Shown: positions 1 to 64,000 of the stretch, piece after piece
Layout of the letters: each line of letters starts with the position of its first letter
Position numbering within the stretch: position 1 is the stretch's first letter
Source: Eledone cirrhosa
Taxonomy: Eukaryota
Length of the DNA stretch: 64,000 bases
NCBI GenBank assembly: GCA_964016885.1
Contig: OZ024762.1
Location: 6,386,001-6,450,000, forward strand
Reading direction: 5' to 3'
The notes under the pieces: model-generated
Told to the model about the DNA's origin: nothing
Databases searched by the model: none
The model's input: the letters and a program-made list of their open reading frames with translations, nothing else
Position numbers and translations under genes: made by a program

Positions 1-389
1 TCTAATAAATATATATATAGTAATAATAAATATGAAGACTAAAATCCAAAGAGGGCTCGATAAGGATAAATATATATCAAATATATAAGAATCCTAGAGC
101 AAATATTTATTAAAATAACAGATTAAAGTTTAAGCAAAGAATCGCTGCTTTCACCCTTAACGGGATCTTCTGAAGATCCTGTTATGGGTGAAAGCAGCCA
201 TTCTTTGCTTAAACTTTAATCTGTTATTTTAATAAATATATATATATATATATATATAATACACTAGTCCAATATACACATACATACATGCATAAACAGA
301 TATGCACACACACACACATATGGAGGTATAAATTCAAACTGTATTTATGTTCTATTTTCTGCTTTTTTAGACTTTTTATCTCTCTCCAC

Positions 390-530
390 ACACTGTCACC
401 TCCTTCCCCACCCACTGTCACCTCCTTCCCCACCCACTGTCACCTCCTTCCCCACCCACTGTCACTTCCTTCCCCACCCACTGACACCTCCTTCCCCACC
501 CACTGTCACTTCCTTCCCCACCCACTGCCA
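390..530. repeat. 22-bp C-rich minisatellite
   Basis: CCCACCCACTGTCACCTCCTTC repeated. Confidence 0.9.
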
Positions 531-685
531 CCGCCTTCTCCAACCACCACCAGCAGAACCCACTGTTCTAAGCATTCAGACCAGGTCCTTACTTCCTCTC
601 CACTAGTCTTGGAAGGTATGAAAAAAGCTCTGGGCCTGTACACTCATTAAAATAAAAAAAAATAAAAAATATATGAACCATCTGT

Positions 686-688
<3 letters not shown>

Positions 689-749
<61 letters not shown>

Positions 750-756
750 CCTCTAC

Positions 757-813
<57 letters not shown>

Positions 814-1025
814 CCTCTACAACACACACACACTTCCTCTACAACACACACACACTTCCTCTACAACACACACACACTTCCTCTACAACACACACACACT
901 TCCTCTACAACACACACACACATCCTCTACAACACACACACACATCCTCTACAACACACATACACTCATCCTCTACAACACACACACTCACCCTCTACAA
1001 AACACACACTCACCCTCTACAACAC
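689..1025. repeat. (CA)n microsatellite with CTTCCTCTACAA interruptions
   Basis: Visible directly. Confidence 0.95.
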
Positions 1026-1129
1026 TACCACACCTGTTATGGCTGAGGGTTAACACCTTACTTTTGTCTTATAAATCTTGTCCCAGTAGTGTTCAGATTA
1101 CATGACCCTACATCAATACTATTTCCCTT

Positions 1130-1670
1130 CTCTACAGTACCACAATACCTCTCTACAGTACCAAAATACCTCTACAGTACCACAATACTTCTCTACAGTA
1201 CCCCACCACAATACCTCTACAGTACCACACCACAATGCCTCTACAGTACCACACAACAATACCTCTACAGTACCACACCACAATACCTCTCTACAGTACC
1301 CCCACCACAATACCTCTCTACAGTACCACACCACAATGCCTCTACAGTACCACAATACCTCTCTACAGTACCACACCACAATACCTCTACAGTACCACAC
1401 CACAATGCCTCTACAGTACCACAATACGTCTCTACAGTACCACACCACAATACCTCTACAGTACCCTACCACAATACCTCTACAGTACCCCACCACAATA
1501 CCTCTACAGTACCCCACCACAATACCTCTACAGTACCCCACCACAATACCTCTACAGTACCCCACCACAATACCTCTACAGTACCACACCACAATACCTC
1601 TACAGTACCACACAACAATACCTCTACAGTACCACTCCACAAAACCCCTACAGTTCCACACCTCAATACC
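1130..1670. repeat. ~24-bp minisatellite
   Basis: CTCTACAGTACCACACCACAATAC units. Confidence 0.95.
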
Positions 1671-1751
1671 TCTTCTCTTTACAGTTTCACACATGCTCCC
1701 AACTGCTGAAATAGCCCTTTTAAAAATTTCTCTCCACCTCTTTATTTTTAA

Positions 1752-2305
1752 TAGGGTGTGTTTGGGCTGTGTGTCAGTGAGGAGTGAAACTAGGGTGTGT
1801 TTGGGCTGTGTGTCGGTGAAGAGTGAAACTAGGGTGTGTTTGGGCTGTGTGTCGGTGAAGAGTGAAACTAGGGTGTGTTTGGGCTGTGTGTCAGTGAGGA
1901 GTGAAACTAGGGTGTGTTTGGGCTGTGTGTCTGAGGAGTGAAACTAGGGTGTGTTTGAGGTGTGTGTCAGTGAGGAGTGAAACTAGGGTGTGTTTGAGGT
2001 GTGTGTCAGTGAGGAGTGAAACTAGGGTGTGTTTGGGCTGTGTCAGTGAGGAGTGAAGCTAGGGTGTGTTTGAGGTGTGTGTCAGTGAGGAGTGAAACTA
2101 GGGTGTGTTTGGGCTGTGTGTCAGTGAGGAGTGAAACTAGGGTGTGTTTGAGGTGTGTGTCAGTGAGGAGTGAAACTGGGGTGTGTTTGGGCTGTGTGTC
2201 AGTGAGGAGTGAAACTAGGGTGTGTTTGAGGTGTGTGTCAGTGAGGAGTGAAACTAGGGTGTGTTTGAGGTGTGTGTCAGTGAGGAGTGAAACTAGGGTG
2301 TGTGT
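1752..2305. repeat. 39-bp minisatellite, ~14 copies
   Basis: TAGGGTGTGTTTGGGCTGTGTGTCAGTGAGGAGTGAAAC. Confidence 0.95.
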
Positions 2306-2419
2306 CAGAGTTCTTGTCAAATTTTCTTTTTTTATTTCTTAAATTGAGGAAAATGTTTTTATGTCATTTTTGTTGTTTGGCATATTATTATTATTTCCTG
2401 CCGAATTAGGGCAAGGGGG

Positions 2420-2960
2420 TGGATTGGCAGTATCAGTAGAGTGATGGACAACATGCTTTGCAGCATATAATTATGGCCCTTAACATTCTGAGTTTAGCTT
2501 TGCCTTTTGTCCTTTCAGAGTTGATAAAATAAAGTAACACAATGGGGTTGATTTAATCAACTTTCCCTTTCCTTTTAAATTGCTGACCTTGTACCACAAA
2601 TAGAAACCATTATTGTTTTTGAGGCTGTATTGAGTTCAAATTCCCATCAAGGTCAACTGTCTCTTTCACCCTTTCAGAGGGGTTGATAAAATAACATACC
2701 AGTAATACACTGGGGGGTCGATATAATAGACTTTCCCTGTCCTGCACAGCTGTCCGTGTGCCGAAATTACAAAACATAGTTGATTGGCAGTATCGGTAGA
2801 GAGTCGGAGACCATGCTTTGCAGCATAGAGTTACGACCCTTTACGGTCTGAGTTCAAATCCCACCGAGGTTAACTTTGCCTTTCATCCTTACGGGGTTGA
2901 TAAAATAAAGTACCAGTAAGGCACTGGGATAATTGCTGGCCTTGTAGAAACAATTATTAT
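2420..2960 (+). mobile_element. Three tandem tRNA-derived SINEs (family A)
   Basis: A box TGGCAGTATCGG, B box GTTCAAATCC, core GCCTTTCATCCTTACGGGGTCGATAAAATAAAGTACCAG. Confidence 0.85.
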
Positions 2961-3258
2961 ATTACATTTTAATATGTGTATTGTCAGTAACTTATTTCAC
3001 AGTATGGGAAGAGGAAGCAACATAATTGGTCTTTAATAGGTCCATCTTTGAATGTTTGTGGTAAGGTAGTCAAAACCTGTGACTGAACTGGACATGTCTG
3101 CTTATAAAGACCATTTCAGGTTCTAGGTATGTCTGAGTATGTATGTATATATGTATGCATACATGTTGATGTATGTATGTATATACGTAGCTGTCAGATA
3201 GTGTGACAGTTTTACTGCTGCTGTTGGTCACAAACACACACACACACACACACACACG

Positions 3259-3328
<70 letters not shown>

Positions 3329-3383
3329 GCTGTCAGATAGTGTGACAGTTTTACTGCTGCTGTTGGTCACAAACACACACGTA

Positions 3384-3417
<34 letters not shown>

Positions 3418-4032
3418 CACGTAGCTGTCAGATAGTGTGACAGCTTTACTGCTGCTGTTGGTCACAAGCATACACACGCACACACACCACACCACATACA
3501 CACGCACACACACCACACCACACCACATACACACACCACCCACACACCACACCACACCACACCACACCACACCACACCACACACACCACACCACACATCA
3601 ACATAAACAAACACATACATGCCAACATGTACATGCATATGCTGGGTAGATTGCAATATAACATGAAAAGTCATGAATATTGAAATTATAGAGATTCAAG
3701 ACACAAAATTGGTTTTGAAGATTTTTGTCATGTTTTAGTTTGAAAATCTTTGTTTTCTGAAGCTGCAATCCTTGTGGCTTTATTTCTGTTTCTATTAAAA
3801 GTGTAAAGGTGCATGGCTATGTGGTTGTAGTTGTCAGTTCAATTCTCGACAGTGTGTTGAGTCCTTGAGCAAGGCACTTTACTTCATATTTGTTTCAGTT
3901 TACTCAGCTGACACAAATGAGTTTGTACCTGTAATTCACGGGGCCAGCATTGTCACGCATTGTCATGCTGAATCTCCCTGAGAACTACATTAAAAGTGTA
4001 TGTGTCTATGGAATACTCAGCCACTTACACTA

Positions 4033-4222
4033 TAATTGTTTCTACTTTTGGCACAAGGCCAGCAATTACCCCAGTGCATTACTGGTACTTTATTTTATTG
4101 ACTTCGTAAGGATGAAAGGCAAAGTTAATCTCGGCAGGATTTGAACTCAGACTGTAAAGGGCCGTAACTCTGTGCTGCAAAGCATGGCGTCCGACGTTCT
4201 ACTGATACTGCCAATTCACCGC
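4033..4222 (-). mobile_element. SINE family A
   Basis: Reverse complement of the 2783-2960 type. Confidence 0.85.
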
Positions 4223-4758
4223 CTGTACACCATAATACAAGATGGACTGTACCTGTAATTCAAAGTGCCACCATTGTCACACACTGTCATGCTAAATCTC
4301 CCTGAGAACTACACTAAAAGTGTTTGCGTCTGTGGAATACTCAGCGACTTACACTGTAATTCAAAGGGCCAGCCTTACCATACACTGTGTTATGCTGACT
4401 CCCCTCTGAAGGGTACATTTGTCTGTGAAATGCTCAGCCACTTGCACTTAAATTTAATAAGCAGGCTGATCTGTTGGCTGAACAACTGGAACTCTTGTCA
4501 TCACTATTAAAGGAGATCTAACAACTATACATGACCACGTAATATGCTGTCACATGATCGCTTACAGGAACTCTAATGGAAGGAGGACATTGTATATAGG
4601 AATAAGAATGAGGGGGAAAAAATCCTCATTCAAGTTTTGCATACTATAATTAATATTATAAAATGATTCTCTACACTGATTAAAATCACCTGAATAATTG
4701 CTTGTTTTTAACTTTTTTTTTTTTTAATTAAAATTTAATTTCCTTCTGTTCCTCTGCC

Positions 4759-4982
4759 TTAACCCTTTAGCATTTAAACAGGCCTTATCCAGCCATAATT
4801 CTCTCACCGCTTTCTGGTCAAACTGGTTGTAACTTGCCGCTCATACTGACGTTATGATATTGTTCTCAAAATAAATAACATCATCTCGTAGATTCAATAT
4901 TATGTGAGATAATTATGTAAGATAAAGCTTTTACCACAAAATCAATAGTATATTTAGAGTAATGTAAATGCTAAAGGGTTAA
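4759..4982. mobile_element. piggyBac-type MITE
   Basis: TTAA-CCCTTTAGCATTTA ... TAAATGCTAAAGGG-TTAA. Confidence 0.85.
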
Positions 4983-6820
4983 ATGACCCTAGTTAAGTAA
5001 TGTTCTAAAATATCAGCTTACTAATGAAAATCTTAGTTAACTTTATTAACTTTTTCCAAATTTTAGGTCAAATCTTCGAAATGAATTGAAATACACAAGT
5101 AGTGTCTTTCATTAGAAATACAACAATGGAAGGGTTAATGTCATCATCATAATATGATGTTGGTGGGCACTTAATAATTATATCAGGAGTTTGATTCCAA
5201 GACCAGCTTGAGCAAGGCACTTCATTCACATTGATCCAGTCCATTAACATTGTTATTTAATGTTTGCTTTGCCTGCTTGCATGTGGTGTACAGGTCATCC
5301 ACAGACAAGGCTGGTGCTCAGGTGAAGCTACAGACCCTACTTGCATCCCACAACTCTCTTACAAGTGTATTTTATCATTACACCGGCACTAAGGAGGTTG
5401 TTATGTCTTCGACACAGCTGAAGAGTTCTCATGACCCATTGTTTTGCAAGTTTTCTATGACTAGATGCATTTCCAATTGCCAACTATTTTAGATAAAAAT
5501 GAGTACCTGCTAGAGGAATATGATTCGTACAGGCTCGCCCCTTATCTCCTTTTGTTGTGGAATTCTTATTTTGTCATAGATAAGTCTCGAACACTTCGCT
5601 TTTCTCAAGACTTTATTTCTGAAGCAATGACAAAAGAAGTTCTCAGTGTGTCTGTGTCCATATTATTGCAAAGTGACGAAAGCTTTGACATCGAGCAAAG
5701 AAGAGTTCCACAACAAAGGTAGATAAGGGGTGAGCCTGTACGAGTCATATTCCTCTAAGGAGTGTTTTAGACTCATTTACCTGTGAAGGACTAGAGTCCT
5801 GTCCAGGAAAAGTCTTTTACTCTTAACATGCATGAAACTGGGATATGCTCTAACCCAGGCAAACATAGAAAAATAGACAAAAGAGAGATTACTTTAACTC
5901 TTTCCATGCTGGCAGTAGGCAGGGCTGAACATTCACTTGCTGAGGTCCCAAGCTATATGAAATTTAAGACCCTTCTCTAAAAAACTTTAGGTAAAAAATT
6001 TTGAAATTATTATACATGATTATTATTTTTATGTTGAAGTTGGTGACTAAACCGGCTCTCCCACCAAACCCCCACCAGCAGCACAAAAAACAAGACCTGT
6101 TAAAAGGGCAGATGAATTCCTCAGTCAACAGCCATCCACTCCAACTATGGGTTAAATAGCCTCACCAACCTGCAATTGGCCAAGCATGGTGAGTATGGCT
6201 ACACCCTTAAAGACATAACTAAAAGGAAATAGAAAGTGGAGACCAACCAGGGAAGGGTTCCTCCAACAGGAGTGAAATCCTGGGGTGTTAATGTTTTAAG
6301 GTCGTTAAGTGTGCATGAATCTTCAAGATTGGGGGCTAACTAGATGTTCCATAGTTGACAGTTGGAATTACCATCGATGGTATATCCCCATTTCTGAAAG
6401 TTGGCTCTATAGCGACCAACAGCTGTTCAGGGGTGATTTTGGCAGGACCAGAAGGACCAAGTATCACTGGAGCCAGGGGAGAGGGATTCTGTAGGAATGA
6501 GAGAGATACTATGTTCCACATTGTTAAGGTGGCTAAACCACAGGGACAGGTGCTGACTAGAAACTCAGTATCTCACGAACCCGTGCTCCAATTTACACGA
6601 AACTTGTATTCTATTTGTATTCCCATTTCAGGGGCGACTTCCTTTCAAAGTATTTTCCCATTATACACATAATCACAGAGTTTAGTAGTATAGATAGATA
6701 TAATATATATTTTACATATACATATAATGTATATATATTATACGCATATACATATAAGTATATATATTATGCATGTGTGTGCCAGTAAATACATATGTGT
6801 ATGTATGTGTATATACATAT

Positions 6821-8230
6821 GCAACATTGTCAACTGCTCCAAGGGTAAAGGAGATGCACTAGATATAGGAAACTATAGAGGCATCAAGCTGATGGACCAG
6901 GTCATGAAAGTAACAGAAAGAGTTATAGCACAGCTGATTAGGGACCGGATAAATCTAGATGAGATGCAGTTCGGAATTGTACCAGGCAAAATCAACACTG
7001 ATACTCTCTTCCTGATGAAGCAGTTACAGGAAAAGAACCACTCTACCTGGCATTGTCTATCTGGAAAAAGCTTTTGAGAGATTGCCCCATGCCATAATCT
7101 GGTGGGCTCTGAGAAAGCTAGTAGACGAGTGGCTTGTGAAGGCTGTACAAGCCATGTAAAGGAGAGCAGTCAGCAAAGTTAGGATTACGAGGAATTTAGT
7201 GTACAGGTTGGCATCCACCGGGGCTCTCCTGCTTATTATCGTACTACAATCTATAACAGGAGTTTAAGACCGGCTGCCCGTGGGAACTCCTGTACACAGA
7301 TGATCTTACACTCAGTGGAATCTAAGGCAGAACTAGAGAAGAAATTCCGAACATGGAAGCAGGGCCTAGAAAAAAGGGGTCTTAATGTCAACCTGACAAA
7401 GATTAAGGTCCTAGTAACTAAAAAAAACAGAACCCTGATCCCCTCAAGGAAATCGCCTTGTTCAGTATATAGGTAGAAATTCCATCTTCTGCCCCAAATG
7501 CAAACTATGGGTACTCGAGAGATGTAGTCGGATCTGTGGAAGTTTAGCTAAGAATGTAGGCTTTACATGTGGTGGTTGCACTGGGACAATAAACAACAAA
7601 CGACGCTGAGAAGGCTCAGTGGAAACATTAGACAGTTTCTGTTACCTGGGTGACCAAATTAGCAGCGGAGGTAAATAGTCTGAAAGTACAGCAGCCAGAG
7701 TTAGAATGGGATGGAAGAAGTCTAGGGAGCTACTACCACTGCAAGCTACAAAATGAAAGGCAGTCAGTATGATACGTGCATATGAACAGCAATGTTGCAT
7801 GGTAGTGAGACCTGGGCATTGTGTGCAGAAGACATGCATAGATTGGAAAGGAATGAAGCTAACATGCTCCGATGGATGTGTAATAGTAATATACGCGAAC
7901 GGCAAAGCATAAACGAATTGAGAGAGAAACTAGGCATAAGAGGAATCAGATGCAGTGTGCAGAAGAGATTGCGTTGATATGAACATGTGATGCATATAAA
8001 GGATGGCAGCTGTATAAAAAGATGCAGAGCACTCGATGAAAGCTGTGGAGTGGGGACAAGGTGATAAAAGCTGACCTTGCCTAATTGCATCTCTCAAAGG
8101 CAATGACACAGCACCGAGACCTCTGGTGCTACGCAGTAATACAGAAGATCCAACTTCCCACGAACACAGGCTAAAGCTGAAGCATATTATACACCACTCC
8201 ACCCACTCCCCATGAGAACAAGCTGACGTA
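6821..8230 (+). mobile_element. RTE-clade LINE reverse transcriptase, degraded
   Basis: KGKGDAL..NYRGIKLMD, QFG, ELLYTDDL and MLHGSETW motifs, with frameshifts and stops. Confidence 0.9.
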
Positions 8231-8699
8231 TTCATTCAAGGAAGTCTCCAGCCCACACTGTAAAGTGGTCGTGATGGTGACAACAAAAGCACCCAATCCA
8301 AACTGTAAAGCGGTTGCATAGTGTCATGGCAAAAAGCACCCAGTCCACACTGTAAATGAGGTTGGCGCTAAGAAGGGCATTCTGCTGTAGAAAACAGGCC
8401 AAAATCGATTCTGTATGAGTAAGACATGGTCGCCTGACCTGGCATTAATCACAATAGGATAACTCGTCTAAGCCATGGCAGCGTGGAAAAATGAATGTTA
8501 AATGGTGATGATGATACACACGCACACATATATTATTCATACATAAATATTATTAATATTACTAAGGTGGTTTTTCTGCTAGTATGTGTAATGTATTCTA
8601 GGAGAAAGAAAACTCTGATATAACACCTGCAACCCTGATGGTATCCAATGATGTTGACTTGTTCTTCTTTTTGGTAAATATCATCTTGGTTAAGAGAGT

Positions 8700-8960
8700 G
8701 GGACTGACTATAAAAGCTTCACGGCACAGGCATTGCTTTATATCTGGAGATCTCTCTGCACTTGTCATCACATGGTACCATGGGCCCAGCACTATGTGTC
8801 AATAATTGTCACAAGTGTAGTGTTTGTACCAGAGTTTTCAAGTCGCTGGCTGGACTAAAAAGTCACACTCGTTCAGCGCATCGGTAGGGGTTCTCCTACA
8901 TGGATATAAAGTAGTGGCCGTACTCGAAAACAAGTTGGCAGCCACCATGTATGTATGTAT
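8700..8960 (+). mobile_element. RTE/BovB-like LINE 3' end with C-terminal C2H2 and (ATGT)n tail
   Basis: [23 protein letters not shown] followed by a short UTR that runs into the TATG/TACA microsatellite. Confidence 0.6.
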
Positions 8961-9255
8961 ATATATATATACATGTATATATATATAAATATATATACAT
9001 GTATGTATATATATACATGTATATATATACATGTATGTATATACATGTATATATATATACATGTATATATATATATATATATATACATGTATATATATAT
9101 ACATATATATATATACATGTATATATATATATACATATATATATACATATATACATGTATATATATATATATACATGTATGTATATATATATATACATGT
9201 ATATATTAATATATACATGTATGTATATATACATGTATATATATATGCATGTATA
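8947..9255. repeat. (TA)n/TACATG microsatellite
   Basis: Visible directly. Confidence 0.95.
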
Positions 9256-9322
9256 AATCATTTACCTGCCCTGCTGCATCATGGGAGGGTAATGGCTGCC
9301 TTTTATCTTTCAAAAACCATGG

Positions 9323-9825
9323 CAGTCTTTTTAATATCTTTCTCGCCAAAATGTTTTAATTATTTACTTATATGAAACAAGGAACAAGATGCTGCGAAAG
9401 AAACTAAAGAATCTGCCATCGTTTAAAAAACAAAAGGCAGCCATTACCCTCCCATGAGGCAACGGGGCAGGTAAATGATTTGGCGATTTAGCGACATCAG
9501 TTCCTTAAATTTCTCTGAGCCGAAATCTCAAGAACGATAACTCCGTCTTTACTTAATCGCAAAAATGGATGCAAAAATTATTTTGAATTTCTTTAACACA
9601 ATTGTTGCATGAATTAAAAACTGAATTTAAAGTATTTTTTGTACATTTTTTAACTGTAGCAATAGTAATTATTTGTATATTAAATAAATACATTGTTTAC
9701 ATATACGAAGGTAGGCTTAAAAGTTCATAGGCTCACTATGAAGGAGTGATGCTAGGGTGTGAAATCTTGCATGTTGAAAAATAAACCTCATTTGGTCATT
9801 CCATGAGAGTATCTTGGTCAGCCTA
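9323..9825 (-). repeat. Inverted copy of ~11618-12042
   Basis: Shared TIR-like core, MITE and AT-rich linker in reverse orientation. Confidence 0.85.
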
Positions 9826-9833
9826 CCCTCGTA
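9704..9833 (+). mobile_element. 130-bp mariner-derived MITE
   Basis: TA-CGAAGGTAGGCT...AGCCTACCCTCG-TA; the interior is shared with the mariner at 13195. Confidence 0.8.
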
Positions 9834-10356
9834 TATTATATATATCATTGAATTTGTTCTAAATACTTCCAGTGTCACTACTCTGTGATTTGAGGGATAT
9901 TTAGTCGCCATTTCTAGTATTTTTAACCATTGAAGAGGGTTTTCATCAGTTTTGTAAGGTATTGTAGGGTAAACTGTTGAATATGGCATATATTTGAGGG
10001 TTGTTTAACCACTAAAACTATCATTATTTATAATATTTCAGTGGCTGCCATTTCTAGCATTCAGTAGACTCTTTGTTTTGTTGTCTTTCATCTAAGGGAA
10101 ACAACTCATTCAACTTACTATTTTGTAAAATTATACCTTTCACTTTACTAAGTTGCTTTCTTGATAACTTTCACAATTGTACAGATTATTAATTGAGATT
10201 TTGTAAGGATACTTTAAGGTCGCAGAAGTTGATGATTTTTCTAATCGACTAACACTCATTTTTCTGAAGTCGGTGTTACGCGGTTTGTTTACATATTGAG
10301 ACCCACATAATACATACACACACATACACATATGTAAATACGTATATATATACATT

Positions 10357-10416
<60 letters not shown>

Positions 10417-10465
10417 AAACCAACTTCCTACATAATGGTCGCTCATATTTATGGTACGTCAAAAT

Positions 10466-10574
10466 TATTTATAAAACTGTTTATATATTGTATTTTATCT
10501 GACGAAGGCATGCCATATTTTTAATATGGTATCCCCGAAATATGTATAATGAAATAAATATGGTTTTATAAATA
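10466..10574 (+). ncRNA. Type I hammerhead ribozyme motif
   Basis: TATTTTAT-CTGACGA(10499)-long stem II-GAAA(10537)-TATGTA-TA-ATGAAATA, with outer stem TATTTATAAAAC/GTTTTATAAATA. Confidence 0.65.
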
Positions 10575-10597
10575 TAGTTTCCATTTGTTTAATATCG

Positions 10598-10647
<50 letters not shown>

Positions 10648-10649
10648 AA

Positions 10650-11736
10650 TAGGCTGACCAGGATACTCTCATGGAATGACCAAATGAGGTTTATTTTTCA
10701 ACATGCAAGATTTCACAGCTCTAGCATCACTCCTTCATAGGCTGACCAAGATACTCTCATGGAATGACCAAATGAGGTTTATTTTTCAACATGCAAGATT
10801 TCACAGCTCTAGCATCACTCCTTCATAGGCTGACCAAGATACTCTCATGGAATGACCAAATGAGGTTTATTTTTCAACATGCAAGATTTCACAGCTCTAG
10901 CATCACTCCTTCATAGGCTGACCAAGATACTCTCATGGAATGACCAAATGAGGTTTATTTTTCAACATGCAAGATTTCACAGCTCTAGCATCACTCCTTC
11001 ATAGGCTGACCAAGGTACTCTCATGGAATGACCAAATGAGGTTTATTTTTCAACATGCAAGATTTCACAGCTCTACCACCACTCCTTCATAGGCTGACCA
11101 AGATACTCTCATGGAATGACCAAATGAGGTTTATTTTTCAACATGCAAGATTTCACAGCTCTAGCATCACTCCTTCATAGGCTGACCAAGATACTCTCAT
11201 GGAATGACCAAATGAGGTTTATTTTTCAACATGCAAGATTTCACAGCTCTAGCATCACTCCTTCATAGGCTGACCAAGATACTCTCATGGAATGACCAAA
11301 TGAGGTTTATTTTTCAACATGCAAGATTTCACAGCTCTAGCATCACTCCTTCATAGGCTGACCAAGGTACTCTCATGGAATGACCAAATGAGGTTTATTT
11401 TTCAACATGCAAGATTTCACAGCTCTAGCATCACTCCTTCATAGGCTGACCAAGGTACTCTCATGGAATGACCAAATGAGGTTTATTTTTCAACATGCAA
11501 GATTGCACAGCCCTAGCATCACTTCTTCATAAGCTGACCAAGATACTCTCATGGAATGATCAAATGAGGTTTATTTTTCAACATGCAAGATTGCACAGCC
11601 CTAGCATCACTTCTTCATAAGCTGACCAAGATACTCTCATGGAATGATCAAATGAGGTTTATTTTTCAACATGCAACATTGCACAGTCCTAGCATCACTC
11701 CTTCATAGTGAGCCTATGAACTTTTAAGCCTACCTT
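10650..11736 (-). repeat. Tandem array of 12 x 88 bp derived from the mariner MITE interior
   Basis: Unit starts at 10650, 10738, ... 11618. The unit is the reverse complement of ~9738-9825, and the array ends in the MITE terminus (11706-11736). Confidence 0.92.
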
Positions 11737-11778
11737 ATATGCAAACAATGTAAGTATATACAAATAATTACTAAGAAA

Positions 11779-13365
11779 TTCGAAATAATTTTTGCACCCA
11801 TTTTTGCGATTAAGTAAAGACGGAGTTATCGTTCTTGAGATTTCGGCTCTGGGAAATTTAAGGAACTGATGTCGCTAAATCGCCAAATCATTTACCTGCC
11901 CCGTTGCATCATGGGAGGGTAATGGCTGCCTTTTATTTTTTAAACGATGGCAGATTCTTTAGTTTCTTTCGCAGCATCTTGTTCCTTGTTTCATATAAGT
12001 AAATAATTAAAACATTTTGGCGAGAAAGATATTAGAAAGACTAACATCATGGGAGAGGTTAGGGTTGATTTTTATTTAAAATAAAAAGGCGAGTTTTTTA
12101 ATTTACTCCTTGCCACCGTGTTTGTTGTTTGATATTAGTAAATAGATAAAAGAATTAATTCCATCCCACACCTCCCTGTAATCTGAATATCTAATTACCA
12201 TGGTGTCGGGAGTGGTTAATCTAAACAAAGGGCAATATGTAATCGCTACACCGGCCTCATAATAATTACTATTGTTCTCCTATTTTTCTTCAAAGTGATT
12301 TCGCTTCTTTATTTCATAGAATCATGGCTAATTAATTTAAAGCCACTCACTGACGATCTCCGGCCTCTCACCCTCAGATGTTCTGTCTTCTACAACCCCT
12401 TTTAAAACAATGAAAGGTGTATTCAACGATGTAGATGTGCGTACCTTGATAATCATATAAACACAGGATGGTCACGGCAGGTATACCATCGATTACACAC
12501 ATGTCGGGTCATCTTGTCTTGCTCGTTCAAGACATGTGAATAAAAGTAAACAACAGCAACATGTCTCTACGTCTACGCTCCACTTGCTAGAAATAGAAGC
12601 CAGGTTTCCTAAGAATAACGGAGGTGAATTAGCTGTGACACATGTAAATACAATCTTTTATATTTTATCTGTGAAGGAAGATATTAACAATGTTTTTACT
12701 TTTGATTATGTATATGTAAATATATGTCTTGATCACTCAGGTCTGACTTGTCAATGAAAGTAAACAACAGCTACCTTATGGAATTTTCACCATTTAAACC
12801 CCAACAAAATGCATACAGACATATATAAGTGTATATATATATATATACTCGAAATTATATATATATATATACACGCGAAATTTTTACACGGGGAACAAAC
12901 AGTTCCCATAACCTGAATAGGTCCTCTGAGAACCGACTTATGTATATAGAATCAATGAGATTCCAGCGTTGACCAATATGTGTATATATGACTATCTAAA
13001 ACTACATCTTCTAATGTGTCCTTCATTATTTTAAAACGTGGCGAGCGATAAATATTTGGCTGCTATTTCCAGCAATAATTCTAATGTCACTTTTGTGTGA
13101 ATATCTAGGAAGTAGTATATTCTCTTCTAAATCTTTCTTATTTGTTGGGGCTTGTTTAAGACGTCAGCCCCCGTCGGGCTTGACCCAGCAGAAGTACGAA
13201 GGTTGGCGGACTATGAAGGACTGATGCTAGAGCTGGGAAATCTTGCATGAATTAATTTCAAGCCTTCTTATTAATAACTGCATTGTTTCTTTCCAAGTAA
13301 ACTGACATCTGACTGTTGAAAGAGGACTTCAAATGTAATTAGTAATGACCTCTTGAAAATGGACA
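11779..13365 (+). repeat. Outer left arm of large inverted duplication
   Basis: Reverse complement of 27543-28976, near-identical by eye apart from a ~135-bp insert. Confidence 0.92.
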
Positions 13366-13485
13366 AAATTTGACATCGTGGTATTATCAAGTACCTGAAG
13401 AAAAGGGGTTTATCCCCCAAGGACATTCATGTTGACAAGGTTGCTACATTAAGGGATGACACTCCAGCTTTATCAACAATTCAAC
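13195..13485 (+). mobile_element. Mariner element 5' end: TIR plus transposase HTH pseudogene
   Basis: TA-CGAAGGTTGG terminus; MDKI*HRGIIKYLKKRGLSPKDIHVDKVATLRDDTPALSTI from 13359. Confidence 0.8.
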
Positions 13486-14299
13486 AGGCTCTGGTCCACA
13501 ATTATTGTCTCTCCTCCTTCTGCACATTATACCTCTACTACAATGGTCTCTGCTCCTCCCCAGCCCCTAAATATGCTGTTCCCTCTCTACCTCTACTACA
13601 ATGGTCTCTGCTCCTCCCCAACCTTTAAATATGCTGTTCCTTCTCTTCCTAGTCTACCTTTACTACACTGGTTCCTGCTCCTCATTAGCAATCCCCAGTG
13701 CCTAAATATGCTGTCCCCTCTTTACCTCTACTATAGTGGTCTCTGCTTCTCCCCAGCCCCTAAATATGCCATTCCCTCTCTACTACTATAGTCCCTGCTC
13801 CTCAGAGGTTGCTGGTCACCACTGAAACACTCATCAGTTATGTTGAAAGCCTCTGGTCTATATAGTCACTACATTGAAGACATCCTACTCTGTTTTCTTC
13901 ACAACCACCATAACTTAATTCCTCTGCTGCTGTAGCTGAAACAATGGTTAAATTTTTCACTCACCATGGATACCTTTCCATCCTGTTCTAAGTTACCCTT
14001 ACCAGTGTCCGTGGAGTCCATTGCTCTACCAATCTTCCTCCTTCACACGACAATCACCTTCTGTTATTTTTCCCCTTTCAAAAAACCTACAACCATAAGA
14101 AACTCCTTGTCCACAGTTCCTGAAAAAGTTTTGGGATAAAAGAACTGGTGTAAACCTCCTTTGAGATGTAACCTTGTAGGAGGTCAGTGTATATATATAT
14201 ATATATATATGTAAGTGTAAAGAGAGCTGGATGATGATCAACGAGATTACAGGAAGGAAGAGAGGGAGTTTGAGTTAGATCTGGGGATAAGAAGAGGCT

Positions 14300-14630
14300 G
14301 GACTATTTTAAGATCCTACTAGGAGCCCAGAATACCAGGGAGATCAGACAGCTGTTTGAGGAACTGGATATTGAGACAGGACCTTCGCCAGAGAGGGGCT
14401 TCAGAGAACGAAGAAGATCAAGACCCATGGAGAGGCATACAAAGTGATGAAGAGGTGTGATTTTGATGATATCATCCTGGAGTTCTGTAACCAGGCACTG
14501 GAGAAAGTTGCCCTTGATCACTAACATCATCTCAGTACCAAAGAAGGGAGATCTCTCTAACATGAACAACTACAGGGGAATCTCATTGATGTCACTTGTG
14601 GCAAAGACCCTCAACAGAATCCAGCCCGAG
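14300..14630 (+). mobile_element. LINE RT N-terminal fragment (RTE-like)
   Basis: NIISVPKKGDLSNMNNYRGISLMSLVAKTLNRI. Confidence 0.8.
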
Positions 14631-16320
14631 ATGTATATATATATATATGTGTGTGTATATATATATATTATAAGAATTATCTGTACTATGGCCATATATT
14701 GTTTCCTTTATTTAAGTGTTGTGTTTGCACTACCTTAATCCATAAACTTTGGTGTATGCAGTATTAAGCACTCTATGTATCCAACAGTGGTATTGGATTG
14801 CTTATAACACATTGAAGTATCAGTGTATATATATAGTTTGTTTTTTTGTCCCTTTCATTTCATAAAACCAAATACCTAGTTAGCTACAACTACACTGTAC
14901 TAAACACACTATATATATATACTATTTATGATGATGTCCAAGGATGATTCAAGTTGGCATTAGTTACATTCTAGAAATATCCCATATTGCTCAATGCACA
15001 CTCTGAAGGTTTCCTTTTGTCTTCCTCACATGAAACTGAACTATCAGTCATTCTTTTTCACCGATGAATCAAGAACATCATAAAGTTGGACATGAGTTGG
15101 CAGTGAATTTTGGTTGCTCCACCAAGTCCTATGATAATGAACCTAACCACAATATCTCGCAGTTCTAGCATCACTCCTTCAAAGCCAGCCTATGAGCTTT
15201 TCAGTAGAGAAGAATGTTTATATAAATGTAGCTTTGTGTGTCTGACTAGAGAAGATTTAGTTGTGTTTATTTGACAAGGTAAGTATTTATATATAACTGT
15301 ATCTATGTGTAAGTCTAGAGTAGGTTTAATTTCTTAGAAGAGGTATATATAAATGTAGCTTTATATGTTATGTGTGTAGAGAGAAAAGATGTTTTGTTTA
15401 TTAGACAAAGTAAGTATGTATATATGAATGTAACAGAATGCCTTCAGTTCTCTGAATTAAAATCCTGCTGAGGTCAACTTTGCCTTTCATCCATTTGAGG
15501 TTGCTAAAACAAAGTACCAGTCTAGTATTGAGGTTGATTCTTCTGTTTCTCTGGAAGAAATCTGCTGTATTCAGACCTGGAGAGGAGATGGGTCTGCCAG
15601 GTTTTAAAAAGTGCCCTAGAAATACTGTATGTCAATGTGTGGCCTGTATGACTCCCTTAGGAGTTGCAGGTCCGTGCATACATGTAACTCTCACAGTTTG
15701 GAAGTTCTGCATTCATCACATTGCTCCAGTACTCACAGCCGAGGAGTTAGTCATGTGGTAGACCAGCGTACTATCCAGGGAGAGTCTTGTACTCTCAGAC
15801 ACTTAACACCAAGCAAACTGGTCATAAGCTGAGAACAGTCTTTATATATTATACAAAATGTTGGTCTAATCACATATCGATGAAGGAAATCATGGTCTTA
15901 AGATGCTTATTTACCAAAATAGATAATTAGTGATTGATACTAGTTACTAAGATCGATGGTTTGCATTTTTTATTTTCTGTATTAACATAAACATTACTAT
16001 CATGAAGTCAATATACTTATCGTTCTGTATATATATGTATTAAATACTAGTAGTTTAAACTTGTTACATATAGAAACGGGATGAAAGTAAGGTAACACGG
16101 TCGGGAAAAAGTAATTTCTTTCTGAAAATATTTCGGAGACGAAGTATAATATTGATAATCATTCGGTAGAGATCTCAACTCTCACCATACGAAATATATT
16201 CAGAAAGAGATATTTCTCCACGCCCTCAGTTATCTCGTCTTCATTCCGTTTCTATATATATATTTTTTTAATAAATAAAATTCTAACTATAAGTATGACT
16301 AATTTACTTAGTAGAGTTGT

Positions 16321-16467
16321 GCTCTGTGCATGGCGCTGCACGTAACGTTTTGGGCTTCGCTGTCGTACTTCGGTATGGCATGACCATTCTATGTGTCTGA
16401 AGGTCGAATCGTTGCGGCGGCAGCCCGGCTTTATGCTGGCCTGCGTCCCCGCCTCGCATTGAGTTTT
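16321..16467 (+). ncRNA. Candidate Pol III structured ncRNA, diverged copy 1 (~147 nt)
   Basis: TATAAGTA at 16288 with the same spacing, same UUCG hairpin, GGTCGAATC B-box variant, TTTT end. Most substitutions keep pairing. Confidence 0.55.
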
Positions 16468-17383
16468 ACTAAAAAATTCGCCGAGAGTTATCGTTTGAAT
16501 TACTTGCCCCTGATTGGAACTATTCTCGTTTGTTGTCATTCTTCTTTATTGAATTAAACTGTTAACATCGTTTGGATTTACTCGTGTAATTTGATAGAAT
16601 CAGTCTGGATATTATACTAATGGGGAGAGGTATGTAATGTTTTATTTGCCGTATATACACTCACAGACATACATTATTCTATATGCATTTCATCCTTATG
16701 GGGTCGATAAAATAAAGTACCAGTAATGCACTGGGTAATTGCTGGCCTTGTGCCAAAAGTAGAAACAATTATTCTATATACATAAAGATTCTAGAGACGT
16801 ACATATTGTTTTATTTAAACCTAAATACACACACCAAACTAGATTTATATATATATAAATGTTCTTTAGCTGAGGTAAAATACCCTCTAATTTACCTATA
16901 CGAACGCTTCATTTGCCATGTATATTTTAATTCATTGCTAAACACTCGAAAATACAGTCTTAGATATATATTAACATTCTTTAGTGTATGCATTCACCTC
17001 TATAATCCATACACTGGAAGAAACGTTTCCTATCTAGATCAATATACACATATAAAGCTACATTTATATATACACCTTCATTCTTCTAAAGAGGTATGTA
17101 ATGTTTTAGTTGTCCCTTAAATTCATCGATAAACACGTAGTTATTCCTGAGACACAAGAATATATTTCACTACCCTTCATATACAGGAGGAATGTTAGAG
17201 ACATATATGTATAATATAACCGTCTTTTTACTAAGAATAATAACTAAAATCCCTTCATACTCAGGAAAACTAAACATTCTATCTACATACACCGCCTTCT
17301 GTCTTATTCATAGTGGTACATTGTTAGAAGTAACTAACTAAGCCTTCTCTCGACACTATCATTGCATATTTTAAAATCCACTT

Positions 17384-18818
17384 CTTTATATACTATATTT
17401 AGGTTTAATCAATACATATATTGATGATTGGAATCATGGTCTTAAGATTACCCAAATCGATACTAACTATTACAAATACAGATCTCTCTAAGGCTATGTT
17501 ACCTACATATTAATTGTTTTGAAAAGATGCATCAGTCTTCTCCTCTATGGAGCAGAAACGTGGCCCCTCACAAAGACGATTGACAGCAAAGCCCTGAGGA
17601 CGATCTAAAACATCAGATGGGACCACCTCAGCCTTACTCTCGTTCAACGCAGTAGCACCTGGTCGGCTCTACCCATGATGATGCCGGTCTAGTCTAACAA
17701 GAATAGATGTACAAAATACTCGAATATAAGGTCACCCTCCTCCCTATCTTATGTCTGAGAAGTGTGCAAAAATGCGAACCTTATTTACGTAGAATTTGAA
17801 GTTGGCGAAAATGGTCAAACTATTGACTCCCTATATAAGTCAACCCCTTACTACATATTCCCTGGCTTCTATTCGTGTATATCCCGTTATATATGTACAA
17901 AACACTAGCAGTTCCTTAATGGCTCTATATCCCGTTATATTTATATATAGAGAGAAACGGAAAGAAAGCGAGATAACACTCGGAATATGTCGTGTTATCT
18001 CGCTTTCTTTCCGTTTCTTTTTTTTTTAAAAAAGAAGGAAAATGTTAGCTATAAGTATGACTATTTGACTCGGTAGAATTGCGGCTTGTGCGTGGCGCTG
18101 CACGTAGCGTTTCTGGCTTCGATGTCGTACTTCGGTATGGCATGACCACTCGATCGTGTCTGAAGTTCGAATCGTTGCGGGGTCGGCCGGGACCACAGCA
18201 GGCTGGCTTTATGCTGGCCTGCTCTCCCGCCTCGCATGAGTTTTTGCCAAACAATTTGACGAGAGTTATCTCCCCTTAATTTGAATTATTTGCCCTTTGT
18301 TTACATTGAGCTACTTCCGGTTTGTGGAACTCTTCTTCCTTTGTTGTCATTTCTTCTCAGTGTATTGAAGCTGTAACATCATTCTATTTACTCTGGGACT
18401 ATTAACGATATCTGTTTGGATCTTACGTTCGTGAAAAGAGGTTTGTAAAGTTTTATTCACACTCACGAATATTATTGAGACACAAAAATACATTTCACTA
18501 TCTTGGAAATATACATACATTTAATTCTTCAATATAAATACATTCTTGTAGTGTTTTAGTTGCCATGTCTTTTAAATTTATTCTAAACCTCCTTCCGAGA
18601 AACAAAACAAATATATCTAACTAAACATACATGTTACTTTCCTATATCATGAAGCATCCTCTCATCTTCTGTATACCTTATACTCTAGATACTATACCAT
18701 CGTAATTTCTACGTCGAGTTACATCGGCATCACCACCTTTACTCCAACTCAGCATCCTCTCTTGCACACTTCATATCCCTTTTTAACATCTCTATTACAC
18801 ATACACCTTCTCTGTATA
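17384..18818 (+). repeat. Inner left arm of large inverted duplication
   Basis: Reverse complement of 24096-25526; identical ORF translations occur on opposite strands. Confidence 0.92.
18083..18245 (+). ncRNA. Candidate Pol III structured ncRNA, copy 2 (~163 nt)
   Basis: TATAAGTA at 18050, A-box-like TGGCGCTGCACG at 18093, B box GTTCGAATC at 18165, 15-position 5'/3' terminal stem, cUUCGg hairpin at 18122-18143, TTTTT at 18241. Confidence 0.6.
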
Positions 18819-20304
18819 TTAGTGAGACACAAAAATACATACATTCTTGTAATGTTTTAGTTGCCATGTCTTCTAATTTTATTCTAAACACTCACATATA
18901 GCTACATTTATATATACAAACACTCTTCCTATTTAAACGTATATATTTTGAGAATCATAACTAAAACGCCTCCGGAGAAACAAAACTAAATATATACACG
19001 CAGCTACCTCTTCTAACTAAACATACATATTACTCTCCTTTATTATGAAACAAAACTAAACATGATCTGTATATATACACACACACACAGCTTCCTCTTC
19101 TAACATGTTACAACTATATTCATATATAAACGGTCTCCCTTTTATCTTAACAGATATTTATGAGGCGCAATATACAATCTTGTTCATACTGGAATAATAC
19201 GAAACTAAACCTCCTCTAGACATATTAATATAGAAGCTAAACCATACAGTTATATCTAACGAAGCATGGTAGCTCCATTACTCTGCCGTAAGACTCACTA
19301 CTACTACTTCTAGCATCCTCACCTCCTTGATAGCTACATCATCCACATATAAACGTTCTTCACTAGATACAAAACTAAATCTTTATATATACACAACTAA
19401 CCTATTCTATATTCCTAAGGAACAGCACCAGACCTGGAGACTACTACAACCCTATCTCAAGAAGAAAGGTAAATAAATTGTGAAATAAAAGAATAAACCA
19501 GTATTTTCCTTTGTTGCCTTATTATTTACTCCCTGTATATACACACACTAGACACCTCTTACACTGTAGGAAGACAAAAACCTTCTGTCACTGTATACTA
19601 GATTCATATTATATAAATAAATCCCCTCTATACAGGAGAAATGTTATTGCCTAGATACACACCTATTAGAAACAAGCCATCTCTATATACAGGTAAATAA
19701 CATAAAAGTAGACACGTCTGTATATAAGAAAACATCTAAACCCACATTGTGTGTGTCTCTTTATGAACATCATACACATATAAGATAAGAGGTTTTGATC
19801 TGTACATACATATCAATACATTCTCGCTAGATACTACACATACGTCTCTTAGGAAACTACTACTATTGTTCTTCTAGTTGTTTATAAGGATCTCACAGTA
19901 GAACGTGTACATGCTTCCTAAGAAGCAAGAGAGCTAACTGTATAAATACAAAGAAATTTAGTGTTCTTTACATTCAATGACACACAAAGCTTACTTCATG
20001 TCTATAATATACCTTCTTCTCTATATTGGAAGAAGTACCTCATTATATATTGAAGTTGTGTTCAATAGAGTACAGTATGTAGAACCATATGTACACAGTT
20101 ACCCTTTTCTTGAAAGGATACATCAATACTCTGTTCTCCTCTAGACAGGCATACTCACCATATAAACACTTTTGTGTATATAAAGCATATCTTCATTGTA
20201 AATTTAGAAGTTACACTACACAGATATAAAGACAACAACCTACAGACATATTAATACCCTTATATCTCTAGACTACTGTATTATATAAATATAGCTCAGG
20301 AGTT

Positions 20305-22530
20305 AGACATATATACATACGTATGTATATACATACATATGCATAAATATGTATACATATACATATACATGTATATATACACATACGTATGCATGAATAT
20401 ACATACATATGTGTATATATACATACGTATGTATACATATACATGCGTATGTATATATACATACGTATATTTACGCATACGTATGTGTATATACACATAC
20501 GTATATATACATGCGTATGTATATATACATACGTATGCGTATATACACATACGTATGTATACATACACATACGTATGTGTACATACACATACGTATGCGT
20601 AAATATACATACGTATGTATATATATACATATGCATGCATATATATACATACGTATGTGTATATACACATACGTATGTATATATACGTATACATACATAT
20701 GTATATATACATGCGTAAATATACATACGTATGTAAATACACATACGCATGTATATGTATTGGTATATACACATACGTACGTGTATATACACATACGTAT
20801 GTATATATATACATACGTATGTATATATATACATACGTATGTGTTTATACACATACGTATGTGTATATACACATACGTATGTGTATATATACACATACGT
20901 ATGTGTATATATGCATGCGTATGTATATATACATACGTATGTGTATATACACATACGTATGTATATATATATACATACGTATGTGTATATACACATACGT
21001 ATGTATATATACATACGCATGCATATATATATACATACGTATATTTACGCATACGTATGTATATATACACATACGTATGTGTATATATATATACATACGT
21101 ATGCGTATATACACATACGTATGTATATTTACGCATACGTATGTATATATACGCATACGTATGTGTATATACACATACGTATGTGTATATACACATACGT
21201 ATGTGTATATATACATACGTATGTGTATAAACACATACGTATGTATACATATACATGCGTATGTGTATTTATGCATACGTATGTATATATACATACGTAT
21301 GCATATGTATACATACGCATGTATATTTACGCATACGTATGTATATATACACATACGTATGTATATATATACGCATACGTATGTGTATATATACACATAT
21401 GTATGTGTATATACACATACGTATGTGTATATATACATACGTATGTGTTTATACACATACGTATGTGTACATATACATGCGTATGTGTATTTATGCATAC
21501 GTATGCATATGTATACATACGCATGTATATATACATACGTATGTGTATATACACATACGTATGTGTATATACACATACGTATGTATATATACACATACGT
21601 ATGTATATATACATACGTATGTATATTTACGCATACGTATGTATATATACACATACGTATGTGTATATATACACATACGTATGTGTATATACACATACGT
21701 ATGTGTATATACACATACGTATGTGTATATATACACATACGTATGTGTATATACACATACGTATGTGTATATATGCATGCGTATGTATATATACATACGT
21801 ATGTGTATATACACATACGTATGTATATATATATACATACGTATGTGTATATACACATACGTATGTATATATACATACGCATGCATATATATATACATAC
21901 GTATATTTACGCATACGTATGTATATATACACATACGTATGTGTATATACACATACGTATGTGTATATACACATACGTATGTGTATTTATGCATACGTAT
22001 GTATATATACATACGTATGCATAAATACACATGCATACATACGTATGCATATATATACATACGTATGTATATATACATACGCATGTATATGTATATATAC
22101 ATATGCATGTATATGTATATATACATACGTATGTATATATATATATACGTATGTGTATATACACATACGTATGTATATATACATACGCATGCATATATAT
22201 ATACATACGTATGTGTATATACACATACGTATGTGTATATACACATACGTATGTATATATATATACATACGTATGTGTATATTTATGCATAAATATACAT
22301 ACGTATGTATATACATACATATGTATATATATACATATGTATGTATATACATACATATGTATGTATATACATACATATGTATGTATATACATACATATGT
22401 ATGTAGATACATACTTAAGTATATATATACATATGTATATATGTACACATACATATGTATATATATACACACATATGTATGTATATATATACACATATGT
22501 GTGTATATATATATGTATGTTTATATAAAT
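20305..22530. repeat. 2.2 kb self-complementary satellite built on the palindrome ACATACGTATGT with TA/CA spacers
   Basis: Dozens of CATACGTATG units at a ~20-26 bp period. Confidence 0.95.
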
Positions 22531-24095
22531 ATAGGTAAGGAGTTGAACTTTTTTCTCTAGATAATATAAGTATGTGTATTCTATAGGATACTATTACCTT
22601 AAAACTGTGTGTATATATATATACACTTACTTCTATAGAATCCATACATATTAACACCCTTCTATCTCTAGGCATATGTATACATACAGAAAGAAATGGC
22701 CTCACTAGAATACTGCATTAGATACATTTCTTTCATGAAAGATGTTTCGAACTGAGTTCATACTTCTATTCCTATATACATACTGGGAGAGATATAGAAT
22801 ACAAATTTATTCTATATACAGAAGGAAATAAACTTACTAGAATACTGTATATATACACATTATAAATGTTTATAATAAGAAACTTCTTTATTAATACCTC
22901 TATTCCTATATACTTACTGGTAAGTATGAGAGAGGTATATATAGATATTATAACCTCTTACAGGAGATATACACAGCAAGAAATAAACTTGCTAGGATTA
23001 CTGTATTATATATATATACAGTTTCCATTCTCAAAGAAACTTTTCTATAGCACCACACTTACCTCTTTCAGTAAGAAGGATGTTTCTTACTGGGATTCTA
23101 TAGTGTACATACACATTAATTAATCTATTCTATATATACACTTCTTTCAAGAAGGATGTTTCTCACTAATTACATAAATATATACAGTATCTAAATACAT
23201 ATATTATGAGTGGAAGTTAAACGATCTACATGTAAGATACTACCTGTGTATATATATAATAAAATACAATGTTCTATAGGATATACTTACTTCTAAGTGA
23301 AATAAAGATTAATAAATAAACTACATTTTGTTGTTGGAGTTATTTTATTTCTTGAGACGACTGTGTGTATTTACACACTCAGGTGAGCTGGCGGAGATCT
23401 TCAACATACCTGGAAAGAAACAGAATATATTAATAAAAATAATCCAGATTACACAGCTCTAACACCAATAATTGTCTGGATGCAGAAATCAAACCTCTTT
23501 ATCCTGAACAGTTTAGTTTCTTATACGCCTCTAGATGAGGTATTACTGTATTTATAATATAATATATGGTTTTTTTATTATTGAGAAGGATAATAAATAT
23601 ATAAGCCTTCTAGATGTTACAGAGAAGTCTCTACATACAAACAGTAGATTCTTTGCTGTGTACACACAATATCTAGTAGTAAGTTTCTGTGTATTATATA
23701 CACACGTGTGTACAATGTTTGTATAACAAGGGAGTGTATTCTATGGAATACCATATCTATAGGAAACTATGTATGTGTAATATAATACATGGGGAGTTTT
23801 TTTTCTATTGAGAAGGATACTGAATATAATGTCTTCTAGATGTTAGGGGAATCTCTACGTACAAAAAATAGATGCCTTGATTAAAATATCCAGAGTTTTA
23901 TGTAAGTATCCTCGGGAAAAGTAGTAGAGAAGAGGGTTTTAACTTTGCCTTGTGTGTATATAGATGCTGCATATATACAATACTTCGAAGTGTGTTTATG
24001 TATAGAGAGAGGGTCTGTATTCTATATACTACAGTTTCTTATATAGCTCCGGATACTGTGTATAATGAGGAGATATACCTTTCTTCTAAGTAAGT

Positions 24096-26095
24096 ATATA
24101 CAGAGAAGGTGTAATAGAGATACGATTATAATATAAATATATAGTTGATATGATGTGTGCAAGAGAGAATGCTGAGTTGGAGTAAAGGTGGTGATGCCGA
24201 GGTAACTCGACGTAGAAATTACGATGGTATAAGGTATAGAGAGGAAAGTAACATGTATGTTTAGTTAGAAGAGGTAGCTGCGTGTATATATTATTTGTTT
24301 TGTTTCTCGGAAGGAGGTTTAGTTCTGTGAAGAGTGTTTAGAATACATTTAAAAGACATGGCAACTAAAACACTACAAGAATGTATTTATATTGAAGAAT
24401 TAAATGTATGTATATTTCCAAGATAGTGAAATGTATTTTTGTGTCTCAATAATATCCGTGAGTGTGAATAAAACTTTACATACCTCTTTACACGAACGTA
24501 AAATCCAAACCGGTATCGTTAATAGTCCCAGAGTAAATAGAATGATGTTACAGCTTCAATACACTGAAAAGAAATGACAACAAAGGAAGAAGAGTTCCAC
24601 AAACCGGAAGTAGTACAATGTCAACAAAGGGCAAATAATTCAAATTAAGGGGAGATAACTCTCGTCAAATTGTTTGGCAAAAACTCATGCGAGGCGGGAG
24701 AGCAGGCCAGCATAAAGCCAGCCTGCTGTGGTCCCGGCCGACCCCGCAACGATTCGAACTTCAGACACGATCGAGTGGTCATGCCATACCGAAGTACGAC
24801 ATCGAAGCCAGAAACGCTACGTGCAGCGCCACGCACAAGCCGCAATTCTACCGAGTCAAATAGTCATACTTATAGCTAACATTTTCCTTCTTTTTTAAAA
24901 AAAAAAACGGAAAGAAAGCGAGATAACACGACATATTCCGAGTGTTATCTCGCTTTCTTTCCGTTTCTCTCTATATATAAATATAACGGGATATAGAGCC
25001 ATTAAGGAACTACTAGTATTTGGTACATATATAACGGGATATACACGAATAGAAGCCAGGGAATATGTAGTAAGGGGTTGACTTATATAGGGAGTCAATA
25101 GTTTTGTAGCAAGGACCATTTTCGCCAACTTCAAATTCTACGTAAATAAAGTTCGCATTTTTGCCCACTTCTTAGACATAAGATAGGGAGGAGGGTCACC
25201 TTATATTCGAGTATTTTGTACATCTAGACCGGCATCATCATGGGTAGAGCCGACCAGGTGCTACTGTGTTTAACGAGCGTAAGGCTGTGGGCTGATGTTT
25301 TAGATCGTCCTCAGGGCTCTGCTGTCAATCGTCTTTGTGAGGGGCCACGTTTCTGCTCCATAGAGGAGAAGACTGATGCATCTTTTCAGAACAATTAATA
25401 TGTAGGTAACATAGCCTTAGACAGATCTGTATTTGTAATAGTTAGTATCGATTTGGGTAATCTTAAGACCATGATTCCAATCATCAACATATGTATTGAT
25501 TAAACCTAAATATAGTATATATAAAGTCTGTTCTCAGCTTCTCACCAGTTTCTTTGGAATTAAGTGTCTGAGAGTATAAGACTCTCCCTGGATAGGACAC
25601 TGGTCTATCGCAGGATTAACTCCTCAGCTGAGTGTACTGATGAAACGTTTTTAAAGACTTACATACAGAACTTCCAAGCTGTGAGAGTTATATGTATGGA
25701 CCCGTAACTCCCGAGGGAGTCATAGATGCAACGCATTGACATAGTGTTTCTAGGGCTCTTTTTAAAACCTGGCAGAGCCCAGGTCTGAATACAGCGGATT
25801 TCTTCTAGAGAAGTGTAGAGGAAGAATTCACCCCAGTACTAGACTGGTACTTTTTTTTATCAACCTTGAATGGATGAAAGGCAAAGTTGGCCTTGATGGG
25901 ATTTGAATTCAGACAGCTGAAATGAAGGCATTCTATCTGTTACATTTATATATACATACTTTCTTTGTCTAATAAACAAAACTAAATCTTCTCTAGACAC
26001 ACACATAAAGTTACACTTATATAAACCTTCTTCTGTACAAACAAGGGTCAACTGAAAAGCTCATAGGCTGACTATGAAGGAGTGATGCTAGAACA
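24096..26095 (-). repeat. Inner right arm (24096-25526 pairs with 17384-18818; 25515-26095 pairs more loosely with 15160-15850)
   Basis: Direct inspection of reverse complements. Confidence 0.88.
24679..24841 (-). ncRNA. Candidate Pol III structured ncRNA, copy 3 (inverted duplicate of copy 2)
   Basis: Reverse complement matches 18083-18245; the ORF track gives identical translations over both. TATA at 24874 on the minus strand. Confidence 0.6.
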
Positions 26096-26429
26096 GTGAA
26101 ATCTTGCATGCATTAATTTCAACTCTCCTTACTAATAACTGCATTGTTTCTTTCCATTTGGTCAGTCAGCCCTCTTAACGTATATACTTCTGATTCTCTT
26201 TTTTACTAAGAAACAGAATTAAACCTTCTCTACACAGGAAAATATTACTGACATCTTCAAAGGAATGTAAATAAACTTCCTTATCTAGCGACGAACATGT
26301 GAAATAAACCAAACTTTTGCTTTTTCATTTCTTCTAAGAAACGAGACAGCTAATGCCAATAAGTGTGTATACAAAAAAAATGTCTACACACTTCAGGAAA
26401 AGAAATATTTGTATAAATATATATATTTA

Positions 26430-26800
26430 GCACCCATCCACCATCTGAGTGAATCTCTTGGTCAGTGTCCAAGTCTCAGACCCGTACAGCAATACAGATG
26501 AATCTTCAGGTCTTTACGAAGGTCCAACCTCAAACTGTGACACGTCACCCAGTCTTTGCTCCAATGTTGGATGGGTGCTACACGAGAATGCTGAGGATGG
26601 CTCTGAACATTAATCAGTAAGAACTGAGGATGAAGAGCTCTGAGCTGTACAGGAGCCTCTCGAAAGTAACACAGAGGAAATTGAGGTTAGCTGGACATGC
26701 TCACTGATATTCAGAGTTGATACTGCACTCAGTGGTCCTGTGGGAGCCCCTCCACGGACACACTAGAAGAGGGAATTTTACCCACCCTAGATAGATATAT
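26430..26800 (+). mobile_element. RTE-like LINE 3' fragment with short 5' inversion and (TAGA)n tail
   Basis: LDGCYTRMLRMALNI and RKLRLAGH on plus, LLYGSETWTLT on minus. The tail resembles 31300-31330. Confidence 0.65.
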
Positions 26801-27017
26801 ACATACAAAAGATGAATTTCCACGTTGAGATATCTTGATTCAAGAAATGTATTATTGAATATATGTATCTTTTCCTGAAGTGTGTATACATTTTATTGGC
26901 GGATTCTATATATACAAACAAAAGAGTAACATTTCAGCAAATGGCCTTGTAGTGAAAGGACTGGAGATCAGGAACTTCGAGACTGGTTGCATCCATAGGG
27001 TCCTTTCACCCTCTAAG

Positions 27018-27150
27018 CATTCCCGGGTATTTCCGGCTATTCCCCGGAATTTTCGGTCATTTCCGGGTATTTCCGACTGTTTTCGGTTATTACCGGGTAT
27101 TTCCGGCTATCTCCGGCTATTTCCGACTAGTTGCGTCTATTTTCCGTCGA
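27018..27150. repeat. 10-bp period ATTTCCGGSW array
   Basis: About 12 degenerate units; three more at 27513-27543. Confidence 0.85.
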
Positions 27151-27542
27151 CCACAAAGGGCCGTAACTCTTTGTTGCAAAGTATGGCGTCAGACCCTCTA
27201 CCGATACTGCCAATCCACTTTATTAATTTATGGGAGTAATTGTGGCATTGTTTAAAACACTTTTTTTTCTGAGCTCAAACCCGACCATTGTCAACCTAAT
27301 ATTTCATACTACTGGTATCCACAAAATAGATACCAGTGGTGTACTGGTGTTGATATAATCGACTTGTCTTTTCTCCCAAATTTCTGGCCTTGTATTTAAA
27401 TTAGAAACCATTAATAAAGCTGGGTGGCCATGCTAAACATCCAGGTTTCATTCAGGTCCAAGTGTTTCACAATTCATTGCAACGAACTTTTGTCGTGTCT
27501 TCAAACCTAAGTGTTTTCCGGGTACTTCCGGCTATTTCCGGG

Positions 27543-28976
27543 TGTCCATTTTCAAGAGGTCATTACTAATTACATTTGAAGTCCTCTTTCAACAGTCAGA
27601 TGTCAGTTTACTTGGAAAGAAACAATGCAGTTATTAATAAGAAGGCTTGAAATTAATTCATGCAAGATTTCCCAGCACTAGCATCAGTCCTTCATAGTCA
27701 GCCAACCTTCGTACTTCTGCTGGGTCAAGCCCGACGGGGGCTGACGTCTTAAACAAGCCCCAACAAATAAGAAAGATTTAGAAGAGAATATACTAATTAC
27801 TAGATATTCACACAAAAGTGACATTAGAATTATTGCTGGAAATAGCAGCCAAATATTTATCGCTCGCCACGTTTTAAAATAATGAAGGGCACATTAGAAG
27901 ATGTAGTTTTAGATAGTCATATATACACATATTGGTCAACGCTGGAATCTCATTGATTCTATATACATAAGTCGGTTCTCAGAGGACCTATTCAGGTCAT
28001 GGGAACTGTTTGTCCCCCGTGTAAAAATTTGGCGTATATATATATATAATTTCGAGTATATACTTATATATGTCTGTATGCATTTTGTTGGGGTTTAAAT
28101 GGTGAAAATTTCATAAGGTAGCTGTTGTTTACTTTCATTGACAAGTCAGACCTGAGCTATCAAGACATATATTTACATATACATAATCAAAAGTAAAAAC
28201 ATTGTTAATATCTTCCTACACAGATAAAATATAAAAGATTGTATTTACATGTGTCACAGCTAATTCACCTCCGTAATTCTTAGGAAACCTGGCTTCTATT
28301 TCTAGCAAGTGGAGCGTAGACGTAGAGACATGTTGCTGTTGTTTACTTTTATTCACAGGTCTTGAACGAGCAAGACAAGATGACTCGACATGTGTGTAAT
28401 CGATGGTATACCTGCCGTGACCATCCTGTGTTTATATGATTATCAAGGTACGCACATCTACATCGTTGAATACACCTTTCATTGTTTTAAAAGGGGTTGT
28501 AGAAGACAGAACATCTGAGGGTGAGAGGCCGGAGATCGTCAGTGAGTGGCTTTAAATTAATTAGCCATGATTCTATGAAATAAAGAAGCGAAATCACTTT
28601 GAAGAAAAATAGGAGAACAATAGTAATTATTATGAGGCCGGTGTAGCGATTACATATTGCCCTTTGTTTAGATTAACCACTCCCGACACCATGGTAATTA
28701 GATATTCCGACTACAGGGAGGTGTGGGATGGAATTAATTCTTTTATTTATTTACTTATATCAAACAACAAACACGGTGGCAAGGAGTAAATTAAAAAACT
28801 CGCCCTTTTTTTAAAAATAAAATTCAACCCTAACCTCTCCCATGATGCAACGGGGGCAGGTAAATGATTTGGCGATTTAGCGACATCAGTTCCTTAAATT
28901 TCACCAGAAGGAAATCTCAAGAACGATAACTCTGTCTTTACTTAATCGCAAAAATGGGTGCAAAAATTATTTCGAA
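27543..28976 (-). repeat. Outer right arm of large inverted duplication
   Basis: Pairs with 11779-13365. Confidence 0.92.
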
Positions 28977-29048
28977 ACAACACTTGCTATGGACGAAAAC
29001 GACAATATTAAAAGGATTTTGTGGATTTTTAATAGGTGAACACGTCAT

Positions 29049-29110
<62 letters not shown>

Positions 29111-29352
29111 TTGCTTAAAGTTTAATCTGTTATTTTAATAAATATTTGCTCTACGGTTCTTATATATCTGATATATATTTATTCTTATCGAGCCCTCTTT
29201 AGATTTTAGTCTTCAAATTTATTATTATTACTATATATATAGAGAGAGAGAGTGAGAGAGAAATAGAATGAGAGTGAGAAAACAATCAGAACATATTGTG
29301 TTATCTTGCTTTCTTTCCTTTTCTCTTTTTTTTAAATAAATAGAATTTTACC

Positions 29353-29465
29353 TATAAGTATGATTAATTTACTCAGTAGTATTGCAGCTTTGCGTGGCGC
29401 TGCACATAACATTTTAAGCTTAGTCGTCTACTTAAGTAGTGTACAGTCACTGAAGGTTCCACAAA
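29353..29465 (+). pseudogene. Degenerate 5' fragment of the same ncRNA cassette (copy 4)
   Basis: TATAAGTATGATTAATTTACTCAGTAG...TGCGTGGCGCTGCAC is retained; the 3' half is absent. Confidence 0.5.
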
Positions 29466-29599
29466 TAACAAATAAGTTTGTCATCATTGAATTTCAATGG
29501 ACAACCATAAGTGCTCTCACTAAACACACACAGATATATATGTATATACAAACTCTGCCTGTGACTATAGATATAATAAAAAATGACATATGTGAATGA

Positions 29600-29990
29600 T
29601 TTTATGGATACAATTTCTGAAGATGTGAAGAGGACTTATGAAGCTTGCATACTCTGATGGATGTGCAACAGGAGTGTGCATGAACAAAGTATTAATGAAC
29701 TGAGAGAGAAACTAAGCATAAGAGAGGTCAGATGCAGTGTAGAGGAGAGGAGTAGTTTGGACATGTGATTTGTATGGAGGGTGACAGCTGTATAAAAAGG
29801 TGCAGCGCTCTTAAAGTCGACAGAAACTATGGAAGAAGAAACCTTTGGAAAGCTTGGGTGCAGTAATAAAAGCTGGCCTTGATCAATTAAACCTCATAAA
29901 GGAGAAGACACATGATCAAGATCTCAAGTATCATGCTGTACTACAGAAGACCTGCCTTCCCGCATGCACAAAATTAAATAAAACAAACAT
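29600..29990 (+). mobile_element. RTE LINE 3' fragment
   Basis: Similar to 7830-8160 (atgaactgagagagaaactaagcataagag). Confidence 0.7.
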
Positions 29991-30689
29991 GTAGAGGACA
30001 ATAGTCTGTACCAGCCTTCTCTTCCCACTCCCCAATCTTAATACCCTGCCCTCACCAGCTAAATATCGCACACCTTGTCTATGGTGAACTTGCTTACTTG
30101 TTACTCTCTCCAAACCCTCACCCCTGATACACCTTGCCTGCCCCACCCATGCATACAAACATGAAAACTGGACATGATCTCCCACAATGTTGTTACCACG
30201 ATAAAAAAAAAACTAAGTCCACCATGTATGCTGATCCAATGCCACAACAACAAAAGCACCCAGTCCACCCTGTAAGGTGGTCATTTCAGTGCCATGATAA
30301 AAAGCACTCAGGTCACATTGTAATGAGGTTGGTATTAGGAAGGGCATCCAGCTGTAGAAAGCAAGCCAAAATACAGATCCATATGAGCAAGATGTGGTCT
30401 CTGGACGTGACTTGTCTCGTAACATGGAAGATGGATGCTAACTAATTTTAATGTTAACTTTTTCATGCTTGCATGAATTGGATACATGTTTTCCAGCACA
30501 GCATCTCCTCTGTGAGCTTCACTGATTTGGCATCAGCTCTCACAACCTCTGCCCATGTCTTTGGTTTCCCTCTACAGAAGCTTCTTTCTGCTAACATTTC
30601 TTAGCTCTTCTTCACTCAATGATCATCAACCACACCACACATCATGTGCAGTCTTCTCTCCTGTATGCTACATGCTTTATCTTTCAAGC

Positions 30690-31135
30690 ATAAGAACTAG
30701 AGAATGAAATCCATCTGGGACTTGGACAGGTGCATATCTGAGATGTAGGGCCACATCTTCCCCGGATTCTTCCTAAACCTTAGGCTGGTTGCTATCATGT
30801 TCGTCTCCAGCAGAGTGTCCCTCAGTAGTCTTCCATTTCGGTTGGTGTTGTTATGGAAGTACCAGCAGGGATCTTCATTGTTCTCCTTACTCAGATGTGC
30901 ATTGAAGTCTCCCAGAACAAGCAGGATGTTGTGAGTTTGTGGTGTTGACAGCTCTACGCACCTCCTCATGGAACTCCTCCGCACACACATCATTGTCTTC
31001 CTCAGTTGGTCTCAAGGCTGTCAGTCTTGGGTTTCCATTGAAGGTAACCCTCAACACTCGCGGCGAGACAGGTATGATTTCCCTCACCAATAGATTGGTT
31101 TTTGCACTGAAAACAAAACCCACTCCTACTGCAGC
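30690..31135 (-). mobile_element. LINE APE endonuclease fragment
   Basis: GVGF, LLVLGDFNAHL, NRNGRLL, SQMDFIL. Confidence 0.85.
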
Positions 31136-32061
31136 ATTTATCATGTTATATATATATATATGTACATATATATACACTTTATATATATGTATAACATATA
31201 TGTTGATGCCCTAAGGACAGACACTGGTCTGTTGGAGATGCAGGATATGGCAGCGATAATGAGGGACAGAGACCGCTGGAGAGAACTCGTCCATGGATCT
31301 CGGGAATTTTACCCGCCTTAGATAGATAGATATATATGTATATAAGTATATATATATTACTTATATACATATATATATATATTGACGAACATTACACTCT
31401 GTTATTGCTATCATACCATACATAGGTGAAACAGCTTGTTCAGCTTTACCACTTTGCTTATAAAGCTTGTATCTCCATTGCACATCTGCGGGGTCTGAGA
31501 CGCTGCTGTGGTAGGTGCATCAACTTTACAGCTTCACATGGTTTGTCCTACAGCCTGAATTGTCCTCCCATCATTTTTCCCACCTTACAGAGTTAAATCT
31601 GATCATTAAATGGGGCGTGGGCTTGGGTAAATCTTCCCTCAGTTTATCCTGAAGTGATGGAAAGAGACCTTTGTCCCCGGGTAAGAAATTGGTGTCTCAC
31701 CACAGTCATTGCCTCTTTTGCTCCCTCCCATATGGACACTGCAGTAAACGTGAGGGTCACTGCTTCCGTTGCCAAATGGAGTAGAATTTCCAGCCTGTGA
31801 CATTTGAGATGTTTGGTGGAGTCTGGCCAGCAATGGCTGGGTGGAACTTCATAGACTAAGTTAGTATTGAAGTGGGGCTACTGACCATCTCTGCCGAGGG
31901 ATCTGCAAATGTAGAGAAGTTGTAGTGTCTTTTGACACAGACAAAAGGATCTCCTGACCCACCTTCCTACCACTTTACAGTGTTTAAGGATGACAGACAA
32001 GGCTGACCCTGGGGGGATTTCAACTCACCACGGTGTCTGACACTAATCCACTGCCATTAAT

Positions 32062-32255
32062 AATAATTGTTTCTACTTTTGGCACAAGGCCAGCAATTAC
32101 CCCCAGTACATTACTGGTACTTTATTTTATCGATGCCGTAAGGATGAAAGGCAAAGTTAACCTTGGCGGGATTTGAACTCAGACCATAAAGGACCGTAAA
32201 TCTTTGCTGCAAAGCATGGCATACGACCCTCTACCGATATGGCCAATTCACCGCC
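32062..32255 (-). mobile_element. SINE family A
   Basis: Full-length match to the family. Confidence 0.85.
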
Positions 32256-32272
32256 ATTAATAATAATGTTGG

Positions 32273-32623
32273 TGATGGTGACTCCTTATTAACCACACAT
32301 GACTGACACCAAGATGGTGACTCCTTATTAACCACACATGACTGACACCAAGATGGTGACTCCTTATTAACCACACATGACTGACACCAAGATGGTGACT
32401 CCTTATTAACCACACATGACTGACACCAAGATGGTGACTCCTTATTAACCACACATGACTGACACCAAGATGGTGACTCCTTATTAACCACACATGACTG
32501 ACACCAAGATGGTGACTCCTTATTAACCACACATGACTGACACCAAGATGGTGACTCCTTATTAACCACACGACTGACACCAAGATGGTGACTCCTTATT
32601 AACCACACATGACTGACACCAAG
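32273..32623. repeat. 39-bp minisatellite, 9 copies
   Basis: GATGGTGACTCCTTATTAACCACACATGACTGACACCAA. Confidence 0.95.
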
Positions 32624-32717
32624 AAAAAATGAAAGCACATGAGTGCACAATTATTGTTTATTTATTGTAATAACGATGAAATAAATGCATATGAAATCAT
32701 TCTTCAGATTAGCTCAG

Positions 32718-32782
<65 letters not shown>

Positions 32783-33067
32783 ACACATGAAGTTTGCTTT
32801 GCAATCATAAGGTACCAGGTTCAATCACTGTGTGGAGTTTATTGGCCTTCGATCAAGTGAAACATTGTCAGTAGAAATTACATAGAACTGTTCAATGAGA
32901 ATTATGTTAAGGGTACATTTCTCTGTGGAATGCTCAGTCACTTACACACTAATGTTCACGAGTAGACAGAGACATGGATAGAAGAAAACAAGTGTTTTTC
33001 ATAAATTTTTTTATCAGTTTTGAAAAGAATATTTTTCAAATTTTTAACAAACATTTTGTTCAAATTG

Positions 33068-33346
33068 TCATGATGGTGGTGATGGTGATACATAATTATG
33101 ATGGTGCTGCTGGTGGTGATGATGATAATGATGATGATGATATACAATTACAATGAGTGATGATAATGATGAAAGTGATGATGGCAAGTGATTATGATGA
33201 TGGTGATTATAAAAGTGATAATGATGATGATGTTGATAGTGATGATAAAAGACTATTATGATGATGATGATGATGTTGATAGTGATGATAAAAGACTATT
33301 ATGATGATGATGATGATGATGTTGATAGTGATGATAAAAGACTATT

Positions 33347-33378
<32 letters not shown>

Positions 33379-33388
33379 AGTGATGATT
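33068..33388. repeat. (GAT)n-rich tract immediately 3' of the stop codon (3' UTR)
   Basis: Visible directly. Confidence 0.9.
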
Positions 33389-33393
33389 TTTTT

Positions 33394-33728
33394 TTAATCT
33401 CCATCAATGTAAAATTTATTTCTACTCGACCTAAAAACTTGAGAATTAACAAAAGAAGGGTTCCCTTTATGCCGATTATTAATTGTAGTATCACATAGTT
33501 TATCTTGTTCTTGTTGATACAAAAAATTAATGCCAGAAGTAGCATTATTGTTACTTTCTTGGCAATGGTTGTTTGTCACTGGTTCTTCCATAGCAGCAAC
33601 AATAGAAGATGAAGAAGAATTAGTGTTGAGTATTTCTGTTAAATTGTCTTCAATAGGTCTGGAAGTAGAGATGTTAGAGGAATCCATCCTAAATGTGGCC
33701 GATGGTGATGGTAGCAAAGACCCTTCAG

Positions 33729-33759
<31 letters not shown>

Positions 33760-34599
33760 GATGATAACTGGTTCGACTTTAACAGCAGACTCTAAAGGTC
33801 GTTTCGGTTGATTTGATTCGGAGAAAATATTAGTTGTATTCTTGTTGAAGCGATGTGACAAAGCCCGAAGTGGTTCAGAATCAGTTCCTGCTTGGGGTGG
33901 CTTAATTGAAGGGAGATAACTATAGGGTTCTAAATTAACTTCTCTAGCTGCAGATTTGGAGCAATGATTTCTCAAGTTCTGCTCTTCACAGACACCAGTT
34001 GATGGTGAGTCAATGAAATCATTGTTACCTGCCTGAAAATTTACGTAGACCTCTCTTACTTTAGGTGTGTGTGTCAGTACACAGTCCTTGTTAGTATTAC
34101 TCTCTTCAGTCATGAAGTGTGTTGACGGGGCTTTATCTGTGATGTCTTCAGTTTTAATTTTAAAATTGGTTTGTGATTTCATAACTGATGGATTCTGACT
34201 GGAGGTAGACACTGAGAACGAGCTTGAAGTTGAAAAATTAACTTGGTTTTCTGTCAACAACTGTTTCTTGGGAGGATGAAATGTAACAGTTATTGTATCA
34301 GCTGCTGGATCCAAGGGGTTCTTATTTTCACAAGGTTGAACCTTAGGGGATGACACACCCCTTTCTGTATCGCACAGTTGTTTCAAGTCAGCAATCTCTA
34401 AACACAATGCTATTGTCTCTAATTGAGTCAGTAGGTCAGGGTCCAAGTTTAAGTGGCCCTTGTAAATGTATTCAGCAAAGGCATGGAGAGCTTCGCTGCT
34501 TACACTGTTGGGTAGATTGACCACAAGAAACTGGTTGTAGCGTGTGTCGTTGGTTGAAAGTAGCTTCGGACAGAGGGCTATCAAGACAATCTTATGAAC
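33394..34599 (-). CDS. Exon 7: BTB remainder (VHKIVLIALCP...EYIYKG...LEIADLKQLC) and S/T/D-rich tail to stop
   Basis: Acceptor ttccag|GTT, 401 open codons, BTB HKxVLxA and YIYxG motifs, VKVE/IKTE SUMO-type motifs. Confidence 0.9.
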
Positions 34600-37500
34600 C
34601 TGGAATAAACAAAAGAGAATAATGACATACAGAAAAATAGCACTACTAGGCACTGCACACGTTACAAAGAGTACCCCAGGACTTGCATATACAACATACA
34701 GAAAAATAGCACTACTAGGCACTGCACACATGTTACAAAGAGTACCCCAGGACTTGCATATACAACATACAGAAAAATAGCACTACTAGGCACTGCATAC
34801 ATGTTACAAAGAGTACCCCAGGACTTGCATATACAACATACAGAAAAATAGCACTACTAGGCACTGCACACATGTTACAAAGAGTACCCCAGGACTTGCA
34901 TATACAACATACAGAAAAATAGCACTACTAGGCACTGCACACATGTTACAAAGAGTACCCCAGGACTTGCATATACAACATACAGAAAAATAGCACTCCT
35001 AGGTAGTGCTTACATATTATGAAGTGTATTCCCAATACAATAGAACTATTAACACTCTACATATCCAAGACACACAGAACAATAAAAATAAGACAATAAT
35101 AATTGTTTCTACTTTAGGCACAAGGCCAACAATTACTCCAGTGCATTACTGGTACTTTATTTTATTGACCTCGTAAGGATGAAAGGCAAAGTTAACCTCA
35201 GCGGTTACACACACATACACATATATACATCATCCCCATCATTTAACATCCATTTTCCCTGCTAGCTATATATATATATATATAATTATATAAATCAACA
35301 AAGAAGAATACATTAAAAATCTTTATCCGCTGACAATGTTTTCATTGGTTCAAGGATGCATTGAAGGAGAACTTGAAGAATTTAGGAATTGATTCCAGAG
35401 ACATGGAAAGTCTCATTGTGAATCGCTCTACTTGGCATTCAAAAATATGGGATGGTATGAAAACCTTTAAGCAAAACAAGCTAATGCAAGTAAATATTAA
35501 GAATATAAGAAAAAAAAACAGCCACCCAAGGGAACATGAAATTAATAGAACTTTCTCTACTTGTAAAGTTTGTGGCAAAATCTGCCTTGGAAATGTAACC
35601 TTATTACATAAAGATGCTGTCTGATGATGTAGTGTCACCAGTTGAATGATTGAATCATCACATAGCTCCGATTGCCATTGAAATATGTATCACAGTTTAA
35701 TAGCTCTGATTGCCATTGAAATATGTATCACAGTTTAATAGCTCTGATTGTCATTGAAATATGTATCACAGCTTTATAGCTCTGATTGCCATTGAAATAT
35801 GTATCACAGCTTTATAGCTCTGATTGCCATTGAAATATGTATCACAGCTTTATAAATAAAGGATTTTTAAACATCTACTCTGAACTTCGCAATTGTTTGT
35901 CACAGACAGACAAATTATATTTGAAAGAAAATACATGATGTTGAGTGCTTAAATCTAATTGCATCATTATTCACTGATTGGTGTGTTGTATATGCAACCC
36001 CAAGTAGACATGTTTACCTAAGTATCATCAGGCTAGCATGAGTTAGATGAGTTGTCCTATTGTGAGACAAGCCAGATCAGGTGACTATGTCGTGACTTTA
36101 CAAGGCTGATTTTGGTTTGATGCCCATCCTAACAGTAAATTTAGTAGCGAAATCAAGCTTGTATGAAACCACATTTGGGATATATATATAAAACTATATA
36201 TATATAAAACTATATACATATAAAACTATATAAAATGCTTACCATTACTATGGAACTTCCATTTCCAATTGCAGCATCACACAGCCTTCCTTTCTTCCAA
36301 AGCTGTGCTAAACTGTCCATCATGTGATACTGATGTTCAGCTACAATATGTACTTTCTTAGACTGGCCTGCTGCTGTGTACTCCACCAATGGAGAAACTT
36401 CTTCGTCTTCTTCATGTTGTGAATATTGAGGTTCAGGCTCTATATATGCCAGTTTTTGTTGAGGGTAGTCATCTTCATGTTCTAAATACTGTACTTCCTC
36501 TTGTGGACAGTGATAGTCTTGTTGTGAATAATGCAGTGTTTGTTGTGAACACTGAGTTTCTTGTTGTGAACTCTGAACATCTTGTGAATACTGAAGATCT
36601 TGTGAACTTTGAAGATCTTGTTGTGAATACTGAACTTGTTCTTGTGAATATTGAGCTTGTTGTGAATACTGAACTTGTTGTTGTTGTTGCTGTGAGCCTG
36701 GAGGATCTTCTTCATCATCTAATAACGGAACTGAATTCTCAGGAATTGTCCTGTAAATAAAACGTAAATTCATCTTAATAGTTTCTGAAAAAAGATATAC
36801 TCTTCCTCTTCCTTCTCCTAATCATCATCATCATTGGTGGTGAATTGGCAGTATCGGTAGAGGGTCGGACGCCATGCTTTGACGCATAGAGTTACGGCCC
36901 TTGCCATTCTGAGTTCAAATCCCACCGAGGTTAACTTTGCCTTTCATCCTTACGGGGCTCGATAAAATAAAGTACCAGTAATGCACTGGGGTAATTGCTG
37001 GCCTTGTGCCAAAAGTAGAAACAATTATTATTATTAACATGGCTTAATGGTTAGAGCATTGGCCTTGCAATCGAAAGGTTGTGAGTTCAATTCTCAGGCA
37101 GGATGATGTGTTGTTTCCTTGAGCAAGACACTTTATTTCACATTGCTCCAGTTTACTCAGCTGTAGAAATGAGATGATAGAGACTGGGGTCCATATCATT
37201 CCACTGTAAAGTGGTCGTGGAGGTGCCATGGCAAAAAAGCACCCAGCACTCACTGTAAATGAGGTTGGTGTTAGGAAGGGCATCCAGCTGTAGAAGTCAA
37301 GCCAGAATCAGTTCCTGTCCGACCCTTGCAAGCAGGGAAAAGCGGACGTAAAATGATGAAAAGAAGGTGAAGGTGAAGCCACGCTTCATATTGGCTCCAG
37401 GTTTTTTCAACTGTTTACATTTATTTTGACTGTCTCTAACCCTTTATTCAAGTTTTAAACTTGATAAGAATTTAGAGCAAGTGACCCACCTAACACAGGT

Positions 37501-38688
37501 GGGTCACTTGTAATAATACGACACCTCTTGGTGGGGTGTTGTCTTTGAAAAAATTTTACAATCAACATATCTTTTAAAGAACGTTACCACTACAGAGAGT
37601 GAGAGTGTGAGAGAGAGAGTGAGAGTGTGAGAGAGAGAGTGTGAGAGAGAAAGTGAGAGAGAGAGCTGTAAGATAACATAGAGAGAGGGAGATGTCATTG
37701 TCAACAGTTCAACAAGACAGCGTTCTAGTGAAGGCAACTACTACAGAAGAAAAAAAAACAATATTGTTTTAAATGATATTGTTTTACAATTAAAACAGTC
37801 AAGTGGTTCTGACAGGAACAGCAACAACAACAACACCATCAATAACAACAGCATCAACGATAAGATTGAGAAAGATAATAACAACAACAGCCACAACAAC
37901 AAAGAAACACAATCCACAATGAACAATAGCACCCAGAAAATTTCTTTCGCTGGTGCTATCAAGTCATCCTTCAGAAAACTAAACTTTTCTGAGGATGAAA
38001 TAGGAAAAGCAAGGAGTCTTGTTGAAAACAATGGCCATATTGTCAGTCTCAAGACTCCTTTGGAACCGATCCAACATACGGTACGTCGAACTGTGACATA
38101 CCATATTATTGGATTAAAAAGCAAAAAGATTGACAGAGCTACAGAACCTTAGATTCAAAAGGCTCTGGGGCCAGTCTGGGCCCCAAAAATTTACATTCAA
38201 ATGAGCAGGGGTTTTGGCACAGTAAAGGTTAGATTTAACATCAAAGAAGAGGAAAAATCTAACTCTCTCAAGCCCCTACAAAATGATGAAATTATGCTCA
38301 TCCCATTCTACTGTGAAATGAGATCAGTAAGAATTAAAATTAAACAAATACCACTGGAAATAGACATTTCTTGGAGGACAATGTGGTACAAATACTTTGT
38401 TGTGTTTAGCCATATTGCAGTGTTTTGATGGTCTTATTCGTGCCACTCACAAATCTGGTACTTATTTCATCCCTGAGAAATATAGAAGTATTTAGTTACC
38501 AAATTTGAATCGGTTTCAGGATTCCATCTTGATTGAAGAAGTCAGAGTTCAGTTGGGATTCTTTGACATGGCTCAGATTAACACCAGGGAAGGAAGATTC
38601 TTTGCTGCCAATTTTAGAAAATGAAAGCTTGTTCAACTCATCATGGCTTAATATTTGGGCAGGATCAAATTTTGGTCTTTTGTGCTGT

Positions 38689-38726
<38 letters not shown>

Positions 38727-40224
38727 AAAAATAGAGTATTTAAACATGTTATTAGCTATAGAGTAACTGGAACTTAGTTCTCAGGGAGATTACAAATAAA
38801 TAAATAAATATAGCAATCTATTGTGGTATATATTTAATATATAGTAATCTATTGTGGTATATATATTTGTCTGTTTCAGATGAGCAGTGCAGCCAAATCC
38901 TGTTCCATTCTGTCGTTTGGACTTTCCTGTTTTAAACTACAGCATGTTATATCAGCAGAGCAGACAAGTGCAAGCATATCTCAGATGTTCCCCCGCAAAA
39001 CCATGAAGGCCAAGGAATGGAATTAAATTGTCCAAACCTACGACATTGCTCTTCTCTGTAAAGATTTCACAGCCCTAGCATCATTCTTTTATAGTCAGCC
39101 TATAAATTTTCAGCTGACCCTCATACATCGCAACTAACCATATTTAGTGGCCATATTGCTACCACCACATGCACCGGCCCATTCTCTAGCAGAACAGCTT
39201 TGCCTCACATTTGAATTCTTCAAAACAAAGTATTCAGTTACCTTGTGTTTGTAGAGGATATGTTTATCCAGATGGATCTTCTGTCGGAAGGAATTGGAAC
39301 AAAACAGACATTTAAACGCTCGAACATCTGAGTGGATTGCCAGGTGACGTTTTAGGTTGCTGCTTGTTGTGGCTTTGTAGTTACATTCAGTGCAGCAGTG
39401 GCGTCTGATACCTAGATGGTAAAATAGTAGTAGTAGTAGTATAGTAGCAGTAGTAGTAGTGGTAGTAGTAGTAGTAGTGGTGGTGGTGGTTTTGATGGTG
39501 TAGTAGTAGTGGTGGTGGTGATAGTGGTTTTGATGGTGTAGTAGTAGTAGTAGTGGTGGTGGTGGTGGTAGTGGTAGTGATGTTGGTGGTGGTAGTGATG
39601 GTAGTGGTTTTGATGTAGTAGTAGTGGTGGTGGTGGTGGTGATGGTGGTGGTGGTGGTGGTGGTGGAGATAGTGGTGATGGTAGTGGCAGTGGTGATAGT
39701 GTTGTTGTTGGTCGTAGTGGTAGTAGTAGTAGTAGTAGTAGCACCAAAGGTAGTAGTAGTAGTAGTAGTGGTGGTAGAGCACATAATAAAATGAAAAGGA
39801 AGTAAATATTGCAGCATAGATATTTCATTATTTCTTTATATATATACATACACATACATATACATACATACATACACATACATATATGTATTCATCTTCT
39901 TGCTCTTGCTCGATGAGACTGGGACCCCCTTAGGTCAGTGACCCCAAAGACATCATCACGTCGACCAAATCCACCAGTACTCCCCATTGCTGGCAGTCAC
40001 GTGCCAGCCCCTCTGCATCATCCTAGATGGCATCAAGCCTCTGGATATCTTCCTTGGTGACTTCCAGCCATCTGGTGCAGGGCTTTTTCCAGCCTTTAGC
40101 TGCTTTGATGAACGAGAGTAAGAGAATCAGCCAGAGCCCATCTCATCCACCCACACGCAACTCTCAGCACTGCTATAGAGCCATTGGAACTGGGTGGTGA
40201 TCTTGGGAGGCAAGCCAATGAGCT

Positions 40225-40265
<41 letters not shown>

Positions 40266-40598
40266 TCATCATCATCATCGTTTAACGTCCATATTCCAGG
40301 CTCGCATGGGTTTGGACGGGAATTTTCCCACTTGAGGCAAGATTGGTTGTCCTGCTCGTATAGGACTGTCTGGCGGGTTATCTACGGCTGGATGCCCTTC
40401 CTAACACCAACCACGTTTACAGTGTGGACTGGGAGGTTTTTACCGTGTTACCTACACGGCCACATTACAGCGTGGACTGTGTGTTTTTTTGTTGTGACAC
40501 CTACACGACCTCATTTGTTTCGGGCTGGATGTTGTGGTACCAACATGTATATATATATATATACATAATATATATACATATATATATATATATGCATA

Positions 40599-40681
<83 letters not shown>

Positions 40682-43600
40682 TATATCAAGTAAGTATGTT
40701 TTGAAACAGTGAGCAGGTTTGAAATTAGAAAATAGAATAGCTTTCACCGTATTTTTGACTAAAGGAATTTTAGCCTGATAATGGGGTTTAGAACCCTCAG
40801 ATAAATGGAAAAAGATGAGTATTGACGTATATATAAATACAAAACCACACTATAACTGCATCAAATGAAAAATGAAAGTGAGATGATTTAACTTTCATAG
40901 GTGAGTCTATGGCAGGACTAGAGAAGAAATTCCAAACCTGGAAACATGGCCTCACAAATTAGGCATAAGAGGGATTGCAGATTTACTAGAGAGGAGATTG
41001 TGTTGGTATGGTCATGTGATACGTATAAAGGATGACAGCTGTATAAAAAAGTGCAGGGCGATCAATATATTGATATGATTCCTGGTTAACTTTCCTGGAG
41101 AACTTTCTGGCATTGGATCTCAGTGTTACGTCCTTTTTCCTTAGATAATGCCTCCAAGGAAGAGATCCGCCATTGGTCAAAAAACAGCGAAAGCTGAGAG
41201 AGGGAAAAGAAGAAAAGCAAATGAATCGTCAATGGAGGCTGCAATTAGACGATCGGAAGATGCTGAATGTAAAGCTACTTCAAGAGTGTTAGAAAACTAC
41301 AACCAGCGTTGTATTTAAGATATAGGTTATTTATGTACTCCAGATGGTCATGGGCACTTTCATTTTTCCAGATATTGATTATAGGGGCCCCCCGGGGGCA
41401 GATAACTCCCTTTTAACTGCTTCCTTGGAATCGTCTGAAGCACTGCAGTGCAATGCAACAAAACGTCATAACTTCTGGAGTTTGCAGCCGGTTTTCTCCA
41501 AACTTGACACATGGGCTATGCATGTTCTACAGATGAATTTGAACACTCAGAATTGGCACATGTTGAGTAGGGGACCCTTGGGGGCAGGAACCCCCTTTTG
41601 GAAAAAGCTGATGATTTTGTACAAGTATACTTTTCGAAGCAGCACTGAACTATTGACCTGAATGCTATTTAATACCCAAGCAATACCTCTGCTAGTATAT
41701 ATATATGTATCATCATCATCACCGTTTTACATCTATTCTTCCACGCTAGCATGGGTGAGACAGGTTGTCCTGTTGTGGGCAGTGCCAGGTCGGGTGAACT
41801 TCTTGCTACTGAGGCAGCGGGATAGACAGATGGTGTCAAATACCAAGGCATACCCCGGGGAAGAATGTACCCCACATCCACCCATGTTATCTATGCCCTC
41901 CGGTGTTCCCTTTGCGGGTCTTTATACATCGAACAAACAGGACACAGTATGGCAGACCGTTTTGCTGAGCATTTGAGGGACATACGACTCGTTTTGGATA
42001 CTCCTGTCGCCCGTCATTTCTGTTCTTCTGGTCATTCTTTCCTACACATCTCAGTCCTGGGTGTCCTTTTACATCATGGATCACAAACCTCGTGCACCAG
42101 GACTGAATAGAATCTGATTCACCGCCTTGGGTCCTATTCCCCTCTTGGACTCAACTCACCTCCCCAATTTCTTTAATACCTCGTCCATTATAACATGCAC
42201 TTGTACATTTACCCCTAGATTCCTATCTCATGATTATAAACAACTAATACATGCTGACTATATATGCACACTCCACTTTTCCCTTCACAGCTCTGTATAC
42301 ACACATACACACCCTAATATTAACATACTTTTGCTCATAGCTTCGTACTTACATGCACACACACATTTCTTCTTAGCTTCATACGGACATATAATAACAC
42401 ACACAAACACATGCTTATGCACTTGCTCAAGTATAGCTCTTTTTACAAAACGGTAGACGCGCTCCATCATCCACTTTTCTAAAAAATAATCATACACAAA
42501 ACGCCAGCACCAACAGTTTTGCAAGAGATGTCAACATGAATGAACCAGTTATTTTTATCTAAAGACATTTTTTCCAATTCCATCCAGCCCGTCCCTTCAA
42601 TCTATCTTATTTCTCATTCTTCCTTCTGATGAAGGACTAGCGTACCTCTGAAATATGTATAATAAAATATACTTGATCACAAGATATCTATATTGTTAAT
42701 ATTTTGAATTAATAACTCTGGAAAACATTTTTTCCGTTGAGTGCTTCCAATCTATTGTAAAACTCATTCTTTGATGTATTCATTGAACCTTAACTTTTAA
42801 ATATATATATAAATATATGTATATATACACACACACATATATATATATATATAGTGAAGGTATGCATCTTACTGGTTAGGCTATTTAGCTGGTAAAAATA
42901 AGTTGTACCTGTAAATTGAAGGGCCAGCCTTGACACATTCTGTGTCACACCAAATCTCTCTAAGAACCACGTTAAAGGTACACGAAAAGGTTGTTCCATT
43001 GATCAAAACAACTTGAACACTTGTCATCATAGCTGACGAAGTACCATTTTATATATCTAGAAGGGTTGAGAGAACCCTTCAGTCGCGTCAAGGACATGAC
43101 AGCCTCTCCTGTGCACTAGTAGAATGTGAGACTGTACATAAGTGAGATGCAGATCCCTGGCCTGTCTGGGAGAGCAGTGGCCCTGCTTCAGTACTGTCTT
43201 GGTTTATGTAGACCCATCTAACCCTTGCTACCAGGGTAAGTGGACATTAAAATGATGATGATGGCATATATAGAGAGAGAATGTGTGTGTGTGTGTGCAT
43301 GAAAATTATGAAATTAAGAAAATATACAGAAAAATTTGTTTACCAACCTAAATGTTTATTTCTGTGTTTGTACCAGTTAGGTTTTCTATCAGTGGAATAT
43401 TTACACTTGTTACATTTGTAAAGTCCTGCCCTGAGCACTGGCTGAAGAGACACGGAGGGCTGCTAAACATAAGAAAGAACAAACTATAAGAACACACACC
43501 AATTTAACAATATTTACTCTCTTTTTTGTTACCATATTCCTAATGGAAAACACTGCCTAAGATGTTCAAATCCCTTTGAAAACAATCAATGATATCAAAG

Positions 43601-46600
43601 GGTTTCTCTCTCCATAGTAACGGAGGGTTTCTCTCTCACTCTCCATGGCAACAAAAGGTTTCTCTCACTTTCTATGGCAACAGATTTTCTCACTCTCCAT
43701 AGCAACATAGGGTTTCTTTCACTCTCCCTGGCAACATAGGGTTTCTCTCACTCTCCATGGAAACAATGTTTCTCTCACTCTCCATGGCAATGGAGAGTTT
43801 GTCTCACTCTCCATGGCAACAGAGCGTTTCTCTCACTCTCCATGGTAATACAAAGTCTCTCTCACTTTCATGGTAACGGAGGGTTTCACTTTGGAGGTGA
43901 ATATTACACCAGTTTCAGATTGACATGAAATTCATATTTCCTACTGTTTTTGGTGTTTTGAATAAATATTTCCTTCAAAACGGTAGAAAACTGGTAAAAA
44001 ATCATTAAGTAATGGGCGTTGTGAAACAAATACTATACTCTAAACGACACTTAAAATATTTTAAATATAAAAATATAAAAACTCATGTGAATTTCAGACC
44101 ATCTAAACATAATGTGTTGATTATCTAACTCGGTTTATAAACGGGGTTTGATCTTGGCCTATTTCTCAGACATAAAATAGGGAGTTGGCTTCTATTGAAG
44201 TATATGCAATAAATGACGTTTAAAGCTCACATCTATGTAGGTTTGGCTGGCCTCATATAAGGAGTTTTCTTGGGTGTTTTAATGTTGTTTAATGGGTGTC
44301 ATGTTGTTGTAAAAGCTCACACCTATTCAGGTTTAGCTGGCCTCTTACAAGGTTGTATCTCATAGGAGGCTTTTTGGGTGTTTTAATGAAAAGAGCTCCA
44401 GTCCTATCATATTGTTGGTTGTTACAGCTCACCCCTATGTAGGTTTAGCTAACCTCCTATGAAGTTTTATCTCACAGGTATTTTCATGAAAGGGGCCCCC
44501 AATCCTATCATGTGTGTCATAGTTCACACATCTATGCAGGTTTACCTGGCCTCATAAAACGTTTCTTGGGTGTTTTAATGAGGTCCTCAATCCTATCATG
44601 TAATTGTTACAGCTTATATGTATGTAGGTTTACCTGGCCTCGTATGAAGTTGCCTCTCATAGGAGGTTTTTTTAGGTGTTTTAATGACAAGGGACCCAAT
44701 GCTATCATGTTGTTATAGCTCACCCCTACGTCAGCATAGGTATTTCGATAATAAGGGCCGCCAGTGCTATCACGAAAAGGAACATGAAATGAAGCACTTT
44801 GTTCAAGAACACAATACAATGCCTAGTCCAGGAATCGAAATCACAACCTTATGATTGTGGGGCCAACACCCTAACCACTAGGCTACATACCTTCACACTG
44901 AAGATAAAATGACATTACCTTTTTAAGATTTTGTGTAGTTTTAAATAAGGTGGGGACTGCATCTTTGGTTAGACGAGTTGTTTGACCTGTTCTTTTGAAG
45001 CAACTTTGTTCAAAGTGATCTGAACACAACACTGCTGTTTCTGAAGGCCAATAATTCTTTTGTTTCATCTGGAGTAACCAACATTGCTGCAGAACTGCAT
45101 CTTTCGGAAACCTGGAGATTTCCAGAAAAAAGAAAAAATATATTTATTTATAAACATGAGTAATTGGTGATAGGGGGGGGCATCCAGCCATAGTAAACTT
45201 GCTAAACAAAACAAAGGATCAGGAAGACTTGTCAGCTGTATCAAAGATTGACAACTTCCCTAGTGTTAGAGTCATAATAAAAATGCTCCCAGTGCACTCA
45301 GCAGAGTGCAGGAACACATGTAAGCTAGATATGGCCCCTAGCATACCTGAGAGGTCAATGACTTTGAATAAGTACTGACTTAGTCTGTTACAACTCGTCC
45401 AAAACTTGCTAGTAGAGAAAACAGATGTTATACGATGATGATGATGATATGATAAGTATGTGTGAGTGATTTCTCCTTTATATTATTTTAATATTAAGTA
45501 GAGGCCTGCTGTGTGCATCCTGTTTAGATACACCATATCTCTGCATGTTGTAAGAGGCAAGTAAAAGGGCATCAAATAAGACTCCATGATGAGATTGAAG
45601 CTTGTCATGAGGCCCGACCACTCTTTCTCTATCACTGCCCTCTCAGCTGGGCCAAAAACATAAGCACCATAGTGTTGAAGTGTAGTAGTGCTGGTGCTAT
45701 GATAAAATTCACCCAGCACACACTGTAAAATGATAGAACTGGTGCCATGAAAAAATCACACAGTCCACCTTGTCAGGTGATAGTGGTGGTGGTATCATGA
45801 GAAAATGAACCTTGTACACACTGTGAAATGGTTAGCATTAACAATAGCATCTCGCCATAGAAATCATGCCAAAATGGACGATGTGAACAAGACGCAGTCA
45901 TCTGATTTGGCTGTCTAGCCTCAAGACATGATAACCCGTCTAACCTATGTGAGCATGAAAATAGATGTAAAATGGTGATATGTATTAGTGTATATGTATG
46001 ATTTAGTGTATGTGTGCGTGGATGTGTATATGCATTAGTGTATGTGTGCGTAGATGTGTATATGCATTAGTGTATGTGTGCGTAGATGTGTATATGCATT
46101 AGTGTATGTGTGCGTAGATGTGTATATGCATTAGTGTATATGTGCATGGATGTGTGCTCGTGCCTATTCTATCTATAATTACATGTATTAACATGTTCAT
46201 CTTTACTTCATCTTTTGGGTACAATATCTTTAATCAAAGACACTTCCTAACGCCAACCACATTTACAGAGTGAACTGGGTGCCTTTTTATCGTAATACCA
46301 AAATGATCAACTGACAGGTTAGACTGGGCGCTTTTTGTCATGTCACCATCATGACCACCTTACAGGGAGGGCTGAGTGTTCTTTCACCATCATATGTACC
46401 TAATATGGTGGACTAGGGGCTTTTGTTGTGTCACCAGCATGATCACCTTACTGAGTGGACTGGGAGCTTTTAGCCATTTTCGCAGCATTGTAGGGGAGTG
46501 TGTCCAGCTTCCATGCATGGGTTAGACAAGAAAGGTGTATCAGATGTGGAAGGTTAGAGGAGAGGAGGTGTGGAGCATGGCTTAGTGGTTAGAGCATTGG

Positions 46601-48198
46601 CCTTGCAGCCGAAAAGTTGCGAGTTCAATTCTCGGACCGGGTGATGTGTTGTTTCCTTGAGCAAGACACTTTATTTCACATTGCTCCAGTTTACTCAGCT
46701 GTAGAAATGAGATGATAGGGACTAGGGTCCCTATCATTCCACTGCAAAGTGGTCGTGGAGGTGCCACGGCAAAAAAGCACCCAGCCCACACTGTAAATGA
46801 GGTTGGTGTTAGGAAGGGCATCCAGCTGTATACAATATGTATAAATATTTCGTATCTCCAAAGAAATACAGTTTTAGGAAGCCGTAGCTATGCAAACACC
46901 GGGGATACAAAATATTTATACATATTGTATAAAGCTATGCTTTAAGCGAAATCCTATTTCTTTTCTATTATAAGTTGAGCCAACTTATGCAGCTTCATAT
47001 GCAAATGAGATTAATCACCTCATTTACACAGACGAGAAAACTATATATTCTCGCCTGTCTTCTAGTCCAGCAGTCGCAAGCGGTGGGAGGGACCGTCCTG
47101 ACGAAGGCCAGTTAAGCCTGAAATGCATAGACGGTTGTCCCCCTTGCTTCTGCTGGACATCACCAGAATATTGCCAGAAATTAAAAAAAACGGTTAAAAA
47201 TTAAATAAAAATGGCATAGGCAATACAATGCAAGAAGAGGAAACAGAATAGTACCACTGATGATGTCTCAGATGTGTGACGAAAGAACTTTGATAGACTA
47301 TATATATATATATATATGTGTGTGTGTTTTTTTAACCGTTGGTCAATCAATGATAAACATTGATTGCCAGATAAATTAACTATCAAGATATAAAAGATAC
47401 AGAAGCCAAAACCAATCCAAACCAAACAGTGAGTGTGTTCTGTTATTATTTCTGACTATATTATAACAATATGACCCTCCCCAAGTATAATTAATATATA
47501 TATGTCAATACACATATAAATATATATATATATATGTCTATACACATACACACACACATATATATATATATACAATAATAATTGCAGCTTTCTCTAAACT
47601 TTATTACATATTACCATGTGTTTCCATACTGATCAGCTCGGGTTTGATCATGCGATCGGATCCAGACTCTTAATCAACACTTCTTCAGATATGAGAGTTT
47701 CCATGGGTGGTCCCATCCATATCTATATACACATATATATATTTCTTCTATTCTTAAAACATCTCTTCTAAATGTCTATCTATCACGACAAATTACTTAG
47801 CAGTGTTAACTCTCTTTGTTTAACTATATATATATATATATATGTTTCTGAATTTGTTTAGCAACATGACCCTCCCAAAGTATAACAATATATATATAAG
47901 CATGTGTTTTAAATAAAAGAAAAAATATTTTATTAGAATTAGTAAAATATTTCAAACGCTAAATATTACCAGAAATACGACAATATTGTTAACGAAATAT
48001 TTCAACTGCACTCTCTAATAATCAACTACCACCACAAGCAATCGATTAGTTAATAAAGACTTCTAATAATGTAGGCGTGGTTTGGGAAGCAATATGTATT
48101 TATTTATATACTCACAGATGGAAGCTTTTCTGACAACTTTCTGAGGTTACACTCTCGCAATTCAATGCCGCACACTGTAGTGTATCTGTTGGATACAT
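33394..48198 (-). CDS. Spliced gene, 7 coding exons (48198-48116, 45111-44919, 43462-43348, 39411-39242, 38684-38500, 36750-36243, 34599-33394), ~819 aa THAP / 3x C2H2 / BTB-POZ protein
   Basis: Assembled by hand. Every intron is GT..AG and the phases match (2,0,1,0,2,0). Summed CDS is 2460 nt with an open frame. The THAP domain, the C2H2 linker and the BTB domain each continue across a splice junction. Confidence 0.88.
34625..35005. repeat. 71-bp tandem repeat, ~5.4 copies, abutting the last splice acceptor
   Basis: Units at 34625, 34694, 34765, 34836, 34907, 34978. Confidence 0.95.
35340..35625 (+). mobile_element. RTE/BovB-like LINE C-terminal fragment (intronic, antisense to the gene)
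   Basis: FKDALKENLKNLGID..NRSTW..CKVCGKIC. Confidence 0.7.
35662..35853. repeat. 38-bp tandem repeat, 5 copies
   Basis: ATAGCTCTGATTGCCATTGAAATATGTATCACAGCTTT. Confidence 0.95.
36243..36750 (-). CDS. Exon 6: acidic/Q-rich QYSQ heptad repeats plus BTB N-terminus (HQYHMMDSLAQLWKKGRLCD)
   Basis: Acceptor tttacag|G, donor ATG|gtaagc (ORF 36210..36773). Confidence 0.9.
36838..37360 (+). mobile_element. SINE family A followed by SINE family B/C composite
   Basis: Family A at 36838-37030, then TGGCTTAATGGTTAGAGC...CCTTGAGCAAGACACTTTATTTCAC...GTTAGGAAGGGCATCCAGC. Confidence 0.85.
37740..38375 (+). mobile_element. Probable LINE ORF1/gag-like 5' fragment
   Basis: An N-rich stretch, then ISFAGAIK and SVRIKIKQIPLEIDISW, with stops. 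Resembles ORF1 starts; family not determined. Confidence 0.4.
38500..38684 (-). CDS. Exon 5: linker (HKRPKFDPAQ...KPIQI), includes possible NLS KRPK
   Basis: (TC)n polypyrimidine tract, acceptor tcacag|CAC, donor TG|gtaact. Phase 2 joins exon 6 to give TGG. Confidence 0.8.
39242..39411 (-). CDS. Exon 4: C2H2 fingers 2 and 3
   Basis: CTECNYKATTSSNLKRHLAIH and CLFCSNSFRQKIHLDKHILYKH. Acceptor ctag|GT, donor AAG|gtaact. Confidence 0.9.
39425..39778. repeat. (TAG/TGG)n triplet tract
   Basis: Visible directly; adjacent to the exon 4 acceptor. Confidence 0.95.
41085..41695 (+). mobile_element. Probable non-autonomous Helitron
   Basis: Short ORF MPPRKRSAIGQKT..RRKANES..AAIRRSEDAE resembles RepHel N-termini. 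The 3' end is ...CTGCTAG|T with an eroded hairpin. The 5' boundary is uncertain. Confidence 0.55.
41860..42670 (+). mobile_element. Penelope-like element 3' fragment (GIY-YIG endonuclease remnant plus 3' repeat)
   Basis: VIYALRCSLCGSLYIEQTG...RFAEHLRDIR...PVARHF...H...*NLIHRLGS..PLGLN, with an in-frame stop. Confidence 0.85.
42620..42670 (+). ncRNA. Degenerate hammerhead core at the 3' end of a Penelope-like element
   Basis: CTGATGA(42626)-AGG..CCTCT-GAAA-TATGTATA. Stem I is unpaired. It lies downstream of the GIY-YIG remnant. Confidence 0.45.
43348..43462 (-). CDS. Exon 3: C2H2 finger 1 (YKCNKCKYSTDRKPNWYKHRNKHL)
   Basis: Acceptor tttag|CAG (NAGNAG), donor G|gttggt. Phase 0 in and phase 1 out bridges exons 2 and 4. 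Confidence 0.85.
43598..43890. repeat. ~30-bp degenerate minisatellite
   Basis: GGGTTTCTCTCACTCTCCATGGCAACA units. Confidence 0.85.
44919..45111 (-). CDS. Exon 2: THAP C-terminal half (LFPKD...W...LCSDHF...AVPTLF)
   Basis: Acceptor ctccag|G, donor AAG|gtaatg. Invariant THAP P, W, CxxH, F and AVPTxF box are present (ORF 44883..45068). Confidence 0.92.
46577..46830 (+). mobile_element. tRNA-derived SINE family B/C composite
   Basis: Near-identical to 37039-37290. Confidence 0.85.
47065..47158 (+). ncRNA. Minimal type I hammerhead ribozyme (Penelope/retrozyme type), intact core
   Basis: Stem I ACCGTC/GACGGT, CTGACGA at 47098, stem II AGGC/GCCT, GAAA at 47120, palindromic stem III ATGCAT, AUA triplet, extended stem GTCCAGCAG/CTGCTGGAC. 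Confidence 0.85.
47249..47300 (+). ncRNA. Degenerate hammerhead motif
   Basis: CTGATGA(47257)-T-GTC..GAC-GAAA-GAAC-TT, with imperfect stem I. Confidence 0.4.
48116..48198 (-). CDS. Exon 1: MYPTDTLQCAALNCESVTSESCQKSFH, N-terminal half of THAP domain
   Basis: ATG at 48198, CxxxxC, donor CT|gtgagt. Too short for the ORF track. Confidence 0.85.
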
Positions 48199-48199
48199 C

Positions 48200-48560
48200 A
48201 CTAAATTATAAAAACAAGTTGTACAGAGAGAGTGTCACGTTTGCAGGGAGAGCGGCGCGAATAAACACACACCGGAAGTAGTATATCAAACACTACCGAT
48301 AAATTATAGGAATTTAAACCATTACAAACAACATTAAACACATCTACAAATGAGGAAATGGTTAGCAGCTAATTTCGTCCTATATTTATTGTAAAAGAAA
48401 ACGCGAGAAAGATATGTTTATATAGCGATAACAAATTAGAGAATGCAAGTTGACAAGATGGGTACTATGTATTTCCGGTATGTTCTATTTATGGAAGAGC
48501 GTCAATTATTAAAGAGGTGAAGACGGCTTCTGGTATCAGGGAGAGCTTGTTTACTATATA
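48200..48560. promoter_or_regulatory. Proximal promoter of the THAP-ZF-BTB gene with two oppositely oriented ETS-type sites
   Basis: ACCGGAAGT at 48271 and ATTTCCGGT at 48471, with local CpG enrichment (GCGGCGCGA) just upstream of the ATG. Confidence 0.55.
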
Positions 48561-50283
48561 ACTTATTTATAATGTGGGTTAATAATAATAATATATATAT
48601 ATTATTCAAAATATTAATAAATGGAGACGTTCACATTATCAAAATATGTTTATTATATATGTATATATAAAGAGAGACAGCATCGATCGAAAATAATTAA
48701 ATTGGATTATTTTCATATTCATAACAAATTTAATCGTGCGTATTTTATCGAATGAAGCAAATTAAAAAGGTTAAAAATAATATAAAAATCTAGTGGATCA
48801 AAGTGTTTATCTGAAATTCTTTAGATGGTGACTATACCTTAACCGGAGTGCGGATTTGTACAATTTTATAAACTACTACTACAAAAGTAGAACGAGTGTT
48901 ATCCAAGAAAAGGACTATCTATCTTTAGATAGATAGTCCTTTTCTTAGAAAAAAAAATCATTTCTTAAACAAAGGATCTGGTATAAGTATTACGAGATAT
49001 ATTTGTAAGAGTGAAATAAGAGACAATATTGCCAAGTTAATACTTATAGAAACTATTTTATTGAAATAAAAACTAGAATAAAGGAAATAAACAAAATACT
49101 TCTTGAATAATCACATTTTAAAAATACCTTTTATTTATCCATTTAAGTGATAAATATGTTTATGTGTGTGTGTAATTTGTAAATAAGTTAATAAAGGATT
49201 TAATTTTTACGTCATATCAAAAAAGGCAGTTCGGGGACTTAAGACACCTGAAATGGCAGCCCGCTTAAGGAAGGAGTTCCATAAGGTGGAGTGGCTGTTG
49301 CAGAGAGTGTCGCTGGCTGTGACAATACCTTCGATGTTTTGTCTGCAGGATGAACCTGAGAACTACCAATTAGACTGGGGTGTAGAATCGGTCATCCACT
49401 TCCCTTCCTTTCGTTGTTTGATTTCTTATTTCTTTTCCTTTACTTCTATTTTTCACTTTCTTATTGCTTTATATAAATTTTTCTATAAATAAAAATCTGC
49501 TATTTCTGAAAGGTGGCTGATATTTTAATTTATGAAATGTCTTACTATCTCCCTTTTTAAAACAATTTGTACGGTTGATTTTTGTTTTTATAACAATAAC
49601 ACCCTCTTGCTGGTGGGTCAGTAATGGTGGCCAAATTACTGCCCTTCTTCACCCCCTGATTTCCATCTTATCTCCTCTCTTCTGCTCCCAAACCAACAAG
49701 AGGCCCTTTCTGCTGCCACCTCCATACTACCTGCAAACTGCAGCCTTCTTCTCTCTTTCTGTCAGTGAGCATTCTCAATACTGAGTGAGCCAGGAACCCC
49801 TTGCAACCCACCTTTACTGGAAATAATCATGACTGCCAACCTTCCTTGATACTTATCACTCTTTCATTCCCAGTACTGTGGACAATTCTTTCTCTTTCTC
49901 TGGACGAAATTGGCTGTATTACATCTGGAAAAAGATGGGCTCTGCCACATGTAAAATACACAAGATATGCCATGTATCTGAATGCTGCCCCTGTGTGTTC
50001 ATCAGTTAAAGTATCTTTGCCTACCTATCTTCATACACAGTGGAACTTAATTCATTCCTTAAGGCCATTCATCATCCAAAATGTTTATAGCAGAAAAATA
50101 ATATTATGCTATGTTGGCATAATATTAATAAGAAAGTTTATTGTACTGTGTTGGCACAATAAGAATAAAAGGCTGCATGTTGTAGATGATAGTACACAAG
50201 GTATTGAAGTATTAATAGATGTAGTTGTTGCGTGTTGTTTTTAGAACAAGAGGAGTTGTTAGGCTATTTGTTATGGCTAGAAA

Positions 50284-50363
50284 TAGAATCTTGGTTCACG
50301 AACACCTCTCATGAACAATTTTTCCTAACAAGAGAGGTGTTCGTGAACCAAGATTCTACTGTA
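50284..50363. mobile_element. pogo/Tigger-type MITE
   Basis: TAGAATCTTGGTTCACGAACACCTCTC / GAGAGGTGTTCGTGAACCAAGATTCTA-CTG-TA. Confidence 0.7.
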
Positions 50364-51169
50364 ATTAACCCTTTTGATACCAAACTCCTCTTGGTTCTAC
50401 ATACAATACAAACCTGTTTGCTTTAAAATACTTACAGGGGATGGAATTTCAAAATCTCAAAGGATGTTGTGATAGAAAAAGGTTAAGAACCACTGTTATA
50501 AACCTTCCACCAAAATCCATGTGTACTTTGAGGATTTTCCTGTGTGCTTTTGTAATTTCATACACTGCCCCTTCTGTTGCTGACAGACCCCGCTCTCAAA
50601 TTCTGTCAACCTCTTCTCATCAATTCTCTTTTACACTTCATCATCCCATTGCTATGTTTCCAAGTGTCTTGGTGCACCTCGTGTCCATCCACACACACAT
50701 CACATGGTTCCTAACAAGCTTTCGTTCAGTGACTTGGAATAACTTTCATTAAAAAATAAATAAAAATATATATAAAAAAAAACACCTCTCCCCCACCAAA
50801 GACAAAAAAACAAAAAAAAACAAACCCAAAGCATTTTAAGTTAATTGAAAAACTGAGTAAACTTTATTCTAATGAATGTTTTTACAATTTTTACTGGAAC
50901 TTAAGACAAAGTTGAAGTTTGTATAATCAGTATTTTGAAATAAACAAATGATAAAAGAAACTCTGCTCCATTTTGGAACAGTTAACATATGTTCTGGAGG
51001 TTTTTAAAATAAAATATATATATATTTTCGAAAAACATACTAATTCTAATTAAGTTAAAAATATTAGAAATAAACACCCTCTTACTAGAAATAATATTTC
51101 CATAAAAAAAGACAGCAAATGTTTACATTTTTTTTCAGCACAAGAAGAAATGAGAATGATAAAGATGAT

Positions 51170-51502
51170 TAAAAAAGGATAAAGACCCCCTTCGGTCATG
51201 AATCACCATGGGATTTGTACCTAGAAAGTTTCCCTCCGAGGCACAAATCTGGGCAAGGTTGTTTGTGAAAGACCTGCAGTCACCCATTGCATACTAGTCT
51301 CTCCTCTACAGGCCACTGATGTTGTCCAAGGGAAAGGCAAATGCCAACACCACTGACATTGCAACTCATTTCTACAGCTGAGTAAACTGGATCAACGTGA
51401 AATAAAGTGTCTTGCTCAAGAACACAATGCAAAGCCCGGTCCAAGAATCGAACTCACAACCTCGTGATTGTAAGCCCAACACTCTAACTACTAAGCCACT
51501 AA
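51170..51502 (-). mobile_element. SINE family B
   Basis: Reverse complement of the TGGCTTAGTAGTTAGAGTG...CTTGAGCAAGACAC head. Confidence 0.75.
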
Positions 51503-51625
51503 GGTGGGGGAAAAGAAAAAGAAGTAAAAAACAAATAACACATCTATGCCAATAGATTGTGAAATAGCAGCAGAATATTTGAACAAATTTCACTTATTAC
51601 AACATAGATATTGAATTTTATACTA

Positions 51626-52042
51626 TTAACTTTTAACATCCTGTAATGATTTCACAGAAAATATCTTAAAATCATCATCATCATCATCTTCGTTTAACGT
51701 CCATCTTCCACACTAGCATGGGTTAGACGGATAGGTTTGTTAATTCAAATGTTTATAGTGGGTAAGTTGTAAAAATTTACAGAGTTAGGATAAAGACTTT
51801 AATTCTTAATACGATACAGCCAGTGTTGTTTTTAGCTGTTTTGGCTTTTGTCTAGAATGTCTTGCTAATGTGGTTTGTTAATTCAAATGTTTATAATATC
51901 TTTATTAATGGACAGATTGTAAAAATTTCCAGTTAACTAAAGACTTTAATTTTTAATGTGATGCAGACACAGCATTATTCTGTATTGTTCTAGAATATCT
52001 TGCTTACGTGGTTTCATGTGGTACAGGGGCATTAAAAATTAA
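51626..52042. mobile_element. TTAA-flanked non-autonomous element with internal duplication (relative at 57811-58170)
   Basis: TTAACTTTTAACATCCTGTA ... TACAGGGGCATTAAAAATTAA. Confidence 0.5.
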
Positions 52043-52240
52043 TGGTAGGTTAACTAAAAAGATGGCAATATATTTGAATAAATTTCAACTATTATAATAT
52101 GTATCTTTATTTTATATTATTAAAGAGGGTTTTAATGAAATCTGTTATTTCTTAATTTTTATTGTAGCCATTTAACTAATCTACTAAAGATAATTAAAAC
52201 TCTAAATAACCATTTTATGTAATTATACACACACCCACAC

Positions 52241-52271
<31 letters not shown>

Positions 52272-52802
52272 ATGAAGGAGTTGTGGTAAGGAACCAGACG
52301 GACCATAACGCACCAGAGTACCTCAATACTTAGGGTAGTAGAGTGGGTAATAGGAAAATGTATGACCCTCGACGGCAGAGCTCAAGCCGTGGCGTATCGA
52401 GCAGTAAGTAGTCACCAACGAACGATCATATTCAGTGGCAGCTTTTTCGTTTCTGTGTCAAGTGATGTTAGCTGCCATCAAGTCTTTTTGGAAGATTTGT
52501 TGCCAGGTGATCCTGGGACAACCCCACCTCCGTTTGCCACCAGGTGGAGTCTGGTTCATCGCTGTTTTTGAGTGTCGTTTATTGGGCAGACACAAAATAT
52601 ATATACGTGTGTGTGCGAGTCCCAGGTTCAATCCAGGGTAACCACAGTAAGTGAAGTACTCAATACATTAGTAGAGTATATACAACACAATTTAATATAG
52701 AAATGGCTTCTACAGGGCTAGAACCGTTTCATTCAAAGGAAATCATTAGGATATACAAACATACCTATCTATACACACACACACACACATATATATATAT
52801 AT

Positions 52803-52983
52803 CTGTTTCTACTTTTGGCACAAGGCCAACAATTACCCAGTGCATTACTGGTACTTTATTTTATCGACCCCGTAAGGATGAAAGGCAAAGTTAACCTTGG
52901 CGGGATTTGAACACAGAATGGCAAGGGCCGTAACTCTATGTGTCAAAGCATGGTGTCCGACCCTCTACCAATACTGCCAATCC
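52803..52983 (-). mobile_element. SINE family A
   Basis: Full-length match. Confidence 0.85.
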
Positions 52984-53357
52984 ACATATATATATATCAT
53001 CATCATTTAACGTCCGCTTTCCCCGATAGAAAGGGCTGGATGGGTCTACATAGACCAAGTCAGTACCGAGGCAGGGCTACTGATATTCCAGACAGGTTAG
53101 GGATCTGCATCTCGATTAAAGTGGATAATCAACCTGTGTGTGATTAGAGCTCAGGATATTGAAAGAGTTGAGCTAAACACTCTTTCTGCTACTCCGATTT
53201 TTTCCTTGTTTATTGTTAAAAAAAAAAAGAAAAACAACCCCAAAACAAATAACTGTTAAGTGTAGAAAACATTAATGTATAATAATTATATAAATTGTCT
53301 TTAAAAATTTAATTTTCATTATTGTCACTCTAGCTACAAAGATAGATAGGTGTAACG

Positions 53358-53845
53358 ACAAAAAGCACCCAGTCCAATCAGCACTGTAAAATGGTCGTGT
53401 AAGTGTCATGATAAAAAGCACTCAGCCCACACTGTAAAATGGTTGTGTAAGTGTCACGATAAAAAGCACCCAGCCCACACTGTAAAGTGGTCATGTAAGT
53501 GTCACAGCAAAAAGCACCCAGCCCACACTGTAAAGTGGTTATGTAAGTGTCATGGCAAAAAGCACCCAGCCCACATTGTAAAGTGGTCACGTAGGAGTCA
53601 CAAAAAAAAAGCAGCCAGCCCACACTGTAAATTGGTCGAGTAGGAGTCACAAAAAAAAAAAAAAAAAAAAAAGCACCCAGCCCATACTGTAAATGTGGTT
53701 GGTGTTAGGAAGGGTAACCAGCCATAGAAATCTAGCCAGAAACAGTTTTGAGCAAGATACGGTCACCTGACCCAACTTGCCTCAAATGGACAAGCTGTCT
53801 AACCCATGCTAGCAAGGAAAGTGGACGTTAAATGATGATGATGAT
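53358..53845 (+). repeat. ~45-bp tandem expansion (about 7 units) inside a family C repeat
   Basis: AAAAAGCACCCAGCCCACACTGTAAAGTGG units, ending GGACGTTAAATGATGATG. Confidence 0.85.
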
Positions 53846-55104
53846 ATTTAGCAGAGAAGGGAGCCCAGCGGCCATGAACTTATAGCAGGGCCTCTGAGAA
53901 TACTGAGGGGAGAAAAACAGTATTAAACCACAACTCATAAAGAGTTTATTGTAGGGCCTCTGAAACTGCCAAGGAGAGGAAAGGGTCTCTGAGATATTAT
54001 GGATCAAAGCAAACGGCAGGAGACCCAGGGGTAGACCTCGAGCAAGATGGTTGGATAACATCTTTGAGATTGGCTTTGGGATCCAGCCAGATCAATTGGA
54101 GACAGATGCTTCTGATAAGATCCACAGGAAGGAGTGTTTGAAGATGACTCTCTCAGTAATAAGTGAGTAAAGAAGATGATGATGAACTATTGATTTGAAA
54201 GTTATTTCGCTAAACTTAAATTCCGTAAAAAGTCATAACTCTTGATTATTTTGATGGTTGAAAGAGGAAGGCAGTATTTTTTTTGGTTAGAAATATGGTT
54301 AGAAAAACGTTTATGTTACAAAGAAAAATGGAATGTAAATGATTGAGGGGAAAGTTTGCAGTATCTTAACAACAACAACAACAATACACAATAAGATATT
54401 AGTGATAAAGGAAAGGAGACAATTGTCAAATCGAACCAAAGAAACAATGCTGCCATTCATCTTTCCATTGCTGATACTATCTTATAGTCACAACTTCTGG
54501 CAGAAGAAAGGAACTGGTATATGAGATTGGACCAAGGAGACAATGTTTCCATTGCTGATAATATCTGTCAAAGAGACAGAATGGTGACAACAAAACAAGC
54601 CATCTGACTTTTTAACAATTCCACCAATTCAAAGGCCATAGACAGGTATGTAATTGACACAACCCTTCATTAAGGATGAAAGGTAAAGTTAACGACAGCA
54701 GAATTTAGAGCTCAGTGAACTGGACATTCTAATGACTTCTAATATAGAGCATGTGATAATAACGTACATGTAATTAAGATTTGGTAATGTTTTTTTTTTG
54801 AGAGATGAAATATCATAAGGTCACAGTGTACAGGTGTGAATGTCATCACACTGGACAGGTGTGAATGTCAATAAAAGTGAACAACAACAACTATAAAGCA
54901 GCTCACAACAACTACAAAGTAGCTGACAAAAATCCTTAAAAAAAAAATCAGAAAATCAATCACTCCAACATTACAAAGCTATAAATTCAATAAGGTTTAC
55001 TCAGATTGATTTCTCTATCAACAGTTCACTTTTCATTAATAACTTCAAATATTTTGATACTGTTAATATATTATTGGCAGTATCCATTGATAAAGATGAC
55101 TAAT

Positions 55105-55560
55105 TATAATGGTTTCTTATATAGGCACAAGGCCAGTAATTTGGGGGGGGGGGGGAAAGTCGATTAAATCGACCCCAGTGCGTGACTGGTACTTTATTTT
55201 AGCGACCCCGTAAGGATGAAAGGCAAAGTTAACCTCCGCGGGATTTGAACTCAGATCATAAAGGGCCATAACTCTATGCTGCAAAGCATGGTGTCCGGCC
55301 CTCTACCGATACTGCCAATCCAATAATGGTTTCCGATTTAGGCCAACAATTTGAAGGGAAGGGGAAAGTTGATTAAATCAATCCCAGTATTTAACTGGTA
55401 CTTCATTTTATTGCCCCCAGAATGACGAACAGTGAAGTTGACCATGAAAGGATTTGAACTCAGAACATAAAGGAGTGTAACTACCACAAAGCACTTTGAA
55501 CTCGGGCCGTAACTCCATGCTGTAAAGCATGGCGTCCAACCCTCTACCGATACTGCCACC
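55105..55560 (-). mobile_element. Two tandem SINE family A copies
   Basis: The core motif occurs twice. Confidence 0.85.
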
Positions 55561-57262
55561 CCAGAATAATAATAATAATTTGTAACATTAGCACATAGTC
55601 ACAGATTTGTTCTGCCAGTGAAAGGAATTGAGCCCAGTTTTCTACTACTAGTTGTTCTCCTGCACTCCCTCAAAGGTCGAATATAAAAATTAACCTTCAA
55701 TGCATATTTTGTAGAGGGTGACATTGTTGTAAGTCCAGTTTGCTGCCACTTCACAGATTAAAAAAGAAATATGATAATGATCCCTAATCTAGGCACAAAG
55801 CCTGTTATTTGTTTTTTAAAAGTTGATAAAAAAAATACAGCTTCAATTTTATGCACCATTTTTCTATCTGTAGTGTGTGTCTGGTTTAGAATAGGTACAC
55901 CATATCCCTGGGAGTCGTAAGATGTAACTAACAAGGTTAGCACGAGGAAGGCTATTCAACTGGAAAAAAATAGTATTACTTCTAAAAGGACCCCATGGTG
56001 AGTATGAAGCTTATTGTGGGGGAGCCCCATGAAAAGCTATCTTACATTTAGTAGTAGTAGGAGATTAGTATCAGGAGAGAAGAGAAAAGAGATAGATCTC
56101 AATTAAAATCCCTATCCCTATTTAAAATATTTAAAAGAATGGTTAATATTTCCTAGAAACAATGGTTGCCATATGAATGAATGAAAGAAGGATTGGTAGC
56201 AGGCAGCAAAGGAAGTACAGGAACAGAGTAGAAACAATATAAAACACACATATATATATATCAAAATAAGAGTCATATATCATAAGAATAGAGAAGCAAC
56301 TATGATATATGTTAGATGCCTTAGACAGAGCACAGATTAAAGATGCGAGATTACATATTATAGTGGAGTTTATATATATATATATCAAACAGAAAAATAT
56401 CAGAGAAAATTATATAAACATGTATAGAATAACTTATACAAAGTTAGCTATAGGAATCTGCCTATAGCTAACTTTGTATAAGTTCTATATAGGTTTATAC
56501 ACACACATATATATAGTTAATATGAAGTATAATGAGATATGTAATAAAAGGCTGATAAGGTTCAGAAAGCCAGTACAATGTGGTAGAAATATATAAAGGG
56601 TAAAGGATGACAAATAAACCAAAACAAAGTAATGTTTTACCCAGTATATTTCAGGAACATGGTTCAAAACAAAATGATGGTTCATTTTGTTTTGAGCCTT
56701 TTTCATTTTTCATTTGAAAAGAGGGTAATTAGCCCTGAAATATCATGTTGAAATATACTGGGTAAAACATTACTTTGTTTTATTTGTCATCATTTGCCCT
56801 TTATATATTTCTACCACATTGTACTGGCTTTTTGAAACTTATCAATCATTTATTATACACAGCCACACACATATATATATACGTGTGTGTGTATATATAT
56901 ATATTTGAAAATGGGGGTGAGGTTCTATACAAAATCGAGGTTATGGAAAAAAGGTAAGAATGGAAACAGCACGGAAGTATATTTAAAAAATCTTTTTTCT
57001 TCTTTAATTCAACAAAGTGATTATTGAAAACAAAAGAAAAACATTTTTTAAAAAAAGGTTTTTACTAAATATATAAGATAATATTACCGGTTAGAAATTA
57101 CTTATACACACACATTTTCCAAAAATAACCGACCTTAAAAAACTTGACTGAAAACCACCAATAATGATATAACCTTTCTTTTTAAAAATTACCTGCTAAA
57201 AAAGACTTGTGATAAACTAAAACACACACCATAATACAAAAGCAAAAATGTTTTTGTGTGTG

Positions 57263-57294
<32 letters not shown>

Positions 57295-57467
57295 CACACA
57301 AAAGAATGTTTTTATCAAATTCAACCATTCAAAACATAACTTAAATAAAATTTCTTTGACAAATCCTACAAAAACCACTCACTTGTCTATTCCTTCTACC
57401 CTTCCCATCTGAATGTTTGATACCTTAACACAATAATAGTAAAATGCCACAACTACCTACCCACTTA

Positions 57468-57511
<44 letters not shown>

Positions 57512-59059
57512 TTATCCTAAAAGTGATCAATTCATCATCCCAACACAAAATATGAACAGAACTTCTTCAACTCTTGATTTTTAATTTTTAATTCTTAACT
57601 TTTAATATTTGATAAGATGGATAACATCGAAGCCGATAATAATTTTCTTTTGTTTTCAATAATCAATCACTTTGTTGGATCAAAGAGGAAAAAAGATTCT
57701 TTCAATATATTTCCGTGCTGCTTCCATTCTTACCTTTTCTCTCTCTTTTTATATGTGTGTGTGTGTATACACACACACACACACATAAATTGCATTTATT
57801 TTCCCCTTTATTAACTCTTAACATCCTGTAATGGTTTAGTAGAAATACATCTAAAAATGGTTATGTTAATTGAATTGTTTATAGTATCTTTACTAGTTGA
57901 CAGATCATTACGAAAATCTGCTATAATAGGGTTAAGACTTCAATATTTAATGTGATGCAGTCATAGTGCTGTTTTGTACGTTTCAAAAATGTTTGCTAAT
58001 ATGATTTCATGTGGTTTCTTAATTCAAATGTTTATAGTATTTTTGCTACTGGACAGACTATTGTGAAAATTTGCAGTATTAGAGTAAAGAGTTTAATTTT
58101 TAATGTGGTAGTCATAATACTGTTGTAATTTTCAAGAATGTCTTGCTAATGTGGTTTTATGCGGTACAGGAGGAAAAGAGCCAAAGTCCATTCCTTTTTA
58201 AAAGGAAAATTTAGTGAAGCAGCTAAAAAGAACAAATAGGCAAATCCCATAAAGTAGGAAGAAGGAGGAGGAGAGGAGGAGAACACAGGCTTTCCATGGA
58301 GTACTCAAGATATAATAAAGTAGTACAGAGTCCCTATTACTGGGAGCTAATAGCTGATAGTGAGTGAAATAGTCGTGAAATAGTAAAAGTTTATATATTA
58401 GATCGCATTTTTTTTCTTTTTTTCTTTCTTCCCTTTTGTCCTTTTTTTGTTTATTTCTTTTTTACCAAATTCCAAACTGAACGATTTTAATTTTTGGATT
58501 GGAACAAACATTATTTTGTTTTTCTCTTAGGCCCCAAAGCAAGTCAATCTTATTGCAATGGTCAACAAATAGGCACAAGTTCCGTCCCCCCCGAATATTA
58601 CCAACATTTCAATTCTGTTTAATTTTTCATGCAATATAGCTGCCTTCTACAGCAAGTTGAGCCTCCAGTCCTTTTGGTGGGGTGTAGACACGCCATAAAA
58701 GGCCAGAACCTCTCTTTAGCTGGTTCTGTAAACAAAAGAAAATCATAATTAACCACATTAATATGGACAAGTCTACTAATGGGATCGATTCTTCCTCTAT
58801 ATTTCTTTATCACTTCCTTTCTCTCTCTCTTTCTCTGCTGACTTCAGATCTGGAGAGGAGAAGGTTCCACCAGGTTTAAAAACGCCCAAGAAAGGGTGTA
58901 TATCACTACAGTGCCCCTATGACTTCAACAGGAGTTTACCATATCAATTGACATAGAATAACATAATTCTATCTAACGGAGGCAGAAAGCCAGCAATTTG
59001 GAGAAAGGGAAGCTGAATTCCTCGACACTCCAGAAGGATGAAAAGCAAAGTTGATCTTG

Positions 59060-59668
59060 TAATAATAATGGTTTCTCATTTAGGCACAGGGCCAACAATT
59101 GTGGGGAGGGGAAGTCAATTAAATTGACACCAGTGCATGACTGGTACTTTATTTTATCAACCCTGTCAGGATGAAAGGCAAAGCTAACCCCAGAGCGTAA
59201 AGGGTCGTAACTCTATGCCGAAAAGCATATTGTTCAACACACTACTGATACTGCCAATCCACTGCCCAGAAACATAATGGTTTCTGATTTAGGCACAATT
59301 TTGGGGGAGGGGAAGTCAATTAAATCGATCCCATTGCATCACTGGTACTTTATTTTATCCACCATGTAAAGATGAAAGGCAAAGCTAACCTCGGTGGGAT
59401 TTGAATTCCAAATGTAAAGGGTTGTAACTATAAGCATGTTGCCTGACGCTCTACCAATCCATTATAATAATAACTGTTTCAACATTTGGCACAAGGCCAG
59501 CAATTTGAAGGGGAAAGTTAATTAAATAGATCCCAGTGCATTACTGGTACTTTATTTTATCGTACCCGTAAGGATGAATGGCATTTGAACTCAGACAGTA
59601 AAGGGACGTAACTATATGAAGCAAAGCACATTGTCCGATGCTTTACCAATTCTGCCAATCTACCGCCC
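59060..59668 (-). mobile_element. Three tandem SINE family A copies
   Basis: The core motif occurs three times. Confidence 0.85.
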
Positions 59669-60014
59669 TTAGAGAAAAATCAGTAACACTACTAAATCCG
59701 TATAATTCTTGTTTATTTTCCCAATAATTTGAAAATTATAGGTGACTAGAAATGTGTCATGAAAAGGTGGAATAAAAAGTAAGCTTTAAAAAAATAAGAC
59801 AAAATTTCAAGAATTTCTCTTGAGAATGAAACAAATTCAGTGCTACTTACAATAGCATTCAGATGGTTCCAGCAATCAAACCAGGAATGGTAGAATGGCA
59901 TGTTGGGTGGCACTGCTGCAATTAACCTAGACAGGGAAATATTTACAATTAGAGGTCAGCATTTATTTATCAACCATAATACTACATCACGTTTGTTTTT
60001 ATGCGGATATAAAT

Positions 60015-60240
60015 TTATGGATGACAGCTGCATAAAAAGGTGCAGAGCACTAGAAGTCGATGGAAGCTGCGGAGTGGGGAGACCCAAGAAGACCTGGGAT
60101 GAGGTGATAAAGGCCGACCTTACCCAATTGCACCTCTCAAGAATAATGACACACGACCGTGACCTCTAGCGTCACGCAGTAATACAGAAGACCCGACCCC
60201 CCAACAGGAACAAGCCGAAGCTGAAGCATATAGACAATAT
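60015..60240 (+). mobile_element. RTE LINE 3' fragment
   Basis: GVGRPKKTWDEVIKADL, paralogous to 8000-8190. Confidence 0.75.
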
Positions 60241-60759
60241 GCCCCCACACGAACGCTTTGATTAATATAACAGGAATATTCATTCCTGCTATATTTATCT
60301 CCTCAGAATCTATTAAATAACATAAATATTTGTGTTTTGAAATATTCTTTTCTTTTATCTGGTTGTATTATCAACTCATCTAAGCTCTTATATATCCATC
60401 TGTTACCCATGCAAGCATGGAAAAGCAGATGTGAAAACAACGACGATGATGATATATATATATATGTTCAGTAAAAGTTGTTTTGGTAAAAAAAAGGAGT
60501 AAGCAGGAGAAAGCTCTCTACATCCGTAGTGTAGTTACGAAGGAGATTCAATATAAGAATAACATTAAGAAAGATGCTGTGATTACATAAATGCATTTTC
60601 TTAATGTTATTCTTATATCTATACATAAAATATTTGTAACTCTTTAAAATTTACACAGAATGTATTTCCTCTCTCAGACAATATTGAGAAATGAAAGGAT
60701 TATTTTCCTTGGCCTCCTTCTCCTGCTGCTTCTTTTACAATGTTTTTGATATTAATGTC

Positions 60760-61100
60760 CAGTGGAACCTCAGTTCTCGAACTTAAGGTGGATTGGCAGA
60801 ATCGGTAGAGTATCAGACACCATGCTTTGCAGCATAGAGTTATGGCCCTTTACGATATGAGTTCAAACCGCCCACTGAGGTTAACTTTGCCTTTCATCCT
60901 TCCTTACACAAAGAGACTTTGTGTGAAAGATAGACAGATATCACCATAGTAACTAATTACACATCAAGTGATGCTTTCCTGCCGATATTCTCAGCTTGTT
61001 GCCAGCCATTGTTACCGGCGTGTTTGTTACTAATGACACCGTTTCATCACTCGAGATGTTTTATGTTCAGAAAAGTTGTTCATGAACCAAGGTTCCACTG
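60760..61100. mobile_element. pogo/Tigger-type MITE interrupted by a SINE
   Basis: CAGTGGAACCTCAGTTC ... GAACCAAGGTTCCACTG, with a SINE piece at 60786-60902. Confidence 0.7.
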
Positions 61101-61139
61101 GGTTTATATTATTATGGTTATTGTCAAAGTAAACATTTC

Positions 61140-61400
61140 TTAACCCTTTAATGTTCAAACCGGCCAAAACCGGCCAGAATTCTCTACCTCTTTCTGTTGA
61201 AACTGGCTGTAACTGGTTGCTCAAACTGATGTTAAGGTATTGTTCTCAAAATAAATACTTTCAAAATCTCATAGATTCGATATTATGTGAGATAAAGCAT
61301 TTACCATGAAAATATAATAGTATATATAGAGTAATGGGAATGTTATGTGAGATATTATGTGAGGTAAAACCTTTACCATGAAAATACAATAGTATATATA
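61140..61400. mobile_element. Second, right-truncated copy of the piggyBac-type MITE
   Basis: TTAACCCTTT start; interior similar to 4780-4965. Confidence 0.65.
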
Positions 61401-64000
61401 GAATGTTTGTGATTACATTAGTAAACATTACTGTACTTACCCGCTACCATTCACCATCATAACAACAGACACAAGACCAAATGGATATGTTAACTGATTC
61501 ACCAGGAGCTACAAGAAAGCAAAAGGTACTTGTGATGTGCTGAATTCAAAACATTTCTTGGACACATTTTGCTCAGGATTGAACATGTAACCCCCCCCCC
61601 CCCCACACACACACCTCATTCAATTGTCCTATTTATCACATACCCACATGAGTGACACCCCTTCCTCACACTCCCCATTCTCACTGCATAATGCAACATC
61701 CCAGACACATCTTAAAACATATGTCTGACAACACACAGTCACATGACTGTGATCTCACCCCTCCTCGTTTATGGTTATGCTATTTAATATGCCTTCTGCC
61801 TGAACTCAGTCCACGCTTGTAAAGCAGTTGTGTACGCGACATGGCAAAAAGCACCCTGCACACACTGTAAATGTGGTTTGGTGTTAGGAAGGGCATCCAG
61901 AGTATTTGGATAACCAGACAGTTGCTGTTGACTGATAAGTTAAAGCATCTAGTAAGCATTTGTTTAGGGCTCCTTTTATCGCCCCCTCCCTGTGTAGGGA
62001 AAGCAGTACTATGTCTAAAAAGATCTGCTTTGTCACCATCAGAGGACCCAAACAGCACAAGTTAATCATATTTTGTGCACGAACAGCTATCACCTGATGA
62101 TCGCTACTGTGTAGAGCTCCAGCTAGGGACTTCCAGAAATACTCTTTACTTGTCCCATTCACCTTTGTTCTCTCGCCATTGGGCTTTGTCATAGTGAACA
62201 GGTAGAGCTGTTGTGTTACCTACACAAAAGAATTGTTTTACTGTGGTGAAGGCTTGTGTAGGGCCAGCCACACTTTTTGGAAATGTTGATAAAAAAGGAT
62301 TGGTGCAGGAGATTGCACATTTCAGGTATTGGAAGGCTGTTGACTCTGATGTGTTCTCCACCCTTTTAAACGAGTTTTGTTTTAAGTCCCACCGGATGTC
62401 CCCAAATCAACCTCCTCACCAAGCAAGCTTGGTGGGGTTGCCAGTTTAGTCTCCAACGACCCGACCATGTGACAGGTTATACGGGGTTACATGTTACCAG
62501 TAGCACTCAAGAGCGACCTGATAATATATATATATACATACACACACATAAAACAACAGCAAGGAATACTTACTCCAACAAAAGCAGCAGTGTACATAGA
62601 GACTTTCTGGAAAAAAATAAAATAAATTGAACAAATTTAAACATTGGAATATTTTCGAGATCAAACATAATTTTTAACAATGTAGTCTTTTATTGGTTTC
62701 AGTTATTTTATTGTGGCCATACTGGGGCACCGCCTTGTAGGGATTTAGTCCATCATATTGATCCTTGAAGAGACATAACAATAATAGTAATATTTAATTT
62801 TTCCCTGCTTGTAGGGCTTGAATAGATCTTCTCCCTCACAAGGAGAGGAAAGTGTCTTTTACCTCTTATGGAATTGTAGGGACGCAGTCCTGACACATAT
62901 TGGTCTTGGGCATTTAAAACTTGGAGGAGGCAACCATTTTCCAGGTAAGAACACAACTGATTTCTTCCAGAGAAGCAGGGAAACTTATAAAGAGAAATAA
63001 CAAAAGAACGAACCCCAATAGTTGACTGGTACTTTATCAACCTCAGTGGGTTTCAAACTCAGAGTGGAGTGAGCTAGAACAAATACTGAGGCTTTTATTC
63101 TGTTACAGATTTTACAGGCAAAATCTATCAGCAGAAATCCCAGGAATAGACTGAGTAAGATGGTTGGATAACATCCATGAGCTTGGCTGGTCTTACTTGG
63201 GGATCCTACCAGATCAATTGGAGATGGTTGCTTCTGACAGGACTCTGATGGAAGGAATGTTTGAGGACTCTACCCCCACAACCATCCCAGGACTAACTAG
63301 GCAAAGAAGAAGACCTCTGTTGAACAACCCTAACCCTGCCACCCACACAAAGAAGTTTTAGTGTGACTCACCTTGTCTTGTATAATATATTTGTTCAGTA
63401 TATATGTGAGGATACTAGTTGATGCCAGGTTGATCGAATCTCCTAGCAGCCGTGGCACAAGGCCACTGAAAGAAGAAGAAGGAGTTACCTCATATACTTG
63501 TATATAATGCAAGCCTCCCATCCCATTCTATGTCTGAGAAACGGGCAAAATCCAAACCCAGTTTATAAGTCAACGCAACTAATCACAGGAATACTGATTA
63601 TAAGCCAATGCCTCATTTTAACATTGAACTTTCGGTTACATATTCCCCTGCTTATGGTAAATCTTTCATTACTCTATTTCTAATTAATATTCTGCTTATA
63701 GCTTTCAAATAACTTTGAAAATAATTAAGAAATAGTACTAACTAACTTCCTCATTATTATCTGTCTATGATTTTCAAATAATTTTGAAAATTTTCAAAAT
63801 TTTGAAAATTTTCAAAATTTTGGAGTGGTGTAGTAATTATTAAGCTGGTGTTGGGAACATAACTTAAAATTATAATGTCAGGTTTTAATACACTAACATT
63901 TTCGTTACTATATTTCTAATGAAGACACATAATTTTGAAAATAATAAAGTTTTGGAGGAGTTTAGTAATATAACTAGCTTTCTTATTAAGCTGGGGTTTG

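Follow-up and report, generated by a model that had tools for sequence, protein, structure and literature searches.

A candidate lineage-specific structured Pol III RNA gene family, spread by DNA duplication, in Eledone cirrhosa

Introduction

Lineage-specific structured Pol III RNAs such as snaR and 4.5SH/4.5SI are, to our knowledge, known mainly from mammals, and several RNAs of this kind were assigned functions only decades after their discovery. A related architecture is found in VA RNA and EBER, which are about 160 nt long and combine a terminal stem with a long apical helix. According to the sections cited here, the snaR RNAs of great apes are lineage-restricted, highly structured, multicopy Pol III RNAs whose promoter is intragenic; they spread inside a core duplicon through segmental duplication, lie in inverted clusters and turn over rapidly as subfamilies through internal indels (PMC3045588, PMC2094060).

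The genes described here share much of this pattern, and the best reading is, by analogy, that of a candidate Pol III RNA family, lineage-specific and evolving by birth and death, which may work like the primate snaR or rodent 4.5S RNAs.

Genes and promoters in the window

The window, a 64,000-nt stretch of contig OZ024762.1, contains three full copies and one relic of the family (Table 1). A preliminary description had placed GC-rich copies at 16321-16467, 18083-18245 and 24679-24841, and these lie where it put them, as do the TATA box TATAAGTA in front of each, the A-box-like TGGCGCTGCAC and the terminal T runs. Other details require revision: its transcription start at 18083 gives way to G18081, which places the TATA box at -31 and is the more likely because a retrocopy discussed below begins there; the B box of copy 1 is GGTCGAATC rather than GTTCGAATC, most copies of its type carrying GATCGAATC; and the relic, formerly assigned to the interval 16288..24874, lies outside it and is not matched by R1, a model of the family built here. 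Copies 2 and 3 are identical across 231 nt, which reflects their position in the two arms of an inverted duplication (1.4 kb, 91% identical) and so is not independent evidence. A TA-rich 20-bp satellite (about 20255-22560) separates these convergent copies, and the surrounding duplicon of about 15 kb is found at other places on contigs C22, C23 and C25 at 84-97% identity, with variable breakpoints.

Table 1. Features of the gene family in the window (position 1 is its first nucleotide)
Feature	Positions	Strand	Details
Copy 1 upstream palindrome	16071-16256	+	arms about 16071-16098 / 16229-16256, insert of about 130 bp between
Copy 1 TATA box	16288-16295	+	TATAAGTA, at -31/-24
Copy 1 gene, type B	16319-16467	+	149 nt; A box 16331-16341; B box 16402-16410, non-consensus; T4 end 16464-16467
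Copy 2 upstream palindrome	17953-18018	+	27-bp arms, common to whole family
Copy 2 TATA box	18050-18057	+	TATAAGTA, at -31/-24
Copy 2 gene, type A	18081-18245	+	165 nt; predicted +1 = G18081; T5 terminator 18241-18245
Copy 2 boxes	18093-18103; 18165-18173	+	A box; B box
Copy 2 predicted folds	18103-18121/18161-18179; 18122-18143; 18198-18222	+	19-bp helix; cUUCGg hairpin; 3' hairpin
Copy 3 gene, type A	24679-24843	-	same as copy 2; A box 24821-24831; B box 24751-24759
Copy 3 TATA box and upstream palindrome	24867-24968	-	TATA box 24867-24874; palindrome 24903-24968
Inverted duplication	17387-25521		arms 17387-18777 / 24147-25521, 91%; holds convergent copies 2 and 3
Duplicon, about 15 kb	12045-27022		carries B->A...<-A
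Relic copy	29353-29433	+	retains TATA 29353-29360 and A box 29395-29405; lacks B box and 3' part

The promoter has the layout of a type-2 Pol III gene with a TATA-like box, as assessed by an A box near +12 to +22, a B box, TATA at -31/-24 and a terminator of T4 or longer: A box, B box, TATA at -31/-24 and T5 are all present. The -31/-24 placement is that described for type-2 Pol III genes, and relative to the consensus in the section cited the A box agrees at only 6 of 9 positions and the B box at 8 of 10 (PMC7279448). The TATA box is intact in 70 of 79 type-A and 32 of 32 type-B copies, while among 109 parsed copies the B box reads GTTCGAATC in 50 and GATCGAATC in 49; the initiator tRNA of the Eledone cirrhosa genome likewise carries GATCGAA.

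Several comparisons indicate sequence constraint. In ten old copies, found via an upstream motif, the TATA box has diverged by 2.5% against 16-30% in neighbouring sequence, and in two type A versus B pairs the TATA box differs by 0%, the core by 9.8% and the adjacent flanks by 33-39%. CpG observed/expected ratios are 1.16-1.18 inside the genes and 0.37-0.45 around them. Variant alleles per site across the 79 type-A copies amount to 0.25 in the core and at least 0.89 in the flanks, a core conservation inflated because these copies were found by gene motifs, with flank figures that include alignment noise. In type B the gene is the more variable part (0.39 variant alleles per site versus 0.12-0.18 downstream), and in old copies, many of which bear internal deletions, the core, at 20% divergence, shows no stronger conservation than the flank just downstream (18%). 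Neutral decay describes most old copies, type B is now unconstrained, and copy 1 is likely a decaying passenger.

Folding and pairing

The minimum free energy (MFE) fold of copy 2 reaches -77.9 kcal/mol (z -4.9; 0/200 shuffles as good) and that of copy 1 a z of -3.9; with z -1.8 for the opposite strand of copy 2, the folding of one strand claimed earlier for this copy is borne out. The terminal stem, the long helix, the cUUCGg hairpin and the GCAGGCUGGC hairpin are all present in copy 2, and the GGUC/GACC hairpin also proposed is missing from its MFE fold. What had been taken for the clean loss of a hairpin from copy 1 is a 15-nt loss but not a clean hairpin deletion, because the family alignment places this segment in a longer 3' helix, as its 5' strand.

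Across the 37 copies of that alignment the 19-bp helix is paired at 88%. The pair changes reported between copies 1 and 2 can be read in the alignment but lose their weight as covariation, because two-sided covariation is weak (11 pairs versus 10.0 in shuffled alignments, 191/500) and copy 1's type varies more than its own flanks. The covariation score over the 37 copies is 0.131 versus 0.121 for shuffled data (4/500), a level which, according to the tool, is reached by 5-25% of unconstrained alignments. Stem variants shared between copies keep pairing in excess, at 12 of 21 versus 8.9 expected for those common to two copies and 17 of 28 versus 12.7 for those common to at least three (P about 0.01 for each of the two shared classes); private variants show no excess (6/42 versus 6.1), nor do stem variants within type A alone (7/11 versus 6.1; 16/53 versus 14.3).

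Genomic spread

The family had been described as a local cluster of three copies, which is too narrow a view. At least 154 exact core-motif matches occur across about a dozen contigs of the genome. The young copies still intact number about 90, and the older ones well over 100. Their concentration on contigs C20-C26, the C2H2 arrays near 2 of 6 long loci and the status of TATA and B box as the best-conserved parts would suit a DNA-acting element, in which TFIIIC-bound boundary or chromatin sites on gene-cluster-rich small chromosomes yield RNA as a by-product; this explanation is very unlikely, as it leaves the pairing-preserving changes and the one-strand fold unexplained and no gene family is consistently co-duplicated.

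Both flanks, the one with TATA and palindrome upstream and the one downstream, are kept in 79 of 86 distinct copies, and the family has therefore spread as DNA, in variable-length duplicons, and not as a SINE. Duplicons of 0.5-15 kb carry the gene together with its promoter and flanks, frequently with two convergent copies either side of a satellite; their breakpoints vary, and no terminal repeats were found within 1.5 kb of 63 loci. An ordinary SINE with thousands of TSD-flanked copies devoid of TATA, raised beforehand as the outcome that would overturn an RNA-gene reading, does not describe a family of low hundreds with flanks retained. A single locus, L061, departs from this mode: after an 11-bp TSD and 2 nt comes family sequence that runs from +1 to about +130, then a full SINE and again the TSD, the family sequence starting exactly at the predicted +1 and lacking the TATA box. 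No comparable family match was found at control SINE ends (0/160). This one clean event, from an older subfamily, is, judged from its sequence, a fossil sign of a germline transcript of the family.

Convergent copy pairs around a satellite recur on C8, C12, C13, C21 and C23, and the 27-bp palindrome moves together with the gene. Together with the weak covariation, the neutral decay of most old copies and the unconstrained state of type B, these observations give an appreciable, though minority, probability to a selfish or neutral core duplicon, in which palindrome, satellite and Pol III occupancy would favour breakage and inverted duplication while a once functional, or SINE- or tRNA-born, Pol III unit multiplied without benefit and its RNA, if made, had no task. 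Such a duplicon does not account for strand-specific G-U helices or pairing-preserving shared variants, nor for a core divergence between types A and B at about one quarter to one third of that of the flanks.

Less probable again is that the family is carried by a non-autonomous DNA transposon (Helitron/Helentron or foldback type) which relies on the Pol III gene or its structure to move. Dispersal with flanks over about 15 contigs, downstream degenerate repeats that expand into satellites, and a hairpin then CTAG upstream on the reverse strand would fit, as would PIF1-helicase fragments beside the cassette in 3/3 C25 loci examined, which are not independent because all share one duplicon; however, these fragments are absent from three C22/C23 loci and from the window, homology passes the CTAG in most copies, and shared termini, TIRs, LTRs and TSDs are lacking.

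Under the preferred reading of a duplicating RNA gene family, segmental duplication that multiplies copies while subfamilies turn over, as in the snaR/4.5S-like class, is observed directly: duplication proceeded in waves, each favouring one or few chromosomes, with type A (copies 2 and 3) as a young, constrained wave and type B and older types drifting.

Relationship to catalogued RNAs

The family matches no catalogued one, in line with the earlier description: Rfam gave 0 matches at gathering for the window and three older copies and only two chance-level matches in E-value mode, ARAGORN found no tRNA, metagenome scans for the family were empty, and no published description was found in the literature searched. 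Five motif matches in viral contigs score at most 10.7 bits, versus 122-135 for real copies.

The proposed vault-like identity finds no support: contig C3 carries a separate cluster that scores above the Rfam Vault cut-off 14 times and shows vault motifs; its genes are 87-93 nt long, lie apart from the family and are not matched by R1. The family itself, judged by a score above the RF00006 cut-off with the vault A-box/UUACUUCG motifs, does not qualify, and it is devoid of that model's GGUUACUUCG motif. Candidate vault RNA genes, forming a protostome vault cluster, are thereby located in this genome. A bulged-C Ro60 helix, the motif of Y RNA and stem-bulge RNA, is not visible in the terminal stem, and RF00019 gave no match. 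A divergent vault or Y/stem-bulge RNA would share the terminal stem, internal boxes, TATA and oligo-U, and the Y role has no identified occupant since a search of this genome with the Rfam Y RNA model yielded no gene; given the separate vault cluster and the absent vault and Y matches, this identity is highly improbable.

Other candidates were also rejected. 7SK (C2) and U6 (C19), as type-3 genes, lie apart from the family, and the U6 upstream octamer-like motif was not seen upstream of it; for a 7SL/Alu-like origin, the 7SL array is on C12 and family alignment to it is at shuffle level in 4/4 copies. Neither Rfam nor R1 links vault, 7SK, 7SL or U6 genes to the family. A tRNA-derived SINE is contradicted by the flanks kept in those 79 of 86 copies and by the TSD-flanked chimera being the only one, and a non-autonomous DNA transposon or TRIM by the absence of constant ends, TIR/LTR, TSD or a target site, with six loci read beyond 10 kb for ends. 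Initiator tRNA takes one of the top two ranks for 7 of 8 copies, by small margins in a small, biased panel, and is a marginal candidate for the origin of the family.

Proposed mechanism and significance

In the mechanism proposed, TFIIIC would bind the internal A box (+13 to +23) and B box (+85 to +93), the TATA box at -31/-24 would position TFIIIB, and Pol III would begin at the G and stop at T4-5. The RNA ends would pair into the terminal stem, the conserved core would be the 19-bp helix topped by two small hairpins, and a second helix would form the variable 3' part, with duplicons carrying promoter and flanks along and old copies decaying.

It is considered probable that a selected Pol III RNA is, or until recently was, encoded by the family. 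The fuller reading, a likely 160-190-nt Pol III transcript with predicted long helices, likely an abundant ligand of dsRNA-binding proteins, spread by DNA duplication with decay of old copies, is given a probability of roughly 55%. The ligand role taken by itself is a tentative proposal, drawn from shape and from analogy to snaR and VA RNA, and for this reason is held to be doubtful. Cephalopods are a lineage with extreme A-to-I editing, in which an RNA that titrates dsRNA-handling proteins would be a host-encoded, VA-RNA-like regulator; a new class of this kind, an abundant germline, cephalopod-specific Pol III RNA with about 90 near-identical active copies, maintained through successive rounds of duplication, titrating ADAR, Dicer or an NF90-like protein, is unlikely.

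The family is a directly testable target, with one probe, a predicted 5' nucleotide and a predicted size. It would add a lineage-specific structured RNA and documents the turnover of a non-coding gene through duplication waves limited to few chromosomes; in addition, the candidate vault genes located elsewhere remove the vault reading and supply a protostome vault cluster.

Comparison with described systems

Vault RNA (RF00006) resembles the family in its terminal stem, internal A box, oligo-U end and clustered copies. VA RNA and EBER share its length of about 160 nt, A and B boxes with upstream TATA-like help, and terminal stem with long apical helix, their promoter type being confirmed in the section cited (PMC7279448), but the surroundings of the family copies showed no viral coding context. 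Like tRNA-derived SINEs and the TRIMp3 elements Helenus/Ajax, as far as the cited section describes them, the family is dispersed, has an internal Pol III promoter and includes at least one retroposed copy; unlike them, its low hundreds of copies keep the upstream TATA and sequence past the terminator and have no TSDs, tails or LTR pairs (PMC10886601).

With rodent 4.5SH/4.5SI the family shares a type-2 promoter with a TATA-like box at -31/-24 (TTCAAGTA in 4.5SH, TATAAGTA here) (PMC7279448), a narrow taxonomic range, putative here, and paired ends, which stabilise 4.5SI in the accounts cited (PMC3440375, PMC10137851). It differs in its longer A-B spacing (B box at +85), its multibranched fold and its origin, for which initiator tRNA is no more than a marginal candidate, whereas 7SL and tRNA origins are given for the rodent RNAs (PMC7279448).

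Compared with snaR, which derives from Alu/7SL, the family has only chance similarity to the 7SL of this genome, is longer (160-190 versus about 117 nt), has about 5-10 times more copies and carries a TATA box; expression and NF90 binding are demonstrated for snaR in the sections cited (PMC3045588, PMC2094060), and for the family expression and binding of a dsRNA-binding protein are predicted. Both are structured and multicopy with an intragenic promoter and, putatively in the present case, lineage restriction, and both combine segmental duplication in a core duplicon with inverted clusters and rapid turnover of subfamilies via internal indels.

Gene copies in the window and their surroundings

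The three GC-rich islands that the preliminary description had singled out are confirmed at their positions in the window sequence, and all three are full copies, although copies 2 and 3 prove to be identical arms of one inverted duplication and the relic, which does exist, lies outside the interval within which it had been placed. A and B boxes are likewise present, the B box of copy 1 having been misread (its actual letters are GGTCGAATC). One-sided structure, argued earlier from G-U pairs, is borne out by folding against shuffles, with z -4.9 for copy 2 on the + strand vs z -1.8 on the - strand, and copy 1 reaches z -3.9; a proposed GGUC/GACC hairpin is absent from the predicted fold. Additionally, the supposition that no catalogued ncRNA family is involved holds, the window containing 0 Rfam matches at gathering threshold and 0 by ARAGORN; in Rfam E-value mode, copy 2 gives two chance-level matches (19 and 13 bits, far under the cut-off) and copy 1 none. 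The animal host genome measures 3.0 Gb, and its abundant SINE, we assume, resembles the tRNA-derived SINEs of octopus. Features of the window and of related loci are collected below.

Positions of family copies, neighbouring features and comparison loci in the window and in the Eledone cirrhosa assembly (C, contigs; L, extracted loci)
Feature	Position	Strand	Remarks
Copy 1, type B	window 16319-16467	+	
Copy 2, type A	window 18081-18245	+	
Copy 3, type A	window 24679-24843	-	
Relic copy	window 29353-29433		
Upstream palindrome	window 17953-18018 and equivalents		perfect in type A
Second inverted pair	window 12045-13365 and 27543-28847		97% identical, encloses entire cassette; 27543-28847 carries left end of unit and adjoins relic
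88-bp satellite, 20-bp TA-rich satellite, 10-bp GC-rich repeat	window 10649-11708, 20255-22560, 27010-27150		in or beside duplicon
BTB-domain and C2H2 zinc-finger gene exons	window 33394-39835	-	Pfam BTB and zf-H2C2
Truncated family member	C21 (L078-L080)		1574-bp tandem array
812-aa open frame	L097:3162-5597	-	between 315-bp inverted repeats at 99.6%
Candidate vault cluster	C3:221.18-221.25 Mb (L182-L186, L233)		87-93-nt genes, two alternating types, 34-43 bits
U6 tandem array	C19:31.78-31.84 Mb		about 30 copies, 1.8-kb spacing
7SL tandem array	C12:42.10-42.13 Mb		over 20 copies
7SK gene	C2:194.68 Mb		one gene found

Promoter and copy number

Taking G18081 as +1, TATAAGTA occupies -31/-24, and the A and B boxes span +13/+23 and +85/+93, respectively. 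A TATA element at such a position is described for 4.5SH/4.5SI, 7SL and EBER genes in the available text of PMC7279448, whose consensus is matched at 6 of 9 A-box and 8 of 10 B-box positions. The B box reads GTTCGAATC in 50 and GATCGAATC in 49 of 109 parsed copies (141 tried), a set of which some members were found through that motif itself. Among 10 old copies chosen by an upstream motif, divergence is 2.5% in the TATA element, 12.8% in the B box and 16-30% elsewhere. Furthermore, CpG observed/expected is 1.16-1.18 in the genes vs 0.37-0.45 in their surroundings.

In exact motif searches, the cUUCGg hairpin matched 74 times, on C22, C23, C25 and a single small contig, against a control of 0. 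The combination of TATA and A box gave 106 matches, of which the 100 listed comprise 69 of type A, 30 of type B and 1 relic. A type-A-weighted A box matched 91 times, an older loop variant 30 times over 13 contigs, and the B-box core 154 times (control 1). The family thus numbers at least 154 copies, and probably a few hundred, located mostly on the small contigs C20-C26; the 247-288 first-look candidates from DNA searches are not to be taken as copy numbers.

Mode of spread

Kilobases of flank are common to young copies, and six 30-kb loci outline a unit of up to ~15 kb with variable ends, in which a B copy is followed by an A copy, a satellite and an inverted A copy, the whole being, as read by eye, a patchwork of fragments of old LINEs, SINEs and other repeats. 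Older copies, 70-85% alike, retain the same palindrome, TATA element and downstream flank. The preliminary description had allowed for an ordinary SINE dispersed without its upstream TATA; the TATA flank travels with the gene, and 79 of 86 distinct gene-bearing copies keep both flanks, 4 the upstream one only and 3 the downstream one only (flags for L061 downstream and L062 upstream are due to SINE or microsatellite sequence in the reference flanks). Loci chosen by flank motif contain the gene in 17/18 (upstream motif) and 9/15 cases (downstream motif). Terminal repeats, inverted or direct, were not observed up to 1.5 kb away in 63 loci. Overall, the family spreads through segmental duplication, under a birth-and-death regime, instead of by SINE retroposition. 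Convergent pairs flanking a tandem array are found again on C8, C12, C13, C21 and C23, and a tree of 37 copies (midpoint root, for drawing purposes only) sets an A/B clade apart from older clades, some limited to one or two contigs.

Carriage of the genes as transposon cargo is unlikely: PIF1-helicase fragments stand beside the unit in 3 related C25 loci and are absent from 3 C22/C23 loci and from the window, and a search of family loci revealed neither transposon ends nor LTR pairs. Nor did it reveal any protein gene duplicated along with the family. The C25 fragments (L099, L102, L106) comprise broken Helitron-type PIF1 helicase and Rep-like pieces, inverted around the cassette on that contig only. 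Separately, the open frame in L097 has a weak reverse-transcriptase match and, by eye, a GIY-YIG nuclease-like C-terminal part; the element is likely a young Penelope-like one.

Structure and selection

In 37 copies taken together, a 19-bp helix with 88% of cells paired and two capping hairpins make up the core; the 3' helix is 87-94% paired and the terminal stem 69%, the latter partly reflecting alignment register shift. The set shows weak two-sided covariation, with 11 pairs against 10.0 in shuffles and a score of 0.131 against 0.121 (4/500 shuffles), and RNAalifold on the 37 copies retrieves the core only in part, with 19 pairs and a covariation term of -0.93. Pair-keeping was assessed on 43 pairs, with the terminal stem excluded and four mis-registered rows dropped from one helix: pairing is kept by 12/21 stem variants found in 2 copies (8.9 expected) and by 17/28 found in at least 3 (12.7 expected), each at a P of about 0.01 that is optimistic because copies are related, and by 6/42 private variants (6.1 expected). 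Fold z runs from -1.6 to -4.8 in the main A clade and mostly from 0 to -3 in old copies (30 shuffles each).

Types A and B (two pairs) diverge by 9.8% in the core and by 16% in the 3' part, vs 33-39% in the flanks next to them. Within 79 A copies, variant alleles per site number 0.25 in the core, compared with 1.29 in the 3' part and 0.89-1.8 in flanks; 70 copies retain an intact TATA and 76 an intact B box, and pair-keeping is at expectation. The 32 B copies have more variant alleles in the core (0.39) than in the downstream flank (0.12-0.18), so type B, that of copy 1, is drifting. A neutral or selfish core duplicon, to which the drift of type B is congenial, is rather unlikely beside the shared stem variants that keep pairing and the A-versus-B conservation of the core; a selected Pol III RNA is the preferred reading, at a probability of about 0.7.

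As for the upstream palindrome, mismatches in older copies are G-U compatible on the sense strand, and of 38 distinct palindrome hairpins from related copies 15 fold better sense and 4 antisense; the palindrome might form an RNA hairpin in its own right, as large as a pre-miRNA.

Fossil transcript and sequencing-run contigs

Locus L061 (= L392, C1:388.80 Mb) reads, in order, TTTAGACTGGT, two bases, family sequence, a full-length SINE, one base and TTTAGACTGGT again, the repeated sequence being the TSD of a chimeric retrocopy. Its family part begins precisely at the predicted +1 G and extends to about +130, without TATA, and its SINE is 82% identical to that at window 55107-55322. None of 160 control SINE ends had an 11-mer match at both fixed ends, and a looser null for the TSD, ignoring the 3' end and including tandem repeats, gives 9.6%. 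The available text of PMC4476161 describes snRNA/retroposon chimeras of this structure made during reverse transcription; L061 is either such a chimera or a read-through transcript from a copy carrying an inserted SINE. Since it starts at +1 under either origin, its sequence indicates that a germline RNA from +1 existed. Conserved boxes might otherwise mark a TFIIIC-bound DNA element, a reading that is very unlikely. L062, in which about +5 to +76 is joined to the tail of what is presumably an RTE LINE with no clear TSD, may be a second retrocopy; both loci derive from older subfamilies.

Among contigs assembled from sequencing runs X1, X2, X5 and X6, those of X5 and X6 each include a single type-A piece at depth 3-5, which does not suffice for an orthologue call in another species. 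Run X2 contains one 158-nt contig at depth 53.7 vs 4-12 for neighbours, with variant letters matching a single-copy degenerate locus (L090 = L286, C26:7.03 Mb) that has single-copy depth in X1; the excess may reflect a copy-number difference or a transcript. It was not counted as expression, given that the TATA region is part of the contig, a long T tract closes the locus and the type of run is unspecified. Pattern scans for homologues gave 0 matches in metagenomes (two scans) and 5 in viruses, all chance.

Excluded identities and origin

The vault-like identity put forward earlier is not supported: the Rfam Vault model matches the separate C3 cluster, with 14 of 17 matches over cut-off. Genes there have TAGCCGTGTGGTTACTTCG, paired ends and a T run, with no canonical B box, and are candidate protostome vault RNAs. 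The Y RNA model has no match in the genome. Our own model of the family scores 122-135 bits on the window copies, has no match at vault, U6, tRNA or 7SK loci and reaches at most 10.7 bits at 7SL and viral loci; a divergent vault or Y RNA, for all the shared paired ends, is thus highly improbable. Identity with 7SK, 7SL or U6 was rejected, these having their own genes elsewhere (7SK on C2; 25 7SL matches, mostly on C12; 48 U6 matches, with the array on C19). Inspection by eye against known motifs also set aside a hammerhead (some copies have a CUGAAGA core, but the GAAA partner is missing), an Sm site (type A has lost AUUUG) and a telomerase template (the sequence is not conserved).

Regarding origin, the initiator tRNA of the genome has GTGGCG and AGATCGAA in common with the two boxes of the family and takes first or second place with 7 of 8 copies, on a small biased panel with small margins; tRNA-Asn does equally well at the 5' end, and descent from the initiator tRNA is a marginal lead only. 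A 7SL origin (similarity at shuffle level) and a 7SK 3' hairpin origin (13/15 match, but E = 1.0 and missing from old copies) were rejected. Window SINEs have no similarity or complementarity to the family beyond chance, and 56 family loci searched contain no tRNA genes. Elsewhere, initiator tRNA tandem arrays lie on C3 and C4 (110 motif matches), and a tRNA-like gene with a GGC anticodon by ARAGORN (L197-L226, many contigs) is dispersed genome-wide with near-identical flanks on both sides, i.e. inside another repeat.

Proposed role and comparison with known systems

Under the selected-RNA reading, TFIIIC together with TATA-positioned TFIIIB would recruit Pol III, yielding a predicted RNA with paired ends, 161-165 nt long and reaching about 190 nt in old forms; in the available text of PMC3440375, paired ends stabilise 4.5SI RNA. 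The long helices rich in G-U pairs, together with the lack of any guide, template or Sm element, suggest a protein ligand, and by analogy a role as ligand of a dsRNA-binding protein is predicted, tentatively and as less likely than not. The openly accessible literature searched and Rfam 15 yielded no description of the family's RNA. The family is real, unnamed and easy to test, and is known here from the genome sequence of one species. Though new as a family, it belongs to a known kind, the lineage-restricted type-2/TATA Pol III RNAs, for which it is unusual in copy number, size and phylum. Closest among known systems is snaR, whose structured RNAs come from a multicopy Pol III family multiplied by segmental duplication (available text of PMC3045588) and bind the dsRNA-binding motifs of NF90 (PMC3045588 and PMC2094060, likewise in their available text).

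What the first reader, a model, noticed from the sequence alone, without database searches (positions are those of the whole stretch)
33394..48198. THAP + 3x C2H2 + internal BTB: atypical transcription-factor architecture
Seen: phase-compatible exons join a complete THAP domain (C2CH, AVPTLF), three C2H2 fingers, a Q-rich repeat and then a BTB domain in the middle of the protein. Established: ZBTB proteins carry BTB at the N-terminus with fingers C-terminal, and THAP is the P-element-transposase-type DNA-binding domain, normally dimerised by a coiled coil. Inference: a lineage-specific exon-shuffled factor with two different DNA-binding modules upstream of a BTB dimerisation module. Exons 1 and 3 are invisible to the ORF track.
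Basis: partly seen in the sequence, partly recalled or inferred. Interest (0 to 1): 0.7.

Follow-up and report, generated by a model that had tools for sequence, protein, structure and literature searches.

The report
Octopus THAP–zinc-finger–BTB transcription factor
This is a real octopus gene whose protein carries two kinds of DNA-reading domain in front of a pairing (BTB) domain, the reverse of the textbook order; the same gene is already annotated in three Octopus species and belongs to a little-studied cephalopod family that puts many different DNA-reading heads in front of this BTB.

Summary
Confirmed, with one correction. Seven GT-AG exons on the minus strand give an 819-aa frame: THAP, three C2H2 fingers, linker, Q/E-rich repeat, BTB, long tail. 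An exon at 38684-38500 is required; without it the finger and BTB exons are out of phase. A spliced contig of one public run joins exons 4-5-6, so fingers 2-3 and the first BTB residues share a transcript. One 718-aa protein with the same order is annotated in Octopus sinensis, O. vulgaris and O. bimaculoides, and the last is tabulated as 'THAP BTB' in PMC10027918. The internal BTB is the rule in its family: cephalopod paralogues put THAP, CENP-B, FLYWCH, CG-1, STPR or DUF3504 heads before it. The fingers are what is special: 3 of 72 internal-BTB proteins have them, all orthologues. The orthologue's BTB models as a strand-swapped homodimer. Most likely a dimeric sequence-specific regulator. 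A side lead is stronger: a paralogous locus appears to splice 16 alternative heads onto one BTB body, a mirror image of Drosophila lola/mod(mdg4). The window gene shows no such array.

The parts
48271..48316 (-). Conserved upstream element ending in an ETS-type ACTTCCGG motif; probable promoter or 5' UTR start
   Evidence: By-eye match (about 39 of 46 letters, one gap) between the window and the 5' end of the O. bimaculoides cDNA printed in the supplement row; the motif name is recalled
48116..48198 (-). Exon 1 coding part: ATG, first half of THAP (C9, C14); phase-2 donor GTGAGT
   Evidence: tblastn 76% over 21 aa
44919..45111 (-). Exon 2: second half of THAP (P30, W39, C57, H60, F61, AVPTLF); phase-0 donor
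   Evidence: PF05485 8e-12; THAP2 2d8r 1.6e-13
43348..43462 (-). Exon 3: C2H2 finger 1 (helix residues -1,2,3,6 = R,P,N,K)
   Evidence: last 7 letters fit the contig
39242..39411 (-). Exon 4: C2H2 fingers 2 (T,S,N,R) and 3 (Q,I,H,K)
38500..38684 (-). Exon 5: basic linker exon that brings finger and BTB exons into phase (0 in, 2 out)
36243..36750 (-). Exon 6: Q/E-rich spacer, then first part of BTB (from aa 379, at about 36362)
36501..36684 (-). Degenerate 21-nt (7-aa) coding tandem repeat; spacer 132 aa here against 66-67 aa in Octopus
   Evidence: 9 repeat units against 2-3
33394..34599 (-). Exon 7 coding part: rest of BTB (to about 34366) and a 320-aa low-confidence tail with two [VI]KxE motifs and a poly-Asp run; stop TAA
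   Evidence: (PF00651)
32838..32843 (-). First AATAAA after the stop; candidate poly(A) signal, untested

Best explanation
A host gene for a dimeric, sequence-specific transcription regulator, orthologous to Octopus LOC115223897 / LOC106875595. Shown: one reading frame, conserved domain order, splicing of fingers 2-3 to the BTB-start exon. Modelled: the internal BTB forms the strand-swapped homodimer of ZBTB-type domains. Inferred from what these families do: the dimer holds two heads, each with a THAP and a three-finger array, on flexible spacers, so it binds paired or composite sites (about 9 bp per finger array plus a THAP site) or bridges two sites; BTB replaces the coiled coil that dimerises vertebrate THAP proteins, and BTB or the tail recruits chromatin co-regulators, more likely repressive. 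Origin (inferred): a THAP-BTB member of the cephalopod internal-BTB family gained a phase-0/phase-0 finger block in the octopod line. Odds: single gene with this order 0.95; BTB homodimer 0.8; both DNA-binding modules functional 0.7; repressor rather than activator 0.55.
For: Open 819-aa seven-exon frame. Spliced 844-nt contig at depth 11.9 in run X1 joins E4, E5 and E6 at the predicted bases; X1 has no depth in several unique intron bins while X2-X4 run through them. Three named orthologues of 718 aa. Identity to them: fingers 89%, BTB 83-84%, THAP 72-75%, tail 48-50%. Of 12 finger specificity positions 11 are identical in all four proteins and one is R/K. BTB pocket residues: D407 column is D in 33 of 33 family rows, K421 column is K or R in 32 of 33. 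Best fold matches are BCL6, myoneurin, LRF and Miz-1 BTBs. Two-copy model of the O. sinensis BTB: score 0.69, best of 3 controls 0.02, contacts agree 93% or more between runs, pLDDT 85 or more; the mark was reached by 21 of 30 microbial pairs and 0 of 23 single chains, and by 17 of 29 eukaryotic pairs (animals 7 of 16) and 0 of 30 single chains; strand 296-299 packs on 380-384 of the partner. Window BTB groups with the three orthologues (SH-aLRT 100) in a 10-row clade (97) that holds THAP-BTB proteins without fingers.
Against: No binding, expression-pattern or functional data exist here. The kind of run X1 is not on record; RNA is my inference from its spliced contig; one study only. The dimer pass may be memory of solved BTB dimers (only 1 of 7 eukaryotic pairs without an older relative passed), and it used the orthologue, not the window protein. 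Finger 1 is below the Pfam cut-off, has W at the usual hydrophobic position and P in the helix, and its linker is non-canonical. The fingers were not folded with confidence (the alignment had non-homologous N-termini). The tree is the quick one on 116 columns, and the sister of the window BTB is unresolved. dN/dS was not computed.
Confidence: 0.72

Rival explanations
1. The protein works mainly as a heterodimer with paralogous internal-BTB proteins, among them the many-headed LOC106877732-type isoforms, so that its THAP+finger head is combined with other heads.
For: Family BTBs are 42-60% identical to the orthologue's and share the pocket residues; several loci carry different heads on an identical BTB; ZBTB heterodimers are solved (Miz-1/BCL6 and Miz-1/NAC1 fusions, 4u2m and 4u2n).
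Against: Not tested: the one complex job went to the homodimer. Most ZBTB domains prefer homodimers (recalled). No co-expression data.
Confidence: 0.25
2. Only one head matters: the fingers read DNA and the THAP is a relic or a protein-binding module (or an isoform that skips E3+E4, 285 nt and in frame, gives a plain THAP-BTB).
For: THAP is less conserved than the fingers (72-75% against 89%); the position that is Lys24 in THAP1 (role recalled) is Leu here; skipping E3+E4 keeps the frame.
Against: All four zinc ligands, the P/W/F/P core and the AVPT box are kept in four species, and THAP is well above the tail's 48-50%; no skipped form was looked for.
Confidence: 0.2
3. Two genes (THAP-fingers ending in exon 5, whose read-through meets a stop; a separate BTB gene) joined by gene prediction.
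For: Read-through of the E5 donor gives an immediate TAA, with AATAAA sites about 1 kb further; E4 and E6 alone are out of phase.
Against: One contig joins E4-E5-E6, and X1 has no depth just past E5 (bin 38360-38467); single 718-aa proteins in three species.
Confidence: 0.03
4. A transposon (P-element/THAP9-like) or its remnant rather than a host gene.
For: THAP is shared with P transposases; PMC10027918 calls these genes transposon-derived.
Against: No transposase catalytic domain in the orthologue, the exons or 127 frames in and upstream of the gene; six introns; intact frame in four species; closest solved THAPs are human THAP2 and THAP1. BTB is a host domain (recalled), contrary to that paper's wording.
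Confidence: 0.02

Closest known systems
Octopus LOC115223897 (XP_029650480.1), O. vulgaris CAI9740151.1, O. bimaculoides LOC106875595 (XP_014779299.1; 'THAP BTB' in Table1.XLSX of PMC10027918)
   Same: Same domains in the same order, collinear over all seven exons; 83-89% identity in fingers and BTB.
   Different: Window protein is 819 against 718 aa: expanded Q/E repeat, five extra N-terminal residues, shorter C-end. The published label omits the three fingers; no function is given in the passages and table rows I saw.
Cephalopod internal-BTB family (LOC106877732, LOC106877745, LOC106879774, LOC106872006, LOC106875079, Sepia DUF3504-BTB and others)
   Same: Same BTB clade; transposon-type DNA-binding head before the BTB; unstructured tail with [VIL]KxE motifs; intron at the same place in the BTB (9 fragments end and 7 start there among 39 partial hits).
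   Different: Only this orthologue group has C2H2 fingers before the BTB (3 of 72). Several paralogues appear to have alternative heads; none was found for the window gene.
ZBTB/POK proteins (BCL6, Miz-1, LRF, PLZF)
   Same: Long-form BTB with a strand-swapped dimer and charged pocket, plus C2H2 fingers.
   Different: Order reversed (fingers before BTB), THAP added, BTB only 20-25% identical.
Vertebrate THAP1/THAP2
   Same: N-terminal C2CH THAP, best solved matches.
   Different: BTB where these have a coiled coil (recalled); three extra fingers.
Drosophila CG6689 and CG10431 (THAP-ZAD-ZNF; passages of PMC9810180)
   Same: THAP added by its own two exons to a finger protein that has a dimerisation domain: a precedent for THAP plus C2H2 plus dimer module.
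   Different: ZAD instead of BTB; independent origin.
Drosophila lola and mod(mdg4) (recalled; mod(mdg4) seen only as a cited title)
   Same: BTB combined with zinc-finger or FLYWCH modules; paralogues of the window gene seem to use many alternative modules on one BTB.
   Different: There the BTB is the constant 5' part and of the Tramtrack type; here the BTB is 3' and the window gene has a fixed head.

Membership tests
THAP domain proteins | C2CH ligands, P/W/F/P core, AVPTIF box, N-terminal position | tested here: met
   C9, C14, C57, H60; P30, W39, F61, P81; AVPTLF 79-84; PF05485 above cut-off
THAP domain proteins | [quoted passage not shown] | not testable with these tools
   needs an assay
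THAP1-type vertebrate factors | HCF-1-binding motif [DE]HxY followed by a coiled coil | tested here: inconclusive
   EHQY at 387 fits the motif and is found in 2 of 33 family rows, both orthologues, but it lies in the modelled dimer interface; no coiled-coil predictor was run
P-element transposase / THAP9 | Catalytic transposase domain after the THAP | tested here: not met
ZBTB/POK | BTB at the N-terminus | tested here: not met
   BTB at about 379-496 of 819
ZBTB/POK | C2H2 fingers C-terminal to the BTB | tested here: not met
   all three fingers precede the BTB; no finger family on E7
ZBTB/POK | Long-form BTB fold, strand-swapped dimer, charged pocket | tested here: met
   by models and alignment only, on the orthologue:
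Tramtrack-group BTB (lola, mod(mdg4)) | Tramtrack-type N-terminal motif and arthropod BTB clade (definition recalled) | tested here: not met
   no such motif at the window BTB start; the two rows with it (P0096, P0151) lie far off in the tree
Many-headed BTB loci (LOC106877732 type) | Array of alternative 5' DNA-binding exons on one BTB body | tested here: not met
   127 complex frames of 50 aa or more in the gene span and 16 kb upstream gave only the known THAP exon; short half-exons or exons beyond the window would be missed
Cephalopod internal-BTB family | BTB inside the cephalopod clade | tested here: met
   31-row clade, SH-aLRT 95, quick tree of 121 rows; named members are Octopus, Argonauta and Sepia
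Cephalopod internal-BTB family | Transposon-type DNA-binding head before the BTB and a shared intron inside the BTB | tested here: met
   the family is defined here from these searches, not by a curated model

The most novel reading that the evidence does not exclude
The gene is a fixed-head member of a combinatorial transcription-factor system of cephalopods that I did not find described: several loci splice arrays of alternative 5' DNA-binding exons (THAP, Psq, CENP-B, FLYWCH, CG-1, STPR, DUF3504) onto a constant BTB body, the mirror image of Drosophila lola/mod(mdg4), and BTB heterodimers pair this gene's THAP+finger head with those heads. The many-headed loci themselves are likely real (about 0.85, from RefSeq isoforms and identical BTB bodies under different heads); that the window protein pairs with them is untested (about 0.3).
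Probability: 0.25. Interest if true: 0.75.

Novelty: new member of a known kind. Interest (0 to 1): 0.4.

Why it matters
The gene alone is a further orthologue of an annotated but uncharacterised octopus gene. It shows that an internal BTB can take over dimerisation in a THAP factor and that a finger block can be added to such a factor and kept under strong constraint. The larger point is the family: most of the Octopus THAP-BTB entries in the published table appear to be isoforms of one locus, so counts of independent transposon domestications may be too high, and cephalopods may have evolved a promoter- or exon-choice route to transcription-factor diversity comparable to lola and mod(mdg4). 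That is directly testable with long reads and single-cell data.

Tried and rejected
Six-exon model without E5: out of frame; the other candidate phase 0-to-2 exons in that intron were repeat-derived and are not in the contig. No whole genome is held for this window, so copy number, paralogues in this species and synteny were not checked. No RNA holder listed by record among 4 runs; only 36200-39420 was laid. Decapod orthologue: THAP-plus-finger-1 search returned only the Octopus cluster among 265 candidates of 394-1257 aa, and the BTB search 6 proteins among 460; both are word-seeded, so absence in squid, cuttlefish and Argonauta is weak. ESM Atlas gave ordinary BTB-finger clusters for the orthologue's first 420 aa and nothing useful for P0103; the organisms of P0103, P0119 and P0123 remain unknown. 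Full-length AlphaFold model: mean pLDDT 50.8, pTM 0.31; only THAP and BTB confident. The careful tree did not finish; the quick tree is cited, with 121 rows of near-full BTB hits, duplicates and 39 partial hits left out. dN/dS not run: no orthologue coding DNA was held. Literature searches: (3 papers, 2 listed; the preprint of the same paper; 3 papers), and no paper; the library lacks most subscription journals. Figure 3 of PMC10027918 and four of its five supplements were not read beyond one term search, and table cells were cut at about 400 characters. Earlier scan findings: none on this gene or genome. Pfam on 104 frames in 1-33300 found no neighbouring gene.

Full report
Observation. The window is repeat-rich animal DNA. 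On the minus strand, seven exons with GT-AG introns give an open frame of 819 aa from the ATG at 48198 to the TAA at 33394. A chain of only six exons fails, because exon 4 ends in phase 0 and the Q-rich exon starts in phase 2; a 185-nt exon at 38684-38500 repairs this. Pfam finds THAP on exon 2, C2H2 fingers on exons 3 and 4 and BTB on exon 7. The BTB is split by the last intron and starts at about residue 379 in exon 6.

One transcript. Four public runs hold the last exon, none on record as RNA. Laid on 36200-39420, run X1 gave one 844-nt contig in three pieces that match exons 4, 5 and 6 and skip both introns; the record positions are those predicted from the model, and the single mismatch at its upstream end is the one expected if it continues into exon 3. 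X1 has no depth in several unique intron bins, whereas X2-X4 have contigs through them, so I read X1 as RNA and X2-X4 as DNA. The contig ends at residue 382, in the first BTB strand. Junctions E1-E2, E2-E3 and E6-E7 were outside the stretch.

Orthologues. The last exon finds a 718-aa O. sinensis protein with THAP, finger and BTB annotations; its cluster has 3 members, from O. sinensis, O. vulgaris and O. bimaculoides. It hits all seven exons in order. Identity to the window model is 89% in the fingers, 83-84% in the BTB, 72-75% in the THAP and 48-50% in the tail, so the domains are constrained, and the source is probably an octopod more distant than these three are from each other (inference). 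The Q/E spacer has doubled through a 21-nt repeat. A 46-nt element upstream of the ATG resembles the start of the O. bimaculoides cDNA (by eye).

In print. PMC10027918 (seen: passages, section 5 whole, rows of Table1.XLSX found by term search; not the figures) says that Octopus THAP and CENP-B factors mostly carry BTB/POZ and lists the O. bimaculoides orthologue as 'THAP BTB'. The fingers are not in that label. All 28 'BTB' occurrences in that table are on rows coded as Octopus. PMC9810180 (passages only) reports Drosophila finger proteins that gained a two-exon THAP. Six other searches found no paper.

The family. A profile search of 1.84 billion representatives listed 150 best hits. I scanned 62 proteins with Pfam, chosen as top hits or for an internal BTB: heads in front of the BTB include THAP, CENP-B, FLYWCH, CG-1, STPR, DUF3504, FAR1-like and THAP plus DDE. 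All 50 near-full BTBs scoring 100 bits or more against a seed of internal BTBs are internal, against 22 of 92 weaker ones (the seed favours this, and cluster members are counted). Named members are Octopus, Argonauta and Sepia. In a quick tree the window BTB joins its three orthologues (100) in a 10-row clade (97) with THAP-BTB and DUF3504-BTB proteins, inside a 31-row clade (95). Among 39 partial hits 9 end and 7 start at the site of the window's BTB intron, which suggests a shared intron. C2H2 fingers before the BTB occur in 3 of 72 internal-BTB proteins, the three orthologues. So the internal BTB is ordinary for this family and the finger block is the specific addition; it is flanked by phase-0 introns. 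Three unnamed proteins with THAP or FLYWCH before a BTB lie outside the cephalopod clade, so the order may be older.

Mechanism. The orthologue's BTB models with confidence and matches BCL6, myoneurin, LRF and Miz-1 BTBs best. Two copies give a strand-swapped dimer, score 0.69 against 0.02 for the best of 3 controls, with contacts agreeing 93% or more and pLDDT 85 or more; the mark was reached by 21 of 30 microbial pairs and 0 of 23 single chains, and by 17 of 29 eukaryotic pairs. Solved BTB dimers are many, so this shows likeness, not binding. The pocket Asp and Lys/Arg are kept in 33 of 33 and 32 of 33 family rows. The THAP is closest to human THAP2 and THAP1, and no transposase core is present. 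I therefore infer a homodimeric regulator with two THAP-plus-finger heads, in which BTB does the job of the THAP coiled coil; repression is a guess from ZBTB and THAP precedent (recalled).

Side lead. In the published table 16 of 26 distinct BTB-labelled accessions share one 3' body, that of LOC106877732, under different N-termini (THAP, Psq, CENP-B, FLYWCH), with head coordinates given from 320,408 to 500,350 on one scaffold (my count). LOC106877745 and LOC106879774 show two heads each, and fetched proteins repeat the pattern: P0023/P0024, P0051/P0054, P0103/P0119. The main text has no occurrence of 'isoform' or 'promoter' and cites mod(mdg4) only for FLYWCH. This looks like lola/mod(mdg4) in reverse. 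It rests on gene models that I did not check against reads. The window gene shows no alternative head in 127 frames scanned.

Verdict. Real, expressed in part by direct evidence, conserved, and already half recorded: a new orthologue within a known but uncharacterised kind. Interest 0.4 for the finding; the family-level reading would deserve about 0.75.

Noticed in passing
O. bimaculoides LOC106877732 (Table1.XLSX of PMC10027918; P0023, P0024): 16 accessions put different THAP, Psq, CENP-B or FLYWCH heads on one BTB body; heads are spread over about 180 kb. In several, the shared exon supplies the C-terminal end of the THAP. Mirror image of lola/mod(mdg4); not discussed in the passages I read.
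   Followed up: partly
P0103, P0119, P0123 (unnamed): THAP-BTB and FLYWCH-BTB with an identical body (P0103/P0119), BTB outside the cephalopod clade; P0103 and P0123 share the THAP C-terminal motif of the LOC106877732 common exon, which hints that the many-headed system is older than coleoids.
   Followed up: partly
P0057, P0058, P0060 (unnamed): The opposite arrangement: one N-terminal BTB body with different C-termini (C2H2 array, CENP-B head, DDE_1-like repeats), like lola itself.
   Followed up: no
P0002, P0016, P0051, P0055: DUF3504 (Crypton-type recombinase-derived, label recalled) fused before the same BTB in cuttlefish and octopus; shorter forms that end before the BTB exist (P0007, P0015).
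   Followed up: no
P0038 (XP_014774298.1): THAP, helix-turn-helix and a DDE_3 transposase domain in front of the BTB: a possible captured whole transposase.
   Followed up: no
window 36349-36338 (aa 387-390, minus strand): EHQY fits the HCF-1-binding motif of vertebrate THAP proteins and occurs only in this orthologue group (2 of 33 rows), but lies in the modelled dimer interface.
   Followed up: partly
window 36840-37390 and 46570-46830: Very high-copy SINE-like repeats in introns; enormous contig depth.
   Followed up: no
window 41826-42107 (+): Frame that resembles a GIY-YIG endonuclease of Penelope-like elements (recalled likeness; no Pfam hit).
   Followed up: no
window 6694-7473 (+), 14451-14738 (+), 30697-31210 (-): Decayed LINE reverse-transcriptase and endonuclease-like fragments by eye; no Pfam hit at 0.001.
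   Followed up: no
window 8714-8884 (+): A lone C2H2 finger before a stop (PF00096 6e-5, below cut-off), of the kind that ends LINE reading frames (recalled).
   Followed up: partly
window 20255-22590: About 2.3 kb of degenerate (TA/CA)-type satellite that gives many spurious long frames.
   Followed up: no
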